Notes: generated by a model from the letters alone, not told the origin. A stretch of DNA of 64,000 bases from a bacterium (GCA_031385045.1 JANNBC010000024.1:160001-224000), one strand, 5' to 3'; shown: positions 1 through 64,000, numbered from the stretch's first letter. Numbers and translations: made by a program.

Positions 1-158
1 GAAAGTTCTAAGTAAAATTGAGCCCATTGGTTTTTGTAAATTTACTCTTCCTGGAAAATGTTAGTAATTGTTCTCAATGCTAGCAATTTATCAACATTTG
101 ACAAGTTAAACCCAAAAAATATTTTTCTTTTATCTGAAAAATATGGCATAATAAATTT

Positions 159-692
159 ATGTCTTCAGATACTTTTAAAACTAAATTAGCTAAATTGATT
201 CAAAAAAGTCGTAAGGCAATTAGAATCTATTCGGCGGTTGGGCGAGATTCAATCGGAAGACCAAGTAAGCCTTATTCGGATATGCAGTTAAAAGCTTGGT
301 ATAATGTAAATGAAGAGTTGTTGATGTTTCTTCAGGAGGTAACTACAAAGCTTCATTTGCGTCAGGTAGCTAGTGAAATTTTAAAATATGCTCAGAAACT
401 ATCCAGTCAGATTTCCCCTGAGCAGCAAAAACTCAATTCGGATCATCGCTTGTTAATTCAGTACACAGAATCTGCTGATTTCGTAAATTCAGCAAAATTA
501 AGCCAAGAATTGATTGTCTTAAAGTCTCGAATTGAGGCTAAGAAGGCAGTGTTGCATGAATTGGAAGATTTATTGACTTCGGCGAATCTGAAATTGCCAA
601 TTACTCATCAAATGAACGATGTTCCACAAGAATCATTAAAGATTACAGAATCTAAAATTATCCCTTTTAGAACTAAAAAAATTGGAATATAA
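159..692 (+). CDS. hypothetical helical protein
   Basis: 177-aa ORF with ATG start; no recognisable motif. Confidence 0.6.
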   Translation: MSSDTFKTKLAKLIQKSRKAIRIYSAVGRDSIGRPSKPYSDMQLKAWYNVNEELLMFLQEVTTKLHLRQVASEILKYAQKLSSQISPEQQKLNSDHRLLIQYTESADFVNSAKLSQELIVLKSRIEAKKAVLHELEDLLTSANLKLPITHQMNDVPQESLKITESKIIPFRTKKIGI

Positions 693-916
693 TCAATTCC
701 TTACTATAGTTACTTACAGTAAGGTTAGATCCAAATTGACCTGCAATTTTTGAATTTTTTTGCTCTACTTTCTTAGTTATAAAAATAGCTAGGGTAGTCT
801 TAGTGTATAAGTCAGGGTTACTTTCGATCCATTTTGAAAATAATTAGTAGTTTTGTCAGGATCTCAGGCGTGAAGATTTGGGCAGTTAGAGAATAGGTGT
901 TTAAGGAATTAAGTTT

Positions 917-1456
917 ATGGTGTCTTACGAAGATATAGAAGTAATTTTTTCAAGGATTACAGAAAAGTTTGATGATTCGATTCCAATTGGTGGACGTTGT
1001 GAAAGCAGTGTCTACTATCATACCTCGGACTTAACTGAAGAAGATCTAGATCGTTGTGCTGAATATGCAGTTGATCGTATTCGTAAGGTTTTAAATACAC
1101 AAAACGCGGACGTCTTTCTAAAGCTACCCTCGGAGCATAGTTTCTTTGCCGAAAGACTATTTCAAATTTACCGCGAATATTTACCCAATCCTGATTCTTT
1201 AATTTTTGATACTTACAGTCCAACTGCAATTACTAATGGAATGGGGGAGAAGTATCGGGGTCAAAATACAATTTTGATTAATGATGTAATTACAACTGCA
1301 AGATCAACTTTAGAGGCTCATAGCAAGGCAACGCTTCGTGGAATTCCAGTACTTTGTTGGGCAACATTAATTGATCGAACTTTTGGGCCAGGTCCTGTGC
1401 CAGTTGTTTCTGCTTTTACCGGTGCACCAGTTCGAGTTTTGACTAATATTTCTTAA
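917..1456 (+). CDS. phosphoribosyltransferase-fold protein (PyrE-like, degenerate PRPP loop)
   Basis: ILINDVITTARST resembles the type I PRTase loop (VxxDDVITTG); LIDR and N-terminal GGRCESSVYY echo orotate PRTase; AAGGA RBS upstream. Confidence 0.65.
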   Translation: MVSYEDIEVIFSRITEKFDDSIPIGGRCESSVYYHTSDLTEEDLDRCAEYAVDRIRKVLNTQNADVFLKLPSEHSFFAERLFQIYREYLPNPDSLIFDTYSPTAITNGMGEKYRGQNTILINDVITTARSTLEAHSKATLRGIPVLCWATLIDRTFGPGPVPVVSAFTGAPVRVLTNIS

Positions 1457-1460
1457 GTCA

Positions 1461-3377
1461 ATGTCTGGTAGTCAAATTATTTCCAAGGGTTCATTATTAA
1501 GTGAGGAGATAGTTTTCTGTGAGAATATCCTAAGTAAATCCGCTGTTTCCGGGGCTTTTCTTGGAGCTCTAAAGAGTTTTTATGGTGCAATTAGTCCTGT
1601 TGTTCTGCAGGGTAAACAATTAAAGGTCTTAAAGTTAACTAGAGCGATACCTGCTCAAGAAAAAATATTATTAACTCAATTAGAAAGTCGTTACCAAGAG
1701 CTTAGTAAATTCTATCCCAATCAGATTAACCAGTTTGGAAGTATTGGGGAATATTTTTATTGCCTACGATCTTTTGAGCGCAGCACACTCCCCGAATATT
1801 TAGAAGAGAATCATATTCGAGTAGCAGAGGCAAATTATTTTGTAACTAAAATCTTAAATTTAATTTTAGACTTAAAACGAATTAATTTCCCACACGGACA
1901 TATCAGTTTAAATAATTTAATTATTGATGAGAAGAATCTTAGCTTAGTTGATTTTGGTTTTGCATTTAGTAGTAGTAAGAGTCCGGGGGCTATGTTAGCT
2001 GAAGGTAACTACTTAGCTCCGGAAAGTAATCGGAGCTTAACATCTGATTTCGCCAGCGATATTTATTCTTTTGGGAAGATAATCAAATATCTTTATCGTG
2101 GGTTACAATGTCCGATCCCCTTGGATCTTCCAGATTTAATGTGTGATCCAGATCCTAAAAAGCGTCCTAATTTAATTGAAGTTAATAATAAGATTACTGA
2201 TACTTTTACTCAAAAGAGAAATCAGACAGAGCATTGGAGTAAGTCGGCAATTTTTACTAATGAATTAGATCCAAGCAAGCTCTATAAAGGATATCTTAGT
2301 CCAGCTATTCTGGAACAAATTCGTCAAGAATTTGCTAAGAGTATGATTCAAGTTCCGGTTAGTGCCGTCCCAGCTGTAGCTGTCTCTGCTAACGAACAAA
2401 GCGTACCTGCTATTTCTGTAGCTAAAGAATTTAAAAAGAATGATCTGAATTTTATGCTTACGGCAATTGCCGTTGTCAGTTTATTGTTAGTGGTTTATTT
2501 CTGGAGAAATAGTAATTCACCTGAGGTGCCTGAAACCCTGCCAAGTAATCAACAAACAATTAATAATTTACCAGTTGTAAATGGATTTGTTCCCGAGCCC
2601 GTTAAATTAACAGTACAATTCCTGCAACAAAATAAAATCACTCAAGCTCAAGATTATCTACAGATTCTTAGTGATATTTATAATGCTAATTATCAAAGTG
2701 GAAAGCTGACAGCTTTCATAAATCCCCTAGAGAACGAGCAGATTCAGTTAATTAAAGTCCAAAGCTTAGTTTTACTAGTTGCTAGTAACCCTAATTTATT
2801 AGATTTAATTTACCAAGACTTAACTAAGAGTAAGATTTTAGTTCGCTATTTAAATTGGTTTAAATCTAATTCAATTTTAGATTGGTCAACCGTTGATAAT
2901 CCAATTAAGTTAATGGTACTTTCTGGAAATATTCCTGATAGTATTCTTAATTTAGAATTTTACTTTGACTTAGCAAAGCATTTTGATCCAGAAATTAGAG
3001 AATCAAATCGCTTACCGCTTAATGCAAAAATTAGTAGTTCTGATCAGAAAGAATTTTATCTAGCAATGCTAGGTCAACTAGATCAGTTTGATCGCGATAA
3101 TTTAAACTTTTTAAATTTAGCTCTAACTAAAGATAAAGATTTGCAATTAGCCTTAATTTCGGAGTGGTTTGATAATACTAAGCCTAAGAATGAATTGGTT
3201 TTTAATTTAGTTTTGGCTAGGAAGAAGCCAGTAGAGGGAGAGGACTATTTTAGTTTTTATGCTGCGCGTTATTTAAAAGATTATCTAAGTACCTTGCCGC
3301 TTAGTGAATTAACTAAGCTAAAAAATCATCATGAAAAACAACTAAAGATTTTTTATGACATAAAAAAAGGAGGCTAA
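1461..3377 (+). CDS. membrane-anchored Ser/Thr kinase-like protein (probable pseudokinase)
   Basis: HGHISLNN catalytic-loop region, DFG, YLAPE, SDIYSFG; TM helix FMLTAIAVVSLLLVVYFW; large C-terminal domain. Confidence 0.8.
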   Translation: MSGSQIISKGSLLSEEIVFCENILSKSAVSGAFLGALKSFYGAISPVVLQGKQLKVLKLTRAIPAQEKILLTQLESRYQELSKFYPNQINQFGSIGEYFYCLRSFERSTLPEYLEENHIRVAEANYFVTKILNLILDLKRINFPHGHISLNNLIIDEKNLSLVDFGFAFSSSKSPGAMLAEGNYLAPESNRSLTSDFASDIYSFGKIIKYLYRGLQCPIPLDLPDLMCDPDPKKRPNLIEVNNKITDTFTQKRNQTEHWSKSAIFTNELDPSKLYKGYLSPAILEQIRQEFAKSMIQVPVSAVPAVAVSANEQSVPAISVAKEFKKNDLNFMLTAIAVVSLLLVVYFWRNSNSPEVPETLPSNQQTINNLPVVNGFVPEPVKLTVQFLQQNKITQAQDYLQILSDIYNANYQSGKLTAFINPLENEQIQLIKVQSLVLLVASNPNLLDLIYQDLTKSKILVRYLNWFKSNSILDWSTVDNPIKLMVLSGNIPDSILNLEFYFDLAKHFDPEIRESNRLPLNAKISSSDQKEFYLAMLGQLDQFDRDNLNFLNLALTKDKDLQLALISEWFDNTKPKNELVFNLVLARKKPVEGEDYFSFYAARYLKDYLSTLPLSELTKLKNHHEKQLKIFYDIKKGG

Positions 3378-3391
3378 TGCCTCCTTTTTTT
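3362..3391. terminator. bidirectional intrinsic terminator
   Basis: AAAAAAA-GGAGGC-TAAT-GCCTCC-TTTTTTT between the convergent kinase-like and pilin genes. Confidence 0.85.
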
Positions 3392-3409
3392 GGTTAGAAT
3401 TAATTTTAA

Positions 3410-3865
3410 TTATGGGTTTCCATTACCACCAAGGTTAGAGTTGGTATTGTTACTTTGACAGCCTGATAATACGTTTGTACCAAAGAAGGTATTTACTAAC
3501 GATCTCAGGATGAACGCACCAATCGCTACTGCTAAGAGACCCAAAGCAGCTTTGTACTGTCCGAAGGCAGCACTAACAATTGCTCCAATTCCCGCAATAA
3601 TCATAATCAAGGCACCAAATGCTCCCTCGATGAAGTCCAAGATAGCACAAATAATCGCAATAAATTGTCCTTGCTCGATGGTGAACTTGCTTGCTCCCTG
3701 ATTAGTCGCCAACGCTAAGTCAGCAACGCCTAAGTTAATCAACATTACACCTAAAAACAAATAAAATACCCTTTCGGCATTTTCACTTGGATTTTTTACT
3801 AATGTTCCTAGCCTTTGACTAGAAGTGAGATAAGTTTTGTTAAGTTTACTAATAATATTTTTCAT
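3410..3865 (-). CDS. T4SS pilin (TraA/TrbC/VirB2-like)
   Basis: 53-aa leader ending ALA, then two Gly/Ala-rich hydrophobic helices (GAFGALIMIIAGIGAIVSAAFG; AALGLLAVAIGAFIL); next to traX in the T4SS cluster. Confidence 0.7.
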   Translation of the reverse strand: MKNIISKLNKTYLTSSQRLGTLVKNPSENAERVFYLFLGVMLINLGVADLALATNQGASKFTIEQGQFIAIICAILDFIEGAFGALIMIIAGIGAIVSAAFGQYKAALGLLAVAIGAFILRSLVNTFFGTNVLSGCQSNNTNSNLGGNGNP

Positions 3866-3960
3866 TTAAATTTACTATGATAAAGTTTCGTTAAAGATTC
3901 ATAGTGTTTTCTTTAACCCTTAACTCTTAGTCTAGACTTAAAGCCCTGATCACTCAATCA

Positions 3961-4671
3961 TTAGAATGGATGTTCTAGTAGATATCTGATGAAAATTAAT
4001 AAAATTAAATGTACTGGGTAGTAAGAGTAAAAGAGATATTTCCAGCGACGCATAAATTCGAATTGATTGGGGATTCTGGAAGCAAGAAAGAAGATTAAAG
4101 GGAGGTAGCCAAGCAGGGCAACAAATGAGACAAGCGAGTTATTTAGGTAATAGGTTGTTAATAGAATATATAGAGCAAAATCAATCGTTCGGTGAATTAG
4201 GAAGGCGGTGATGGAAAGACCTAAAATAAGCCCGGCTAGTCCATATTCAAAGTAGATCGGGATTTCCAAATATCGTACTATGAGTAAAATACCCACAACT
4301 ACAACTATTACTGCATAATAATACCAGCTAGATTTTTGTATCAAGGCAGTGCTGGTTTTTAAGATCAGCCCTAAAATTCCCAAAGTAAAGAAAATATTTA
4401 ATAGAACTGACTGATCAAAAGCCAAGTAAAAAGGTAGTTGGGAGAGGATGCTAAAAATAAAAATACGGATTAGGTATTTTTTTGGATTTTGACTGTGAAA
4501 GAGGAAATTATAGGAAATTAAGAAAACAAAGAGGGGCATCGCAATCCGCCCAAGCTGAGTTCCAAAATTATCATAGGAGTGAAAAAGAATTTTTGTGGAA
4601 TGATCCAACGTCATACTAGCAAGAGCAACAAGCTTTAAAAAATTTAAATTTAATTTGCTTTCACTTGGCAT
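3961..4671 (-). CDS. traX: TraX-family pilin acetyltransferase
   Basis: LKLVALASMTLDH, GRIAMPLF, ILSQLPF, LNIFFTL, FYSYYPVHL are TraX-family motifs; polytopic membrane protein. Confidence 0.85.
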   Translation of the reverse strand: MPSESKLNLNFLKLVALASMTLDHSTKILFHSYDNFGTQLGRIAMPLFVFLISYNFLFHSQNPKKYLIRIFIFSILSQLPFYLAFDQSVLLNIFFTLGILGLILKTSTALIQKSSWYYYAVIVVVVGILLIVRYLEIPIYFEYGLAGLILGLSITAFLIHRTIDFALYILLTTYYLNNSLVSFVALLGYLPLIFFLASRIPNQFEFMRRWKYLFYSYYPVHLILLIFIRYLLEHPF

Positions 4672-4678
4672 GATTGAT

Positions 4679-5224
4679 TTAACCCTCCGCCTCCACCAAA
4701 AGTCCTGGAAAGATTTTTAGAGGGTCTAGTGCTTTTCCATTGCTTCTAATTTCAAAGTGTAAATGGGGACCAGTTGCCAGGCCAGTACTGCCGACTAAGG
4801 CAATGATTGCTCCTGCTTTTACATGAGTCCCAGGGGTAACTAGATTTTTACTATTATGACCATAATGACTAGAGGTACCGTCGGGATGAAGAATGACAAC
4901 AAGGTTACCATATCCAGAATAAGGATCGGCAAAGACTACTAGTCCACTAGCAATTGCTCGAATTGGAGAGGCTTGGGGCGCTGCCAGATCTAGTCCATCA
5001 TGGTGACGGATTGCTTTAGTTATCGGATGTTTTCTAGTGCCAAAGTTACTACTAAGCCTGGCATCCATTAAGGGGTAGATATAGGAAGTTTGTCCAGCAC
5101 TGTCTAAGGGCGGACTCTGCGATTCCACAGGAGACGTAATTATTTGTGTAAGGCTGATCAGTAAGAGAAGCTTAAGAATTACCTTTAATAAGTTTAAGGG
5201 CTCTTGCCTCGACTTCATGATCAT
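4679..5224 (-). CDS. M23 family peptidoglycan metallopeptidase
   Basis: HDGLD (HxxxD), YGNLVVILH, YGH, GSTGLATGPHLHFE (HxH); N-terminal hydrophobic segment. Confidence 0.92.
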   Translation of the reverse strand: MIMKSRQEPLNLLKVILKLLLLISLTQIITSPVESQSPPLDSAGQTSYIYPLMDARLSSNFGTRKHPITKAIRHHDGLDLAAPQASPIRAIASGLVVFADPYSGYGNLVVILHPDGTSSHYGHNSKNLVTPGTHVKAGAIIALVGSTGLATGPHLHFEIRSNGKALDPLKIFPGLLVEAEG

Positions 5225-6353
5225 ATCCTTGTACCTTTACAGTTGTGGTCTCTTCGTTAAAACCATTTGGCACGGATTCTGTTACATCTGCTGAGATCCA
5301 AGCGCGCACACCGTTTGGCGCAATAACTCTAAGCCAAGCGTCTTGCTTCTGTTCTACAACAAGTCGTGAACCTCCAGCAAGCTCCATTAATGGCGAATGA
5401 TTCATTCCTGGGCCAGTGCGAAGATTCGCTTTATCAACAGCTACTTTGACAACAGGCATATCGGTATTTTCTTCGACAGGAGCAGATTGAACTATTTTTT
5501 TAGCTTCTGCCGGAGCAGTTTTTTTATCTTCACGGTTAACTGGTTTTAAACCTAAAACTTTGCGATTCTGATCATCTAGGATAGCAGCTAGTCTTTCCAC
5601 TTCAGTTTCTGCAAACATTAATTTTAGATTTAGTTTATCTATTTGTCCTTCAAATTTCTGTGTTAAGTCCGACTCAATAGTTTTGTATCCTTGATTTGCT
5701 ACCGTTAATTGGGAGATTTGATCAGCTTGAGATTTTGCTTGCTCGCTAAGTGTTTTAATTTGCTCTTCGGATTGATTGCTTAAGGAGATTTTCATTGATT
5801 CCAATTCCTTGGCAAAATCCGCCCGAATTTTGGCAATCTCTTGATCTTTATTTAGCAGTTCTTGATTTTTCTTAGCGATTGTTTGTTCTAAGTTAGTAAT
5901 ATCAGTTTTAACTTTATCAGCAATCGAATTATTCTCTGCTGTTTTAGTTGTAGCAATTGTTTCTGACTTCACTTCGGCAACAGCTGTCTTAGTAGTAGGT
6001 TTAATAGTCGGTTTAACAATAGCAACTTCTTCTTTCTTGTTCTCAACTGGCTTTAAGGTTTGTTGTGTCTCAATTTTAGCAGTTGGGGGAGTCGTGTTTA
6101 CAACTGCTAATTGTTTTTTCTCGATGACAACTGTTTTTTGACTAGCTGTCACTTCGGAATCTTTAATTTTTCCAGATAGAGAGCTTTCCAGAGCTTTTAG
6201 TCTAGCCTCAGCCTGATCTAACTCTTTAACATTTAAATTAAAATCGTAGGAAGCTTTGACAGTATTATTTCCATTAACAGCTGGAGTATCAGCGACAACA
6301 GTCATTGCTATTGCTAGTGAAGGAATTAAAGCCCATGATAATTTTTTCAACAC
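5172..6353 (-). CDS. exported coiled-coil protein with C-terminal bacterial SH3 (SH3b) domain
   Basis: signal peptide, long heptad-rich region, ANLRTGPG...WLRV...RAWIS SH3b signature; GTG start at 6353 behind GGAGG (ORF track start 6374). Confidence 0.8.
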   Translation of the reverse strand: MLKKLSWALIPSLAIAMTVVADTPAVNGNNTVKASYDFNLNVKELDQAEARLKALESSLSGKIKDSEVTASQKTVVIEKKQLAVVNTTPPTAKIETQQTLKPVENKKEEVAIVKPTIKPTTKTAVAEVKSETIATTKTAENNSIADKVKTDITNLEQTIAKKNQELLNKDQEIAKIRADFAKELESMKISLSNQSEEQIKTLSEQAKSQADQISQLTVANQGYKTIESDLTQKFEGQIDKLNLKLMFAETEVERLAAILDDQNRKVLGLKPVNREDKKTAPAEAKKIVQSAPVEENTDMPVVKVAVDKANLRTGPGMNHSPLMELAGGSRLVVEQKQDAWLRVIAPNGVRAWISADVTESVPNGFNEETTTVKVQGYDHEVEARALKLIKGNS

Positions 6354-6383
6354 AAAACCTCCAAATAAAGTCAAGACGACGTA

Positions 6384-6890
6384 TTAATCGGGTTGACTAC
6401 TTCTAAGACGGGCATCTCTTTCACGCTCCAACATGTCTTTAATTTCATATGGAGCATCGATTCCATATAATAAGACCTCGTTATCTGCCGAAGCTGCTGT
6501 GCCAATCTCGATTGATCCTACATCTAACATTCTTTCAATGATTGTTTGATTGATATCAATCCCCCTTATATCTTCATATCGGACACGATTGACTGATTGC
6601 TTCATAGAAAGTCGTCCCGAACAAGATTCAATTCCACGATTGTCTACTCGGTAGATGACATTATAAATCTTAAAGATGCATGAAAATAAATAAGAAATTG
6701 GAATAAGCCATAAAACAGGGAATGCAAGGTAAACCTGATAGCCAGCAAAGCTAAATAAGTAGCCATGGAGGGTTAAAAAGGTAAATTTATTAGATAAAAC
6801 TATGCAACCTACTGATAATATTAGGAATACTGCTATGCGCGTAACCTCTGAGCGCCAAACTTTATGTATAATGACCTCTGATTTAATCAT
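6384..6890 (-). CDS. membrane protein with bacterial PH domain (bPH_2)
   Basis: two N-terminal TM helices followed by YRVDNRGI...VRYEDIRGIDINQTIIERMLDVGSIEIGTAA. Confidence 0.8.
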   Translation of the reverse strand: MIKSEVIIHKVWRSEVTRIAVFLILSVGCIVLSNKFTFLTLHGYLFSFAGYQVYLAFPVLWLIPISYLFSCIFKIYNVIYRVDNRGIESCSGRLSMKQSVNRVRYEDIRGIDINQTIIERMLDVGSIEIGTAASADNEVLLYGIDAPYEIKDMLERERDARLRSSQPD

Positions 6891-6895
6891 CTTTA

Positions 6896-7150
6896 TTAAC
6901 GAAACATTGCTTCCAGGTCTTTTAAGGAGGAAGTGCCTTTGGAGCCATTTTTAGTCCCAGTCTCCTCTTGGGTGGGCTGAGTGTCTTCCATTTTTGGTAT
7001 GAAATTAGGTTTTTTACCTTCTTTTACTAATTCTAGCTTTCCACCAGAAAGTCTAAGAATAGTAAAGGCAATTACCATTAAAATGATGGTAGTTAAGTGG
7101 AGCTTATTGGTAAAAGGGCTAATAATATTTTTTGTGCTAATTAAGGCCAT
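6896..7150 (-). CDS. small single-pass membrane protein
   Basis: 84-aa ORF with one hydrophobic helix; tightly packed in the operon. Confidence 0.6.
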   Translation of the reverse strand: MALISTKNIISPFTNKLHLTTIILMVIAFTILRLSGGKLELVKEGKKPNFIPKMEDTQPTQEETGTKNGSKGTSSLKDLEAMFR

Positions 7151-7281
7151 AAATTAAATTTAATTATAAGGGGTTTTGATACTTATTTAGTCTTTCAAAG
7201 CCACCTTATCTAGAATAGCCTGACTTTTATTAAAATTCAATTAACTCTTCCTATTGGGTTAAATTTAACCATATAGATGGT

Positions 7282-7611
7282 TTATTTGTCCTGTTTTACA
7301 TCTTGAGGTGCTTCATATTTCCAGCGTCCCTGACGAATTTCCACAACTTCTTCATGGGCCGGACGGTAATAGGTTCCTTCTGGGTCTAATCCTGGTGGGA
7401 CTTTGACCACATCAATGATTGGAGGTTCCCAGACATATTCTACCGCACCCGGATCTTTGATCGTAATTGTTTCTACTTTTTCTTTCTCTACAAACACAGC
7501 TTCTGTGGTGTGCTTGCTAGAGCAGGAAATAATCCCTGTCAGTAAAACGAGTAAACTTAAAAATGTTAATTTTTTCATAAGCTCAAAGTTATTAAATATC
7601 TTAGGATTCAT
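7282..7611 (-). CDS. lipoprotein, TraV-like (second copy)
   Basis: lipobox IISC; YVWEPPIIDVVKVPPGLDPEGTYYRPAHEEVVEIRQGRW parallels the TraV C-terminal motif; overlaps the traC stop. Confidence 0.6.
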   Translation of the reverse strand: MNPKIFNNFELMKKLTFLSLLVLLTGIISCSSKHTTEAVFVEKEKVETITIKDPGAVEYVWEPPIIDVVKVPPGLDPEGTYYRPAHEEVVEIRQGRWKYEAPQDVKQDK

Positions 7612-10342
7612 CTTCTAGTCTTTGCCAAGTGCTAGTTCGATCCAGAACTTTTTCTTCTGGAACTTGAGCGGGCTCTGCTTCTTGAGTTTCAGCTTTAAAT
7701 TTTCCTCTGACTGATTTGGCGCCAAGCGGTGCCATCTTGATTGCTTGAAGGAAAGCTTGAACGTGATCGCCATTACAGCGTTTCACTAAGTCCGCATAGA
7801 ATTGATTATCATCCCCGTTGTTTGTGCTGGCCCAATAAAAGGATGCTTCTAGTGGAAGCACTAAGGCAGATTCCCCAATATCTGAAAGCAGATAAAATTG
7901 TGACTCCACGCCCATTACTGTTTTTAGTTGAGTAATCACGCTGGATTGTTGTTCCGATAAGTTGAATGCTTTCGCAGTTAGGTGGAATTTACTTGGATCT
8001 TGTTTTAAGAATATTTTATGAGCGGAGTTCTGAACAATTGCTTGTCCACCTTCTCCCACATAGAAATCTTCCGCTGACTGAGATGCTGCAATAACCATAC
8101 CCTTTCTTTTTCGGTATAATCTAAAAGCAGTTTCAATTGTTTTAGCAGAAGTCTTACCAATTAGATCGTGAGCCTCATCAAAGACTAGTAGTTTTCGGGT
8201 ATCTAATTCATTTGGATCGTTCATTACTTCATCGGCCCAAAGCATTGCTACTTTTAAGAAAACCCTTTGTAGATCAGGGTTACGACTGAGAGATTTTAAA
8301 TCAAATACAATTAGTCTTTCTGTCAGCTCTAGCGCCCCAGCACGATCAAAGAAATTTGAGTAAATACCATCGCCATAATAGTCACTGATTAGGATGGAAA
8401 CTCTTTGTCGTCGTAATGCTTCTTCTTCGTTTTCATCAACTTTTTTTGGTGCGCGTAAAACAGAAATTACATCACTTAAAATAAATTCTCGGCGACGAGC
8501 CCCGTTATAATAAATACGATGAGCTTCAATCAGGGAGTCACGGACAGCACTACGATCCATTCGATCTGGTTGAGTTGTGGCATCTGTCGCCATATCTAAA
8601 ATGACATCAACCGCCATATCAATTAAATCTTTATAATCCTCATTGGAGTTATCTCCTGGTGTTTTACCAAGCCGGGATAAGAAATTCATGGCTGGTGCTT
8701 TAGCGGGAGTTGCTTCGTATATTTTTCCACCAAAGATATGAGCTAATCTTTCAAATCCGCACGGTTGCCCAGTCATACCCTTATCAAAGATAAAGGCGAT
8801 TGGTGCTTTATCTACAATCTCGCCATCAAGTTTTTGAGAATAATGACCGCGCATTAATGTAATAATTAAGAAGCAAAGAAGGTATGATTTACCAGCTCCA
8901 GAGACCCCACTGATTAGCACGTTTGGCGCCATGTTAGAGTCATATAGATCGAAGCCAACTAGTTCTCGGTTCCAAAGACTTGGTAAAATAAAAAGCGGAT
9001 TTTTACTGCCGTGCCAGTTGCCCCAAATTGGAAATAATCTAACTGCGCGAGAGGATCTCATCATTGTTGTCCAGCCCTCACCATCTGTTGTTGGATCGTA
9101 ACAACCAGGTAGGGTGTTCATTAATACTCCCATATCCGAAATTAAATGAGTCATACCACGGGCACCATTTAGTTGTGGGAAAGCTGCCACTGCCTCAGAC
9201 CCAGCACGAATAACCTCATCGGCCGTTTCACAGAAAAATGTTTGGTGAACACCGACTCGGACAATTTGTGAAGTATTGCTGTAGAGTTCTTGGCGTGCAG
9301 CTCGAATGCTACCAATCTGAGTTTGAACTTTTTGGTTAGATCTTCCACCCATTGTCCGTAAGCGCAGACCCATAAATCCATCAATAGTGTCTAATCTTTT
9401 GATCTGTTCTTGAATCGAATCTTTGGAGAAGGTAACTGATAGCAAGTTTTCATATGGTGTTGATTGCAGAGGTGTAATCATTAATGGCAAACAGCGCTTC
9501 GGGGGCTTAACCATCGAAACAGTTCTAAAATAGCGACCATCTTTTTTTATAATTCCATCTTCCGGATGTTCAGCTGGAGTTTCGGAAATTTGATTGGCAA
9601 GTAAGTCAAAGGGATCGTATAAGGGCACTGGCACTGCTGTGTTTCTGCCATGACGAGACTTAGAACCTTTAGTGCTACGGCGGTTTAAGATTGGGTAAAG
9701 TAAGTCAATTAAATCTTGGGCATGAAGCATGCGCGGTGTCATGCCATTGTCTCTTAGCTTGACAACACTACCTTCAATTACTCCACGAAATTTAGAAGCA
9801 TAACCTTGATATTCCTTACGACGCATGGTTGCACTTACACCAACTTTACCTTTTAGTAATAGCTCAATAGTTCTTTGAATTTGTTGTCTCATTCCAATCG
9901 CTCTCCAAGGGGGATCGAAGCGAAAAGCGACAATTAATCTCTGATGTCGGGGTCGACGATGCAAGGCATGGTTTCTGGCCGCAGTGCGAATTGATTTAAC
10001 CCAACGACGAGCCATCCATCCGGCAACTCCAGAAGTTGGAAATGTTGTTAAGGAGGAGCGTAATAAATTTTCAACGTCAAAAGTAGTTGTCCAGATCATT
10101 TGCATGCTGATACTTGGTTCGAAAGAATCAACCATCTCTTGAATGCTATCTGAAATATGAAAGGCCTCTTGATCTGATACTGTTACCAAGATCTTGGGCA
10201 TTACTTCCCACATCGACCATAGTGAGGCATCGGAATTAATAAACAAGCCGTTATCCTCGTCATACTTAGAATAGGCTAGTAGCGAGTTAAAGAGCTCTTC
10301 GTCTTGGTACAGTCGCTTTCTGGTAATTCGGTTAATACTCAT
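7601..10342 (-). CDS. traC: TraC/VirB4 T4SS ATPase
   Basis: 913 aa; Walker A GVSGAGKS, Walker B LLVFDEAH, RKRKG..ASQS, IVQNS, F-type N-terminal region. Confidence 0.9.
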   Translation of the reverse strand: MSINRITRKRLYQDEELFNSLLAYSKYDEDNGLFINSDASLWSMWEVMPKILVTVSDQEAFHISDSIQEMVDSFEPSISMQMIWTTTFDVENLLRSSLTTFPTSGVAGWMARRWVKSIRTAARNHALHRRPRHQRLIVAFRFDPPWRAIGMRQQIQRTIELLLKGKVGVSATMRRKEYQGYASKFRGVIEGSVVKLRDNGMTPRMLHAQDLIDLLYPILNRRSTKGSKSRHGRNTAVPVPLYDPFDLLANQISETPAEHPEDGIIKKDGRYFRTVSMVKPPKRCLPLMITPLQSTPYENLLSVTFSKDSIQEQIKRLDTIDGFMGLRLRTMGGRSNQKVQTQIGSIRAARQELYSNTSQIVRVGVHQTFFCETADEVIRAGSEAVAAFPQLNGARGMTHLISDMGVLMNTLPGCYDPTTDGEGWTTMMRSSRAVRLFPIWGNWHGSKNPLFILPSLWNRELVGFDLYDSNMAPNVLISGVSGAGKSYLLCFLIITLMRGHYSQKLDGEIVDKAPIAFIFDKGMTGQPCGFERLAHIFGGKIYEATPAKAPAMNFLSRLGKTPGDNSNEDYKDLIDMAVDVILDMATDATTQPDRMDRSAVRDSLIEAHRIYYNGARRREFILSDVISVLRAPKKVDENEEEALRRQRVSILISDYYGDGIYSNFFDRAGALELTERLIVFDLKSLSRNPDLQRVFLKVAMLWADEVMNDPNELDTRKLLVFDEAHDLIGKTSAKTIETAFRLYRKRKGMVIAASQSAEDFYVGEGGQAIVQNSAHKIFLKQDPSKFHLTAKAFNLSEQQSSVITQLKTVMGVESQFYLLSDIGESALVLPLEASFYWASTNNGDDNQFYADLVKRCNGDHVQAFLQAIKMAPLGAKSVRGKFKAETQEAEPAQVPEEKVLDRTSTWQRLEDES

Positions 10343-10345
10343 ATT

Positions 10346-10813
10346 TTACTTGGCAAATTGTGGTACTATTCGCTCTGCTGCTAATAACCGAACGTCTTTA
10401 TTAATAGTATCGATCATTACCTTAACATTATTTTCTTGTTCGATTAAGACCCTAAGTTCCTCAGCTGTTAATACTTTATTTACTGAATATTTTCGTTCCT
10501 CTAGGCTTGGAGCGCAATAAAAATGATATTTCAAGGAAGTTGCTAAGGCCTGACCAACTTCACAGAGACTTGTATCTGGCAAATCATAAAAGAATTTTTT
10601 GATAATAATTTTCCGACTAGGATTACTGGCAAACTCTGTATAACCGGGGGAAGAAGATCTAACTGAACGAACGGGATAAAATACTGGAGGACGCTTTGTC
10701 TGTGTCTCTGCTATTGAATATGGTCTCTCAGGTAATGGTTCAACAGTCTTAGCTGAAGTGCAAGCAAATATCCCTAGAGAAAAAATTAAAAAAACCAGTA
10801 ATTTTTTAAACAT
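10346..10813 (-). CDS. lipoprotein in the T4SS cluster (possible DotD/secretin N0-like fold)
   Basis: lipobox IFAC; C-terminal helix/strand pattern SLCEVGQALATSLKYHF...VKVMIDTINKDVRL; fold assignment is tentative. Confidence 0.5.
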   Translation of the reverse strand: MFKKLLVFLIFSLGIFACTSAKTVEPLPERPYSIAETQTKRPPVFYPVRSVRSSSPGYTEFASNPSRKIIIKKFFYDLPDTSLCEVGQALATSLKYHFYCAPSLEERKYSVNKVLTAEELRVLIEQENNVKVMIDTINKDVRLLAAERIVPQFAK

Positions 10814-11241
10814 TACTTTCTAATATAAGGCAAATTAGATGTATTAGTATCACCACGATTTAATTGAGATTCAAGTTCAAAAGCATCTTGCAGATTCCAA
10901 CGATCGTCTAGAATTTTTATGTAATAATAATGCGCAGGAATTAAATCGCCATAAGAGTTTAAGTGATCCGGTACCCACATCAAGCGGACGACAGCGGGCT
11001 TCATTACAGGATTTACTGGTTCTGGTGGCATAGCAGCATTGTAACTTCCTACTTGCTCTAAGACCTCACGAGCCTCTTTTCCTTTGTTGCTCTCAGGATT
11101 CAGTGCGTTGTCGTTAGCGGAGCCTTTGAGTGCTATGTCAGATGGTGGTTCGTAAAAGGGATTGACTACTTTACCAATTGTGCCACAGGAGCAAAGCAAG
11201 CAGACAAAACTAAATAGTATAATTTTCAATTTCATAATCAT
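10813..11241 (-). CDS. traV: TraV-like outer-membrane lipoprotein
   Basis: lipobox CSC; VVRLMWVPDHLNSYGDLIPAHYYYIKILDDRW matches the TraV motif; lies between traB and traC as in F-type systems. Confidence 0.8.
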   Translation of the reverse strand: MIMKLKIILFSFVCLLCSCGTIGKVVNPFYEPPSDIALKGSANDNALNPESNKGKEAREVLEQVGSYNAAMPPEPVNPVMKPAVVRLMWVPDHLNSYGDLIPAHYYYIKILDDRWNLQDAFELESQLNRGDTNTSNLPYIRK

Positions 11242-11345
11242 TTAACCGTTAACTTTCACCAAGTTAATTTTGTAACTTGGCCTAGTCTAAAACCTCAAAT
11301 CTAAGAAGATTTATATTATCTAAGAGAGGTTTGAATTTAAAATCA

Positions 11346-12488
11346 CTAATCTAATGATGCAAATGTTAGATTAGGGTCTTCCATTGATTCAAACAAGCCA
11401 TCAAGTTCAACATTCTGCGAAAAAACTGCTGTCGCACTACGACCTGAAAGTACTTTTACATGAGGCACCAGCATCTTAGAGCGTTCTTTAATATATCCAC
11501 TCCAGTTACTACCTGCCTGTTGCACACCCCTGCCAACTCCATATTCTAAAGCATCACCAGTAACTGCTTGGCTAAATCCACCCATTCCATTAGAATTAGT
11601 CGAGACTTGAGCACTGGAAATACCTTGACCCATTCCAGCTACAGTTCCAGCAATTAATTCTCCTGCTAGAACCTTACCAATTGGATCGATTAAAATACCT
11701 TCCATTCCTCGAATGCCATCTTCGCCTACGATCCAACCATCAACATCAACTACTTTACGAGATCCATCTGGATAGCGCATGCTCATTTTATTAAGTCTAA
11801 ATAGTGCTCTTTGATCAATTAAAGATCCAGTAGCTGCAGCTAAAAGTCTTGCTTCCCCTAATGGCAGTGTCACGCCATCTGGGCCGGTAACATCACTGTC
11901 TAATTGAAAAACAACAGGGAAGGGATCTCCTTCAATTGGAGCATTAACCCCAGCTAAAAGTTTTAAGCGTACAGAGTCACCAGCTGCAATAAAAGCAACC
12001 TTCTTGTCTACAGGCTTTACCGGTGGTGCTACAAGGGCAGCACTATCTTCTTCCCAAATTGATTCTAGTGTGTTGGCATCAAGATTCTCAGGAGTAACTG
12101 CTGCCGCGTTGTAGCCTTTGACAGCATCCGATGATTCTTCCAAGCCACGAACACGCTCAATAACTTTTGCTAAAATTTTAGCAGTTTGCTCTTCAGTTTC
12201 GGTTGTTCTTTCCAAGATCTTTTGTTTGTCGGTTTCTAATTCTTGAATTCGACGTTCTAATTCAGCTTTTTGAGTTAAGTTAAATTCTAATAATTCATTA
12301 CTTGCTTTGTCTGCAGTAGTTGCACCAGTTGTAGAATTGATATCAGCTACAGGTTTATTGCTATATCTTCGAGGTTTATTATCTGCAAACATTCCAATTA
12401 AAATAACCAATACTAATCCAGCAAGAAGTATTTGCCATTTGCGGTCATGTTTAACTAAATTTACAATATCATTAAGCTTCTGCTTCAT
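11346..12488 (-). CDS. traB: TraB/VirB10 core-complex protein
   Basis: TM + coiled coil + LLAGVNAP, GSLIDQRALFRL, DGWIVGEDGIRGMEG; ATG at 12488 behind GGAGG (ORF track start 12500). Confidence 0.9.
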   Translation of the reverse strand: MKQKLNDIVNLVKHDRKWQILLAGLVLVILIGMFADNKPRRYSNKPVADINSTTGATTADKASNELLEFNLTQKAELERRIQELETDKQKILERTTETEEQTAKILAKVIERVRGLEESSDAVKGYNAAAVTPENLDANTLESIWEEDSAALVAPPVKPVDKKVAFIAAGDSVRLKLLAGVNAPIEGDPFPVVFQLDSDVTGPDGVTLPLGEARLLAAATGSLIDQRALFRLNKMSMRYPDGSRKVVDVDGWIVGEDGIRGMEGILIDPIGKVLAGELIAGTVAGMGQGISSAQVSTNSNGMGGFSQAVTGDALEYGVGRGVQQAGSNWSGYIKERSKMLVPHVKVLSGRSATAVFSQNVELDGLFESMEDPNLTFASLD

Positions 12489-12630
12489 TATAACCTCCAA
12501 AACCCATTTTTTGCCTCATTTAAACTTAATTTTGGCAAATTAATTAGGAAATTCGCTCATTCCTAAAACCTATCGGTAATTTCTCTCAAATTGCTTCTAA
12601 CGATTCCAGTCAGAAACTTTCTTTGTCTGT

Positions 12631-12657
12631 TTATCGACTAAAAATTGATTTTATTTA
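12631..12657 (-). promoter_or_regulatory. sigma28 (FliA/SigD)-like promoter upstream of traB
   Basis: minus strand reads TAAA-N15-GTCGATAA (consensus TAAA-N15/16-GCCGATAA) in the traK-traB gap. Confidence 0.55.
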
Positions 12658-12721
12658 GTCTAAAAAACAAATCACCGTTATTTAAAATCTGATACTAACG
12701 TAATATTTTCAATAACTTAAG

Positions 12722-13504
12722 CTATTGAGCTTTTGTAATAACATAAATCTTGGCTCGATGAGAGGCTGCAAGCTGTTGCTCGCTAGTCATCGGTGAAGGG
12801 GATAGTTCCCACCTTTCAGCCATAATCGCTTTTGTACCATCCACTCGGAATGTGGCAGGGTTAATTTGTTGGTTACTAGTTAATAAGTTTTCTACATTTA
12901 AGACATAACCCCAAAAATCTGCACCCATATAAATGCGATCGATGGTTGCCATCATTGTTCCGTCATTTAATATTACTTCACCGGCATGTTGATCACTAAT
13001 TCGGTATCCAGCAATTTTCTTTTTGCCAAATTCAACTGCTAAAACTAATTCTTTCATTAGACCACTAACCGAATTGTTTTGAGCTTCTGGAAATTGTTTG
13101 CGGTAGTATTCTGGCATTTCCTCTTCTTTAGGGATAATAGCAGCCATGCCTGCATTGTCATTAATTGAAATAATATCATCACGCGGATTACTTGGATCGG
13201 CGGGCTTAATTCGTAGTGAATATGATTGCTCGTTTTCTAAGGTTACAATCAGGGCTTCTCCATTTGTACTTAATTCTTCTGTTCCAAAAACAATCAGGCG
13301 TTGCTCTTTTTTATCTACGGTAAGTGGCGCTCCTGTTCTTTTGAATCCTGATTTAATTTCACTGGAAAAGTTAATCTGAGTTGGCTCTCCTGGTGTAACA
13401 TAGATAGTGACTTCAGTATTTTGATACTCAATTTCTCTAGCTACTGCTGTGCTAACAAAGATTAATAGAGATAGTAACGATAGAGTTGTATATTTGATGC
13501 TCAT
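12722..13504 (-). CDS. traK: TraK (F-type, VirB9-like) protein
   Basis: signal peptide; VTPGEPTQINF; C-terminal YMGADFWGYVLNVEN...ELSP...KIYVI; position between traE and traB. Confidence 0.8.
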   Translation of the reverse strand: MSIKYTTLSLLSLLIFVSTAVAREIEYQNTEVTIYVTPGEPTQINFSSEIKSGFKRTGAPLTVDKKEQRLIVFGTEELSTNGEALIVTLENEQSYSLRIKPADPSNPRDDIISINDNAGMAAIIPKEEEMPEYYRKQFPEAQNNSVSGLMKELVLAVEFGKKKIAGYRISDQHAGEVILNDGTMMATIDRIYMGADFWGYVLNVENLLTSNQQINPATFRVDGTKAIMAERWELSPSPMTSEQQLAASHRAKIYVITKAQ

Positions 13505-13506
13505 AA

Positions 13507-14175
13507 TTACTTAATTTTTGATAATTCTAAATTGGTAACAACAATACCGTAGGGATTAAATTTATTCCTTGGCACTGTCGTTAAGTAGACGGTATGCTTG
13601 ATCTCTTGACCTTCATACTCACGTCCTGCGATAAATCTTACCTGTTCTCCAATAAATGTGACACTGACATTGTTTTGATCAATAGCCTGAAAAATAGTTT
13701 TCTCATTATTTGGAAAATATAATTGAGTCCTTTGGGTTTGAACAATCAAATTGAGTTCTGTATTCAACATGTCGGTTTCAAATCTACTAAGCATTGGTTC
13801 AACTAAATAGTTGGATGCTTCGTTAAATTGTCGGGCAGCGATTTTATACTGATACGTTGAAATTAGATTAACGAAATCATTGGCAACACTAATAAACTCA
13901 GTCTGTGGAATCTCTCCAGCAGGATAGTAGCCTGGTAGTGGTTTTGCAGGCACATTTAGGTTAATTTCTTGGTTAGAGTAGAAAAAAATTGCCGCAATAA
14001 TTGCAATCGAAGTTACTAAGATTTGTAATAAAGCAAGACCACGCCAGAGTAAGGCTTGCTCGCGGTAGTTCTCCCAAACTCTAACTGTATCATTCTCCGT
14101 CCGTGCTTCGCGAAATGACGTATCATCAATAATCTGTTTGACTTGTTTCTGAATTTTTTGCGATGGCTTATTCAT
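13507..14175 (-). CDS. traE: TraE (VirB8-like) inner-membrane protein
   Basis: single TM followed by a domain ending NPYGIVVTNL; L-E-K-B synteny. Confidence 0.75.
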   Translation of the reverse strand: MNKPSQKIQKQVKQIIDDTSFREARTENDTVRVWENYREQALLWRGLALLQILVTSIAIIAAIFFYSNQEINLNVPAKPLPGYYPAGEIPQTEFISVANDFVNLISTYQYKIAARQFNEASNYLVEPMLSRFETDMLNTELNLIVQTQRTQLYFPNNEKTIFQAIDQNNVSVTFIGEQVRFIAGREYEGQEIKHTVYLTTVPRNKFNPYGIVVTNLELSKIK

Positions 14176-14569
14176 TAGAGTATTTCTCCTCGTAGATTAA
14201 ATCAAACATGGAATCTAAATCTAGATGGTGATAATCTTTTTTTTCATCAACCTTACGAATCGGCCCACCACTCCATAATGGTTGAATACTAGCAGGTTTA
14301 GGGATTCCAGGTGGGGGAAGCCCAAGTGCAATCATAAACTGATTTGCCACGCCTCTTGTGCCATCCGGAAATTGCTTTCTTAGAGCTGCCATTCCAAAAG
14401 TTATTCCGCATAAGGTGCAAATAAAGATTGGAGTCCCACCTACAGGGCTAATTTGAAAAGCACTACCAATTAACATGGTCATGATAAATCCAGCGATCCA
14501 TTCAGTGACGTTAGCCCCTACAAATGTCCAGCCTTCATTTAAGCCATTAATAACTTCCCCGTTATCCAT
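14168..14569 (-). CDS. traL: TraL-like (VirB3-like) membrane protein
   Basis: small two-TM protein overlapping the traE start; RKQFPDG after the TMs; canonical position. Confidence 0.55.
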   Translation of the reverse strand: MDNGEVINGLNEGWTFVGANVTEWIAGFIMTMLIGSAFQISPVGGTPIFICTLCGITFGMAALRKQFPDGTRGVANQFMIALGLPPPGIPKPASIQPLWSGGPIRKVDEKKDYHHLDLDSMFDLIYEEKYSNE

Positions 14570-14573
14570 GAAT

Positions 14574-14915
14574 TTACTTTAAATTATCAAAAATTTTAAT
14601 ATCAGGGTCGTTCATCACCCCTTCTTTGGAGATACGTGGTTGAGGACTAATAACAACAGTAAGATCGTCAGCAAGTTGGCCAAGTTTGATTCGCCATTGC
14701 TCTTGATCCAAAAGTGTTTCAGCACTGGCTGTACTGGAGCCTCGATCAAACTCTTTTAGTGCCATCATTAATAATTGACGAGCGCGGGAATAATGGCCAA
14801 CGGCTTTGGACAAGGTTGCTCCTTCAGCGACTTGAATACCTTCGGTTTCAGGTTCTGCAAAGACAGGAGGTGCAACTAGGAATAATGAGAGTAAAACCAG
14901 ATAAAACTTATTCAT
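14574..14915 (-). CDS. exported hypothetical protein at the head of the T4SS operon
   Basis: signal peptide ending VFA; 4 nt from the traL-like gene. Confidence 0.65.
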   Translation of the reverse strand: MNKFYLVLLSLFLVAPPVFAEPETEGIQVAEGATLSKAVGHYSRARQLLMMALKEFDRGSSTASAETLLDQEQWRIKLGQLADDLTVVISPQPRISKEGVMNDPDIKIFDNLK

Positions 14916-15202
14916 TTTGGGTCTAGAATATTATGTAAATTTCAAAAAATATTTGCCAATATCGTTAAATTTACTGCGGGCAGTAGCGTGGAATAAACCA
15001 ATGTACTGCCACTAAAACAAAATAAATAGGGTTAAAAAGAATGAATTTTGGCAATGACTTTCGAATAACCCTATATAGCTATCAGATAATAGCTTAGAAA
15101 TGATTCACTAAACAGATTAAATTATTCAAAAATTCACAAATCTAACTATTGATTTTAATAAGCTACTGATATAACTTGAGAACTTGCTTTGAGAGGTTTT
15201 AT

Positions 15203-15688
15203 ATGTATATCGGCGGAATCACATTTCATATCAATAAATCGTTTGCTAACTTGCAACTAGTTCCAGAGAATCGTGGCTTACGGATTGTTTACAAGCCAGT
15301 AATTAATAATGTTGAGGTGACTGAGCACCTAGGATTTATAGATCTATTTTTACCAATCGATGCTGTCGGCGGACTCTGGGCTACAACTAAAGCATTTCTA
15401 TATGCCGTTGAGTCACTTGATGAAAATATTATTTTACAGAGTAAAGAAGCGGGGGAGAACCCCAACGATATTTTAATTAAACTTTATCGTGATAAACCAC
15501 TTGGTGATCAAGGAAAACTTAATGGGCATGAAAGTTGCTGGTTAAGGATTGTTAACGGTCGGAGCGAAGAAGAGCGTCGTAGAATTAAATTAGGACCTCG
15601 TGATTTGCTTTGCTTAGAATTAGCTTGTCAGAGTGTTATGACAATTGCTGGCGCAACAGCCCAACATAATCCACAAAAAATTTCTTAA
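15203..15688 (+). CDS. hypothetical cytoplasmic protein divergent from the T4SS operon
   Basis: GAGAGG RBS at 15191-15196 before ATG 15203 (ORF track start 15176). Confidence 0.7.
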   Translation: MYIGGITFHINKSFANLQLVPENRGLRIVYKPVINNVEVTEHLGFIDLFLPIDAVGGLWATTKAFLYAVESLDENIILQSKEAGENPNDILIKLYRDKPLGDQGKLNGHESCWLRIVNGRSEEERRRIKLGPRDLLCLELACQSVMTIAGATAQHNPQKIS

Positions 15689-15705
15689 AATTTATCCTAC
15701 TGTGC

Positions 15706-15957
15706 CTAGTATTGTGATTGACCTCGGCAGCCTGTTGTAAAACTTCCAAGTGCTGGTGGATAAGTGTAGCAAACTTGATTTTGGCTGTGGTAATCAGAAA
15801 AATCTTTGCGATCATATTTTTGAATTTCTCGAATATGATAAGCTTGACGAGAGTTTACGCTAGTTTCATTTAGCATGCCTAGATGATAGTCACGAGCAGT
15901 ACAGGATGATAACAACAATAACATTCCAATGATAACTAAACGCATATTTAACTCCAA
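15706..15957 (-). CDS. small lipoprotein
   Basis: lipobox LSSC after a hydrophobic stretch; true start probably the internal ATG (MRLVII). Confidence 0.6.
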   Translation of the reverse strand: MELNMRLVIIGMLLLLSSCTARDYHLGMLNETSVNSRQAYHIREIQKYDRKDFSDYHSQNQVCYTYPPALGSFTTGCRGQSQY

Positions 15958-16181
15958 ATAGACCTAGCTTTTCTTGACTAGACTTCAATCATTTAAAAGC
16001 ACTAGACCAGTTATGATAGTCATTTGCAAAGTGTGATGTCAATTAATCAACGGATTTAACTTGAAGCTTAAATAATATCTTACGACAATATTTTAGAAGC
16101 ATTTGTTCAGAAATGCTTGATTATCACAGGTGACAGCTTTAAAGCATAATCATTTTTGAATAATTTATTTAGGTAAATAAT

Positions 16182-16742
16182 ATGTCCTTGCAAATTCCAT
16201 CTGTTGTAAAAGAAGTAATTACTACTGCTGAGTCTAGATTGCCAAAGGTAAAACAAGCTGTCTCTGCATTTTTAGGGCTTGCGGGACTGGTCAGTCTAAA
16301 CAGTTGTGCAATGGATCCATATGCTTATGGGGGGTATCAACAAGCAAGACAAGAGCCACCACGGAGAGCTCAAGAGTTTCAAGAGATGCCCGATATGGCT
16401 TATAATCAAGCTCCATACCAAGGCTATAATAACGTAGGACAACAAAGGCATCTTGTTCCTGGACAGCCTAATCTAAGTATTCAAGAGCAGATAAAAATTG
16501 CTCAGAATCATGCAGCTACTTATGATGCTTATAGTAATGCAGTTAGAGCAACTGCTGATGCAATGAGAGCAAACATTCCACCACGATTACAGAATGAGTT
16601 CACAAGACGAGCTACAGATGAACAAGCAAGAGCGATTACTCCAAGAAATCTTTCATTTCAGGAATATCGGGATCTGGCTCAACTAAAATATGCTCAAGCC
16701 CAAGAGAACCGAGCAGCTTTGAGCGCTCGTGGGTTTTACTAA
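16182..16742 (+). CDS. Gln/Ala-rich putative lipoprotein
   Basis: LNSC lipobox-like motif after a hydrophobic segment; TAGGT RBS. Confidence 0.6.
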   Translation: MSLQIPSVVKEVITTAESRLPKVKQAVSAFLGLAGLVSLNSCAMDPYAYGGYQQARQEPPRRAQEFQEMPDMAYNQAPYQGYNNVGQQRHLVPGQPNLSIQEQIKIAQNHAATYDAYSNAVRATADAMRANIPPRLQNEFTRRATDEQARAITPRNLSFQEYRDLAQLKYAQAQENRAALSARGFY

Positions 16743-16770
16743 ACACCTAATTCAAGAGGCTTATTCTATC

Positions 16771-16806
16771 TTTATTGACCGATAACAATACTTATCGGTC
16801 AATAAA
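16771..16806. terminator. hairpin/bidirectional terminator between convergent genes
   Basis: perfect 15-bp stem TTTATTGACCGATAA / TTATCGGTCAATAAA, 6-nt loop. Confidence 0.6.
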
Positions 16807-16855
16807 TAAATATTGCTAACACAACAATTCGAGAAATGGATACTCTCGCCCATGA

Positions 16856-18394
16856 CTACTTACTAAGATTTTTAATCGCAGCTTCTACTGCTAAGCGAGT
16901 CAAAATATCTTGATGGCCGATATATCCCCGCAGTGCCGGGAGTGCAATCGTTGGGTCAATATCACTATTCCCCAGAATTTCAGCAGCTTGGTAACTAATT
17001 TTTGGGTCAGGGCTTCCTAATAAGTTAAGTAGATCAGGAGCTGCGAAGTGCAAACTACCTGTCCAATCTTCGAGGATACGAAGTGTTTTGCGCTGTACTT
17101 GTTCCGACTTATCATTTAGCAAGCGTTTAATTTGCGACTGATAAGCTTGTGTGTTTTCAGTAATTTTAAGTTGAGCTAAAGCATCTAGCGCCTGTAGCTT
17201 AAGTTCTTCTACATTACTATTTAAATCTTGTTGAACACGATTGAAATCGACAATTCCACTACTGCGATCTTTTAAATACCTGGTTAAGTCAACCATTTGA
17301 GCAGAAGATTTTTTGACAAAATCAACAACCTGTTGGTTATCAATTTTATCGGTAAATTTTTCAACTCGATAAAGAGGTAGGTAAAATCTTAAAACAATAA
17401 ACGATAAGAGTGCCATCGTGAAAACAAAGACTCGAGCGTTACGAAAATATTTATGAGTAAATAAAGACTCGAAATTTTTCCAGATGGTGGCTTGTTTTTT
17501 ACTAAGGCAGGCATAAATTTCTTGTTCTAAGTACTTACTGTTAAAAATTCGTTTTTCGGCATCCAGTAAATAGATATTTTCCACAAGTGAATCATTGTTC
17601 TCGGAGTGCTCCTCTCGTTGCTGATTTAGATAATCAATATTTGGCAGTAATTCTATTAAGTCTTGGAGCGGAACTGCAAAGTGCGCTCCTTGTTGTACTT
17701 GTAGATCACAAACAGTTTGGTATATTTTATTTTCTAAGTCCCCCGCTCCAGTTGCCAAGGACTTACTAGTTGCTAAGTAAATTTTTTGGTTATCGCTGAT
17801 ATCATCAATTGCTTGCCCACTAACTTGATATTCGTTGGCAGTGTAGGCCTTAAGGTAACCTTGGATAATTAAATTAAGTAAAATATTACTTAGGAAAATC
17901 ACTTGATTTAGTTTCTCGTCATTCGATTGCGGATAACGGAGATGTTCACTAATTTGAGTCGTGACAGGCTTGAATTTAATTAAAAAATTATATTCTTTCC
18001 AGTCGGAGATAATAATCGAATGAAGCTCAATCCCACCAACGATTTGTTTCTCCCAGATATTTTTATTTGCTGGGTCATAAGCAATTAGTTTTTTTGTGCG
18101 CAGAATAATATAGCCAACTGAAATTGTTAAAAGACTAATTAGAAAAAGTAGTGAGATAGTAAAAATTTCAATAATGACAAAGACGCTGGAAACATAATCT
18201 TCTGGTTGGGCAAGTGGCAGTGTGAAGTAAAGTACTACTAGTCCAATAATAATTAGGCTCCAAGCGAGTCTGCGACTATCTTGATTGGAGATTGTTTTGG
18301 TCACGAAAGGACACTCCCTAGCTTGTAGCAAAGGGCATCTTAAGACCTCCTCACCTATTCTTCGTTCACATTTGCTACAAACCTCTTTGGACAT
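16856..18394 (-). CDS. membrane protein with N-terminal Cys cluster and C-terminal HEAT repeats
   Basis: CxxC...CP...CP; three TM segments; LLNDKSEQVQRK, LLGSPDPKISYQAAEILG HEAT-like repeats. Confidence 0.65.
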   Translation of the reverse strand: MSKEVCSKCERRIGEEVLRCPLLQARECPFVTKTISNQDSRRLAWSLIIIGLVVLYFTLPLAQPEDYVSSVFVIIEIFTISLLFLISLLTISVGYIILRTKKLIAYDPANKNIWEKQIVGGIELHSIIISDWKEYNFLIKFKPVTTQISEHLRYPQSNDEKLNQVIFLSNILLNLIIQGYLKAYTANEYQVSGQAIDDISDNQKIYLATSKSLATGAGDLENKIYQTVCDLQVQQGAHFAVPLQDLIELLPNIDYLNQQREEHSENNDSLVENIYLLDAEKRIFNSKYLEQEIYACLSKKQATIWKNFESLFTHKYFRNARVFVFTMALLSFIVLRFYLPLYRVEKFTDKIDNQQVVDFVKKSSAQMVDLTRYLKDRSSGIVDFNRVQQDLNSNVEELKLQALDALAQLKITENTQAYQSQIKRLLNDKSEQVQRKTLRILEDWTGSLHFAAPDLLNLLGSPDPKISYQAAEILGNSDIDPTIALPALRGYIGHQDILTRLAVEAAIKNLSK

Positions 18395-18486
18395 TGATAT
18401 TTATTGTAAATTACGCTTACTGTAATTGTAAACTAGCTACTATTTTGTTAAAACAATAGCCTACAAAGTATATCATTTAACCTATT

Positions 18487-21400
18487 ATGCAAACGGTAAG
18501 TCCGCAATTAAATCTTTCAGAAATTGATGAACGAGTTTTAAAGTTTTGGCAGGTTGATCAAACTTTTAAAAAGTCTTTGGATCTGCGTAAGGACGCCGAT
18601 AAATTTCTTTTCTACGACGGACCGCCCTTTGCTAGCGGTCTACCACACTACGGTCACCTTTTAGTTGGAACAATGAAGGATATTATTCCTCGTTATCAAA
18701 CAATGCTTGGAAAATCTGTGGATCGTCGTTTTGGATGGGATACTCACGGTCTGCCAATAGAAATGATTATAGAAAAAGAATTGGGTCTTAAGGGCCGCAC
18801 TGATATCTTAGAGTATGGAGTTGATCGTTACAACGAAGCTTGTCGCAGTGGCGTACTCCGTTATGTTGATGAATGGGGAAAAGTTACTAACCGTTTAGGG
18901 CGCTGGGTTGATTTTCAAAATGATTACAAGACCATGGATCCAGATTTTATGGAATCTGTTTGGTGGGTTTTTAAGCAACTTTGGGAAGCTGGTAAAATTT
19001 ATGAAGGCACTAGGTGTATGCCTTACAGCTGGCGTTTAGCTACTCCACTTTCTAACTTTGAAGCCAGTTCAAATTATAAAATGGTGCAGGATCCGGCAAT
19101 TACTGTTGCCTTTAAACTCAAAGAGTCTCCTGATACTAGCTTTCTTGCCTGGACAACTACTCCCTGGACCTTGCCAGCAAATTTTGCACTTTGTCTGAAC
19201 CCTGAGATCACTTATTTAACAATTAAGTCTGGGCAACAGAAATATATTTTAGCCGAAGCTCGTCTGGAAAATTTCTTTAAGAAAGATCAGGTAGAGATTT
19301 TAAAAAGTCAATTAGGTTCTGAGTTATTCAATATTGCCTACGAACCGCTACTTCCCTACTTTGCTTCTGAACAGAAAGCTTTTTATACATTGAATGATAG
19401 CTATGTCACTACACAAGACGGAACTGGCATAGTTCATATTGCTCCAGCACATGGTGAAGATGACCATCGGTTAGGTTTGGCTAATAATCTACCTGTTATT
19501 GATCCAACAGATGCTGAAGGAAATTTCAAACTTGAAGTAACTCACTTTGCGGGACAGAATATCAAAGAAGCCGATAAGGGAATTATTCAGCTCTTAAAAG
19601 ACGAAGGTAAACTTTTTAAATTAGAAACGATAGATCACTCCTATCCTTTTTGTGAGCGATCCAACACGCCATTAATTTATAAAACTATTTCTGCTTGGTA
19701 TGTGAAAGTGGAAGAGTTGCGCGGTGAGATGTTAAAAAACAATGCTGAGATACATTGGGTTCCAGATCACATTAAGGATGGTCGCTTTGGAAAATGGTTA
19801 GAGCAAGCTAGAGATTGGAATATATCTAGGAATCGTTTTTGGGGTAATCCTTTACCAATTTGGAAATGTGATCAAGAAAACTGTGATCAGATGGAATGTT
19901 TAGGCTCTCGCTCTGAATTAGAAACAAAAACAGGGCAAACTGTCGCTGATATTCATAAACACTTTGTTGATCAATTAACTTGGAAATGTACAAATTGTTC
20001 TACCGGGCAGATGAGAAGAATTCCGGAAGTTTTGGATTGTTGGTTTGAGTCTGGTGCAATGCCCTATGCTCAACAGCATTATCCATTTGCCAATAAAGAA
20101 ACATTTGAGACAAATTTCCCAGCTGATTTTATTATCGAGTCATTAGATCAAACTCGAGGTTGGTTTTATACGCTAATGGTCTTGTCCTCTTCAGTTTTTA
20201 AGAAAGCACCTTTTAAAAATTGCATTGTTACTGGAATGGTTCTTGCTGAAGATGGCAAGAAAATGTCCAAGAGCTTGAAGAATTACCCCGACCCGACCCA
20301 TGTTCTTGATCAATATGGTGCTGACGCACTTAGATTATATTTAATTAATTCACCGCTATTAAAAGGTGAAAGTCTCCGCTTTTCTGAGCGCGGTGTGAAG
20401 GAAATTATTCGCAGTGTCTTTTTACCTTTTTGGAATGTTTATTCATTTTTTACAACCTATGCCAATGTAGATAATTATCAGCCAAGTGCGACGCTAACGG
20501 AATCAAAGAATTCTTTAGACACTTGGATACTTTCTCGTTTTCAAAGCTTACTTAATAAGGTTGAAGCTGAGATGAAGGTTTATCAGGTTTATAATGTTGT
20601 GCCATGTCTCTTGGAATTTTTAGAGGATCTAACAAATTGGTATTTGAGAAGATCTCGGCGTCGTTTTTGGTCTGATAATTTGCAAGACAAACAAGATGGC
20701 TACGATACTCTATATTATATATTAGTAGAATTTTCCAAAACCCTAGCACCGTTTTTACCCTTCTTAACTGAAGAGATTTATCAGAATCTTAGAAGTCTTG
20801 AAGTGCCAGGAAAAATATCCATTCACCTGCAAGACTATCCACAGAGTCAGGAAAAGTTTGTAAACTCCAACTTAGAGAGCCAGATGGAGTTAATTAAACT
20901 AACTGTTAGCTTAGGTCGTTCGCTTCGGTCCAATATTAATATCCGTACTCGCCAACCCTTAGCCTCAATAACTGTTGTGACTAAAAATCAAGCCGATGCC
21001 GAAACATTAAAATCCTTCTCTGCCCATATTAAAGAGGAGTTAAATGTTAAGGAAGTTTTATTTTCAGCGAACGAACAAGATTTAGTAGAAATTGAGGTTA
21101 AGCCAGACTTCCCTACTCTTGGACCAATTTTTGGTAAGGAAATGAAAGCTTTGGCAGGGTTCTTAAAGAATCTTTCAGGGGATGATTTGGCTAAGCTAGA
21201 ACGTGGTGAAGAAATAGAATTTATGGATAAAAAAATCCCAGCGACAGCCTTAGATTTACGTCGTAAACCAAAGGCTAAGGACTTGCAAATTGAAACTGCC
21301 AGAGGTGTGACAGTATTCTATGAGACTAAGCTTACCTTAGAATTATTAGAAGAAGGATTAGCGAGAGAGTTTGTAAATCGAGTCCAAAAGATGCGAAAAG

Positions 21401-21609
21401 ATGCTGGTTTTGAAATATCCGATCGAATTCAAATTGCCGTTGATACCAAAACCTTAGAATTAACTGCAGCAATTACTTCTAATTTAGAATACATTAAATC
21501 AGAAGTTCTAGCGACTGAGATCCTAAGTACTTGGGATAGTTTTTCAGCTGAGGCGACGGAAGCACATCAAATCGAAGAGTATCCAATTAACATTGCAATA
21601 TCTAGATAA
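18487..21609 (+). CDS. ileS: isoleucine--tRNA ligase (type 2)
   Basis: DGPPFASGLPHYGH, GWDTHGLP, WTTTPWTL, DWNISRNRFWG, DQTRGWFY, KMSKS; 1040 aa. Confidence 0.97.
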   Translation: MQTVSPQLNLSEIDERVLKFWQVDQTFKKSLDLRKDADKFLFYDGPPFASGLPHYGHLLVGTMKDIIPRYQTMLGKSVDRRFGWDTHGLPIEMIIEKELGLKGRTDILEYGVDRYNEACRSGVLRYVDEWGKVTNRLGRWVDFQNDYKTMDPDFMESVWWVFKQLWEAGKIYEGTRCMPYSWRLATPLSNFEASSNYKMVQDPAITVAFKLKESPDTSFLAWTTTPWTLPANFALCLNPEITYLTIKSGQQKYILAEARLENFFKKDQVEILKSQLGSELFNIAYEPLLPYFASEQKAFYTLNDSYVTTQDGTGIVHIAPAHGEDDHRLGLANNLPVIDPTDAEGNFKLEVTHFAGQNIKEADKGIIQLLKDEGKLFKLETIDHSYPFCERSNTPLIYKTISAWYVKVEELRGEMLKNNAEIHWVPDHIKDGRFGKWLEQARDWNISRNRFWGNPLPIWKCDQENCDQMECLGSRSELETKTGQTVADIHKHFVDQLTWKCTNCSTGQMRRIPEVLDCWFESGAMPYAQQHYPFANKETFETNFPADFIIESLDQTRGWFYTLMVLSSSVFKKAPFKNCIVTGMVLAEDGKKMSKSLKNYPDPTHVLDQYGADALRLYLINSPLLKGESLRFSERGVKEIIRSVFLPFWNVYSFFTTYANVDNYQPSATLTESKNSLDTWILSRFQSLLNKVEAEMKVYQVYNVVPCLLEFLEDLTNWYLRRSRRRFWSDNLQDKQDGYDTLYYILVEFSKTLAPFLPFLTEEIYQNLRSLEVPGKISIHLQDYPQSQEKFVNSNLESQMELIKLTVSLGRSLRSNINIRTRQPLASITVVTKNQADAETLKSFSAHIKEELNVKEVLFSANEQDLVEIEVKPDFPTLGPIFGKEMKALAGFLKNLSGDDLAKLERGEEIEFMDKKIPATALDLRRKPKAKDLQIETARGVTVFYETKLTLELLEEGLAREFVNRVQKMRKDAGFEISDRIQIAVDTKTLELTAAITSNLEYIKSEVLATEILSTWDSFSAEATEAHQIEEYPINIAISR

Positions 21610-22317
21610 GTGACAAATTGCGACTACACGATTTTAATGCCTTGTTTGAATGAAGTTCAGACACTTCCTTTTTGTATTGTGTCAGCCAAAAAAGCAGTTA
21701 CGCGATTATCGGAATTAGGATTAACTGGAGAAATTTTAATTTCAAATCATTTAAGTACTGATGGTAGTAAAGAACTGGCACTGAAATCTGCTTGTCGAGT
21801 AGTTGATTGTCCAACAAGAGGCTATGGAGCCGCTGTTAATTTTGGTGCAAACCATGCTCTCGGCCAAGTAATTGTGATTGGAGATTCAGATGCTTCGTAT
21901 GATTTTGAAGAAGCTGTGCCAATGGTGCAATTATTACTTTCTGGTTTTGATTTCTGTATGGGGACGCGAATTAGAGGTAAGATTATTCCGGGAGCAATGC
22001 CATTTAAGAACCGTTGGCTGGGAGTCCCAGCCCTAACCGCCTTACTTAATCTTTGTTTTCGAACAGGTTTTTCTGATGCTCATTGCGGAATTCGTGGTTT
22101 TAGTAAGATGGCCTTTGATCAGATGAAACTTCAGGCTAATGGTATGGAACAAGCTAGCGAAATGTTAATTCGTGCTAAGCAACTAAAACTTCGCTCAATT
22201 GAAATTCCGGTAACACTTCATCCAGAACTACGCGATCGCCCTCCACATTTAAATCCTTGGAGAGATGGGTTGCGCCATGTCAAGCTTATTCTGCAATATT
22301 ACTTGGCAAGTTTTTGA
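21610..22317 (+). CDS. glycosyltransferase family 2 (DPM-synthase-like)
   Basis: MPCLNE, STDGS, GYG, DSDASY, DAHCGIRGF. Confidence 0.9.
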   Translation: MTNCDYTILMPCLNEVQTLPFCIVSAKKAVTRLSELGLTGEILISNHLSTDGSKELALKSACRVVDCPTRGYGAAVNFGANHALGQVIVIGDSDASYDFEEAVPMVQLLLSGFDFCMGTRIRGKIIPGAMPFKNRWLGVPALTALLNLCFRTGFSDAHCGIRGFSKMAFDQMKLQANGMEQASEMLIRAKQLKLRSIEIPVTLHPELRDRPPHLNPWRDGLRHVKLILQYYLASF

Positions 22318-23000
22318 TAAGTCTCGACGATTTCGACCAAGGTAAAAAATTCTTTGTTGGCCATCCTTTGATAAATTTCGGAGATTACTTCTAAATCTGC
22401 TGCGGTATCTAATGTTAAGCGCTGCTCAATGTCTAATTTCAGTTGCTTAAAGGTGTGGGTCGCAAGGTTAAAATTTTCTGGATGACGATAGTAAAAAGGA
22501 GTTACATGCTCAAGGTCGTACTGTTCTGTTATTTGACTAGCGATTTGCCGAAAGGACTTTGCAGAAAAAATTTCCACGTCAAGTCCAACTGGCACAGTGC
22601 GAATCGGATGACAATTACTAAGATAATCAATCTCTGGTCGATACTCGGAAATCATTTCCTCGATTATTTCTGGAGAGACTAAAGGACAGTCTCCTGTAAT
22701 TCTAATAATTAATTCTGCTTGATATTGATTAATTGCATCTAGGTAGCGAGCAAAGACATTACTTTCTGAGCCGCGATAACAGCCAATCCCCATTTGCTGA
22801 CAAAGCATCTCAATCGGATCGTCTTGTGCTAAATTACTAGTAACAATAATTATCTCAGATAAATTAGCTACTTTTTGTAAACGTCGAATGATTTGTTGAA
22901 GTACAGGTTGGCCATTTAGTAATTTTAAAACTTTTCCTGGGAGACGAGTGGATCCCATTCTAGCTTGAACCATTGCAATAATTTTTAAAGGACAACTCAT
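22299..23000 (-). CDS. acylneuraminate-type cytidylyltransferase (SpsF/PseF-like)
   Basis: QARMGSTRLPGKVL, RITGDCP, EHVTP, RLTLDT. Confidence 0.88.
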   Translation of the reverse strand: MSCPLKIIAMVQARMGSTRLPGKVLKLLNGQPVLQQIIRRLQKVANLSEIIIVTSNLAQDDPIEMLCQQMGIGCYRGSESNVFARYLDAINQYQAELIIRITGDCPLVSPEIIEEMISEYRPEIDYLSNCHPIRTVPVGLDVEIFSAKSFRQIASQITEQYDLEHVTPFYYRHPENFNLATHTFKQLKLDIEQRLTLDTAADLEVISEIYQRMANKEFFTLVEIVETYQKLAK

Positions 23001-24358
23001 GTCTTCCTCTGCAATAAATTAATAATTTTATTTCGGACTATCTCTTCAGGATTACTATCAATTAAATAATAAGGATCATAACGACGAAAAGCTTTTTGCC
23101 AATCTGCTTGATAGAAATTAATAATTTCTGAAATAGATAAATTTTGATCTTCTGGCCAGTAAGGAACTATTCGATTAGCAACAAAACCATTATAATCAAA
23201 CTCGATGTATTCCAAATTGCCCACGTAAACACAAGGATAACCAGCTTTTAGAACTTCAAGTAGCACTCCACTATTACCGACCATTACAAAGTCTACCTGG
23301 GCTAAATCTTCCTGGAGTTTAGTTCCAAAAGTTAATTTAATAAATTTATATTTTTTGGTTAGATGGCTAATATCAGCATTCACGAGAGAGACCGGATGAA
23401 GGCGAATCAAAATTTGCTGTGGAGAAAAATTCTTAATAATATTTTCAATTTGTCTTTCAACTCCAGCAACGTTAGTTGCTCCAGATAGAAAAATTCCTAT
23501 ATTCATTCCTATGGGTTTTAGCTTTTCAAGACGAAGTGGAATCGAGCTTCCAGCAATTCCTTTGTAGGCAACTTCTCCTTCAATTCTGGCACGTTCCGCA
23601 AAGATTTGGTGCATTGCCTCTCCTTGTAATAATAGTAAGGAAAAAGATAGCGGTGGCTTATCAATTTTAACTGGTGGAGCAAAAGAGTGTGAGCAATAAA
23701 TGCTAGGGATTTGCAAACTTTTTGCTGCCCAGACTAGAGCAAGGCAATCAGGACTATAATTTTTAGCAACTAGTACTGCTGAAAAATGATTCTTTTGTAA
23801 TTCTTTTTTAAATCTCAAATAATAACAAATAGTGCTGGCTGCGCGACAAGCTGGCATGAAGTCATAATCTTGATTTAGTTTTCTAATGATTCTTAAATAT
23901 TGGCAACATTTTTTAAATGAACCTAAAGAACTAATTAGTAATTTTAGATTCTCGAGCCGAAAGACTAGCTTCGTAGATTGTTGCGCTGTGCAGACTTTTT
24001 CTGCTTCAGTACATTTATTGATATAGTCTCCCACTGATCTTTCATTGGAAAACGTATAAGTAAAAAGAATTTGGCCTTTTTTCTGTTCTTTAATTATTAA
24101 TGCCAAAAACGATTTTAGACCAAAGGCAGCTAATGCTAGGGAAGAAATCCAGCCCGGCCTTAGGAAGCTATAAAATTGATATACTAGGCGTATGGCTCGA
24201 TTTAGTTTCATTACGTCTTGAAAATCTTTGGCACGAAGTGGGCTATTATCTTCTTGAATGGTTCGGCGCAGGGCAATCAATAGGTGTATTCGACTTCCCA
24301 CTGAAGTAACAGGGTCTTTCTGCGTAAACTCAGATTGTAAATTTAAATTTTTATCCAA
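22997..24358 (-). CDS. putative GT-B fold glycosyl (nonulosonate) transferase
   Basis: ILIRLHP and DFVMVGNSGVLLEVLKAGYP motifs; overlaps the cytidylyltransferase gene. Confidence 0.5.
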   Translation of the reverse strand: MDKNLNLQSEFTQKDPVTSVGSRIHLLIALRRTIQEDNSPLRAKDFQDVMKLNRAIRLVYQFYSFLRPGWISSLALAAFGLKSFLALIIKEQKKGQILFTYTFSNERSVGDYINKCTEAEKVCTAQQSTKLVFRLENLKLLISSLGSFKKCCQYLRIIRKLNQDYDFMPACRAASTICYYLRFKKELQKNHFSAVLVAKNYSPDCLALVWAAKSLQIPSIYCSHSFAPPVKIDKPPLSFSLLLLQGEAMHQIFAERARIEGEVAYKGIAGSSIPLRLEKLKPIGMNIGIFLSGATNVAGVERQIENIIKNFSPQQILIRLHPVSLVNADISHLTKKYKFIKLTFGTKLQEDLAQVDFVMVGNSGVLLEVLKAGYPCVYVGNLEYIEFDYNGFVANRIVPYWPEDQNLSISEIINFYQADWQKAFRRYDPYYLIDSNPEEIVRNKIINLLQRKT

Positions 24359-24458
24359 AAGAAGTATTATCTAAAAGTTTTGATTTATGGATCAGGATCC
24401 AGATTATAATTTGATTGATTTCATCCTTTAACTTATGACACTATAGAAAATTTTCTTA

Positions 24459-25676
24459 ATGAGCTCCAGACTAAAAAAGCTATTTTTACTAATGATTTTG
24501 CTGCTGACTGTCTGGGCTTTTAGTGAATACCTACTAAGGAAAGTCAGCTCGGGGTTAGAATTTAACCTCAGCAAGATTCAATCACTTTCCGATCTAAGAT
24601 CAATGGATTACAGCCCAAAGGGTTTGGAACAAGATTTCTACGGAAATCTTTATCTAACTTTATCAAAGGCAAATGTTGTTGGAAAATTTAATTCCTCTGG
24701 GAAATTACTTGGTTGGTTAGGTTATGATCATAGCCAAGGTAAGTTTGTTAGCAATTGGCAAACTATAGATAAATCAAGTTCCGAGATTCCAGAGTTTGGT
24801 TTTCACTACCCCCATTCTATTAAACTTCATCAAGGCAATCTGTATATCACTGAACATTTTAGCAGTCAGATTAAAAAATTTAATTTAGAAGGCGAATATC
24901 TAGGCACTTTAGGTGTCTTAGAAAATGGGGAAATTAGTTCTGGGTTTTTAAAAGATCGTAGGTTTATAAATAAGGGAGATAAGAATGGTGTTTTTAAAGG
25001 GATTGCTTGCCTTGCTTTTGATCAAGAATCCAATCTTTTTATCTCTGATTATAGTTCGGGAAGCATACTCAAGTTTAATCCCAAGGGAGTTTTTATTGGC
25101 TGGGTTGGTAAACGACTTGATGGCGGTTTTAATAAAACTTGGAGTCAGTTAGGTAGTCCGATACCTTCCAATGAATTTGGTGGCTTTAAAGGATTACATT
25201 CTATTTCATTTGATTCTAAGGGCCTGATTTATGTGAGCGATACTCACAATCATCGCATAGTAAAACTTGATCCAAGTGGTAAAAGTATTGCCTGGTTGGG
25301 AGAAACGATTGATTCACAAATTCCCACTCGATGGTTGGAATTAGATCTAATAACTAAAGCTTCAAGCAAGTTGGGAGGTTTTAATGGGCCAATTGATCTT
25401 ATCTTTGATGCTGAAGATAATCTATTTGTGCTCGAGGCCCTTGGAAATCGAATTCAGAAAATTTGGAATAATGGGCTATCAGGAGGTTGGATTGGTACTA
25501 AGTCTAATGGGCAAGTTGCCTCAAGTTGGTATTTAGGAGATTTGTTGCCTGTCGCAAGTAGTCTACCGGGAGGCTTTAACCTCCCGTATCACCTGATTCA
25601 ACAAGGAAAAGATTTTTTAATAACAGACGTAAATAATCGTCGTATCCAAAGAATAAGTATACCGCATGCTAACTAA
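24459..25676 (+). CDS. NHL-repeat beta-propeller protein, N-terminally anchored
   Basis: repeated F..P..I.FD..G..YVSD..NHRI.K units. Confidence 0.85.
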   Translation: MSSRLKKLFLLMILLLTVWAFSEYLLRKVSSGLEFNLSKIQSLSDLRSMDYSPKGLEQDFYGNLYLTLSKANVVGKFNSSGKLLGWLGYDHSQGKFVSNWQTIDKSSSEIPEFGFHYPHSIKLHQGNLYITEHFSSQIKKFNLEGEYLGTLGVLENGEISSGFLKDRRFINKGDKNGVFKGIACLAFDQESNLFISDYSSGSILKFNPKGVFIGWVGKRLDGGFNKTWSQLGSPIPSNEFGGFKGLHSISFDSKGLIYVSDTHNHRIVKLDPSGKSIAWLGETIDSQIPTRWLELDLITKASSKLGGFNGPIDLIFDAEDNLFVLEALGNRIQKIWNNGLSGGWIGTKSNGQVASSWYLGDLLPVASSLPGGFNLPYHLIQQGKDFLITDVNNRRIQRISIPHAN

Positions 25677-26791
25677 GAAGGCTCTTCTTTCAGCTTCCAT
25701 TCCGTTGCACTCACTCTTTCAAAGATATCAGTATTTACAAAAGTATCTCTGATTCGGTAAAATTCTTCTAACGACATGCCAATGTATTCGCAAAATTCTG
25801 GGACGAATTCAATTTTACCATCAATTTCTTTGATAATTTTTAATCCCGCCTCTCTGGTCAGGCGATTATTTCTGATATGGATATTTACTTGATCGGTTGC
25901 TCGCCCATAGCCATATTTAACCCATTTCAAATGTTCACGAATACCCTCAAAGCGCGAATCAACGTTTTCATTTGGATCCCAACAGCCTGCCCATGCTTTA
26001 TCCAATGCTTTCCAGTTGAGACGATCTTTAATCATTTGTGTGTGCTCAATTGGATCCCATTTAAAAAAATAACCATAGAAGAGTCCTGTCACTTGAGCAT
26101 CTTGTAACTCTTGATCTGTTGGAAAAGATAAGCATTTCAAATCAGCCATGGCGATTTCATCATCGACCATGTCTTCCTCACGAAATCCACGCATGCAACC
26201 AAACTCTTGACGATATCGTCTGTCGAATACTTTTCTTTCGCGGTCCGCAGCAGGGCCTCCATATTCTAATAGCGGATTCTCACCGTAGATAATTAGCGGA
26301 ATTTTATAACTAGTAGCAATCCTAAATGGGAAGGTAAATATTCCGACATGATTGACCCAGTAAGGATCTCCAACAATTTCAAACCCTTTACGCACAAGCT
26401 TGCGTACCATTTTGGGATTCATTGTGAAATGAATATGATCTACCCCAATCTCACGAAGTACATCTAGGTTATATCGACTTCGTTCACAGTGATCGAATTG
26501 ATCGAAGGTTACCGCTAGGGGATTCATTTTATGGACAACCTTCATTTGATAAGCTTGATAGGTGCTGTCCTTGCCTCCACTTACTGGGACAACGCAATCA
26601 TATGTTAGTCCATCAGGCGAGCGATATTCTGTTAGTATTTTTTCAAATTCTTGTTGACGTCCCGACCAGTCGATAGCATTTAATACCCCGTGTTTTCGAT
26701 CTGCTGAGTGGCAAGCATCGCAAATGCCCTGGTCATCAAAATATATATCTGGTTTAGTGTCAGGGAAAAGACAAAGGTTACAATATTTCAT
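25673..26791 (-). CDS. N-acetyl sugar amidotransferase (PseA/WbuX family)
   Basis: C..C..PDTKP, C.AC, PP-loop VSGGKDS, YGEN, KYGYGRATD. Confidence 0.9.
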   Translation of the reverse strand: MKYCNLCLFPDTKPDIYFDDQGICDACHSADRKHGVLNAIDWSGRQQEFEKILTEYRSPDGLTYDCVVPVSGGKDSTYQAYQMKVVHKMNPLAVTFDQFDHCERSRYNLDVLREIGVDHIHFTMNPKMVRKLVRKGFEIVGDPYWVNHVGIFTFPFRIATSYKIPLIIYGENPLLEYGGPAADRERKVFDRRYRQEFGCMRGFREEDMVDDEIAMADLKCLSFPTDQELQDAQVTGLFYGYFFKWDPIEHTQMIKDRLNWKALDKAWAGCWDPNENVDSRFEGIREHLKWVKYGYGRATDQVNIHIRNNRLTREAGLKIIKEIDGKIEFVPEFCEYIGMSLEEFYRIRDTFVNTDIFERVSATEWKLKEEPS

Positions 26792-26997
26792 AGTTACAAA
26801 TTAATTCATTGATCTAATTATTGGATCCCATCATAAAGCTTTTGCTATCTTTACTTCAAGACTAAAACTTACTATTCTTTAAACCTTGTGGTCTGAGAAT
26901 ATTTCCTTGTCTAAGTAGTATTCTAGAGCTTTTTGACTGGCCTCATCCTCCGTTTTCGCTAGTAAGATATTGGCAAGCTTTTATTTAAAAAATTTTC

Positions 26998-27603
26998 ATG
27001 TCTACGCAAGTAGTAGTAATTGATTATCAAATGGGCAATACCTGCTCAGTCCTAAAGGCTCTAAATCGCCTTGGTGTTAGTCATCAACTTTCCGCCAACC
27101 CAGATGTCATTCGTGATGCTTCTCATTTAATCCTACCAGGGGTGGGTCATTTTGAAACTGGTAGTAGAAATCTTCAAGTAAATAACCTCAATCAATTAAT
27201 TTTAGAACATGCCAACGCGAAACCACTCTTAGGAATTTGTCTGGGTATGCAATTATTATTTAATAGTAGTGCAGAGGCTCCTGGGGCTCCTGGACTAGGA
27301 TTAATTGATGGGCACTTTGATCGTTTTCAAGTCAAACTAAAAGTTCCACATATCGGTTGGAATGAGATCCGCGGCGATAACCTCCCAGCTATCTTTAAAG
27401 ACATCCCAAGTCATACTAATTTTTATTTCGTTCATAGCTATTATGCTATTTTAAATGAATCGTTAGCTGTTTCGGAAACAGATTATGAAATTAATTTTGT
27501 TTCTGCGGTGCAAAAAAATAAAATATTTGGTACCCAGTTTCATCCTGAGAAAAGTCAAAGTGCCGGACTAAAAATATTAAAGAATTTTATAGAATTTAAC
27601 TAG
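26998..27603 (+). CDS. hisH: HisH-like glutamine amidotransferase (sugar acetamidino modification paralog, WbuY-type)
   Basis: LPGVGHF, LGICLGMQ, VPHIGWN, YFVHSY, QFHPEKS; located in a sugar locus. Confidence 0.88.
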   Translation: MSTQVVVIDYQMGNTCSVLKALNRLGVSHQLSANPDVIRDASHLILPGVGHFETGSRNLQVNNLNQLILEHANAKPLLGICLGMQLLFNSSAEAPGAPGLGLIDGHFDRFQVKLKVPHIGWNEIRGDNLPAIFKDIPSHTNFYFVHSYYAILNESLAVSETDYEINFVSAVQKNKIFGTQFHPEKSQSAGLKILKNFIEFN

Positions 27604-27611
27604 AAGGCGCT

Positions 27612-28367
27612 ATGCTTAAGATTCGGATCATTCCAGTATTGCTTTTTAAAAACTGGGGCATAGTTAAAAGCGTTAAGTTTACTGATTTACGAGTTGTTGG
27701 CGATCCAACTACTAATGCTCGAGTCTTTAATCAACGCAATGCTGATGAGTTAGTTTTTTTAGATATTATTGCCAGCCGGGAAAATAAAGGGCCTAATTTT
27801 GAAGTCATTAAAAATATCGCTAAAGAATGTTTTATGCCTTTAACAATTGGTGGTGGAATTAATTCCATGGAAGATGTTGATCAATTGTTCGAGATTGGAG
27901 CAGATAAGTTATCTTTTAATACTAGCCTTTTTCATAATCCCGATTTAATCAGGGCTGTTGTTGGAAAATATGGCTCACAAGCAGTAGTCGCTTCAATTGA
28001 TGTTGATAATAGTCAGAAACTCATGCAAGTAAAGACTCGCTGCGGAACTGAAGATACTGGATATACGGCACTAACCGCGGTAAGGCTAGCAGAAGATTTA
28101 GGTGTTGGTGAGATTTTATTAAATTCGATCGATCGTGATGGAACGGCCACTGGTTATGATCTAGAATTAATAACAGCTGTTACTCAGGCCAGTAATTTAC
28201 CAGTTATTGCCTGCGGGGGCTGTGGAAAGCTCGCTGATTTACTAGATGCTTCTCGTGCTGGTGCAGATGCCTTAAGTGCAGCAACTATCTTCTATTATGT
28301 CGGAGAGAGCATTATTACAATTAAGAATTACCTAGCTAAAGAAGGCTTACCTGTAAGATTAAAATAG
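27612..28367 (+). CDS. hisF: HisF-like cyclase paralog (WbuZ/HisF2-type)
   Basis: RIIPVLL, VGDP, ECFMPLTIGGGI, SIDRDGT..GYD; located in a sugar locus. Confidence 0.88.
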   Translation: MLKIRIIPVLLFKNWGIVKSVKFTDLRVVGDPTTNARVFNQRNADELVFLDIIASRENKGPNFEVIKNIAKECFMPLTIGGGINSMEDVDQLFEIGADKLSFNTSLFHNPDLIRAVVGKYGSQAVVASIDVDNSQKLMQVKTRCGTEDTGYTALTAVRLAEDLGVGEILLNSIDRDGTATGYDLELITAVTQASNLPVIACGGCGKLADLLDASRAGADALSAATIFYYVGESIITIKNYLAKEGLPVRLK

Positions 28368-29525
28368 TCACAGTGAATTAATTCCATCTGTTAAAACTTT
28401 AATTACACGCTGCTGTTGTGCTTCCGTTAGTTTGGGATGGATTGGAATAGCCAAAGTTTGTTTAGAATAGTTTTCAGCAACGGCGAGATCAGAATAAACC
28501 TGTCCTAGTGATTGATAATAAGGCTGAAGATGTACTGTTTGATAATGAGTATTCACACCAATCCCCTGTTCGATACAGTATTTATAAAGTGGATCTCTAA
28601 TCTTCTCAGGGACTCGAATTGAATACAAATGCCAAGCAGAAAGTAAATCTAATGGGGGCTTAGAAATTAATGCTTGGCTAAGGTGTTGATTGTAGTAAAT
28701 AGCGATTTCTCGACGACGATTAATAAAACTATCTAGCTTTTTTAATTGAGTAATTCCAAGGGAAGCTTGTATGTCTGTTAGGCGATAATGATAACCTAGT
28801 TCCTGTTGTTCGTAATGCCAGGCAGGAAGATTTTTATTAATTAATTCTGCTGGCTCTCTTGTGATCCCATGGGTTCGTAGTTTTAGCAGTTTCTTGGCAA
28901 TTTCAGGATTTGTTGTCAGGCAAGCACCACCCTCAGCCGTAGTGACGCTCTTAACTGCATGGAAGCTTAAGACTGTGATGTCAGAATAGTGGCAGCAGCC
29001 GACTGGCATTTGAGATTGATAAATTCCCCCTAAAGAATGAGCGGCATCTTCAATAATAAAAAATCCGTATTCTCTTGATAGTGCCTTTAGCTCAGACATG
29101 CCAGCACTGCGTCCCGAAAAATGGACGGGAACAAGTACATCTGGCAAGCGATTATCTTTTTTTGCTTGAAATAGTTTTTCTTTTAGGACTGGAATCGACA
29201 TGTTGGCAGTAAGCGGATCAACATCCACAAAATCAACATTTGCTCCTACATAAAGGCCAGCATTAGCACTGGCTACAAATGTAATTGGCGTAGTCCAAAC
29301 TAGTGAGCCAGATTTAATTCCTAGTGATAGCATTGCTAAATGAAGACCTGCTGTAGCACTAGAGACTGCTATCGCATGGGGTACTTGGCAGTATTCTTCA
29401 AGGGCGGTTTCAAACTCCCTAATTTTTGGTCCTTGAGTGAGATGACTAGAGCGTAATACTTCTACAACTCCGACTATGTCATCCTCCTCAATTAGCTGAC
29501 AACTATATGGGATAAATTCATTCAC
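28368..29525 (-). CDS. pseC: UDP-4-amino-4,6-dideoxy-N-acetyl-beta-L-altrosamine transaminase
   Basis: LTQGP, TFVASAN, IIEDAAHSLG, SFHAVK..TTAEGG, GYHYRLTD; adjacent to pseB. Confidence 0.9.
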   Translation of the reverse strand: MNEFIPYSCQLIEEDDIVGVVEVLRSSHLTQGPKIREFETALEEYCQVPHAIAVSSATAGLHLAMLSLGIKSGSLVWTTPITFVASANAGLYVGANVDFVDVDPLTANMSIPVLKEKLFQAKKDNRLPDVLVPVHFSGRSAGMSELKALSREYGFFIIEDAAHSLGGIYQSQMPVGCCHYSDITVLSFHAVKSVTTAEGGACLTTNPEIAKKLLKLRTHGITREPAELINKNLPAWHYEQQELGYHYRLTDIQASLGITQLKKLDSFINRRREIAIYYNQHLSQALISKPPLDLLSAWHLYSIRVPEKIRDPLYKYCIEQGIGVNTHYQTVHLQPYYQSLGQVYSDLAVAENYSKQTLAIPIHPKLTEAQQQRVIKVLTDGINSL

Positions 29526-29546
29526 TTCTGTTTTACTTTTTCACAA

Positions 29547-30539
29547 TTATAGCCGTTTTAGTAGCTCTCTAATTTCATCGACCGATAAAAAGACTGGGTT
29601 ATTTTCTGAGCTATATTCAAATTCTTCTACTACCGGTTGACCCTTTTCTCCAATTGCCGTTTGACGATAATCAAAATCCTCAGATAAATTAAATACTGGT
29701 TGGATTGTATAGAAATCTTTAAATTCTAAAATTCGAGAACTTAAATCTTTCGGGCAAAGGACTTCATGGAGTTTTTCACCAGGGCGAATTCCAACATTTC
29801 TAAAATCACGATTTCCAGACATAGCTTCTGCTAAATCGGTAATTTTAAAAGAAGGAATTTTAGGAGTAAAGATTTCACCTCCATGCATTCTTTTAAATGA
29901 ATTAAAGACAAATTCAACAGCCTCACTGAGAGTTACAAAGAATCTAGTCATGCGCGGATCCGTAATTGGCAATTGTGTAATGCCATTAGCTAATTGTTGC
30001 TGATAGAAAGGAATTACTGAGCCCCGAGAGCACAGTACGTTGCCATAGCGGACGATACTAAATTTAGGACCATGCTGCCCACGGATATTATTAGCTGCAG
30101 AGAATAATTTATCAGCAACAAGTTTTGTCGCGCCATACAGGTTAACTGGGGAAACTGCTTTATCGGTTGATAAGGCGATAACTTTTTTTACTTTTGCTTC
30201 AAAACAAGCCTCGATTAAATTTTCGGCCCCCATGATATTTGTTTTTATTGCTTCATCTGGGTTATATTCTAGTGCCGGGACTTGTTTTAAAGCGGCGGCA
30301 TGGATTACATAATCAATTCCATAGAGTGCGCGAGTTAATCTAGCACGATCACGAACGTCACCAAGAAAAAAGCGGAGCCTTTCGTCCGGCAATTCATTTT
30401 GCATATCAAATTGCTTTAGCTCGTCGCGAGAAAAGATAACAATTTTATTAGGATTAAAACGCTCTAGGATTGTCTTGACACAAAACTTTCCAAAGGAACC
30501 AGTTCCACCAGTAATTAAAATATTTGCATTATTAAACAT
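29547..30539 (-). CDS. pseB: UDP-N-acetylglucosamine 4,6-dehydratase (inverting)
   Basis: TGGTGSFG, SRDELKQ, HAAALKQVP, STDKA, YGATK, RYGNV..SRGSV, GIRPGEKLHE. Confidence 0.93.
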   Translation of the reverse strand: MFNNANILITGGTGSFGKFCVKTILERFNPNKIVIFSRDELKQFDMQNELPDERLRFFLGDVRDRARLTRALYGIDYVIHAAALKQVPALEYNPDEAIKTNIMGAENLIEACFEAKVKKVIALSTDKAVSPVNLYGATKLVADKLFSAANNIRGQHGPKFSIVRYGNVLCSRGSVIPFYQQQLANGITQLPITDPRMTRFFVTLSEAVEFVFNSFKRMHGGEIFTPKIPSFKITDLAEAMSGNRDFRNVGIRPGEKLHEVLCPKDLSSRILEFKDFYTIQPVFNLSEDFDYRQTAIGEKGQPVVEEFEYSSENNPVFLSVDEIRELLKRL

Positions 30540-30804
30540 AGACTTACTTTTCTTTTATCTACAAAAATTTTGATAATTATTTGCTTAAATCAAAATATAA
30601 TCCCCCCTAGGGAAATTAGTTTTTGGACTCACTATAGATATTTTCTCAGGCGATTTATTCACTGCACCGGAAACTATTGGAAAATCAAAAGTATTGATTG
30701 ATTTGGCCAATCATATATTTAAACGCTTTCAGCGACTATGACAACGTGAAAAATTTACTCCACTAGTATTAATAAGGGTTTAAGTCGCACTGTTTAGCAA
30801 AGTT

Positions 30805-31848
30805 TTAGTAAATTATTGAATATAATACTCGAGGCATTGTGCCTGAACGACCTCTGGTAATTCTTGCTTTTAAATAATACGCTCTTTGCAGACCAAACTT
30901 GATCTTAGCATAGATATCAAAAGAATTTGATTGTACGTTAAAAGTTGAACCGACAGCAAAGCCTGGGGGCAAAATACTAGCATTATTAATATCTGAAGTG
31001 CTTTCAAATGGACCATCAGACTCGATATGACTTCTGATACTTTCAACAATGGTTTCATCTATTTCTCGGGAGACAGATAGTAAAACCTGATCGCTTGCTA
31101 CATTAATATTAATTCCCCGAATGGTGCTTTCCCCACTTCCATGAGTGGTCACATACGGGGCAATCGCATTAACCCGGCGCGGAGTCATGCCCGGCACTGT
31201 CGCTAATTGACCAAAAAAACCAAATTTTTTATTAGTGATATATTTTTTATCGACCTCACTTTCACTACCAGTTGCATAGGGAGTATCAAAAGATTTAGAG
31301 TCACGATCCTGCCAATCAATTAAATTCCCAATTACTTCTCGAATTGAAAAGACCTTCCCTCCAGCTACTTTTTTATTATCTGGTTCTGATAATTTATCTT
31401 CAAATCCAAGTTCCGTAAACAAATGATCGAAAGATTCAATTAGGGGCTCAGGCTTGGAGCTATTGGGAAGCGCAATTATTGATTCTAGTTCTGAAATATT
31501 TAATTTAGAGTTAGTTGGAATTAACTCTAAGTATATTTCGGAACTCTGATCAGTAAGTCCTAAGTATTCATTGGGAACCCGAGGGTTTAAGGCAAAGACT
31601 CCCCAGCCATCAGCTTGATAGGCATCAAATTTATTTTTATCTTCCTTAATTAAGACTTGAGAAAAATTAAGTAATGATTTTAAGAGATATTCTGCTTGTA
31701 ATCCTCGTTCCACCATTCCCATTGTGCGAGTGGAGATGAATGTTGAATAAGTTAAATTAATTACTAGGATACTTGCTAGGGCAACAATAAAAATAACCAA
31801 AACAATGGCAACACCCTGATTTTTTGTATTTTTTGTGCCGATGCTCAC
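30805..31848 (-). CDS. gspK: type II secretion minor pseudopilin GspK
   Basis: prepilin-like QG|VAIVLVI, KLNI, LIDWQD.D, ININVAS..VL. Confidence 0.85.
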   Translation of the reverse strand: MSIGTKNTKNQGVAIVLVIFIVALASILVINLTYSTFISTRTMGMVERGLQAEYLLKSLLNFSQVLIKEDKNKFDAYQADGWGVFALNPRVPNEYLGLTDQSSEIYLELIPTNSKLNISELESIIALPNSSKPEPLIESFDHLFTELGFEDKLSEPDNKKVAGGKVFSIREVIGNLIDWQDRDSKSFDTPYATGSESEVDKKYITNKKFGFFGQLATVPGMTPRRVNAIAPYVTTHGSGESTIRGININVASDQVLLSVSREIDETIVESIRSHIESDGPFESTSDINNASILPPGFAVGSTFNVQSNSFDIYAKIKFGLQRAYYLKARITRGRSGTMPRVLYSIIY

Positions 31849-31898
31849 GCCAAGTTATTCCATAAAATGAGCGTTACTAACGCCTCAACTGCTATGGT

Positions 31899-32216
31899 TT
31901 AGTGTGCAATGGAACGATCAAATTGTACAGTGCTAGTATTTCCTAATAATGACTCGGCATCTTCTTTTACAAGGTCAGCAAGTTTTTCAATTAGATGTAT
32001 ATAGTTTAAAGCTTTCTCACCCTCTTCTTCTTCAGTGGCAATCTGAGCCATTTTAGCAAACTCGATTTGTTGGTTACAAACAGCCAAATAACTAGCTAGA
32101 TTAGACATGATTTTAGAGCGAGGATCGACTTGTTGAACTAGAATCTCGGCCTTAACAACAGACTCTCTTAGGATTTCTAGAGAATTTACTAGTGATTGAA
32201 TTTTATTATCTGACAT
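31899..32216 (-). CDS. hypothetical helical protein
   Basis: 105-aa ATG ORF; no motif. Confidence 0.6.
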   Translation of the reverse strand: MSDNKIQSLVNSLEILRESVVKAEILVQQVDPRSKIMSNLASYLAVCNQQIEFAKMAQIATEEEEGEKALNYIHLIEKLADLVKEDAESLLGNTSTVQFDRSIAH

Positions 32217-32554
32217 GAGATTCTCTATATTAATAATTATAAAAGTAACTTTTCGTTACCAATTTATCTTTGCGAGCAATTTCTAAAAGTTGATCATTTA
32301 ATTTATCTGTCATTACTCTCTTTACTGCTGGGAGTAATTGCTTTTTAGTAAATTTTTAAGTTAAATTAGGATGTTAGCAGTGTGAGGGACTTAAGCCTAA
32401 GCTTATAAGGCCTAGGAAAGCTTGCATTAAAACTAATCTACAGTACATATTATGGGCATTCTAGAGAAAGCGTTGCCAGATTAATTGCTTAATTTGCTAA
32501 AAAAAAATGCTTATGATACTAACACAGTGATAACATTTATTAATTCTTCGTATA

Positions 32555-32785
32555 ATGTCTAGAAAATGTAGCTTAACTGGTAAAGGTGGACAATTTGGTC
32601 ATCGTGTAAGTCATGCCAAAAATCGTACTAAACACGTATTCAAGGTGAATCTTCAAAATAAGAAAATTTTTGTACCTTCTCTTGGTAAAACTGTAAAACT
32701 TAGTCTTTCTGCTAAGGCTTTACGGATTATAGATAAGCTTGGTGCTGATGCCGCGTTCAAAAAATACGGCTTAGAAATTCAGTAG
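32555..32785 (+). CDS. rpmB: 50S ribosomal protein L28
   Basis: MSRKCSLTGK...VSHAKNRTK...NLQ. Confidence 0.95.
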   Translation: MSRKCSLTGKGGQFGHRVSHAKNRTKHVFKVNLQNKKIFVPSLGKTVKLSLSAKALRIIDKLGADAAFKKYGLEIQ

Positions 32786-32910
32786 TATATTCTACCTTTC
32801 TGGTTTAAATTTCAAAATATATTTCTTAGTGTAGAGCTGTATCTACAGATATTCTTATCATCATTTAGCTCTGATACCAGGCAGTATTAACAATCTTCTA
32901 AGCTGTTTGC

Positions 32911-33246
32911 TTAGTGGATCATCCCTTTCCTAGAAGCATTCAATCTTTCAGTATCTAAGAGTACGTCACGCAGATCTGAAAAAAGTGGTTCTCCAGTCTT
33001 CTCGTGATCTGTTGTAACTGCTGATCGTAATTCGCTTTGATCGATAATTCCTAAATGTTGATTGTTCGGGATAAAGATCTCATCACAGTTCTTGCACTGT
33101 AATACTACGACAATTCCCTCATAAGTAACTTTGGTATGCTCAGTTGCAAAAAAGCTTTCGTCTGAACCATCGCAATTGCAGCAGGGACAAGTCACTTCTT
33201 CGACGTATGTCTCTGCTAGTCCTTTAAGTCTAAAACGTAGTGCCAT
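32911..33246 (-). CDS. zinc-ribbon hypothetical protein
   Basis: CPCC and CKNC pairs; GAGG RBS. Confidence 0.65.
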   Translation of the reverse strand: MALRFRLKGLAETYVEEVTCPCCNCDGSDESFFATEHTKVTYEGIVVVLQCKNCDEIFIPNNQHLGIIDQSELRSAVTTDHEKTGEPLFSDLRDVLLDTERLNASRKGMIH

Positions 33247-33450
33247 AAAACCTCTTAAATATAGATTAAGATCTGAATGGATTTATCTTGGTACAGCGAT
33301 AAAAAACCTTTCTCCTAAAGGAATATTCGACCTAAGCTAGGTAATACTTTAGATGTTTTTTAGGGTCTGGCAGTTTAATTTCGGGTTTAAAGTCTTAATT
33401 ATTAACTTTAGAGGGGAAATTTTATGCTGAGAGCTGATATTAGCTCTAAT

Positions 33451-33882
33451 TTATTTAGTGAGTGAATCCCAAAGGTTTGCTTTAGTAGCTAGTTTTTCCT
33501 CATCTAGGATTAGTTGGAATCCTTGGTTATTACGAAGATTAATATAGATAGGCGCTTTTAGATTAACAGTAGCATCTCTTAGGCTTTCTCGGATAACTAT
33601 TAAAGTTAAGATCAAATAAGGATCTTTTTTCTGTAGATCGATTACTTCACTTAGCGATGCTTGATAGGGATATTGGAAGGCTAGTTTTTGGCCATCGACT
33701 ACGACAAATGCCAGATCGGGATCATCTAATGACTGTAACCAAGAAAATGGAGCTTGGTATTCAATAACAGTAAACTGATGACATTTTGGAAAACCAACAA
33801 TGCCTTGAGGAAAGCTCAGGACCTTCTCCTTAGATATTTTTAACTCTCCAAATCTGCTTGTTAAGATTTTTCTTTCTGTCAT
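33451..33882 (-). CDS. fliW: flagellar assembly factor FliW
   Basis: SRFG, FPQGIVGF, WLQSLDDPDLAFVV, TVNLKAPI; next to csrA. Confidence 0.92.
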   Translation of the reverse strand: MTERKILTSRFGELKISKEKVLSFPQGIVGFPKCHQFTVIEYQAPFSWLQSLDDPDLAFVVVDGQKLAFQYPYQASLSEVIDLQKKDPYLILTLIVIRESLRDATVNLKAPIYINLRNNQGFQLILDEEKLATKANLWDSLTK

Positions 33883-33885
33883 TAA

Positions 33886-34155
33886 TTAATCTTCTTTCTT
33901 TTTTGTTGGATCTAATTTTTGATAGTATTCACTAACTTGTTTGATTAGATCTTGCCCGACAGAAGCATTCGCCGAATTAGCAGCTGAGAGGTTCTCTTTT
34001 TGAATCTGTTGGTAAATTTCTTGTCGATAAACTTTAACTGTTCTGGGAGCCTCAATCCCAATTCTGACTTGACCTCCACGTTGCTCAAGTAATGTTACAA
34101 CGATCTCATCGCCGATTACCAGACTTTCTCCAATTTTGCGCGATAAAATTAACAA
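33886..34155 (-). CDS. csrA: carbon storage regulator CsrA
   Basis: [16 protein letters not shown]...VRIGIEAP...VYRQEIY; TTG start. Confidence 0.95.
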
Positions 34156-34326
34156 TTTGACTTAAATTTAAAAGTTTACAAATAATTGGAAATTGACGAT
34201 TTTAACTGCTAAGATTTTTCCTTAATTCAAATCAAAGCAGCTCATTCCGGACAGGGAATTGTTAATTGTCGTTCCTTTGATAGTCTATAATCCACTGTAC
34301 TTTTTAGAAATAGTAAAAATAAACAA

Positions 34327-35223
34327 ATGTATCGAGAATTTTTTGAACAACTACAATCCACAATTTGCCAACAACTAACGGAAGCTGATGGCGGAAAGAC
34401 TTTTATTACCGATAATTGGAGTCGATCTGCTAGCAGTAATATTGAGAACGGTGGTGGTATAACTCGGGTGATGGAAAAGGGGCAGATCTTTGAAAAAGCT
34501 GGAGTTAATTTTAGTGAAGTTCGGGGCAAGCTTCCCTCCTCTATGTCTAAAGTTTTAACAGGAAACATTGAGCCTCAGGAGTTTAAAGCCATGGGTGTTT
34601 CCTTAGTAATCCATCCTAGCTCCCCGATGGTTCCTACTACACACGCAAATTTAAGATATCTTGAAGTTGGTGAATTACAGTGGTTTGGTGGTGGAATGGA
34701 TTTAACGCCGTACTATTTGTTTCCCGAAGATTGTCGATATTTTCATACTACCTTGAAACAGGCTTGTGATGTTTATGATCCCAAATGTTACCAAAAGTAT
34801 AAAGCAAATTGTGATTCCTATTTTTATTTACCACATCGTGAGGAAACTCGTGGTATTGGTGGACTGTTTTTTGACTACTTAGGTAAAGGGGAATCAGATA
34901 TTCAGCAAAAATATTTTCCATTACTTACAGGATTGGCCCCGGCCCTGATGTCAGCTTATTTGCCAATTGTAGAAAAACGAAAAAACTTACCATTCACTCC
35001 AGAGCAGAAAAAATTTCAGTTGATTAGACGAGGTCGTTACGCCGAGTTTAATTTGGCCTTTGATCGTGGAACAAAGTTTGGATTAGAGACTGGCGGGCGG
35101 ACCGAATCAATCCTTATGTCACTACCCCCAGAAGTTATCTGGCAATATGACTATAATCCTTTGCCTGGTAGCCCAGAAGAAGAATTAATTAAGACTTTAA
35201 AGTCTCCTAGGGATTGGATCTAA
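34327..35223 (+). CDS. hemF: oxygen-dependent coproporphyrinogen III oxidase
   Basis: FEKAGVNFS, GVSLVIHP..P..PT.HAN.R, WFGGG.DLTP, RRGRYAEFNL, GRTESILMSLP. Confidence 0.96.
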   Translation: MYREFFEQLQSTICQQLTEADGGKTFITDNWSRSASSNIENGGGITRVMEKGQIFEKAGVNFSEVRGKLPSSMSKVLTGNIEPQEFKAMGVSLVIHPSSPMVPTTHANLRYLEVGELQWFGGGMDLTPYYLFPEDCRYFHTTLKQACDVYDPKCYQKYKANCDSYFYLPHREETRGIGGLFFDYLGKGESDIQQKYFPLLTGLAPALMSAYLPIVEKRKNLPFTPEQKKFQLIRRGRYAEFNLAFDRGTKFGLETGGRTESILMSLPPEVIWQYDYNPLPGSPEEELIKTLKSPRDWI

Positions 35224-35294
35224 TCTCTGAACTAGGCTTAAAGGCGATAATTTTATATTTACAAAGCCTATTTAACTCTTTATCATCAAACAGT

Positions 35295-35909
35295 ATGAAT
35301 GATGTTAGTCCAAGGAAGCCGTCTTTTATTGATTTCAGTCCTCGCCAAAGAATTATGGCGGCAGCCCTGAAGCTTTTTGTAGAACAAGGCTATTTCAATA
35401 CCAATGTCCCAGATTTAAGTCGTGAGTCCAAGTGTAGTGTTGGCTCCATTTATCATAGTTTTAAAAATAAAGAAGAAGTTGCCAGAGCACTTTACGAAGA
35501 GGCTTTAAGTGCCTTTCGGGGGGCATTGGCAAATTCTATTCATGATATTGATGATACCGAAGAGATTATTAAGACCTTGGTCAAATCCCTACTATCGTTT
35601 TCTCAGATCAATGTTCAACTTTCTAAGTATATTTGGTTATGTCGTCATGATGAGTTCATGACAGGAATGATTAAACATCCAACTCGAGTTGGTCATGACC
35701 AGTTGGGTCGAAAGGTTGCCAAGTCAATTAAGATTGCTATGCGCAAAAAAGAAATTCGTGTTCTAAAGGCTAATATTATCTGGTCAATAGTTTTTGGTAT
35801 CCCACTTAGTTATGTTAGGGATTGGCTAGACGGTTACAATACCGAAACACCTAATCAAGTGGCAGATCAGCTTGCTGAGGTTTGTTGGCAGGCACTTAAA
35901 GCTAAATAA
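35295..35909 (+). CDS. TetR/AcrR family transcriptional regulator
   Basis: RQRIMAAALKLFVEQGY...SVGSIYHSFKNKEEV HTH; ATG 35295 preferred over the track start 35214. Confidence 0.9.
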   Translation: MNDVSPRKPSFIDFSPRQRIMAAALKLFVEQGYFNTNVPDLSRESKCSVGSIYHSFKNKEEVARALYEEALSAFRGALANSIHDIDDTEEIIKTLVKSLLSFSQINVQLSKYIWLCRHDEFMTGMIKHPTRVGHDQLGRKVAKSIKIAMRKKEIRVLKANIIWSIVFGIPLSYVRDWLDGYNTETPNQVADQLAEVCWQALKAK

Positions 35910-35930
35910 TTTTGGTGTTATTGAAAAAGC

Positions 35931-36362
35931 TTATTGTCTTTCAGCTAATGCTTTCTTTAAATTTTCCCAAGCTAATAAGGCGCATCTTTGTCGTCCGGGA
36001 ATCTTTGCAACCCCGGCTAAAATCTTAGCATCACCTAAGAGCATCCATTCATCTTCTGATAAGTCTTTACCAAAAATCATTCTTTCAAAAAGCTCAATTA
36101 GCTTTTCACTTTTTGCTAGCTCGCAATTTTTGTTTAAACTACAGAGGATTGCTGAGGATGCTTTGCTGATAGCACAGCCTTGGCCTTGAAATTTGATAGT
36201 ATCAATTTTGTGATTAACAATCGTTCCGCAGATACTAATTCGATCTCCGCAGAGTGGGTTAAGTAGTTCTTGATGGAAATCAGGAGCATTGATTATACCT
36301 TGATACACCGGATCATTGGCATATTCGATCAGTAACTCGGAATAAAAATCATTAATTTCCAT
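35931..36362 (-). CDS. sufU: SufU/IscU-family Fe-S assembly protein
   Basis: NPLCGD, GCAISKAS, RQRCALL. Confidence 0.85.
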   Translation of the reverse strand: MEINDFYSELLIEYANDPVYQGIINAPDFHQELLNPLCGDRISICGTIVNHKIDTIKFQGQGCAISKASSAILCSLNKNCELAKSEKLIELFERMIFGKDLSEDEWMLLGDAKILAGVAKIPGRQRCALLAWENLKKALAERQ

Positions 36363-36418
36363 AACATTTAATCATAGCTAACTTAGGCTATTAAGTAAAA
36401 GCTTCCAAGATTAAAGAA

Positions 36419-37405
36419 TTAAACTAAGGTGCCAGAGGTTAGAGAAGATATAAATTGATCAAGCTCTTTGGAGGAATAAGTAATATCTGAGCGTTTAAAA
36501 TTGATATCTTGTGCTTTACTTGCAAGTAACAAAGCCGAAATCTTATCACCAAATTGATAATAAATTTTAGCCAGTAATTTTAGCTCTCGGGAGCTCATCC
36601 AAGATGAGTTTTGTGCAGCTTGCGTCGCTAGTTGTAGGGCATAGCGCAAATTTTCTTCTTGTTCATCGGACTTTTCTAGGTAGGCAGCAGCTAACAGGGA
36701 AAGTGTTCGAGGATGATCTGGGATAATTTTTAGGGCCTGATGGAGATACTCTCTGGCTGAATTACAATCACCTTCTTTAATCAAAATTTTTGCCATTAAG
36801 TGCTTAGCTGAAATTGGAGCATCCACTCGCTTGGCAATGTCTTCCAGATCTTCATGGTGTCGATAATGACCAGTAAGATATTCTAAAATCAGTTGGCAAG
36901 TTTGATGAGCACTTTTAAATTCCTCAGGAACATCTTGTAGTCCCTTAATTAAAAGTTCACATTCTTCAATCACAAACTTTGGTGGTTCGGCGTCTAACAT
37001 GGAAGAAACATAAATGTGCATTAATTGGAAATCAGTACCAAATGTTTGCACTGCAGTTCTTAATAGCCACATTGCTTCTTGATCATTCCCAATCCATCCA
37101 TACATATAGGCTAGACGCAGATATGCTTGCTTGGAATTGGGCAGTGATTTCAAAACTGAACTTAAAGTGTTAATTGCTGGAGTGAATTCACCAAGCTTAA
37201 AATAGCAATAAGCTAAGTCCATCATGGCGCAGTGTCTCGCCTGATGTTTTGGATATTGTTTTAAACCTTGTTCGTATAGATTTGCTGCTAGTTGATACTT
37301 GCTTTCGCTATAGGCTTCTGCGGCTTTAATCCAAAGTACACAAGGAATTCCACCCCAAGTATTTGACCATTGAAAAGATTTTTTAAGAAAATTAAGGAGT
37401 TTCAT
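36419..37405 (-). CDS. tetratricopeptide repeat protein
   Basis: multiple TPR-like units (LAYCYFKLGEF..A, AREYLHQALKIIPDH). Confidence 0.8.
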   Translation of the reverse strand: MKLLNFLKKSFQWSNTWGGIPCVLWIKAAEAYSESKYQLAANLYEQGLKQYPKHQARHCAMMDLAYCYFKLGEFTPAINTLSSVLKSLPNSKQAYLRLAYMYGWIGNDQEAMWLLRTAVQTFGTDFQLMHIYVSSMLDAEPPKFVIEECELLIKGLQDVPEEFKSAHQTCQLILEYLTGHYRHHEDLEDIAKRVDAPISAKHLMAKILIKEGDCNSAREYLHQALKIIPDHPRTLSLLAAAYLEKSDEQEENLRYALQLATQAAQNSSWMSSRELKLLAKIYYQFGDKISALLLASKAQDINFKRSDITYSSKELDQFISSLTSGTLV

Positions 37406-37551
37406 TGAGTACAGCTCTATCAGTATAAAGTTCAGCCCCTAAAGGCTTTTTTATTCACTATAGAATCTATATCACGTTAAAAACGGTTTCTGCTTCTAGG
37501 TTAAGTCAAAAATTGTCCAGTGGACTTTTAGTAAATTAGGCTAGATTAGCC

Positions 37552-38715
37552 TTAAATTACCCTAACTTTAATAATACCAGGGACTTCAGAAAGTTTCTTG
37601 ACTAAATCTTGGCTAATTTGGGCATTGGTATCGGCAATTGTACAGGCATACTCACCCCTAGATTTATTAATCATATCTACGATATTAAATCCAGCGGCTC
37701 CAAGTTTACCTGAAATTTCTGCTAACATATTAGGAATATTTCGGTTGATTATTACCAAACGACAACCTGCAGCAATCGGCGGGAGCTCAATTTCAGGCAG
37801 ATTAACAGAGTTAGTAATATTACCAGTTTCTAAATAATCTTTTACTTGTTTACAGACCATTCTAGCGCAGTTTTCTTCTGCTTCAGCAGTACTTGCTCCT
37901 AGATGTGGAAAGGATAAGACGGCAGGTTCTCCTTGTAAGGCAGCCTGAGGAAAATCACAACAGTAATGTTTGATTTTACCTTCTTTGATTCCCAGTAAAA
38001 TTGCCTCAGAATCTACAATTCCCGCCCGAGAAAAATTAAGGATGGTCACACCCTTTTTAATTTGTAAGATTTGCTCTTTAGCGAAAAGGCCTTTAGTTGC
38101 CGGTATTAACGGCACATGAAAAGAAACAAAATCAGCCTCAGCATAAAGCTGTGCAAGGTTGCTGGCCCTAATAACATGTGCGGATAAACGCCAGGCATTT
38201 TGAATGGTAATAGCTGGATCGTAACCAACAACTCGCATTCCTAATTCTAGAGCGGTATTTGCTAGCATTACTCCAATTGCCCCAAGACCAACAATCCCTA
38301 GTGTTTTGCCGGCAATTTCCATCCCTGCAAAATTCTTTTTTTTGGCTTCAGTTTCTAGATCGATTTCTAGATCTGTGCCCTTTAGAGTTTTTACAAAATC
38401 ATTTGCTGGAAAAAGATTTCGTGCTGAAATTAACATTGCAGATAAGACTAGCTCTTTAACGGCGTTAGCATTAGCTCCGGGTGTATTAAATACGACAACT
38501 CCAGTTTCTGATAACTTTTCAACTGGAATATTATTTACTCCAGCTCCGGCACGACCAATTGCCAATAAATTAGATTCAAAATCAAATTGATGTAGGTTTT
38601 GTGAACGAAGCAAGATTGCTTCTGGATTGGAAACAGCAGTTGCTAAGTTATATTCACTCAGCTGATTAAGTCCAGTTTCCGAAATGTTATTTAAAACTAA
38701 AATGTTTTTATTCAT
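37552..38715 (-). CDS. serA: D-3-phosphoglycerate dehydrogenase
   Basis: RAGAGVNNI, NTPGANANAV.E, GLGAIG, PHLGAST, C-terminal ACT domain. Confidence 0.92.
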   Translation of the reverse strand: MNKNILVLNNISETGLNQLSEYNLATAVSNPEAILLRSQNLHQFDFESNLLAIGRAGAGVNNIPVEKLSETGVVVFNTPGANANAVKELVLSAMLISARNLFPANDFVKTLKGTDLEIDLETEAKKKNFAGMEIAGKTLGIVGLGAIGVMLANTALELGMRVVGYDPAITIQNAWRLSAHVIRASNLAQLYAEADFVSFHVPLIPATKGLFAKEQILQIKKGVTILNFSRAGIVDSEAILLGIKEGKIKHYCCDFPQAALQGEPAVLSFPHLGASTAEAEENCARMVCKQVKDYLETGNITNSVNLPEIELPPIAAGCRLVIINRNIPNMLAEISGKLGAAGFNIVDMINKSRGEYACTIADTNAQISQDLVKKLSEVPGIIKVRVI

Positions 38716-38720
38716 GTTAA

Positions 38721-39803
38721 TTAAGCAGAAGTTTTTTCAAAATTTTTCATAAAATTTACTAGCGCCTCTACCCCAGCATATGGCATGGCATTGTAAATAC
38801 TAGCACGCATTCCACCGACAGAGCGATGTCCTTGAAGGTTTAGTAAGCCTTGTTCTTTAGCCAAATCTAAGAATTTATTTTCCAGACTACTATCAGCTAT
38901 TAAAAAAGGCACATTCATGTCGGAACGTGATTCTTTCTGAACAGGGTTAGAATAAAAAGAACTTTGATCAATAAAGTCATAGAGTAACTTTGCTTTCTTT
39001 TGATTGTTAGCAACAAGTTGATCGAATCCTTGCGCCTTAATCCATTTCATGACTTCGCCCATGATATAAATACTGTAACAAGGCGGAGTGTTGTAACAAC
39101 TATCTGCCTCAGCATGGGTTTGATAGTTAAGATAAACGGGCAGTTCTTGATTGGAGGTAGCTAAAAGATCTTTTCGGATAATTACTAAGGTAACTCCTGC
39201 TGGCCCAAGATTCTTCTGGGCTCCTGCATAAATCATGGCAAACTGATTAATATCAAATTTACGAGACAGAATATCTGAGGACATATCCGCAATTAGTGGC
39301 GCAGAACTTTTTGGGAAATCCTTAAATTGTAATCCACCAATAGTTTCGTTAGAGGCAATGTGTAAATAACTGGCATTATCACTTAGCTTCCAAGAACTAC
39401 TTTCTGGTAAGCTTAAATAATTATGTTCTTTACCATCGGCAACAACATTAACAACCCCTATTCTCTTAGCTTCTTCCACAGCTTTTTTCGACCACTGTCC
39501 AGTAATAGCATAGTCAGCAACCGCACCTGTTTTTAGGAAATTTAGTGGGATGTTTGTAAATTGCGCGGAAGCTCCCCCTTGTAAAAACAATATTTTATAT
39601 TGATTGTTAATTGTTAGTAACTCTCTTAAGTTGCTTTCCACATCTTTAATAATTGATTGGAATTCCGCTCCACGATGACTAAGTTCCATAACAGAACAGC
39701 CGGAAGCATGCCAATTAAGCAGCTCTTTTTGAGCTATTTCTAATACTTCTTCTGGAAGTTGGCTGGGGCCTGGGCTGAAATTATATTTTCTTTGGTAATT
39801 CAT
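38721..39803 (-). CDS. serC: phosphoserine aminotransferase
   Basis: NFSPGP, ELSHR, QGGAS, DMSS, YAGAQKN.GP, GHRSVGGMRASIYNA. Confidence 0.96.
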   Translation of the reverse strand: MNYQRKYNFSPGPSQLPEEVLEIAQKELLNWHASGCSVMELSHRGAEFQSIIKDVESNLRELLTINNQYKILFLQGGASAQFTNIPLNFLKTGAVADYAITGQWSKKAVEEAKRIGVVNVVADGKEHNYLSLPESSSWKLSDNASYLHIASNETIGGLQFKDFPKSSAPLIADMSSDILSRKFDINQFAMIYAGAQKNLGPAGVTLVIIRKDLLATSNQELPVYLNYQTHAEADSCYNTPPCYSIYIMGEVMKWIKAQGFDQLVANNQKKAKLLYDFIDQSSFYSNPVQKESRSDMNVPFLIADSSLENKFLDLAKEQGLLNLQGHRSVGGMRASIYNAMPYAGVEALVNFMKNFEKTSA

Positions 39804-40614
39804 ATAGCGAGTTTCCTAGTTGAATCGGACAATTTTTTGCCCACTTTACATCATTAGAAAAACTCTGCAAGAAGGCTTGATTAGTTAATAGCACTACGCT
39901 GGAACCCAAATGAAACGTGCCTAATCGCTGGCCAAGCTCAAAGCAGAAATTAATATTTTTTTCTTCAACTGCTTGTAGATCTTTTTTAAGTAATTCTTGG
40001 TTAGTAACTAGATCATTAAAAGTTAAGGACATTTTCCCAACATTTAATGCTCCTACCATAACCAGCAAGATCGTTCCCAGGGCAGTTTCTAATTCCATGA
40101 TTACCCGCTCATTACGGGCAAAGAGATTTGGTAATCGCTGATAGGTAAAGTTATTTACTGGCCAGAGAAAGCCAGGGATATAAACTAAGCGTTTTACACG
40201 ACCAGAACACGGTGCATGGACATGATGATAGTCCTTCGGTGAAAGATAAAGGTTATATAGTGCACCACCAAAGTAATCGCTAGCTTGAAAATGATTACCT
40301 AAAAGTGCAGAGATTCGGTAATTAACTCCTTTAACTTGCAACTGTTTATCTTCTGAGACTACAAATTGATCCCTCAAAAATCCATCAACTGGGGAGACAA
40401 AATCACTACTCATTTGTCGACTTCCAGGTTTTAAATCACGCACAAAGAATTCCCCCAGTGTACGATAACTTTTTAAACTTTCCGGAACTCCAGCAAGATC
40501 AACTTGGCAGATTCTTGAATAAACTATGTAGACAATAGGTCTAAACCAGACTGGTAGGTAGATGTTGGTGAGTAGGCCGAAGCCATAACTTAGGTAATTA
40601 GTAATAATGATCAC
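39781..40614 (-). CDS. psd: phosphatidylserine decarboxylase proenzyme
   Basis: FFVR.LK, SPVDG, YLSPKDYH, NERV, VGALNVG, cleavage motif LGSS. Confidence 0.92.
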   Translation of the reverse strand: MIIITNYLSYGFGLLTNIYLPVWFRPIVYIVYSRICQVDLAGVPESLKSYRTLGEFFVRDLKPGSRQMSSDFVSPVDGFLRDQFVVSEDKQLQVKGVNYRISALLGNHFQASDYFGGALYNLYLSPKDYHHVHAPCSGRVKRLVYIPGFLWPVNNFTYQRLPNLFARNERVIMELETALGTILLVMVGALNVGKMSLTFNDLVTNQELLKKDLQAVEEKNINFCFELGQRLGTFHLGSSVVLLTNQAFLQSFSNDVKWAKNCPIQLGNSLYELPKKI

Positions 40615-40773
40615 TTGAACTTTTATTGAATAGTTAATAGGTTAATGTGCTATACTGCAGGACAATGTCGCAAATCGTTTGGAACTGGTCAAGAAGGCTG
40701 AGTCTTTTTTTAACGTCTCTTACTTTAACATTTGCAACACCTCAGTAATTAAGTTTTAATTTTTGAAATAACG

Positions 40774-41526
40774 ATGATTAGAACATCAAATCCAGTTTTA
40801 AATGACCGAATCTTTGCGGAAACAAGATCTTACTCCACTTCTGAGGTAATGACACTTTCTGGGACTGTTAATAAAACAGCCTGTTGTTTAGCATTAACAA
40901 TTGCTAGCGCATATTATGTCTATAGTCATCCACAATTTGCTTTTCTGTCATTACCCGCGGTGCTGTTAGCATTTGTGATTGGCCTAGTTATTACTTTTAA
41001 AAAGACTTGGGCTGGGTTTTTAACACCGCTTTATGCCTTAATTAAAGGTGTTTTTGTAGGATCTTTTTCGCTCTTTGCCAATCATTATGTGATGCAACAG
41101 AATCCAGCATCAAATGGAGTTGTCTTTCAAGCCATTATTTTAACCTTTGGTACACTTTTTGCACTTTTGATGGCTTATAAAAGTGGTTATATTAAAGCAA
41201 CAGAAAATTTCAAACTGGGAATAGTTGCTGCTACAGGAGGGATTGGGCTTTTTTATCTAATCTCTTTGATCGCTTCTTTGTTTGGGGCAAATCTGAGTTT
41301 TATGTATAGCAGTAGTCCTTTAAGCATTGGGATTTCAGTTGTTGTTGTAATCATTGCGGCATTAAATTTAGTACTTGATTTTGATTTTATTGAGAATGCT
41401 GTAGCGACTCGTAACACTCCAAAATATATGGAGTGGTTTGCTGCTTTTGGTTTATTAGTTACATTAATCTGGCTTTATATCGAAATATTACGTTTACTTA
41501 TGAAATTGGCATCGTCGCGTGAATAA
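40774..41526 (+). CDS. Bax inhibitor-1/YccA family membrane protein
   Basis: SNP, MTLSGTVNKT, LVLDFDFIE, EWFAAFGLLVTLIWLYIEILRLL. Confidence 0.9.
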   Translation: MIRTSNPVLNDRIFAETRSYSTSEVMTLSGTVNKTACCLALTIASAYYVYSHPQFAFLSLPAVLLAFVIGLVITFKKTWAGFLTPLYALIKGVFVGSFSLFANHYVMQQNPASNGVVFQAIILTFGTLFALLMAYKSGYIKATENFKLGIVAATGGIGLFYLISLIASLFGANLSFMYSSSPLSIGISVVVVIIAALNLVLDFDFIENAVATRNTPKYMEWFAAFGLLVTLIWLYIEILRLLMKLASSRE

Positions 41527-42619
41527 AATCCCTTTATTAATTATCTTTCTTGCTAGCTTAATTATTACTCCTTTTGTTTGGGCTGATGCTAAAGAAGAAG
41601 CTTTTCAGCCTAGTTTGATCGGTTTAAATAATGATCAGAAAAGACTATTTGATTATTTAGAGATTGAAAGAATTATTCTTGAGGGTAAGTATCGTGAGCC
41701 AGACACTGAAGCTTGGAAAAGCTTTGCTAGATTATACGAAGAATATGTGGAACTTTTCTGTTATGAAAGTGTAAATTACAAATTTCAAAGTCCGACTAAT
41801 CCAAACCCAAGTGCCACTTGTCGAAATTACCTAAGAAATCTCAAGATCTATAATCCTACAAATCCACTTTTGGCCTGTTCTGAAAATGGTCTGGGATCCG
41901 AGCAATGTAAGAATGCCTACTTGCAACAATATATTTCTAGAGAAGGTGATTTCACAAATAATTTTAATACCATGAGTGAATTTGAGGGGAAAATAGCTAC
42001 CCTGTCTCAGGAGCGCATGAAGACAAGACCGCAAGAATTAGATTTTGAAATTAATAAATTAGCATTAAGCTTTAAGACTGAAGAGACTGCTGAAAAATGG
42101 TTACAGTATAAATCGATGCTTAGTGAAAAAATTGATTATGAGTGCCATACGGTTGGTGTTTCTTTCGTAGATTTTGCACCACCAGATTTTATGATGGGCG
42201 CCAACTTAATTGAGCATCAACGCTATACTAGTGATCAACTTTATAAAGAGGCCTATGATCTTTTACATGATCCGAACAGACTAGGAAATCTTTTTATTCA
42301 AGGTAACTTTGATAAAAAAGAGGATCCTGCAGTGGAACTGCAGACTAAGCCTCACCCGTTTGAAGTTATTGATAAAAAAGATCAAAGTGATTTTAAACCA
42401 AAGCCTTTTTGGCGAATTCGCCGTATTTCCACTAAATGCTATGAGAGTATTCTTCAAGGCTTAAGATTTAATATTGCCTTACCAGCCTCCATTTGTAATC
42501 TGCATGGAATATATTCCCCACTATGCTTAAACGCTGATAAAGAATTTGAAAAAAATCTGCCGCTTTATATCAGAAAACCTAAAGTTATTAAGCCAAAATT
42601 TGAAATGGGAACTTTCTAG
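41519..42619 (+). CDS. exported Cys-containing hypothetical protein
   Basis: signal peptide ending VWA; several Cys residues. Confidence 0.65.
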   Translation: MNKIPLLIIFLASLIITPFVWADAKEEAFQPSLIGLNNDQKRLFDYLEIERIILEGKYREPDTEAWKSFARLYEEYVELFCYESVNYKFQSPTNPNPSATCRNYLRNLKIYNPTNPLLACSENGLGSEQCKNAYLQQYISREGDFTNNFNTMSEFEGKIATLSQERMKTRPQELDFEINKLALSFKTEETAEKWLQYKSMLSEKIDYECHTVGVSFVDFAPPDFMMGANLIEHQRYTSDQLYKEAYDLLHDPNRLGNLFIQGNFDKKEDPAVELQTKPHPFEVIDKKDQSDFKPKPFWRIRRISTKCYESILQGLRFNIALPASICNLHGIYSPLCLNADKEFEKNLPLYIRKPKVIKPKFEMGTF

Positions 42620-42747
42620 CAGCATTAATTTTCTTTTCAAAAATGCTAAAAAGTTCATTTATCCTCTTGAGATTCTTAGTTTTTTTTGATTTAATGGATA
42701 CCTGTAGTGATTCATAACTACAGGTTGATTTATCTTTTTGTTTCCTT

Positions 42748-43107
42748 ATGTCTAAAAAAAATTGTTTAACAAAAGCTGATCTCGCAGATAGCATTTTCTC
42801 AATGATGCCAATTGATAAGAGCCAAGCAAATCAGATTGTGGAAGATTTTATTGAATTAATTAAGACAGGACTGGAACAAGACGAGAAAGTAATGATTTCA
42901 GGATATGGTTCTTTTGAGGTGAACTCCAAGTCAGCTCGCCGAGGTCGTAATCCCCAAACTGGCGAATCCATTATTTTAAGATCAAGAAAAGTTGTTAAAT
43001 TTAAACCTAGCCAAATCTTAAGAAAATCAGTCAATAACGATGGTTCAGCAATTGATGAGCAAGAAGATAGTTTTGCTCCCAAGCCTCGAGCACCTTTCCG
43101 TAGCTAG
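42748..43107 (+). CDS. ihfA: integration host factor subunit alpha
   Basis: LTKADL, ISGYGSF, RRGRNPQTGE, VVKFKPS..L. Confidence 0.85.
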   Translation: MSKKNCLTKADLADSIFSMMPIDKSQANQIVEDFIELIKTGLEQDEKVMISGYGSFEVNSKSARRGRNPQTGESIILRSRKVVKFKPSQILRKSVNNDGSAIDEQEDSFAPKPRAPFRS

Positions 43108-43254
43108 TGCTCTATCCATTAAGTTTTTTCACCTGGGAAAGATCCCGAGCCGGAGCACTTATTTTACGGAGGTAGGATAATAATACTAATTTACTAATGT
43201 CCCAGCAAACACTCTCGTCACGCAGGTGCAAAAACTTATCGGATGGGACACTAG
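43104..43254. mobile_element. MITE-like element with ~30-bp imperfect terminal inverted repeats flanked by CTAG
   Basis: CTAG-TGCTCTATCCATTAAGTTTTTTCACCTG ... CAGGTGCAAAAACTTATCGGATGGGACA-CTAG; no ORF; a structured ncRNA is an alternative reading. Confidence 0.5.
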
Positions 43255-43318
43255 ACTCTCTGCAAAGCTTGAAGAGTTAGAAGGTAATTTATTTACCTTG
43301 GATTATTAAGGGTATAAT

Positions 43319-43549
43319 TTAAGAAAAAAGAAGTGGTGGGTTCTCTACATGAATACCTTCTTTTTTTAGGTCTAACCAAATTTCACGAGCTAACTCTTTA
43401 TTGCTTTGATCTAAAATTTCATAAATATTCTCTAAGTTAAGGGCATACTTGATGGCGGACAGTGCATAAACTGAAGATGCCGTCTTATTTTTTAAGCTCT
43501 CCCTAACTTCTTTTAAGTAAGACTCCAGTTCTTTCTTTGTTTTAATCAT
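43319..43549 (-). CDS. small hypothetical protein
   Basis: 76-aa ORF with GGAG RBS. Confidence 0.65.
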   Translation of the reverse strand: MIKTKKELESYLKEVRESLKNKTASSVYALSAIKYALNLENIYEILDQSNKELAREIWLDLKKEGIHVENPPLLFS

Positions 43550-43596
43550 CTATTTTCTCCAAAACTTATTAACTTATTATTTGCTTATCTACTATC

Positions 43597-44301
43597 CTAA
43601 CGATCCACAGGGATTAATTCAATAGCCTGACTAAAGCGCCTCGGATCTTGACCAGGGATCACAACTAGGGGGGAGTCGGTAATAACACCTCTAGTTTCAA
43701 TTCTTCTAGGTTCGATGCCAAAACGGACTAAATAATTTCCAATTTCTCTAGATCTCTTTAGTGTTAAGTGCTCTGCATAGCTAGTTTTATCTTCCACAGA
43801 CTTCACATAACAAGCCACAATCAACCTTGACCATGGAAAACGTTTCTTATTAAGTCGTGCTAACTCTCTAACAAGTGCAATTGATTCTGGTTTTAACTTA
43901 ACCTCGTCTCCAGAGAAGAAATAATCAGCAGGATAAATATCACGTGCGGGATGGAACTCGATTCTTCTTTGATAGTGTTCAGTTAAAACTTGCTGAGCAA
44001 ATGCAATTTCTTTTTCTGTCTTGGCCCGTTCTTTTAATTCTTTCAAATCTTCTTCCGCCCAGTCTTGAACTGCCCCGCGGATTCCTCCAGCTACAGCTCC
44101 TACTCCAGCCCCGACTGCCGCTCCTGGCCCAGTTCCAGCACCTAAATGCAAGCCTACAATAGCTCCCGTTCCTGCGCCAGTTGCTGCACCAGTGACAATA
44201 CCCAAACCTTCTTTATCAGGACCAGGGCGATATCCAGTACATGATACTAGTAGTATTAAGAGAATCAGTAAGGAGAATTTAGAATTTTGCTTGTTCATCA
44301 A
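43597..44301 (-). CDS. glycine-zipper OmpA-like lipoprotein
   Basis: lipobox LVSC; GAATGAGTGAIVG...GAAVGAGVGAVAGG; C-terminal OmpA-like LT.KRS..I..YL...GI...RIETRG. Confidence 0.8.
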   Translation of the reverse strand: MMNKQNSKFSLLILLILLVSCTGYRPGPDKEGLGIVTGAATGAGTGAIVGLHLGAGTGPGAAVGAGVGAVAGGIRGAVQDWAEEDLKELKERAKTEKEIAFAQQVLTEHYQRRIEFHPARDIYPADYFFSGDEVKLKPESIALVRELARLNKKRFPWSRLIVACYVKSVEDKTSYAEHLTLKRSREIGNYLVRFGIEPRRIETRGVITDSPLVVIPGQDPRRFSQAIELIPVDR

Positions 44302-45778
44302 ACGTTATTTGCTTTAAGGGGTACTGATAAAGGTAAGAATTAGGGTCAGCAACCGCAGTCTCCAAAAGATTATACGTCGAACTAGGTCCTACAACAACTA
44401 TAATAAAATCATCAATCCTCCAGTGTTTAGTGGCAACGTTCTGAATTTCTGCTGAATTAACTTTGGCAATGTTGCTTAGAAAATCTTGTTGATAATTATC
44501 TGGATAATCTAATAGTTTTAATAGCGCATAACGATTTACGATTTTCTCATAGTTATCATAATCAAAAACGAAGGAGTTCTGGATATTACGCTTAACACTC
44601 TCTACTTCAGCTTCCTTTGGGCCAACAGTCTGAAGTTCTACAAGAGTTCTGACTCCCTCTTCAATCGCCTTAACTGTTTGTTCTGATTTTGTTTGTAAGT
44701 AGATAATATTTTTACCAGGAATTACATCCTCTAATGTACCCCCAAAAGTAGAATAGGCCCAGCCATTCTTTTCACGAATGTTTTTCATTAGTCTAGAAGT
44801 GAAAGACTTAGTACCAAAAATATCATTAAAAACTTGGAGGGCATATTGATCGGGACCAAGACGTTTCACCCCACGTTGACCAATACTTACAGTGCTTTGC
44901 TGATATTCACCTGGGTAGAAATAAATTCCCTTAGCGTTTTCTGGAACTGGATCTAATAACTTTTCTTGAAAGTTTTTACTAACGGGCCATTTTGCAAAAT
45001 AATCTAGTGCCAGTTGCCGAGCTGCAATATCAGTTAAGTCTCCAGTTAAGACAAGTTTAGCCTTATTGGGGATAACGTACGCCCGATGGACTCTAAGTAT
45101 TTCGGCTCGACTAAGAGCTTCAACTTCCTTAATTGAACTGAGCTTTTCAAATGGAGTACCACGATTGATCAACTGATTAAATGTTAGCGAAGCAATGTCG
45201 TTTGGTGAATCTTTGCGAGATTTAATACTAGCAATCTTTTGTTTTTTCCAATTTTCCAATCTTTGCAAATCAATCTGTGGTTTTAAGACAATGTCCTGAG
45301 CTATCGGTAGAACCTCAGCTAGAGATTCACTTAGGCAAGAGAAGCTAATGCTAGCATTTTCAGCTCCAAAATTAACATCAACTGAGGCAGCTAGTTGTTC
45401 TAACAGTAAATCAACTTCTTCTGGGTTTCGCTCTCCCGCGCCACCAGTACGCATTAGGCTGCCCAGCGCTTCTAAGGCAAGAGCGTCCCCTTGTTGTTTT
45501 GCAAGATAAACCCCATTCGGAATCAATAAAGTACCATTAATAATTGGCAACTCTGGATCTGCTAAAAAATTAACTTCAATCCCATTCTCAATAATCCAAG
45601 AAGTAATTTGTGGAACATTCGCCGTCAAAGGATCAACTTTGAGAGCTTGTTTTATCCATTTTGGATTCTTCGAGCTCAACTCTGTAAATGATTTTTGCCG
45701 AGTAGGTTTTTTTTCTGCTGGAGCAAAAAGGCTACAGGCCGAAAGTAAACAAATGAAAATTATGATCAGATACTTCAC
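44279..45778 (-). CDS. M16 family peptidase, non-catalytic subunit (lipoprotein)
   Basis: lipobox LSAC; SRLMKNIREKNGWAY; no HxxEH. Confidence 0.85.
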   Translation of the reverse strand: MKYLIIIFICLLSACSLFAPAEKKPTRQKSFTELSSKNPKWIKQALKVDPLTANVPQITSWIIENGIEVNFLADPELPIINGTLLIPNGVYLAKQQGDALALEALGSLMRTGGAGERNPEEVDLLLEQLAASVDVNFGAENASISFSCLSESLAEVLPIAQDIVLKPQIDLQRLENWKKQKIASIKSRKDSPNDIASLTFNQLINRGTPFEKLSSIKEVEALSRAEILRVHRAYVIPNKAKLVLTGDLTDIAARQLALDYFAKWPVSKNFQEKLLDPVPENAKGIYFYPGEYQQSTVSIGQRGVKRLGPDQYALQVFNDIFGTKSFTSRLMKNIREKNGWAYSTFGGTLEDVIPGKNIIYLQTKSEQTVKAIEEGVRTLVELQTVGPKEAEVESVKRNIQNSFVFDYDNYEKIVNRYALLKLLDYPDNYQQDFLSNIAKVNSAEIQNVATKHWRIDDFIIVVVGPSSTYNLLETAVADPNSYLYQYPLKQITFDEQAKF

Positions 45779-47253
45779 TGTCGGTCCTCCAATTTGCCAA
45801 CGATTAAATTTTCAGGCACTAGATATTTTCTAGCAACTTGATTGATTGTTGCGATATCTAAGTTATCAATTTTTGCTAACCAACTGAAGTAATCATGCCA
45901 ATCATCATAGACATGCTGCGCATAGCTTAAACCTTGCGCCAAAGTCATATTAGATTGCAGGCCAAAAATTAAATCTGCTTTCAGCCTTTTTTTAACCAAG
46001 TTTAGGTCACTTTCTGAGATTCCCGCTTTTAACTTAGCTTCGATAATCTTTAATAATTCTGCTTCTAATTGATCATTGGTCGTTGGTGCGATCGGTTGAG
46101 CAAAAATCAAGTATAAATTCGGAAAGGCCGCGCCGGGCCCCTCAAAATAGCTTAAAGAACGAGCGATTGAGCGATCAATTACTAAATCTTTATAAATTGG
46201 CGCAACACTGCTGCCAAGCATCGCATCAAGCCAAAGGTTTAATGCTAAATCATCAGGGTTAGGATAGTTTGGCTTATGATAAGCTAATAGCATTCTAGGC
46301 TCAGCAGCAAACTGCACGGCAAATTCCTTTTTTCCTGTGAACCAAGGCTCAATAATATTTGTTCTTTTTGGGGTTGGCTGACTTGGCAGTGAGCTAAAAT
46401 ACTTCTCCAGCATTTTTACAGTATCTGAAACATCTAAATCGCCAACCAAGGTAATCAGAATATTATCTGCCTGATAATATGTGCGATAAAACTGATCAAT
46501 ATCGTTAGCTGTTAGGTTATTTAAATCTGTTTCATAGCCAATTGTTGGGCGCCGATAGGGATGTAATTCATAAGCATTGGCCAGCATCTTAATATACAAA
46601 GCGCCATCTGGATCATCAACATAACGTAAGCGTCTTTCTTCTTGAACTACATCTCGCTCGGAATAAAACTGTCGCCAAACTGGCTCAGCCAATCGATCAG
46701 ATTCAATTTGACACCAACTCTCTAGGGCGTTACTGGGCATACTAATAAAATAATTTGTAAAGTCAGAACTTGTCGAGGCATTCATGCCAACGCCGCCTAA
46801 CTTAGAAAAAATCTGATCAATCCCCTCTTCTCCATTCCAAGTTTTTTTAAGTTTTTTATTTACTATGGAAATTTGTTTTTTGATCGACTCTTGATCTTCC
46901 GATGGATCTTGTGATTTTTTAACCAACACTTCTAGCTCTCTTAATAACTGCGCTTCTTTGGGAAAATTTTTCGTACCTAAAGTCTTAGAACCCTTGAAGG
47001 CCATATGTTCTAACATATGGGAGATGCCTGTTTTGCCTGGGATTTCATCCACGCCACCAACCTTAACGCTAATCACTGCTGAAAAAACTGGGGCTTGCTT
47101 ACGAGGATAAATAATAACCTGAAGGCCATTGCTTAATTTCGCCGAATGCACTTCGCCAATTAATTTATCAACGATACCTTGATAATCGGTTTGTGCTAGA
47201 GAAATTAATGGGGTCCCAAGGAGTAAAAGGAAAGATAAGAGTATTCTAAACAT
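45775..47253 (-). CDS. M16 family zinc peptidase, catalytic subunit
   Basis: GISHMLEHMAFKG (HxxEH), NASTS, ERDVVQEERR; likely start MFRILL at 47253 with signal peptide. Confidence 0.9.
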   Translation of the reverse strand: MFRILLSFLLLLGTPLISLAQTDYQGIVDKLIGEVHSAKLSNGLQVIIYPRKQAPVFSAVISVKVGGVDEIPGKTGISHMLEHMAFKGSKTLGTKNFPKEAQLLRELEVLVKKSQDPSEDQESIKKQISIVNKKLKKTWNGEEGIDQIFSKLGGVGMNASTSSDFTNYFISMPSNALESWCQIESDRLAEPVWRQFYSERDVVQEERRLRYVDDPDGALYIKMLANAYELHPYRRPTIGYETDLNNLTANDIDQFYRTYYQADNILITLVGDLDVSDTVKMLEKYFSSLPSQPTPKRTNIIEPWFTGKKEFAVQFAAEPRMLLAYHKPNYPNPDDLALNLWLDAMLGSSVAPIYKDLVIDRSIARSLSYFEGPGAAFPNLYLIFAQPIAPTTNDQLEAELLKIIEAKLKAGISESDLNLVKKRLKADLIFGLQSNMTLAQGLSYAQHVYDDWHDYFSWLAKIDNLDIATINQVARKYLVPENLIVGKLEDRQ

Positions 47254-47345
47254 ACTTGCTTTTCTACCGAATTGCGCCAGATAGTTCAAGCATAGTGTTC
47301 CGCCTACTCTCGTTCGCAAAGCGAACAAAAAAAAACAAACACTAT

Positions 47346-47403
47346 GTCCGCCGTAGCTCTCTGAAATTAAAAGACTTTTTAATTTCAGAGAGCGAAGGAG
47401 GAC
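47346..47403. repeat. REP-like palindrome
   Basis: GTCCGCCGTA-[17-bp perfect stem GCTCTCTGAAATTAAAA/TTTTAATTTCAGAGAGC]-GAAGGAGGAC; GTAG at the stem foot. Confidence 0.55.
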
Positions 47404-47481
47404 CTTACACAACGCCTCAGTTCCGATCTACAATTTAATTGGAAATGAAATTGAAAAAAGATTAATCCCAAAACTTAGTTA

Positions 47482-48624
47482 CTAATCCTCAACCACTGGC
47501 TTACTAAGAAAAAGTGTAACAACAGCACCGCCCTCCGGACTATTATTAAATTTTATTCTTCCTTTATTAATCCTAGTTAGAAATTTGCTAATCACGAGAC
47601 CTAGGCCACCGCCTTGCTGTTCATTAATCTCTCTTTGATGCTGATAAAAAACTTGTGATAGATTTTTAAAACAATTTTTATCAAAGCCATTACCATTATC
47701 AGTAATTGATAGATTAATAGTGCGAGTATCATTTTCCAAGGTAACTTTAATTTTTCTTGGCTCTTTAGTAAATTTAATTGCATTATCAATCAGCCGATCT
47801 AGAATAAGTCCTAAATGTTGGGGATAAGCAATCAGTTGATAGGTTTCTTCCTGATCAAATTCAAAGCTTACTTCACACTGATGATCAACTAAGTATTTTT
47901 TATTTTTTTGAAGATAAGATTTTACAAAATCAAGTAAGTTCAAATCGGCAGAGTATGTCTGGTAGTTCTTCTGTGCCTGACCAGCTTGAATTTGTTGTAG
48001 TAATATAAAATTGTTAATTATCTTCTCTAACCTTTGCCCACCACGCCATATTGTTGACACTAGGGAGCTAATCTTATCCTTAGCTAAATTCTCTTGCTGG
48101 CTTAGTAATAGTTCTGAGCCAGTGGTTACGGCTACTAGTGGAGTCCGAAATTCATGTGAGATATGTCGGATAACTTGTGATGAAAACTCATCCTGCTTTT
48201 TTTGATAAAATTCTTGAATATCTTTGGAGCGTTCAATTTTTCCTCGAATTGTTGCTAAGAGCTCATTTGGATCAAATGGTTTTACTAAATAGGCATCGGC
48301 TCCAGAAGATTTACCTTTTAAAACATTCTCTGAATCACCAAGTGCAGTCAGAAATACAAAAGGGATATTGGCATATTGGTTCTGTTCACGAAGTCGCTTC
48401 TGAAGAGTAAACCCATCCATTATCGGCATCATGACATCACAGAGAATTAAATCTGCCTCGATCATTGCTAAGCTGGATAAGGCATCTTCTCCATTCACTT
48501 GAACAAATACTTCATAGTTTTCGTCTGTTAATAAGGTCCGTAGAACATCCAAGACGAGTGGATTATCCTCTACTACCATAATCTTTGGTTTAGTTGCTTG
48601 TAATTCAAACGACTCGGAATGCAT
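47482..48624 (-). CDS. hybrid response regulator receiver-histidine kinase
   Basis: VEDN, CDVMMP.MDG, FLTA, KPF receiver; SHEFRTPL H-box, NAIKF, DNGNG, GLGL. Confidence 0.92.
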   Translation of the reverse strand: MHSESFELQATKPKIMVVEDNPLVLDVLRTLLTDENYEVFVQVNGEDALSSLAMIEADLILCDVMMPIMDGFTLQKRLREQNQYANIPFVFLTALGDSENVLKGKSSGADAYLVKPFDPNELLATIRGKIERSKDIQEFYQKKQDEFSSQVIRHISHEFRTPLVAVTTGSELLLSQQENLAKDKISSLVSTIWRGGQRLEKIINNFILLQQIQAGQAQKNYQTYSADLNLLDFVKSYLQKNKKYLVDHQCEVSFEFDQEETYQLIAYPQHLGLILDRLIDNAIKFTKEPRKIKVTLENDTRTINLSITDNGNGFDKNCFKNLSQVFYQHQREINEQQGGGLGLVISKFLTRINKGRIKFNNSPEGGAVVTLFLSKPVVED

Positions 48625-48669
48625 AACTAATCTTTCAGGTTACTAAAACAGCCTTTATGACTTAGCTAC

Positions 48670-48697
48670 TTATCGACTGAAAATACCTATTCCTTTA
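48670..48697 (-). promoter_or_regulatory. sigma28-like promoter upstream of the hybrid kinase
   Basis: minus strand reads TAAA-N16-GTCGATAA, 45 nt before the ATG. Confidence 0.55.
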
Positions 48698-48787
48698 GGC
48701 TAATTTTGCTTATTTGAAAAAAGATTGCCGATCAGTTATTATAATAAGTCCAAAAAGTAATTTCCTACGAAAATTACTTTTTGGTGC

Positions 48788-48987
48788 GTAACCATTCACG
48801 TATCTGTAAAAATTTAAAATGAACAAATCCCCTTAAAGGGGTCAATTTACGAAGTAAATTGGGGGTGGAGACACTATCCGTTCACACTACTGGACAAAAT
48901 CATTCAGATTTTGACCAAGGAATAAATTAGTTTTTTGTTCTAATAAAGCCTTTTAAAAGTAGTTTAACTTTACCCGTGAACGGATAC
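48788..48987. mobile_element. 200-bp MITE with 13-bp imperfect TIRs and 8-bp target duplication
   Basis: GTAACCATTCACG ... CGTGAACGGATAC (11/13 match); TTTGGTGC direct repeat at 48780-48787 and 48988-48995. Confidence 0.65.
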
Positions 48988-49024
48988 TTTGGTGCTTATT
49001 ATCTCCCAGAGGGATAATAAAATC

Positions 49025-49095
49025 ATATAGTTATGACAAAAATCACAAAACTAATTTTTAAATTCTCGGAAATTATTTTTTGGTCATAACTATAT
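49025..49095. repeat. short TA-ended inverted-repeat element
   Basis: perfect 13-bp IR ATATAGTTATGAC / GTCATAACTATAT. Confidence 0.5.
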
Positions 49096-49185
49096 ATAGC
49101 CAGTTGCAGGGTCTCAGGGCTCTTTTATCAGCACCAAGTTCAGGTTAGATTGTCAGAACTTGAACTTTTAAAAATCTGCTAAGTT

Positions 49186-50097
49186 ATGGAAAATAATAAA
49201 ATTATTGCTGTCTTTCCAGGACAGGGAGCTCAAAAAGTTGGCATGGCTAAGGATCTTTTTGATCAATATGATCTAGCTAAAAAGCTGTTTAGGATTGCCG
49301 ACGAAGCACTAGACTATTCTATTTCCAAGATCTGTTTTGAGGGCCCAGAGGATAACCTAGTATTAACTGCCAATGTTCAACCAGCTATTTTGACACATAG
49401 TTGCATTGCCTACCAAATTGCTAAAGAAAAGTTAGGAGATAAATTAAATCCAGTGGTAGTTGCTGGTCACAGTCTTGGAGAATATTCTGCGCTAGTTGCT
49501 GCGGAAGCAATTAGTTTTGCTGATGCTGTAGTTTTAGTTCACAAACGTGGCAAATACATGCAATCAGCAGTGCCCGTAGGAGTTGGCGCAATGCTTGCTG
49601 TTCTTGGACAAGAAGTGGCAACTTTAGAAAATGCCTTAGTAGGTTTTGATGATTTAGAAATTGCGAATATTAATGCTCCTGGTCAAATTGTAATTTCTGG
49701 ATCAGCAAAAAGCGCTAAAGAGTTTCAAGCTAGCAATACTGGCTTTAAAATGATTCCACTGCCAGTCAGTGCTCCTTTTCATTGCAAGTTAATGCAATCT
49801 GCCCAAGATTTGCTCAGTAAAGATCTAGACTCAATTGAAATTAAAACACCAAAGTTTCCCGTAATTTCAAATTATCTAGCACGTCCCCTAACTAATCCGG
49901 AAGAAATTCGTCAGGCACTTAAAGACCAAGTAACTGGTAAGGTTCGCTGGGTGGAGTCAATGGAATTAGCAATTAGTCAATTCCAAGTTGAGCAAATAGT
50001 TGAGTTTGGTCCAGGCAACGTCCTAACTGGATTAATGAAAAGAATTAATAAGGATTTAAGCAAAGTTAATTATCAAGTAAGTGGTGACTTCCAATAA
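49186..50097 (+). CDS. fabD: malonyl-CoA:ACP transacylase
   Basis: FPGQG, QPAI, GHSLGEY, NINAPGQIVISG, VSAPFH. Confidence 0.96.
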   Translation: MENNKIIAVFPGQGAQKVGMAKDLFDQYDLAKKLFRIADEALDYSISKICFEGPEDNLVLTANVQPAILTHSCIAYQIAKEKLGDKLNPVVVAGHSLGEYSALVAAEAISFADAVVLVHKRGKYMQSAVPVGVGAMLAVLGQEVATLENALVGFDDLEIANINAPGQIVISGSAKSAKEFQASNTGFKMIPLPVSAPFHCKLMQSAQDLLSKDLDSIEIKTPKFPVISNYLARPLTNPEEIRQALKDQVTGKVRWVESMELAISQFQVEQIVEFGPGNVLTGLMKRINKDLSKVNYQVSGDFQ

Positions 50098-50572
50098 TAT
50101 TTGTTATCTATCCCTAGGCACAAACCTAGGGAATCGAGAAGAGTTTATCAAGAAAGCTCTGGTAAAACTTGGTAAGGAAGTTAAAATTCTGAAAATCTCT
50201 CCTGTTTATCAAACAGCTCCTTGGGGTCTACTAGAACAAGAACCATTCTTAAATCTCTGTGTGGAGATTTCCACCACACTTAGCCCACTATCCTTACTAA
50301 ATCTTTGTAAAGCAATCGAACAACAACTAGGGCGTAGAAAGAAAATCCATTGGGGACCAAGAGAGATTGATATCGATATAATTTTCTATGCCAAGGAGAT
50401 CATTAAACTGGAGAACTTAACTATCCCTCATCCAGAACTATCACATCGACAATTTGTTTTAAAACCGCTAGCTGATCTTGCTCCAAATTTTATTCACCCA
50501 GAATTAAACATTTCTGTTATAAACTTATCTTCTAGCTTATCATTAGATGGAGTTGAATTTTATCAAGTATAA
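50081..50572 (+). CDS. folK: 2-amino-4-hydroxy-6-hydroxymethyldihydropteridine diphosphokinase
   Basis: YLSLGTNLG, WGPREIDIDI, IPHP...RQFVL.P. Confidence 0.95.
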   Translation: MVTSNNICYLSLGTNLGNREEFIKKALVKLGKEVKILKISPVYQTAPWGLLEQEPFLNLCVEISTTLSPLSLLNLCKAIEQQLGRRKKIHWGPREIDIDIIFYAKEIIKLENLTIPHPELSHRQFVLKPLADLAPNFIHPELNISVINLSSSLSLDGVEFYQV

Positions 50573-50581
50573 ACCCAGAAG

Positions 50582-51409
50582 ATGAAAACAAAATTAATGG
50601 GAGTTCTAAACCTCACGATAGATAGTTTTAGTGGGGACGGATTATTAACAAGTAATAATTTTGTTGATTCAGCCTTACGCCAGGCGGAGACAATGCTCGC
50701 AAGCGGTGCTACTATTCTTGACTTAGGGGCAGAGAGTTCTAGACCAGGAGGATTACCAATCACTGCGGAAGAAGAATGGCAAAGACTAGCGCTAACCCTT
50801 AAAGAATTAAGTTCCCTGGAAACAATTATTTCGATCGATACCTATCACGCCAAGACAGCAGAACTTGCTTTAAACCAAGGAGCAACGTGGATCAATTCTA
50901 TTTGGGGTTTTAAGAGAGATCCAAACTTATTAGCAGTTGTGCGAGAGGCTAACTGCCCGTTTGTTTTAATGCATAATACTTCTGACCAAGCTAGTATTCA
51001 GGAATCGTCACAAATAGGCAGTTTTTATCAAACAAGTATTCATCATGATGTTGTTCCAGAAATTATTAGATCTTTGAAAGTAGATATTAATGAAGCGCTG
51101 GAGCAAGGAATTAGATCCGAACAAATTATTATTGATCCTGGAATTGGCTTCGGGAAAACTCCACTTCAAAACCTACAAATCATTGGAAACTTAGCGGCCT
51201 TTAAGGAATTAGGGTTCCCTGTGCTACTTGGCCCTTCTCGAAAGTCATTTATTGGAGTAGTACTTGATTTGCCAATAACCGAAAGATTAGAAGGGACACT
51301 AGCGATTTGCACCTTAGCTGTCAGTCAAAAGATTGAGATCTTAAGAGTGCATGATGTTCAGGCTGTAGCCCGGGTGACAAAATTAACAGAAGCCATTCTT
51401 AATGCTTAA
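50582..51409 (+). CDS. folP: dihydropteroate synthase
   Basis: MGVLNLT.DSFS, GAESSRPG, SIDT, DPGIGFGK, SRKSF, RVHDV. Confidence 0.95.
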   Translation: MKTKLMGVLNLTIDSFSGDGLLTSNNFVDSALRQAETMLASGATILDLGAESSRPGGLPITAEEEWQRLALTLKELSSLETIISIDTYHAKTAELALNQGATWINSIWGFKRDPNLLAVVREANCPFVLMHNTSDQASIQESSQIGSFYQTSIHHDVVPEIIRSLKVDINEALEQGIRSEQIIIDPGIGFGKTPLQNLQIIGNLAAFKELGFPVLLGPSRKSFIGVVLDLPITERLEGTLAICTLAVSQKIEILRVHDVQAVARVTKLTEAILNA

Positions 51410-52385
51410 ACTTAATCAACAACAAGCTATCCAAAAATTAAATCAGGCAGGTGAAACCGCTCAGCCATTTTTTGTGCTTGCTGATTTTAGTGGAACTTCC
51501 TTTGAGATTTGGGAAAAAGCAGAATTAGCGCAACAGAAAATATTGGTTAACTTTCCTAATTTTAAAAATTTCAATAAACCCGAACTCCCGATCGGCAATC
51601 CTCAAATTAACTTAATTGATCAGTTATCACTAAAAGATTATCAAAAAGCTTTTCAGAAAGTTCAAGAATATTTACAACGCGGTGATACCTACTTATGTAA
51701 TTTAACCTTCGCCCAAAAAATTAAACTTTCGCTCTCCTTAGAAGATGTCTTTTATCAGGCCGATGCGCGATTTAAAATTTATTACCCAGGAAATTTTGTT
51801 TGTTTCTCCCCGGAAATTTTTGTAGAGACAAAAAATAATAAGATTTATACTTATCCAATGAAAGGAACTTTTGATTCAGAGGAACCAGAGACACTTGCTA
51901 CCAATAAGGAACTTGCCGAACATGCTACCGTTGTAGATTTACTTCGTAATGACTTGTCTTTGGTCGCTGAGAAAGTCCAAGTAGAGAATTATCGCTATTT
52001 TGAAGAGATTAAAACGCCAACAGGAGAGAAATATCTGCAATCTAGTTCCCAAATTAGTGGCTTACTTCCCCATAACTGGCAAAGCGAACTTGGTACTATT
52101 TTTACTAAACTCTTACCTGCTGGATCAGTTACTGGTGCTCCCAAGCAAAAAACAATCCAAGTTATTCAAGAAGTTGAGCAGTATCCTCGAAGATTTTATA
52201 CGGGCACCGCTGGTTACTTTGATGGTAGTAATTTTATTTCCTGTGTTTTAATTCGCTTTATTGAAGAATCAGAAAAAGGCTTAGTTTTTAAATCTGGGGG
52301 TGGAATTACCGCAGAAAGTGAACTAACCGCTGAGTATCAAGAATTAATTAGTAAAATTTATGTCCCAATTTCTGGAAAGTATTAA
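51402..52385 (+). CDS. pabB: aminodeoxychorismate synthase component I (short form)
   Basis: FSPE.F, PMKGT, KELAEH...VDLLRNDL, PAGSVTGAPK, GGGIT. Confidence 0.88.
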   Translation: MLKLNQQQAIQKLNQAGETAQPFFVLADFSGTSFEIWEKAELAQQKILVNFPNFKNFNKPELPIGNPQINLIDQLSLKDYQKAFQKVQEYLQRGDTYLCNLTFAQKIKLSLSLEDVFYQADARFKIYYPGNFVCFSPEIFVETKNNKIYTYPMKGTFDSEEPETLATNKELAEHATVVDLLRNDLSLVAEKVQVENYRYFEEIKTPTGEKYLQSSSQISGLLPHNWQSELGTIFTKLLPAGSVTGAPKQKTIQVIQEVEQYPRRFYTGTAGYFDGSNFISCVLIRFIEESEKGLVFKSGGGITAESELTAEYQELISKIYVPISGKY

Positions 52386-52968
52386 GATACTTAATTGTCT
52401 GCCGATTAATTTAACTTGGCATCAAGCTCGAGTAAATTATACTTTTCAAAATTTCTTTCCAGAATCAACTCCTTGGGATCTAACGGAGCTTATAAATCCA
52501 AAAGACTTACGGCAAGATTTAACTTATAAATGCCGATTTACTTTTAACAATCAACTGCGGAAAATTGAATATCTGCCCTACACTTCTGTTCGCCATGAAC
52601 GATTTAAATTGATCGATATTGGAGATTACGAATATCAATTTAAATATAGCGATCGTAGCTTCTTTCAACATCTAGCCCAAGCAAACCCTAACTATGATCA
52701 ATTAATTTTGATTAGGCATGGCCTGGTGACTGACTGTACTTATGCTAACTTAGTTTTCGAGAATCAAAAGGGATTCTATACCCCCAGAATACCACTCTTA
52801 CCTGGAGTTCTTCGTGCCAAATTATTAGCAACAGGAAAATTGCAGTTAGCTGATATTCGCCCAAAAGACCTAGAAATTTATCAAAATTTTTATTTAATTA
52901 ATGCACTAATCGGGGAAGATCTAAAAAGCCCCTATTCAATTAAACTGATTGATCGATCGGCTTATTAA
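52360..52968 (+). CDS. pabC: aminotransferase class IV / 4-amino-4-deoxychorismate lyase-like
   Basis: ESIK, HQARV, TD...ANL, LLPG..R..L, INAL; overlaps pabB. Confidence 0.78.
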   Translation: MSQFLESIKILNCLPINLTWHQARVNYTFQNFFPESTPWDLTELINPKDLRQDLTYKCRFTFNNQLRKIEYLPYTSVRHERFKLIDIGDYEYQFKYSDRSFFQHLAQANPNYDQLILIRHGLVTDCTYANLVFENQKGFYTPRIPLLPGVLRAKLLATGKLQLADIRPKDLEIYQNFYLINALIGEDLKSPYSIKLIDRSAY

Positions 52969-53830
52969 TTCTCAAGTTATAATGGTAAGAACAATTTTTA
53001 GAACAAGTTTGAAATTTCTCAGTTGGCTGGCAACGATCGCAAATTTTTGCAACTCCAGAACACTCTTTACAGGTTGTCACTAATCTTCCAGGATTACCAC
53101 AATGCGGACAAAGATGAACTACTTGGCTTGGTTCTAAGTTTTGATTTAGAGCAACGCGATGATCGAAAACAAAACAATCACCCTTAAACTTATGATTGGG
53201 ATACTCTTCCAAATATTTTAAGATTCCACCTTCTAACTGATAAACGCTCTCGTATCCCTGTGATTGCATTTCATAAATAGCTTTCTCACAGCGAATACCA
53301 CCAGTGCAAAACATTAAGACTTTTTTATTCTTAGGGATTGCTGAATTGCGAACATAGTCAGGGAACTCACTAAACATTTTTAGTTTTGGGTCGATCGCCC
53401 CCTCAAACGTTCCTAGTTCAACCTCATAATCATTTCGAGTATCAATCAAAACGTAATCTTCTGTCGCCAAGGTTTGATTCCACTCTGTTGGAGTTAAATG
53501 ATTATTATTAGTTGCCGCGAAATAATCTTCATTTTTAATGGTAACAATTTCTGGTCGAAGTTTGACTTTAAATCTCTTGAAAGGCTTCTTCTCTGCCTTA
53601 CTATGTTTAAAAATGATCCCAGTAAATTCTGGAATTGCCAGCAATTGTTTTTTAAATCTTTCTAATATTTCTGGCTCGGCCGACATTGTGGCATTAATAC
53701 CTTCTGGGCCTAAGATCACTAAACCAAACAAATGGTTAGTTACTGCCCAATTAGTTAAAATAGATTTAACTTCTTGAACTCGATTGGAGGGAAGGCGAAC
53801 AAATTTATAAAAAGCAATAATTGAATACAT
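52940..53830 (-). CDS. trhO: rhodanese-domain tRNA uridine(34) hydroxylase (TrhO/YceA)
   Basis: EGINAT, DTRNDYE..GTF, FCTGGIRCEK, L.GGIL.Y, CFVFD.R. Confidence 0.88.
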   Translation of the reverse strand: MYSIIAFYKFVRLPSNRVQEVKSILTNWAVTNHLFGLVILGPEGINATMSAEPEILERFKKQLLAIPEFTGIIFKHSKAEKKPFKRFKVKLRPEIVTIKNEDYFAATNNNHLTPTEWNQTLATEDYVLIDTRNDYEVELGTFEGAIDPKLKMFSEFPDYVRNSAIPKNKKVLMFCTGGIRCEKAIYEMQSQGYESVYQLEGGILKYLEEYPNHKFKGDCFVFDHRVALNQNLEPSQVVHLCPHCGNPGRLVTTCKECSGVAKICDRCQPTEKFQTCSKNCSYHYNLRINKPIDQSV

Positions 53831-53966
53831 GTTATTTATTACTGATTTTAGTAAAAATATCCTGCTTAGTAAAGTAACAGAGGCATGTAATAGATCTCCC
53901 TAAAATTATCAGCTAATTAAACGGAAGCAGAGAAGAAAACAAAGAATGCCTGATTCTTGTAAGTAA

Positions 53967-55448
53967 TTATTGAATTTGCCAATCAGAAATTAAGGGATCA
54001 GATCCAACTTGGACTTCTTTGAAATCAGAAATTCCATCTCGATCGGTATCAAATTTCAATGGATCAATTCCAATTGTGATTTCTAATCCATCATTCAAAC
54101 CATCTAAATCACTATCTATCCTTGCTGGATTAGATTCGATGGAAAGTTCATATTGATCACTTAAACCATCAAGGTCCGAGTCAATTGGCTGACTATTAAC
54201 TTCTAAAGGATCACTACCACTAAGATCCTCTAAACCATCCTTAATTCCATCTCCATCAGAATCAGCATTTTTAGCATCGGTGCCAATGTTATTTTCGATT
54301 TGGTTACTTAAACCATCTAAATCATCATCAACTCTAGCAAACCTAGTAGCCAATTTAGATTGAGCCAGCGGAGGAGTACTTTGAAAATCAGTCGCACTAC
54401 TTCCATAGTAATTTTCTAATGAATCAGAATATCCATCATGATCGGCGTCTTCAAAAGATTCGCTATTATCTGCACAAGCTGGATCTTGTTTATTTCCAAT
54501 CCAATTGCAGTCCGTCTGATCATCTCTTGCTATCGGACTAACCGCTATTGAGTTTTTCTTTTGCTGATTTTGTAAACTAATTAACCCATCTAGAATTTCT
54601 TGCCCTAAATTTGAAGTAGTCGAGGCACTATTAGATCGAGCGGCAGCAGTAGTAATTGAGCCTGGCTCGCGAATTGTTCCTCTAAAAATATTGCTAGTGC
54701 CTAAAGTATATAAAGTAGCATCTTCCGCCAATGTGATTATAACTGTCTCACTATCATCAACTTCAGAGTCTGCTAATGCTGACACTGTAATCACAGCCTC
54801 TGTATCTCCGGCTAGAATTACTAGTGGCGAATCATCAATTTCATAATCAGTATTAAGCGTTGCTCGCCCTTTAACAGTAAAGGCAACTTCTAGATCTTCA
54901 GTTAAGGCTTCACTTAGAGAAACAACAACATCTAAATCAGTCCCCTCTTCCCAAGCATCAGCCTCGATATCAAAAGCTACTTCTGGCAAACTACCTGTAG
55001 TATCTTCCGAGATAGTTAATGTATGAGTAAATTTAGTCCCTAGATCAGCGCCAGTAGGCGTCCCTAAAGTAATAATTAAAGTTTCATCGTCCTCCACTAT
55101 TTTATCACCAACAACTGTTACAGTGATCGCTGTGGATGTAGAACCGGCAGCAATCGTTAATGGTGAAGCTGAAATTGTAAAATCTGAAGTTAAGGTTGCC
55201 GTACCACTTAGCGTATATGGAATAGTGACATCACTATCTGAGGCCACAGAAAGTGTCACATTAATATTAACCGTTCCAGTTTCTCCATTACTAGCCGAGG
55301 ACGCACTTGCAAAATTAATGGTTGGCTTATCACTATCTGTTGCTGTTGATTGTGCCGCAAAATTATAACTATCTCGACAAGCATCAGTTCCAAATAAAAA
55401 AGGAAGGACTAGAAAAAACAAGATCCATTTTAAATTCACTTTAGTCAT
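53967..55448 (-). CDS. surface protein with two Calx-beta domains and Asp-rich Ca-binding (TSP3-like) repeats
   Basis: GTAT..SDF...TI..G.....I...D...E..ETL twice; many D(S/T)DxDG(L/I)xD repeats; N-terminal signal with Cys. Confidence 0.8.
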   Translation of the reverse strand: MTKVNLKWILFFLVLPFLFGTDACRDSYNFAAQSTATDSDKPTINFASASSASNGETGTVNINVTLSVASDSDVTIPYTLSGTATLTSDFTISASPLTIAAGSTSTAITVTVVGDKIVEDDETLIITLGTPTGADLGTKFTHTLTISEDTTGSLPEVAFDIEADAWEEGTDLDVVVSLSEALTEDLEVAFTVKGRATLNTDYEIDDSPLVILAGDTEAVITVSALADSEVDDSETVIITLAEDATLYTLGTSNIFRGTIREPGSITTAAARSNSASTTSNLGQEILDGLISLQNQQKKNSIAVSPIARDDQTDCNWIGNKQDPACADNSESFEDADHDGYSDSLENYYGSSATDFQSTPPLAQSKLATRFARVDDDLDGLSNQIENNIGTDAKNADSDGDGIKDGLEDLSGSDPLEVNSQPIDSDLDGLSDQYELSIESNPARIDSDLDGLNDGLEITIGIDPLKFDTDRDGISDFKEVQVGSDPLISDWQIQ

Positions 55449-55525
55449 AAGATATCTGAGGATTAGATTTTTTAACTTACTTGAGAATCTTTAAAATAGA
55501 TCCCAAGTTACTTACTTAGTTAAGC

Positions 55526-56749
55526 TCATACTATAGTTTTAGATTGCTTTTGGAACAAGTCACTAGTAAGAAAATATAGTAAGACTAAAGAGGCTCCAAA
55601 TTGGGGCAATCGCAGTAATGTTTGACCAGTTCGACTGGACCATTTCTGAGATATTTCAGTTATATTCCAATTGGTAAAATATCCTAATAAACTTCCATGG
55701 GTGTCAGAAATTGAGTACTCAACAAGATATGTGATGCTAATTACTACTAACCAACAGTAAATAACTAGTCGTAAATCTCGACTAGCAAAGGCCATAATTA
55801 CCGCTATGAGGGGAAGTGACCAAAAGGCATATTGGGGGCCATAGCCTGAACCTAAATTAGGAATCATTAACAAAATAATGGCGGAAAAAAGAAAAATTCT
55901 GGGTAAAGCTATTGTTCTTACTCTGATAAAATAAAAACTTGCTCCGATTGAAACTAGAAGTAAAAAAACAAAAAATATTTTTTGATAAACTAATACAAAT
56001 TCCTTTTCTCCAAAAAGATATAGGAGGCCAGTAACGCCATAAAAGCCAGGATAAGATCGATAAGCGATCACGTGATCGATCGTTGTTTGAGGTGATAAGT
56101 AATATAGATAAGAAATACTTAGTAAGGTTGGAAATAATAAAAGAGCTACACCAAAGATTAATATTTTAAGCTTTAGTTTTTTAATATTACACAGTAGCAA
56201 CGGAGCAAGAATTAATGGGATCGTTTTAGTTAATATTCCTAAACCTAAATAAGCGCACCCCCGCAACCAGTCACTTGGCTTAGCTAATTCTTGATAAGAA
56301 GCTAAACTACTCAGCCCTAAAAAGACAAATAACCCCACTAAGACATCAAAATTACAATGAACTGTGACAAGGATTAAGGGAATTGGACAAAGAATATAAA
56401 TTAAAATTAATTCTTGAACTGAATCCTTGCTATAGTTCTTGACTAAAAATCGATAAGAAATAAATAACAAACTAGCTTCTGTTAGAACTAAGAAGAATCT
56501 AATTAAAAAAACTAAATTGAGCTTGGTCAAGTTAGCGATATAATCCAAGATGACTAAAGTAAATGGCCAAAAAGGTGGCCAGTTAAGGTGGTTAGTCTCG
56601 GCATAGGGATTACCACCCTGTTGCCAAACAGTAATTACGCGTACCCAAAAGAGATGATCCAAAGAACGAATTTCACTATTAAAAACAACAAGTGCCAAAA
56701 TTCGAGTAAAGAGATAACTAATTATTAGAAAGTTGGTACTTTTTAGCAT
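55526..56749 (-). CDS. GT-C type integral membrane glycosyltransferase (GT87-like)
   Basis: NPY...NWPP, HCNFD, LTKTIPL, PQYAFW; many TM helices. Confidence 0.7.
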   Translation of the reverse strand: MLKSTNFLIISYLFTRILALVVFNSEIRSLDHLFWVRVITVWQQGGNPYAETNHLNWPPFWPFTLVILDYIANLTKLNLVFLIRFFLVLTEASLLFISYRFLVKNYSKDSVQELILIYILCPIPLILVTVHCNFDVLVGLFVFLGLSSLASYQELAKPSDWLRGCAYLGLGILTKTIPLILAPLLLCNIKKLKLKILIFGVALLLFPTLLSISYLYYLSPQTTIDHVIAYRSYPGFYGVTGLLYLFGEKEFVLVYQKIFFVFLLLVSIGASFYFIRVRTIALPRIFLFSAIILLMIPNLGSGYGPQYAFWSLPLIAVIMAFASRDLRLVIYCWLVVISITYLVEYSISDTHGSLLGYFTNWNITEISQKWSSRTGQTLLRLPQFGASLVLLYFLTSDLFQKQSKTIV

Positions 56750-56981
56750 TAAATGATGAGAAGAAATCTCTTATTATAAAATTGTTTAATCTAGAAAGAC
56801 GATTATTGAAAAATCTTAGTACAACTTTGGTATACTAATTAGCCGATTTCCATTGAAAATTCAGCTATCTAAAAGCTTTACAGTCCCCATATACAAGTAT
56901 AATATAGCCTAAGTCTTTACTGACTGAGGAGGGTTCTTTCATTAATTTTCCTCTAATTCATTTAATCTAACAACTACCAAT

Positions 56982-57593
56982 ATGGCTCACGAACTTCCAA
57001 ACTTACCTTATGACTATAACGCCCTTGAACCTCATCTTGATGAACAAACAATGCGTTTACACCATGACATTCACCATTTAGGCTATGTAAATGGCTTAAA
57101 CAAGGCAGAAGCTGAACTTGCTAAAGCCCGAGAAAATAACGATTTTGCTTTAGTGAAACACTGGGAGCGTGAATTAGCATTCCACGGGGCTGGTCACTTC
57201 TTACATTGTATCTTCTGGGAAAACATGGCTCCAAATGCTGGTGGCCAAGCAACTGGAAAGCTTAATGATGCTATCACTAAAAAATTTGGTAGTTATGATA
57301 AATTTATTGCTCAGTTTAAAGCTGCGGGAACAGCGGTGGAAGGTTCTGGTTGGGTACTTTTAACTCATAACTGTTTAACAGGTGAGTTGGAAATCTTGAC
57401 TGCGGAAAAACACCAAGATCTTGCTCAGTGGGTTGCTCATCCGATCTTAGTTTGTGATGTTTGGGAGCACGCCTATTACTTAAAGTATCAAAATAAACGT
57501 GCAGCTTACTTAGAAGCATTTGTTAATGTCATTAACTGGACAGATGTTTCTGCTCGCTTTGAAAAATGTCTCAGCAAAAGCTGTTGCAAATAA
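56982..57593 (+). CDS. Fe/Mn superoxide dismutase
   Basis: LPYDYNALEP, HHDIHH, H..FW, DVWEHAYY. Confidence 0.95.
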   Translation: MAHELPNLPYDYNALEPHLDEQTMRLHHDIHHLGYVNGLNKAEAELAKARENNDFALVKHWERELAFHGAGHFLHCIFWENMAPNAGGQATGKLNDAITKKFGSYDKFIAQFKAAGTAVEGSGWVLLTHNCLTGELEILTAEKHQDLAQWVAHPILVCDVWEHAYYLKYQNKRAAYLEAFVNVINWTDVSARFEKCLSKSCCK

Positions 57594-57601
57594 TTATCTG
57601 G

Positions 57602-57629
57602 GGGTGAAGACTCCATGCAGTCTTCACCC
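57602..57629 (+). terminator. stem-loop after sod
   Basis: GGGTGAAGACT-CCATGC-AGTCTTCACCC, 11-bp stem; lacks a U-tract, so it may be a stabilising hairpin. Confidence 0.45.
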
Positions 57630-57674
57630 AGCTAGCCACTTAAAATTCTTTTATCCTCTACCTTCGATTTAAAA

Positions 57675-60305
57675 ATGTCCTTACCAAATAAATTTGATTC
57701 CAAAGTATCCGAAAAATCTCTTCAAGAAATTTGGGAAACTAATAAAACCTATAAATGGGAAGAAAAATCCCAAGAAGAATCATTTATTGTCGATACTCCC
57801 CCGCCAACAGTCTCAGGCTCATTACATTTAGGACACGTCTTTAGCTATACACAGACTGATATTGTTACTCGCTTTCAAAGGATGATTGGCAAAAATGTTT
57901 TTTATCCAATGGGCTGGGATGATAATGGGCTACCAACTGAACGTCGTGTTCAGAATTTTTTTGGGATAAAATGTAATCCTAACGTTAAAGATCAAGCTGA
58001 CTTTAAGCCAAACTATAATTTCGATCCTAAAAAAGATCAGGTAGTTGAAGTTTCTAGAAAAGATTTTATTTCCGCCTGTGTGGAATTAACTACCAAGGAT
58101 GAAGTTGCCTATGAAGCCATGTGGCGTAGATTAGGACTTTCTGTTGATTGGACTCAGACTTATTCTACAATTGATCCCCACTCTCAGAAGATTTCTCAAT
58201 TATCATTTTTAGATTTAGCGAAAAATAACCAAGTCTATAACCTAGAATCTCCGACAATGTGGGATGTTGATTTTCAATCCGCGATTGCTCAGGCTGAGTT
58301 AGAAGATCGGGAACGACCAGGTGCCTTTCATGATCTAAAATTTCAGATGGAATCTGGGGATGAATTTATTATTGCCACAACTCGCCCTGAATTATTACCA
58401 GCTTGTATCGCTGTTGTTGCACATCCAAGCGATCTACGTTACCAAAAGTTTTTTGGCAAAACGGCGATAACGCCACTTTTCTATGCCCCTGTTCCAGTAT
58501 TAGCATCAGAGCATGCTGAACCAGATAAAGGTAGCGGGATCATGATGATCTGTACCTTCGGAGATATTAACGATGTGCAGTGGTGGAAGTCCTCGCAACT
58601 TCCAATTAAACAAGTAATTAATCTGCAAGGAATTATTCGCCCAGTTACTTTTGGAGAAGATGCATTTGTAAGTATTAAACCAGATATAGCTAACTCTAAT
58701 TACCAACAATTGGTTGGTCTTTATTTAAAACAAGCACAGAAAAAAATTGTGGAACTTTTGGCTCAGCCAGATTCAGCAATAGATGGAAAGTCGGCAGCAT
58801 TATTTGCTGAACCAAAGGCGATTACTCATTCCGTAAAATTCTATGAAAAAGGCGATCGTCCCTTAGAATTTATTCCAACTAGGCAATGGTTTATTAAAAC
58901 ATTAGATCACAAAGAAGCTTTATTAGAACAAGGCACTAAGATTAATTGGCACCCCGAGCATATGCGCGTGCGTTATGAAAATTGGGTTAAAGGATTAAAT
59001 CAAGATTGGTGTGTTAGTCGTCAAAGATATTTTGGAGTTCCCTTTCCAGTCTGGTATCCAATAAATGCCCTAGGTGAAGTTAATTATACTCAGCCACTTT
59101 ATGCGGAAGCTCAAGATTTGCCAGTAGATCCAATGAGCCAAGTGCCGAAAGGATTTACTGAATCACAACGTGGTCAAGCAAATGGTTTTATCGGAGATCC
59201 TGACGTGATGGATACTTGGGCAACTTCCTCATTAACCCCACAGCTCTCTAGTCATTGGGGATCAAACGCAGAACGTCATCAGAAATTATTTCCCGCTAAC
59301 ATCAGACCACAAGCGCATGAAATTATTCGTACTTGGGCTTTCTATACGATAGTTAAATCTTGGCAACACTTTGGAGAGATTCCTTGGAAAGATATCTTAA
59401 TTAGCGGTTGGGTTCTTGATCCCGAACGTAAAAAAATGAGTAAGTCTAAAGGTAACGTGATTACTCCAGAAAGTTTATTCGATGAGTATTCTCCTGATGC
59501 TATTAGATATTGGACTGCCAAGGCTAGACTGGGAGCAGACACCGCAATTGAAGAAGCTATTTTTAAAATGGGTGGAAAGCTTTGTACCAAAATCTTCAAT
59601 GCTTCCAAGTTTGTCCTAATGCAATTTGAAAGAATTAATTTAGATATCAAAGATTACAATTTAGCTGATATTAATTGTGAGTTGGATCGCGCCTTAGTAG
59701 CAAATCTACAAGAAGTGATTGCGGAAAGTTCTAAAGCACTAGAAAACTTTGAGTACACAACCGCTTTAAAATTAATTGAAGACGCCTTTTGGGATTTCTG
59801 TGATAATTACTTAGAGTTAGTAAAGGTTAGATCGTACCAAGATGATAATAATCCCGAACGAAAATCAGCGATGTCGGCCTTGGCCTGGAGCTTAAAAACA
59901 TTTTTAAAATTATTTGCGCCTTTTGTCCCTTATGTCACAGAAGAAGTTTGGCAAGAAAGCTTTAAAGATGGCAAGAATCCAGCAATTCATAAATCTACCT
60001 GGCCGACGACAAATGAAGCTAGTAATGTTTTAAAACCAAGTTACTCCAAAGCTTATTCCTCAGCGACGGAAGTGATCAGTAAAGTCCGTGGGGTAAAAAC
60101 AGCCTCACAAAAAAGCCTTAAATGGGAGATTGCGGAATTAAATATTGCCTGCAACGCTGAAGCTCAACAAGCCTTGGAGTCTGTTATCGATGATTTATTA
60201 CAAGCAGCCAATGTTAAAGATCAAGGCCTAGTCTTTACCGCAACAAGCAATCAAGAAACTGAACTTCAAGTCTCAGTAATTTTATCTGAGAACTGGAGTC
60301 AATAA
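57675..60305 (+). CDS. valS: valine--tRNA ligase (type 2, archaeal-like)
   Basis: DTPPPTVSGSLHLGH, GWDDNGLPTERRV, DTWATSS, RPQAHEIIRTW, KMSKS. Confidence 0.96.
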   Translation: MSLPNKFDSKVSEKSLQEIWETNKTYKWEEKSQEESFIVDTPPPTVSGSLHLGHVFSYTQTDIVTRFQRMIGKNVFYPMGWDDNGLPTERRVQNFFGIKCNPNVKDQADFKPNYNFDPKKDQVVEVSRKDFISACVELTTKDEVAYEAMWRRLGLSVDWTQTYSTIDPHSQKISQLSFLDLAKNNQVYNLESPTMWDVDFQSAIAQAELEDRERPGAFHDLKFQMESGDEFIIATTRPELLPACIAVVAHPSDLRYQKFFGKTAITPLFYAPVPVLASEHAEPDKGSGIMMICTFGDINDVQWWKSSQLPIKQVINLQGIIRPVTFGEDAFVSIKPDIANSNYQQLVGLYLKQAQKKIVELLAQPDSAIDGKSAALFAEPKAITHSVKFYEKGDRPLEFIPTRQWFIKTLDHKEALLEQGTKINWHPEHMRVRYENWVKGLNQDWCVSRQRYFGVPFPVWYPINALGEVNYTQPLYAEAQDLPVDPMSQVPKGFTESQRGQANGFIGDPDVMDTWATSSLTPQLSSHWGSNAERHQKLFPANIRPQAHEIIRTWAFYTIVKSWQHFGEIPWKDILISGWVLDPERKKMSKSKGNVITPESLFDEYSPDAIRYWTAKARLGADTAIEEAIFKMGGKLCTKIFNASKFVLMQFERINLDIKDYNLADINCELDRALVANLQEVIAESSKALENFEYTTALKLIEDAFWDFCDNYLELVKVRSYQDDNNPERKSAMSALAWSLKTFLKLFAPFVPYVTEEVWQESFKDGKNPAIHKSTWPTTNEASNVLKPSYSKAYSSATEVISKVRGVKTASQKSLKWEIAELNIACNAEAQQALESVIDDLLQAANVKDQGLVFTATSNQETELQVSVILSENWSQ

Positions 60306-61873
60306 TGACTGATATGCAAATTTTAGTTGGCATAAACCAAGAGGGAGAAAAAGTTTGTTTACATACTAAAATGGCCAATCGCCATGGTCTGATTGCTGGT
60401 GCAACGGGGACTGGAAAAACAGTTACACTGCAAGTCCTGGCAGAAGCTTTTTCTAATTTAGGAGTTCCAGTTTTTACTGCTGACGTAAAAGGAGATCTGG
60501 CCGGTCTTTGTAAATCAGGAACACTAAGCAATAGAATTCAAGAGAGACTAGAATTAGTTAAGCTGGAAAATTTTCAACTGCAACCTTCACCTGTAATTTT
60601 CTGGGACTTACTCCAAAAGAATGGTCATCCTGTGCGCACCACAATTTCAGAGATGGGACCAGCGCTACTATCACGCTTAATGGATCTAAATGATACGCAA
60701 GAAGGCATTATCCAAATTGCCTTTAAGTATGCCGATGATGAAAATCTTTTATTACTAGATCTAAAAGATCTCCAAGAGTTACTACGCTGGTTATCAGATC
60801 ATAGCGATGAAATTAAAATGAATTATGGCAATGTTAATCCAACTTCAGTTGCCGCAATCCAAAGAGATCTACTAGTACTGGAACAAAGTGGCGCTATTAA
60901 TTTTTTTGCTGAACCAGCGCTGGAAATTAAAGACTTACTGAGGAAAGACCTTTCCGGTAAAGGAATAATTAATATCTTAGATGCGAGCACTCTGCTTCAA
61001 GATGGGCGCCTTTACTCAACTTTTTTGCTCTGGCTCCTGTCCGAGCTTTTCGAAAATTTACCAGAAATTGGAGATCAGGAATTACCAAAGCTCGTTTTCT
61101 TTTTTGACGAAGCACATTTATTATTTAATGATGCGCCCAAGGCATTACTAGAAAAAATTGAACTTGTTGTGCGACTAATCAGATCAAAAGGTGTGGGTAT
61201 ATATTTTGTCACTCAAAATCCTAAGGATTTACCAGAGATTATCCTAGCCCAACTTGGTAACCGCTTTCAGCACGCACTCCGCGCTTACACCCCAGCGGAG
61301 CAAAAGGGAATTAAAGTTGCCTCAGAATCTTTTCGAGCAAATCCTAAATTTAAAACCGAAGAAGCAATCACAAATTTAGAAATTGGACAGGCCTTAGTTT
61401 CTGTTTTAGATCTCCAAGGCGCCCCAACCATCGTAGAAAAAACTTTCATTGCTCCGCCACATTCTAGACTAGGAACAATTAGTCCTGAAGAGCGAACTAG
61501 TATTATCAGCGCATCTCCACTGACAGATAAGTATCTTAAATCGGTAGATCGAGAATCTGCTTATGAGGTTCTTAAAAAGAAGATGGAAGCAATTTCAGTT
61601 GAGGCTCCCCCAAAGCCAACAGGCCGAACAAAAGATAGTGTCCTAGCTAGTACTAGTAAATCATTTATTCGCTCCATGGCATCAACTATCGGGCGCATTT
61701 TAGTTGGAGTCTTAGTTGGTATTTTCCTTGGCAATAAATCTTCCAGTAGCAAAAGAAGCAAGAGTGTTTCAGAACAAGTAACTAGAACGGTTGGAAGTAG
61801 TGTTAAAAGAACAATTAGTAATCAAATTGGCACTCGCATTGCTCGTGGCGTTTTAGGATCGATTCTTAAATAA
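60305..61873 (+). CDS. DUF853/YjgR HerA-like P-loop ATPase
   Basis: NRHGLIAGATGTGKT, DVKGDL, FFFDEAHLLF, IRSKGVG, QHALRA. Confidence 0.9.
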   Translation: MTDMQILVGINQEGEKVCLHTKMANRHGLIAGATGTGKTVTLQVLAEAFSNLGVPVFTADVKGDLAGLCKSGTLSNRIQERLELVKLENFQLQPSPVIFWDLLQKNGHPVRTTISEMGPALLSRLMDLNDTQEGIIQIAFKYADDENLLLLDLKDLQELLRWLSDHSDEIKMNYGNVNPTSVAAIQRDLLVLEQSGAINFFAEPALEIKDLLRKDLSGKGIINILDASTLLQDGRLYSTFLLWLLSELFENLPEIGDQELPKLVFFFDEAHLLFNDAPKALLEKIELVVRLIRSKGVGIYFVTQNPKDLPEIILAQLGNRFQHALRAYTPAEQKGIKVASESFRANPKFKTEEAITNLEIGQALVSVLDLQGAPTIVEKTFIAPPHSRLGTISPEERTSIISASPLTDKYLKSVDRESAYEVLKKKMEAISVEAPPKPTGRTKDSVLASTSKSFIRSMASTIGRILVGVLVGIFLGNKSSSSKRSKSVSEQVTRTVGSSVKRTISNQIGTRIARGVLGSILK

Positions 61874-61907
61874 TCGATCAAGGGATTTAAAATTTATTTG
61901 AGCTACC

Positions 61908-62600
61908 TTGAAACTGCTATTAACTAATGATGATGGGTATGATGCTGAAGGATTAAACGCCCTCACTAAACTAATCGGCAAATATGGATCGACCACAGTT
62001 TGTGCTCCACTTCTTCCGCATTCCTATGCTGGTCATCGAGTCACAACAGATCGCGAACTAATTCTAAACAAATATCAACAAGACGAAGAACACTATCATC
62101 TATCAGGCACCCCAGCAGATTGCTCGCGAATTGCCCTAACTCATGTATGCCAAAATGCTGACTGGGTCATCTCAGGTATTAATCATGGGGCTAATTTAGG
62201 AGTTGATGTCTTCACTTCTGGGACAGTGGCCGCAGCAAGGGAGGCCTGCATTTTAGGATATAAGGCGATCGCAATTTCTCATTATATCTGCAAAGGAAAA
62301 AAGATTGATTGGGATTTGGCAACGAAACGTTTAGCACCGGCTCTTGAGCAAATCTTTAATTACAACTCAAAACCTTCAGGCTACTGGAATATTAACCTGC
62401 CACATCCCGACCATCAAGAATTATGTGAGTTTATTAATTGCCCCCTTGATCCTAACCCACTTCAAATTAAGTATCAGCAAAACAATCAGATTTTCCGTTA
62501 CTCAGGCGATTTCGCATCAAGAGCAAAAACTCCGCATCATGATGTCGAAGAATGTTTGATCAATGGCAAAATTACTGGGACTTTTCTACCAATCTTCTAG
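61908..62600 (+). CDS. surE: 5'/3'-nucleotidase SurE
   Basis: LLTNDDG, GTPADC, SGINHGANLG, SGTVAAAREA. Confidence 0.93.
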   Translation: MKLLLTNDDGYDAEGLNALTKLIGKYGSTTVCAPLLPHSYAGHRVTTDRELILNKYQQDEEHYHLSGTPADCSRIALTHVCQNADWVISGINHGANLGVDVFTSGTVAAAREACILGYKAIAISHYICKGKKIDWDLATKRLAPALEQIFNYNSKPSGYWNINLPHPDHQELCEFINCPLDPNPLQIKYQQNNQIFRYSGDFASRAKTPHHDVEECLINGKITGTFLPIF

Positions 62601-62620
62601 ATTTTCGGATCGTAATAATG

Positions 62621-63250
62621 CTATAGCTTCCCAAGCTCTGCCAAACTACAGAATCCAGTCTTACCAAAAATAATATGATCTAAAAGTTTAATTCCTAACA
62701 AGCTCCCAGCCTCATGCAATCTTTTCGTTACTTGCAAATCCTCTGTGCTCGGCTCTAAATTGCCCGATGGATGGTTATGCGCGACAATTAAAGAACAAGC
62801 TCTGTCTACTAATGGATCAGCAAAAACCTCTCGGGGATGGACTTGTGTTGTATTGACAAGACCAATTGAAACTACCCGAACCTCAATTATTTCATTGGCA
62901 CCATTTAAACTGATACTAAGAAAATATTCCTGCTTCTTATCGGCATAGGTGAGTAAATAAGGTAATAGATCCTGCGCCATGGTAATTTTTACTCCACAAT
63001 TCCCAGTTCTCCTTCTACCAAATTCTAAACAAGCAAAGATCTGGCAAGACTTGGATTTCCCAATGCCGACTATCGTTCTCAAATCTGCCAAAGTTAACTC
63101 GGAATTTTTATCTTGAATTAAACCTAAAACATTTTTTGCTAACTCTTTAACCGGCTGACCTTGAGTGCCAGCTCCTAAAATAGTGGATACTAACTCTAAA
63201 TCACTTAAAGCTTGAGAGCCTAGACTAATCAATTTTTCTCGTGGCAGCAT
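62621..63250 (-). CDS. radC: RadC family JAB-domain protein
   Basis: PREKL, HPREVF, AHNHPSG..PS..D, LLDHII. Confidence 0.93.
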   Translation of the reverse strand: MLPREKLISLGSQALSDLELVSTILGAGTQGQPVKELAKNVLGLIQDKNSELTLADLRTIVGIGKSKSCQIFACLEFGRRRTGNCGVKITMAQDLLPYLLTYADKKQEYFLSISLNGANEIIEVRVVSIGLVNTTQVHPREVFADPLVDRACSLIVAHNHPSGNLEPSTEDLQVTKRLHEAGSLLGIKLLDHIIFGKTGFCSLAELGKL

Positions 63251-63403
63251 AAATTATTACTGATCGAGGAAAATTTTAAAATGTTGCATTTATTGGTGAT
63301 AATTTTTAGTTAAAAGCTAAATTTATAACATTTAAATCCTGCCTAGCTTTTACGAGAATCTAAAGCCCTAAGATTTTTCTAGAATTATCCATTAATAATT
63401 CGT

Positions 63404-63622
63404 ATATACTAAAACCTATTAGATTTTACCGAAAATGCTAGGAAAAATGCGAATCGCATTTTCAGTTCCTTGGGGTTTTAGTATATTTGTTTTCCCCAGC
63501 TAAAATGCTTATTAGATAAGCATTTTAGCCTGAGCGACCCCCTCGGGTCGCTTCAAGCGCTTCGCGCTTGATATACTAGGCGACTAATTTTAGAATAGTA
63601 ATTTCTAATGTCGCCTAGTATA
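63404..63622. repeat. cluster of palindromic/MITE-like elements
   Basis: 13-bp IR pairs ATATACTAAAACC (63404/63486) and TATACTAGGCGAC (63572/63622), plus hairpins at 63444-63462, 63499-63529, 63533-63552 and 63553-63571. Confidence 0.55.
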
Positions 63623-63656
63623 CTAAATCTATGGATTTATTAGAAAGAGTTTAAAG

Positions 63657-64000
63657 ATGAACCTTAATACTGAGACCAACCTAGCTTCGGCTATTAAAAT
63701 AATTACTTGCCCCGAAGAACAACAAACTCCTGCAAATACTCTTTTCTTAGCAGGTGGCATTTCTAATTGCCCTGATTGGCAAAGTGAAATTATCAAATTG
63801 ATGCGCGAATATTCTATTACGGTATTAAATCCTCGCAGAGACAGTTTCGATATTTCAGATCCAACAGCCACAGATTTTCAGATTGCCTGGGAGCATCGTC
63901 ATCTTCATCTAGCCGAAGCAATTTCTTTTTGGTTTCCGAAAGAAACAGAATGTCCAATTACACTTTTTGAACTTGGGTATTGGCTACTCTCAGCTAAACC
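63657..64000 (+). CDS. nucleoside 2-deoxyribosyltransferase-like protein (runs off the window end)
   Basis: own translation from ATG 63657: LFLAGGISNCPDWQ...VLNPRR...QIAWE...ISFWFPKETECPITLFELG; absent from the ORF track because there is no stop codon. Confidence 0.8.
   Translation, partial: MNLNTETNLASAIKIITCPEEQQTPANTLFLAGGISNCPDWQSEIIKLMREYSITVLNPRRDSFDISDPTATDFQIAWEHRHLHLAEAISFWFPKETECPITLFELGYWLLSAK

Follow-up and report, generated by a model that had tools for sequence, protein, structure and literature searches.

Within the window, that is, the whole stretch of 64,000 nucleotides analysed here, the minus strand holds, between 14915 and 3410, 15 open reading frames, all co-oriented and all intact, which encode parts of an F-like type IV secretion system (T4SS). 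A preliminary description of this DNA had reported the same gene run, its undecayed state and a clean terminator at its end, and all three points hold. The terminator is a perfect, bidirectional intrinsic hairpin, A7-GGAGGC-ATTA-GCCTCC-T7 (3362–3391), which separates the pilin gene from a convergent kinase gene; it was found by direct reading of the sequence, a pattern scan having failed to list it. The operon sits mid-way in a 334-kb contig with housekeeping genes around it. No integrase, tRNA, relaxase or coupling protein (T4CP) gene occurs in the window, as described earlier for relaxase, T4CP and integrase, or in the 20 kb upstream of it, such that 49 kb on one side of the cluster and 23 kb on the other are free of all four. 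Moreover, the long operon genes have a codon use typical of their genome: in a comparison of the kind that the preliminary description had proposed, the codon-usage distances of TraK, TraB, TraC, the SH3b protein and TraE fall at the 15th to 61st percentile of 1455 long ORFs.

The window proteins were searched against Pfam and NCBIfam profiles, with weak labels retested through orthologs, and locus counts below refer to 49 named MAG loci. The operon opens with a small, secreted helical protein of no known family (14574–14915, 113 aa), which has a signal peptide and a hydrophobic N-terminus, an ortholog in this position in 41 of the 49 loci and a Pfam match in none of 18 orthologs. The next gene (14168–14569, 133 aa) would encode a VirB3/TraL-like small inner-membrane protein, a lead only, which comes from its place just before traE in the operon, a pair of hydrophobic segments and a language model: the nearest ESM Atlas clusters carry VirB3 (18/30 matches, top score 0.96; TraL at rank 16), at a recognition of 2077, below the tool's mark of 2300. 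The gene is kept in 41/49 loci, and 0/18 orthologs match any T4SS Pfam family. TraE (13507–14175, 222 aa) is a VirB8-class bitopic inner-membrane protein with one transmembrane segment; the window protein itself has no Pfam or NCBIfam match, and 15 of 19 aligned family members match PF05309 (best E 1.3e-9). TraK (12722–13504; 44/49 loci), the VirB9-class protein of the outer-membrane core, is recognised by PF23536 TraK_C (E 1.9e-6) and TIGR02756 (E 3.5e-5), and TraB (11346–12500; 46/49 loci), the VirB10-class envelope-spanning core protein, by PF03743 TrbI (E 1.8e-14) and the F-type TraB model NF010289 (E 2.8e-15). TraV, a VirB7-class lipoprotein (10813–11241; 47/49 loci), has a lipobox-like LLCSC, a weak match to PF09676 (E 1.6e-3) and a mean column identity of 51% in its family. 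In reading these labels it should be borne in mind that the TraV, TraK_C and pilin assignments, as well as those of TraF and TraG_N given below, rest on sub-threshold or near-threshold scores.

Two further lipoproteins flank the large ATPase. The first (10346–10813, 155 aa; 41/49 loci by blastp) is modelled by AF2 with a mean pLDDT of 85.8, rising to 96–98 over residues 74–145, and in this model these residues fold as a secretin-N0/DotD-like domain. Foldseek against the PDB places it near the N0 domain of PilQ (2.0e-3), Legionella Dot/Icm outer-membrane-core chains (3.9e-3 to 8.7e-3) and DotD (3ady, 6e-2), and the ESM Atlas lead is a DotD/TraH lipoprotein (19/30 matches). The second (7282–7611, 109 aa, lipobox IISC; 47/49 loci) is a paralog of the TraV C-terminal domain, the two families aligning in hhalign over 37 columns with a probability of 91.3% (E 9.4e-7), which bears out the earlier label of a second traV. 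Between them lies TraC/VirB4 (7601–10342, 913 aa), which scores 51.6 bits against PF11130, above the cut-off of 28.1, and whose best NCBIfam match is TIGR02746 at 177.7 bits, below the equivalog cut-off of 567. Its Walker A motif, GVSGAGKSY, is invariant in 19 orthologs, with a mean column identity of 74%. In other words, of the core gene names given in the preliminary description, traE, traK, traB, traV and traC are borne out by profiles and orthologs, and traL is a lead.

Downstream of the core genes comes a small single-pass membrane protein of no family (6896–7150, 84 aa, one transmembrane segment; ortholog in 20/49 loci), followed by a membrane protein with hydrophobic N-terminal segments and a bacterial PH domain, bPH_2 (6384–6890; PF03703, E 1e-8), by a membrane-anchored or secreted coiled-coil protein of 400 aa ending in an SH3b peptidoglycan-binding domain (5172–6374; PF08239 SH3_3, E 2.4e-8 at residues 315–363), and by a predicted secreted M23 (LytM-type) peptidoglycan endopeptidase with a signal-like N-terminus (4679–5224; PF01551, E 3.8e-34). 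The peptidase looks active, since a regular-expression search finds the catalytic motifs HxxxD and HxH in 34/34 orthologs. In the 49 loci, of which several are truncated at the end of a contig, the SH3b gene is present in 41, the M23 gene in 34 and the bPH gene in 26, in keeping with the peptidoglycan-directed partners that had been proposed for the system. The operon closes with the gene of a VirB2/TraA-type propilin (3410–3865, 151 aa; 29/49 loci, several cut short), for which an alignment of 19 sequences gives a long leader, an A-x-A site and two conserved hydrophobic helices. Its match to PF04956 TrbC is weak (E 5.8e-3), with the same family found in 2/13 orthologs; AF2 predicts a helical hairpin (pLDDT 75.9), and Foldseek returns nothing significant, the T-pilus VirB2 8fai_A coming eighth (E 3.3). 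Between the M23 and pilin genes lies a predicted TraX/TrbP-type pilin acetylase (3961–4671; PF05857, E 3.9e-31; NF010454 TrbP, 68 bits). TraX had been counted as part of the retained system, a view that its distribution contradicts: it is found in 6/124 genomes of the phylum and inside the cluster only in G000 and G041, both of this genus, and is thus an acquired, genus-specific insertion and not an ancestral part.

The comparison set consisted of 124 species genomes of one GTDB phylum of uncultured bacteria, most of them MAGs that NCBI labels Bdellovibrionota. Orthologs of TraC occur, essentially as single copies, in 121 of the 124 genomes, in 73/73 high-quality genomes and in 63/64 genera; completeness is 77–89% in the three genomes where none was found. 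TraC identity is 93% within the genus, 69% within the family, 62–69% within the order and 56–62% to other orders, and across the lineage TraC is more conserved than IleRS. The preliminary description had named synteny and a TraC tree as checks on its claim of a chromosomal, ‘domesticated’ host trait, and both strongly support that claim. Gene order is collinear in the 49 loci, flanking host genes included. In a FastTree phylogeny of 70 of the 121 lineage TraCs, chosen for full-length matches and family spread, with nine outgroups, the lineage sequences form one clade (support 100), in which 31 family labels need 30 changes, the minimum. A search of 1.84 billion cluster representatives finds a single full-length cluster at 64% identity, after which the best full-length match stands at 30%; the plasmid matches (4255 records) all lie below 60% identity, the best among the matches listed reaching 22–25%, and wherever a listed match names a feature, the annotation is TraC. 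Very probably, then, the cluster is no mobile element but encodes a host organelle passed on by vertical descent. No publication on an F-like system of this lineage was found.

The view that only the pilus-assembly half of an F system had been kept, with no DNA-transfer genes, does not survive a search of the whole genome, although the same description had allowed that missing genes might lie elsewhere, as some of them do. A T4CP coupling ATPase of 792 aa is encoded on another contig (C46:14785-17163; PF02534 7.6e-38, PF10412 7.5e-28, PF12696 3.8e-21), unlinked to the operon and with an integrase 3 kb away; its P-loop, KTGGGKTT, is intact, it ends in a conserved extra C-terminal module of ~70 residues, and its orthologs occur in 110/124 genomes at 57–93% identity, with no conserved partner gene beside them in 21 loci. 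A TraF-like/TraG_N-like cassette lies on contig C5 and is present in 108/124 genomes. Its TraG-like protein (1129 aa, with matches in 108/124 genomes) is a candidate: PF07916 (TraG_N) has no match in this genome itself and is matched by 5/21 orthologs of the protein (E 1e-4 to 7e-3, profile positions 253–383). The TraF-like neighbour (357 aa) has no CxxC motif; its match to Thioredoxin_8 stands at 3.8e-6, that to TraF at a mere 0.17. The machine is therefore dispersed rather than halved.

Other F-type components were sought in this genome, which is 94.9% complete. TraW (PF12477), TraU (PF06834), TraN (PF06986) and TraH (PF06122) give no match in it at E<=1. Since assembly of the F-plasmid pilus requires these four proteins, the assembly pathway here must differ, or the proteins are too diverged to be seen. 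Nor does Pfam find in this genome any relaxase of the MOBF (PF08751), MOBH (PF07514), MOBP (PF03432) or MOBQ (PF03389) families, such that, of the genome-wide absences that were to be checked, that of a relaxase stands, that of a T4CP does not, and for TraG there is a candidate. Per 124 genomes of the phylum, MOBF occurs in 6, MOBH in 0, MOBP in 19 and MOBQ in 1 (25 in union), leaving 99 with none of the four, a count that refers to these four Pfam families in MAGs. G041, of the same genus, carries two MOBF copies, and in six cases (G113:C78, G035:C7, G013:C44, G045:C5, G092:C23 and G005:C41) the relaxase lies 1–3 kb from a second, distant T4CP-like gene (25–30% identity).

Taken together, these genes suggest, with somewhat better than even confidence, a very divergent F-like T4SS/pilus organelle, vertically inherited throughout the phylum and dispersed in the genome, which carries out T4CP-fed, contact-dependent delivery. 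The machine would be complete enough to work, spread over at least three loci (the operon, C5 and C46), of which the operon would supply the VirB3-like protein, TraE, TraK, TraB, TraV, TraC, the pilin and two extra outer-membrane-core lipoproteins. By the assembly roles that we infer for them, TraC, the VirB3-like protein, TraE and the TraG-like protein would make up the inner-membrane platform, and TraK, TraB, TraV, the TraV paralog and the DotD-like N0 lipoprotein the outer core. The propilin would be cut at its A-x-A site and then polymerised, and in this genus the acquired TraX probably also N-acetylates the pilin. The peptidoglycan genes probably serve insertion of the machine: the Sec-exported M23 endopeptidase, the SH3b coiled-coil protein and the bPH membrane protein would open and grip the cell's own peptidoglycan at the insertion site, doing the job of the lytic transglycosylase of plasmid systems. 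Alternatively, the M23 and SH3b proteins could have no part in assembly and be exported as weapons. In the assembled machine, the T4CP would load substrates from the cytoplasm into the channel, and these would be delivered on contact to another cell, the conjectural target. The presence of VirB4 and T4CP together with the lack of a relaxase of the four families are features of a protein translocator, and because such relaxases are absent here and from the greater part of the lineage's genomes, protein is a likelier substrate than relaxase-piloted DNA, no effector protein having been identified in the analysis. T4CP-fed export of protein to another cell is, on these grounds, a reading to which we would give a little less than an even chance.

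The same T4CP bears on a different cargo. Chromosomal DNA might be exported or exchanged through it, as in the gonococcal genetic island or in a conjugation system of the chromosome, with the help of a nuclease unseen by the four relaxase profiles; such a pilot could belong outside the recognised relaxase families. F-type systems are DNA transporters by ancestry, and the T4CP of the 110 genomes has both a TrwB DNA-binding-type domain (PF10412) and its conserved C-terminal module. T4CPs also serve pure effector translocators, however, no gene adjoins this one consistently in the 21 loci, and none of MOBF, MOBH, MOBP and MOBQ is present here or in 99/124 genomes, all of which makes a DNA machine rather unlikely. 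Were the organelle instead an F-like pilus, adhesive or retractile, that serves to attach the cell, form biofilm or sense surfaces, with no transfer of substrate, one might expect what is seen at the end of the operon, namely a conserved pilin gene (29/49 loci) beside which this genus has gained TraX, as well as the failure to find the mating-pair-stabilisation genes TraN, TraU and TraW. In the systems described so far a T4CP is not known to be required for pilus biogenesis, and its retention with an intact P-loop in 110/124 genomes thus argues for substrate transfer and renders a pure pilus improbable. Less probable again is a pore that mainly serves small mobilisable elements, each bringing a relaxase and its own coupling protein, for which the 25 relaxase-bearing genomes and the six relaxases near a distant T4CP-like gene might be cited: this genome has no relaxase, 99 of the 124 genomes lack any relaxase of the four families and yet keep TraC at 56–93% identity and a resident T4CP, and benefit to sporadic parasites would not hold TraC at a higher conservation than IleRS. 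Finally, a decaying or quiescent integrated conjugative element, as the missing relaxase and F-type genes here and the sporadic relaxase-bearing elements of relatives (including the two MOBF copies of G041) could suggest, can scarcely be reconciled with 15/15 intact ORFs in the same order in 49 loci, a TraC present in 121/124 genomes whose tree follows taxonomy, native codon use and the lack of an integrase or att-type flanks in the window and the 20 kb upstream, and is contradicted by the distribution.

A bolder extension of the delivery organelle favoured here, tentative and on balance unlikely, is that this is the first F-type T4SS to serve as a phylum-wide, near-essential organelle of cell-to-cell injection, in a predatory or epibiotic, uncultured lineage labelled Bdellovibrionota. 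If so, protein cargo would pass by way of the resident coupling ATPase with no need of a relaxase, a second TraV and a DotD-like N0 lipoprotein would be the new components of a remodelled outer-membrane core, and the M23/SH3b module would have replaced the usual lytic transglycosylase. Cargo or adaptor proteins of relatives may, in that event, bear the ~70-residue terminal module of the coupling protein.

Close among known systems are those of the MPF_F class (F, R27/IncHI and the IncA/C-SXT/R391 type), with which the cluster shares the order traL-like, traE, traK, traB, traV ... traC, best scores to F-type models for TraC, TraB, TraK and TraE, a pilin gene and a TraX match. The separation of the traF...traG cassette and of the coupling-protein locus likewise has its counterpart in the SXT/R391 and IncHI groups, whose layout is split. 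Unlike the MPF_F systems, the present one lies on the chromosome and has descended vertically throughout a lineage of phylum rank, with a TraC at 22–25% identity to the best plasmid TraCs listed; no relaxase was found in this genome, nor were TraW, TraU, TraN and TraH detected in it; its complement includes an additional lipoprotein paralogous to TraV and another with a DotD-like N0 domain; and it has an M23/SH3b/bPH set instead of the SLT lytic transglycosylase, whose gene adjoins the tra region in the F plasmid. The 155-aa protein between traV and traC resembles DotD of the Legionella Dot/Icm (type IVB) system in being a lipoprotein with an N0 domain, a likeness of fold (Foldseek) and language-model features and not of sequence, identity being only 15–19%; elsewhere the cluster is F-like in character and not of the I-type/IVB kind.

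The hydrolases of the X-T4SS of Xanthomonas and Lysobacter are cytoplasmic effectors with a T4CP-recognition domain, whereas the M23 protein here has a Sec-type signal and no effector was identified. That system, like the one proposed for Vampirovibrio, is moreover P/T-type (VirB/D4-like) and not F-like. In the available parts of the reports concerned, the X-T4SS kills bacteria and a T4SS is proposed for predation by Vampirovibrio, both T4CP-dependent, contact-dependent and associated with peptidoglycan hydrolases (PMC4451040, PMC12428579), properties that the genes suggest for the present organelle as well. A chromosomal F-like setting has a further parallel in Neisseria. The gonococcal genetic island encodes a T4SS with dedicated peptidoglycan hydrolases, is horizontally acquired and patchy, and secretes ssDNA with a requirement for relaxase and TraD; the present system, with no relaxase found, is universal in its lineage. 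What the two have in common, as far as the available part of the source describes the island, is a chromosomal F-like T4SS put to a use other than plasmid transfer (PMC4207684). Another analogue is the T4SS of the Patescibacteria, which the available part of the report presents as lineage-wide, chromosomal, phylogenetically distinct, mostly without a relaxase and co-opted for host biology (Quinonero-Coronel et al. 2025, PMC12102498). These features recur here, with co-option by the host as the interpretation in both cases; that system, however, is of monoderm MPF_FATA origin, whereas the present one, from another phylum, goes back to the diderm F-type and has an outer-membrane core.

The cluster is a conserved, intact set of genes for an envelope-spanning F-like apparatus, with a pilin and, elsewhere in the genome, a coupling ATPase (T4CP). 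In agreement with the original description from the sequence, 15 minus-strand ORFs run with short gaps from 14915 to 3410. Matches to Pfam and NCBIfam families were obtained within it for TraK, TraB, TraV (weakly), TraC, bPH_2, SH3b, an M23 peptidase and TraX, along with a weak match to the TrbC/VirB2-type pilins; proteins lacking a match of their own were assigned through orthologs from 49 related loci. Thus the 222-aa protein is TraE, since PF05309 matches 15 of 19 family members (best 1.3e-9), and hhalign (91.3%, E 9.4e-7) identifies the 109-aa lipoprotein as paralogous to the C-terminal domain of TraV. The 155-aa lipoprotein encoded between traV and traC is predicted with high confidence to adopt the fold of a secretin-N0 domain, its model matching the N0 domains of PilQ, GspD and InvG, outer-membrane core chains of the Legionella Dot/Icm system, and DotD, in agreement with a language-model lead to DotD. 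Mean column identity of TraC over 19 orthologs is 74%, and the M23 peptidase, which has a Sec-type N-terminus, retains its catalytic motifs in 34/34 orthologs.

The assignment of the 133-aa protein as VirB3/TraL-like is to be taken as a lead. Its nearest Atlas clusters are VirB3/TraL, with recognition under the tool's mark, none of its 18 orthologs matches a T4SS Pfam family, and hhalign of the family against F-plasmid TraL gave no match. The TraE family likewise found no match to F TraE, although Pfam TraE covers 15/19 of its members, so single F sequences are evidently too distant and the negative hhalign results are uninformative. Profiles of the TraE, TraL-candidate and TraV families retrieved no relevant chain from PDB sequences, and complex predictions that paired the TraL candidate with TraC residues 1-420, run without controls, scored 0.17 and 0.22, the mark being 0.32.

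At the 3' end of the operon the clean terminator of the preliminary description is real: A7-GGAGGC-ATTA-GCCTCC-T7, read by eye at 3391-3362, a hairpin that the terminator pattern scan did not pick up. At the other end, the first gene is closely preceded by TTGGCA-18-CATAAT (14959-14930), a candidate promoter only, because sigma-70-like sites were no more numerous in the scan (31) than in shuffles (34.5 +/- 6.2). Sequencing runs listed as containing the locus included no RNA data set, only DNA runs of two studies, one of which is possibly its source. Divergent from the operon start lies a 170-aa ORF (15176-15688, plus strand) without a Pfam family. Over 14 loci its median identity is 66%, and it could be either a regulator or a conserved host gene with no connection to the cluster.

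Two hydrophobic helices are strongly conserved in the pilin family, which also has a long leader and an A-x-A site; the model is a helical hairpin, for which Foldseek returned nothing significant. The residue following the predicted A-x-A site is Gln in most of 19 aligned orthologs, Thr in the pilin of this genome and Ala in that of a same-genus genome (L041:16747-17199, a fetched stretch). TraX is present in 6/124 genomes of the phylum and lies inside the cluster in this genus only. In the TraX-bearing genus, the N-terminus of the pilin may have changed from Gln to an acetylated residue, as far as can be judged from predicted cleavage sites.

The genomic setting is that of an ordinary chromosome. 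The window lies in the middle of a 334-kb contig (G000:C54:160001-224000) of a 2.83-Mb MAG of 61 contigs, 94.9% complete; GC content is 34-41% over the whole window and 36-41% in the cluster, which is not an outlier, and the codon usage of its long genes, a check proposed beforehand, is ordinary for the genome. To the right of the cluster lie genes for IleRS, nucleotide-sugar and pseudaminic-type sugar metabolism, HisH/HisF-like proteins, FliW and HemF, as well as folate genes, SodA, a ValRS-type synthetase and other housekeeping genes. To its left are a Ser/Thr kinase and two small proteins, and in the 20 kb past the window lipid A genes, an SLT transglycosylase and riboflavin genes. The kinase gene (917-3377, plus strand) encodes a 638-aa Ser/Thr-kinase-domain protein and is convergent with the pilin gene; it and a neighbouring 179-aa protein, in which a phosphoribosyltransferase-like motif can be read by eye, hold their position in 16-18 of the 49 loci. 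A pair of neighbouring PcfJ-like proteins, one with ankyrin repeats, is encoded 17-20 kb upstream of the window (G000:C54:140008-142971; L006:8-2971). The linked transfer block just outside the window, which had been named in advance as the finding that would count against domestication, is absent: no tRNA, integrase, relaxase or T4CP occurs in the window or the 20 kb beyond.

The distribution of the system was followed through 124 species genomes of the GTDB phylum Bdellovibrionota_C (36 families, 64 genera), 73 of them of high quality (at least 90% complete, at most 5% contaminated). Of the 124, 121 have TraC, as do all 73 high-quality genomes, and the three without it are 77-89% complete; it is essentially single-copy, extra rows being fragments at contig ends. 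Gene order in 49 named loci is o113 (the 113-aa secreted protein that opens the operon), VirB3-like, TraE, TraK, TraB, TraV, (N0 lipoprotein), TraC, TraV paralog, (small TM), (bPH), SH3b, M23 and pilin, with the kinase and two small host genes next after the pilin in many. These loci come from MAGs titled Bdellovibrionota, Bdellovibrionales, Deltaproteobacteria and so on, and one isolate name contains 'BDEL_B'. TraC is present in 49/49, TraV and its paralog in 47 each, TraB in 46, TraK in 44, TraE in 42, o113, VirB3-like, SH3b and (by blastp) the N0 lipoprotein in 41 each, M23 in 34, the pilin in 29, bPH in 26, the small TM protein in 20 and TraX in one, counts that are affected by several loci being incomplete at contig ends.

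The identity of TraC drops with rank, from 93% in the same genus through 69% in the same family and 62-69% in the same order to 56-62% in other orders. A FastTree analysis of 70 lineage TraCs, picked from the 121 genomes for full length and family spread, with nine outgroups (eight library proteins and F-plasmid TraC), places the lineage proteins in one clade with support of 100 on a long branch; the 31 family labels on this tree require 30 changes, which is the minimum, as against some 60 for shuffled labels. Among 1.84 billion cluster representatives, lineage TraC forms one full-length cluster, 64% identical to the query, and the full-length protein ranking after it has 30% identity. Ten clusters were looked up, including the next-best full-length matches, and their named members are TraC-family proteins, those with organism names coming from Ratteibacteria, Planctomycetota and Nitrospirota MAGs; the best plasmid TraCs among the matches listed have 22-25% identity to lineage TraC. 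The other finding named in advance as counting against domestication, a scattered occurrence in which TraC falls inside plasmid or ICE branches, is thus absent too: TraC is near-universal, forms a single clade and is distant from plasmid TraCs. TraC is also more conserved across the lineage than the adjacent IleRS (18487-21609). As a vertical yardstick IleRS proved unsuitable: its identity is 44% within the family, reaches 63% within the order and is 47-53% outside the order, so it does not track rank, a pattern which suggests replacement by horizontal transfer in parts of the lineage.

Domestication, then, stands; the further proposal that the machine had been stripped of its coupling protein does not, for it is dispersed. 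A genome-wide Pfam search found one T4CP, a 792-aa protein on contig C46 (G000:C46:14785-17163) matching PF02534, PF10412 and PF12696, with a P-loop, KTGGGKTT, read by eye where a strict Walker-A regex returned nothing. It occurs in 110/124 genomes (67/73 of high quality) and sits by itself, flanked by polysaccharide genes and a DUF3108 gene; over 21 loci no conserved partner gene lies beside it, the sole recurring neighbour being a glycosyltransferase (8 loci), and a 295-aa ORF downstream is conserved in the same genus only. A small island with an integrase and a D5-type primase (G000:C46:19949-24013; L005:2949-7013) lies 3 kb further downstream, and beyond it come type I restriction-modification and Mrr genes, the whole stretch covering 3-18 kb from the T4CP. 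Within the T4CP (residues ~700-785), the last ~70 residues form a module behind a glycine-rich linker. This module recurs in separate ORFs of other lineage genomes (6/6 fetched, 100-822 aa, one resembling a ClpX-type AAA+ protein by eye) and is duplicated in T4CPs of other orders; in this genome tblastn found only the module itself. Its function may be to dock cargo or adaptors.

A second dispersed part is a four-gene cassette on contig C5. Two of its products are secreted proteins; the others are a TraF-like protein that has a thioredoxin fold but no CxxC, and a membrane protein of 1129 aa. The large protein has no Pfam match of its own, but 5/21 orthologs match the same region of the TraG_N profile (E 1e-4 to 7e-3), a signal that is consistent though sub-threshold. 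This TraG-like protein is present in 108/124 genomes (68/73 of high quality), with several paralogs in other orders. The TraG_N, TraH, TraU, TraN and TraW models gave no match in this genome. Relaxases are scarce: MOBH is found in none of the 124 genomes, MOBF in 6, MOBP in 19 and MOBQ in 1 (union 25), such that no relaxase of these four families is recognisable in this genome or in 99/124. In six relatives a MOBP or MOBF relaxase lies 1-3 kb from a second, distant T4CP-like gene (G113:C78, G035:C7, G013:C44, G045:C5, G092:C23 and G005:C41); these relaxases belong to separate mobile modules, small mobilisable units which might exploit the resident machine.

We infer that the apparatus would assemble a pilus-bearing channel and that substrates recruited by the T4CP would be exported to another cell, these being more likely proteins, since no relaxase is recognisable here or in 99/124 genomes. 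The M23 peptidase, the SH3b coiled-coil protein and the bPH membrane protein would act in local remodelling of, and anchoring in, the producer's own sacculus, the role which most simply fits them; that they are instead offensive is conceivable.

Conjugation machines are usually regarded as a property of mobile elements, and most of the derivatives known to be owned by hosts are effector systems of pathogens, of P-type or I-type. The F-like machine described here has belonged to its hosts from the root of a phylum-rank lineage onwards, a clean case in nature of an F-type apparatus being exapted. Selection on it is so strong that its ATPase outdoes the neighbouring isoleucyl-tRNA synthetase in conservation, and it may be a key organelle in the biology of this uncultured lineage of freshwater and sediment. 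Its core is common to the MPF_F machines, and its working is judged to be alike; in contrast, the F-specific periplasmic set was not detected in this genome, and of the marks of a mobile element that were sought, only the T4CP was found, away from the cluster. Structurally novel are the presence of TraV as two paralogs, the inclusion of a DotD-like lipoprotein in the core of an F-type system, and the use of M23/SH3b where other systems have VirB1; VirB1-type transglycosylases have the same role as that proposed here for the M23/SH3b/bPH set, and on the F plasmid an SLT gene adjoins the tra genes. Full-text literature searches and targeted look-ups in individual papers yielded no description of an F-like T4SS in Bdellovibrionota. 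Killing or predation by means of a T4SS is known, whether demonstrated or proposed, for P/T-type systems only (PMC4451040; PMC12428579). The closest concept in print is the chromosomal, relaxase-less T4SS of the Patescibacteria, which differs from the present system in its monoderm ancestry (PMC12102498).
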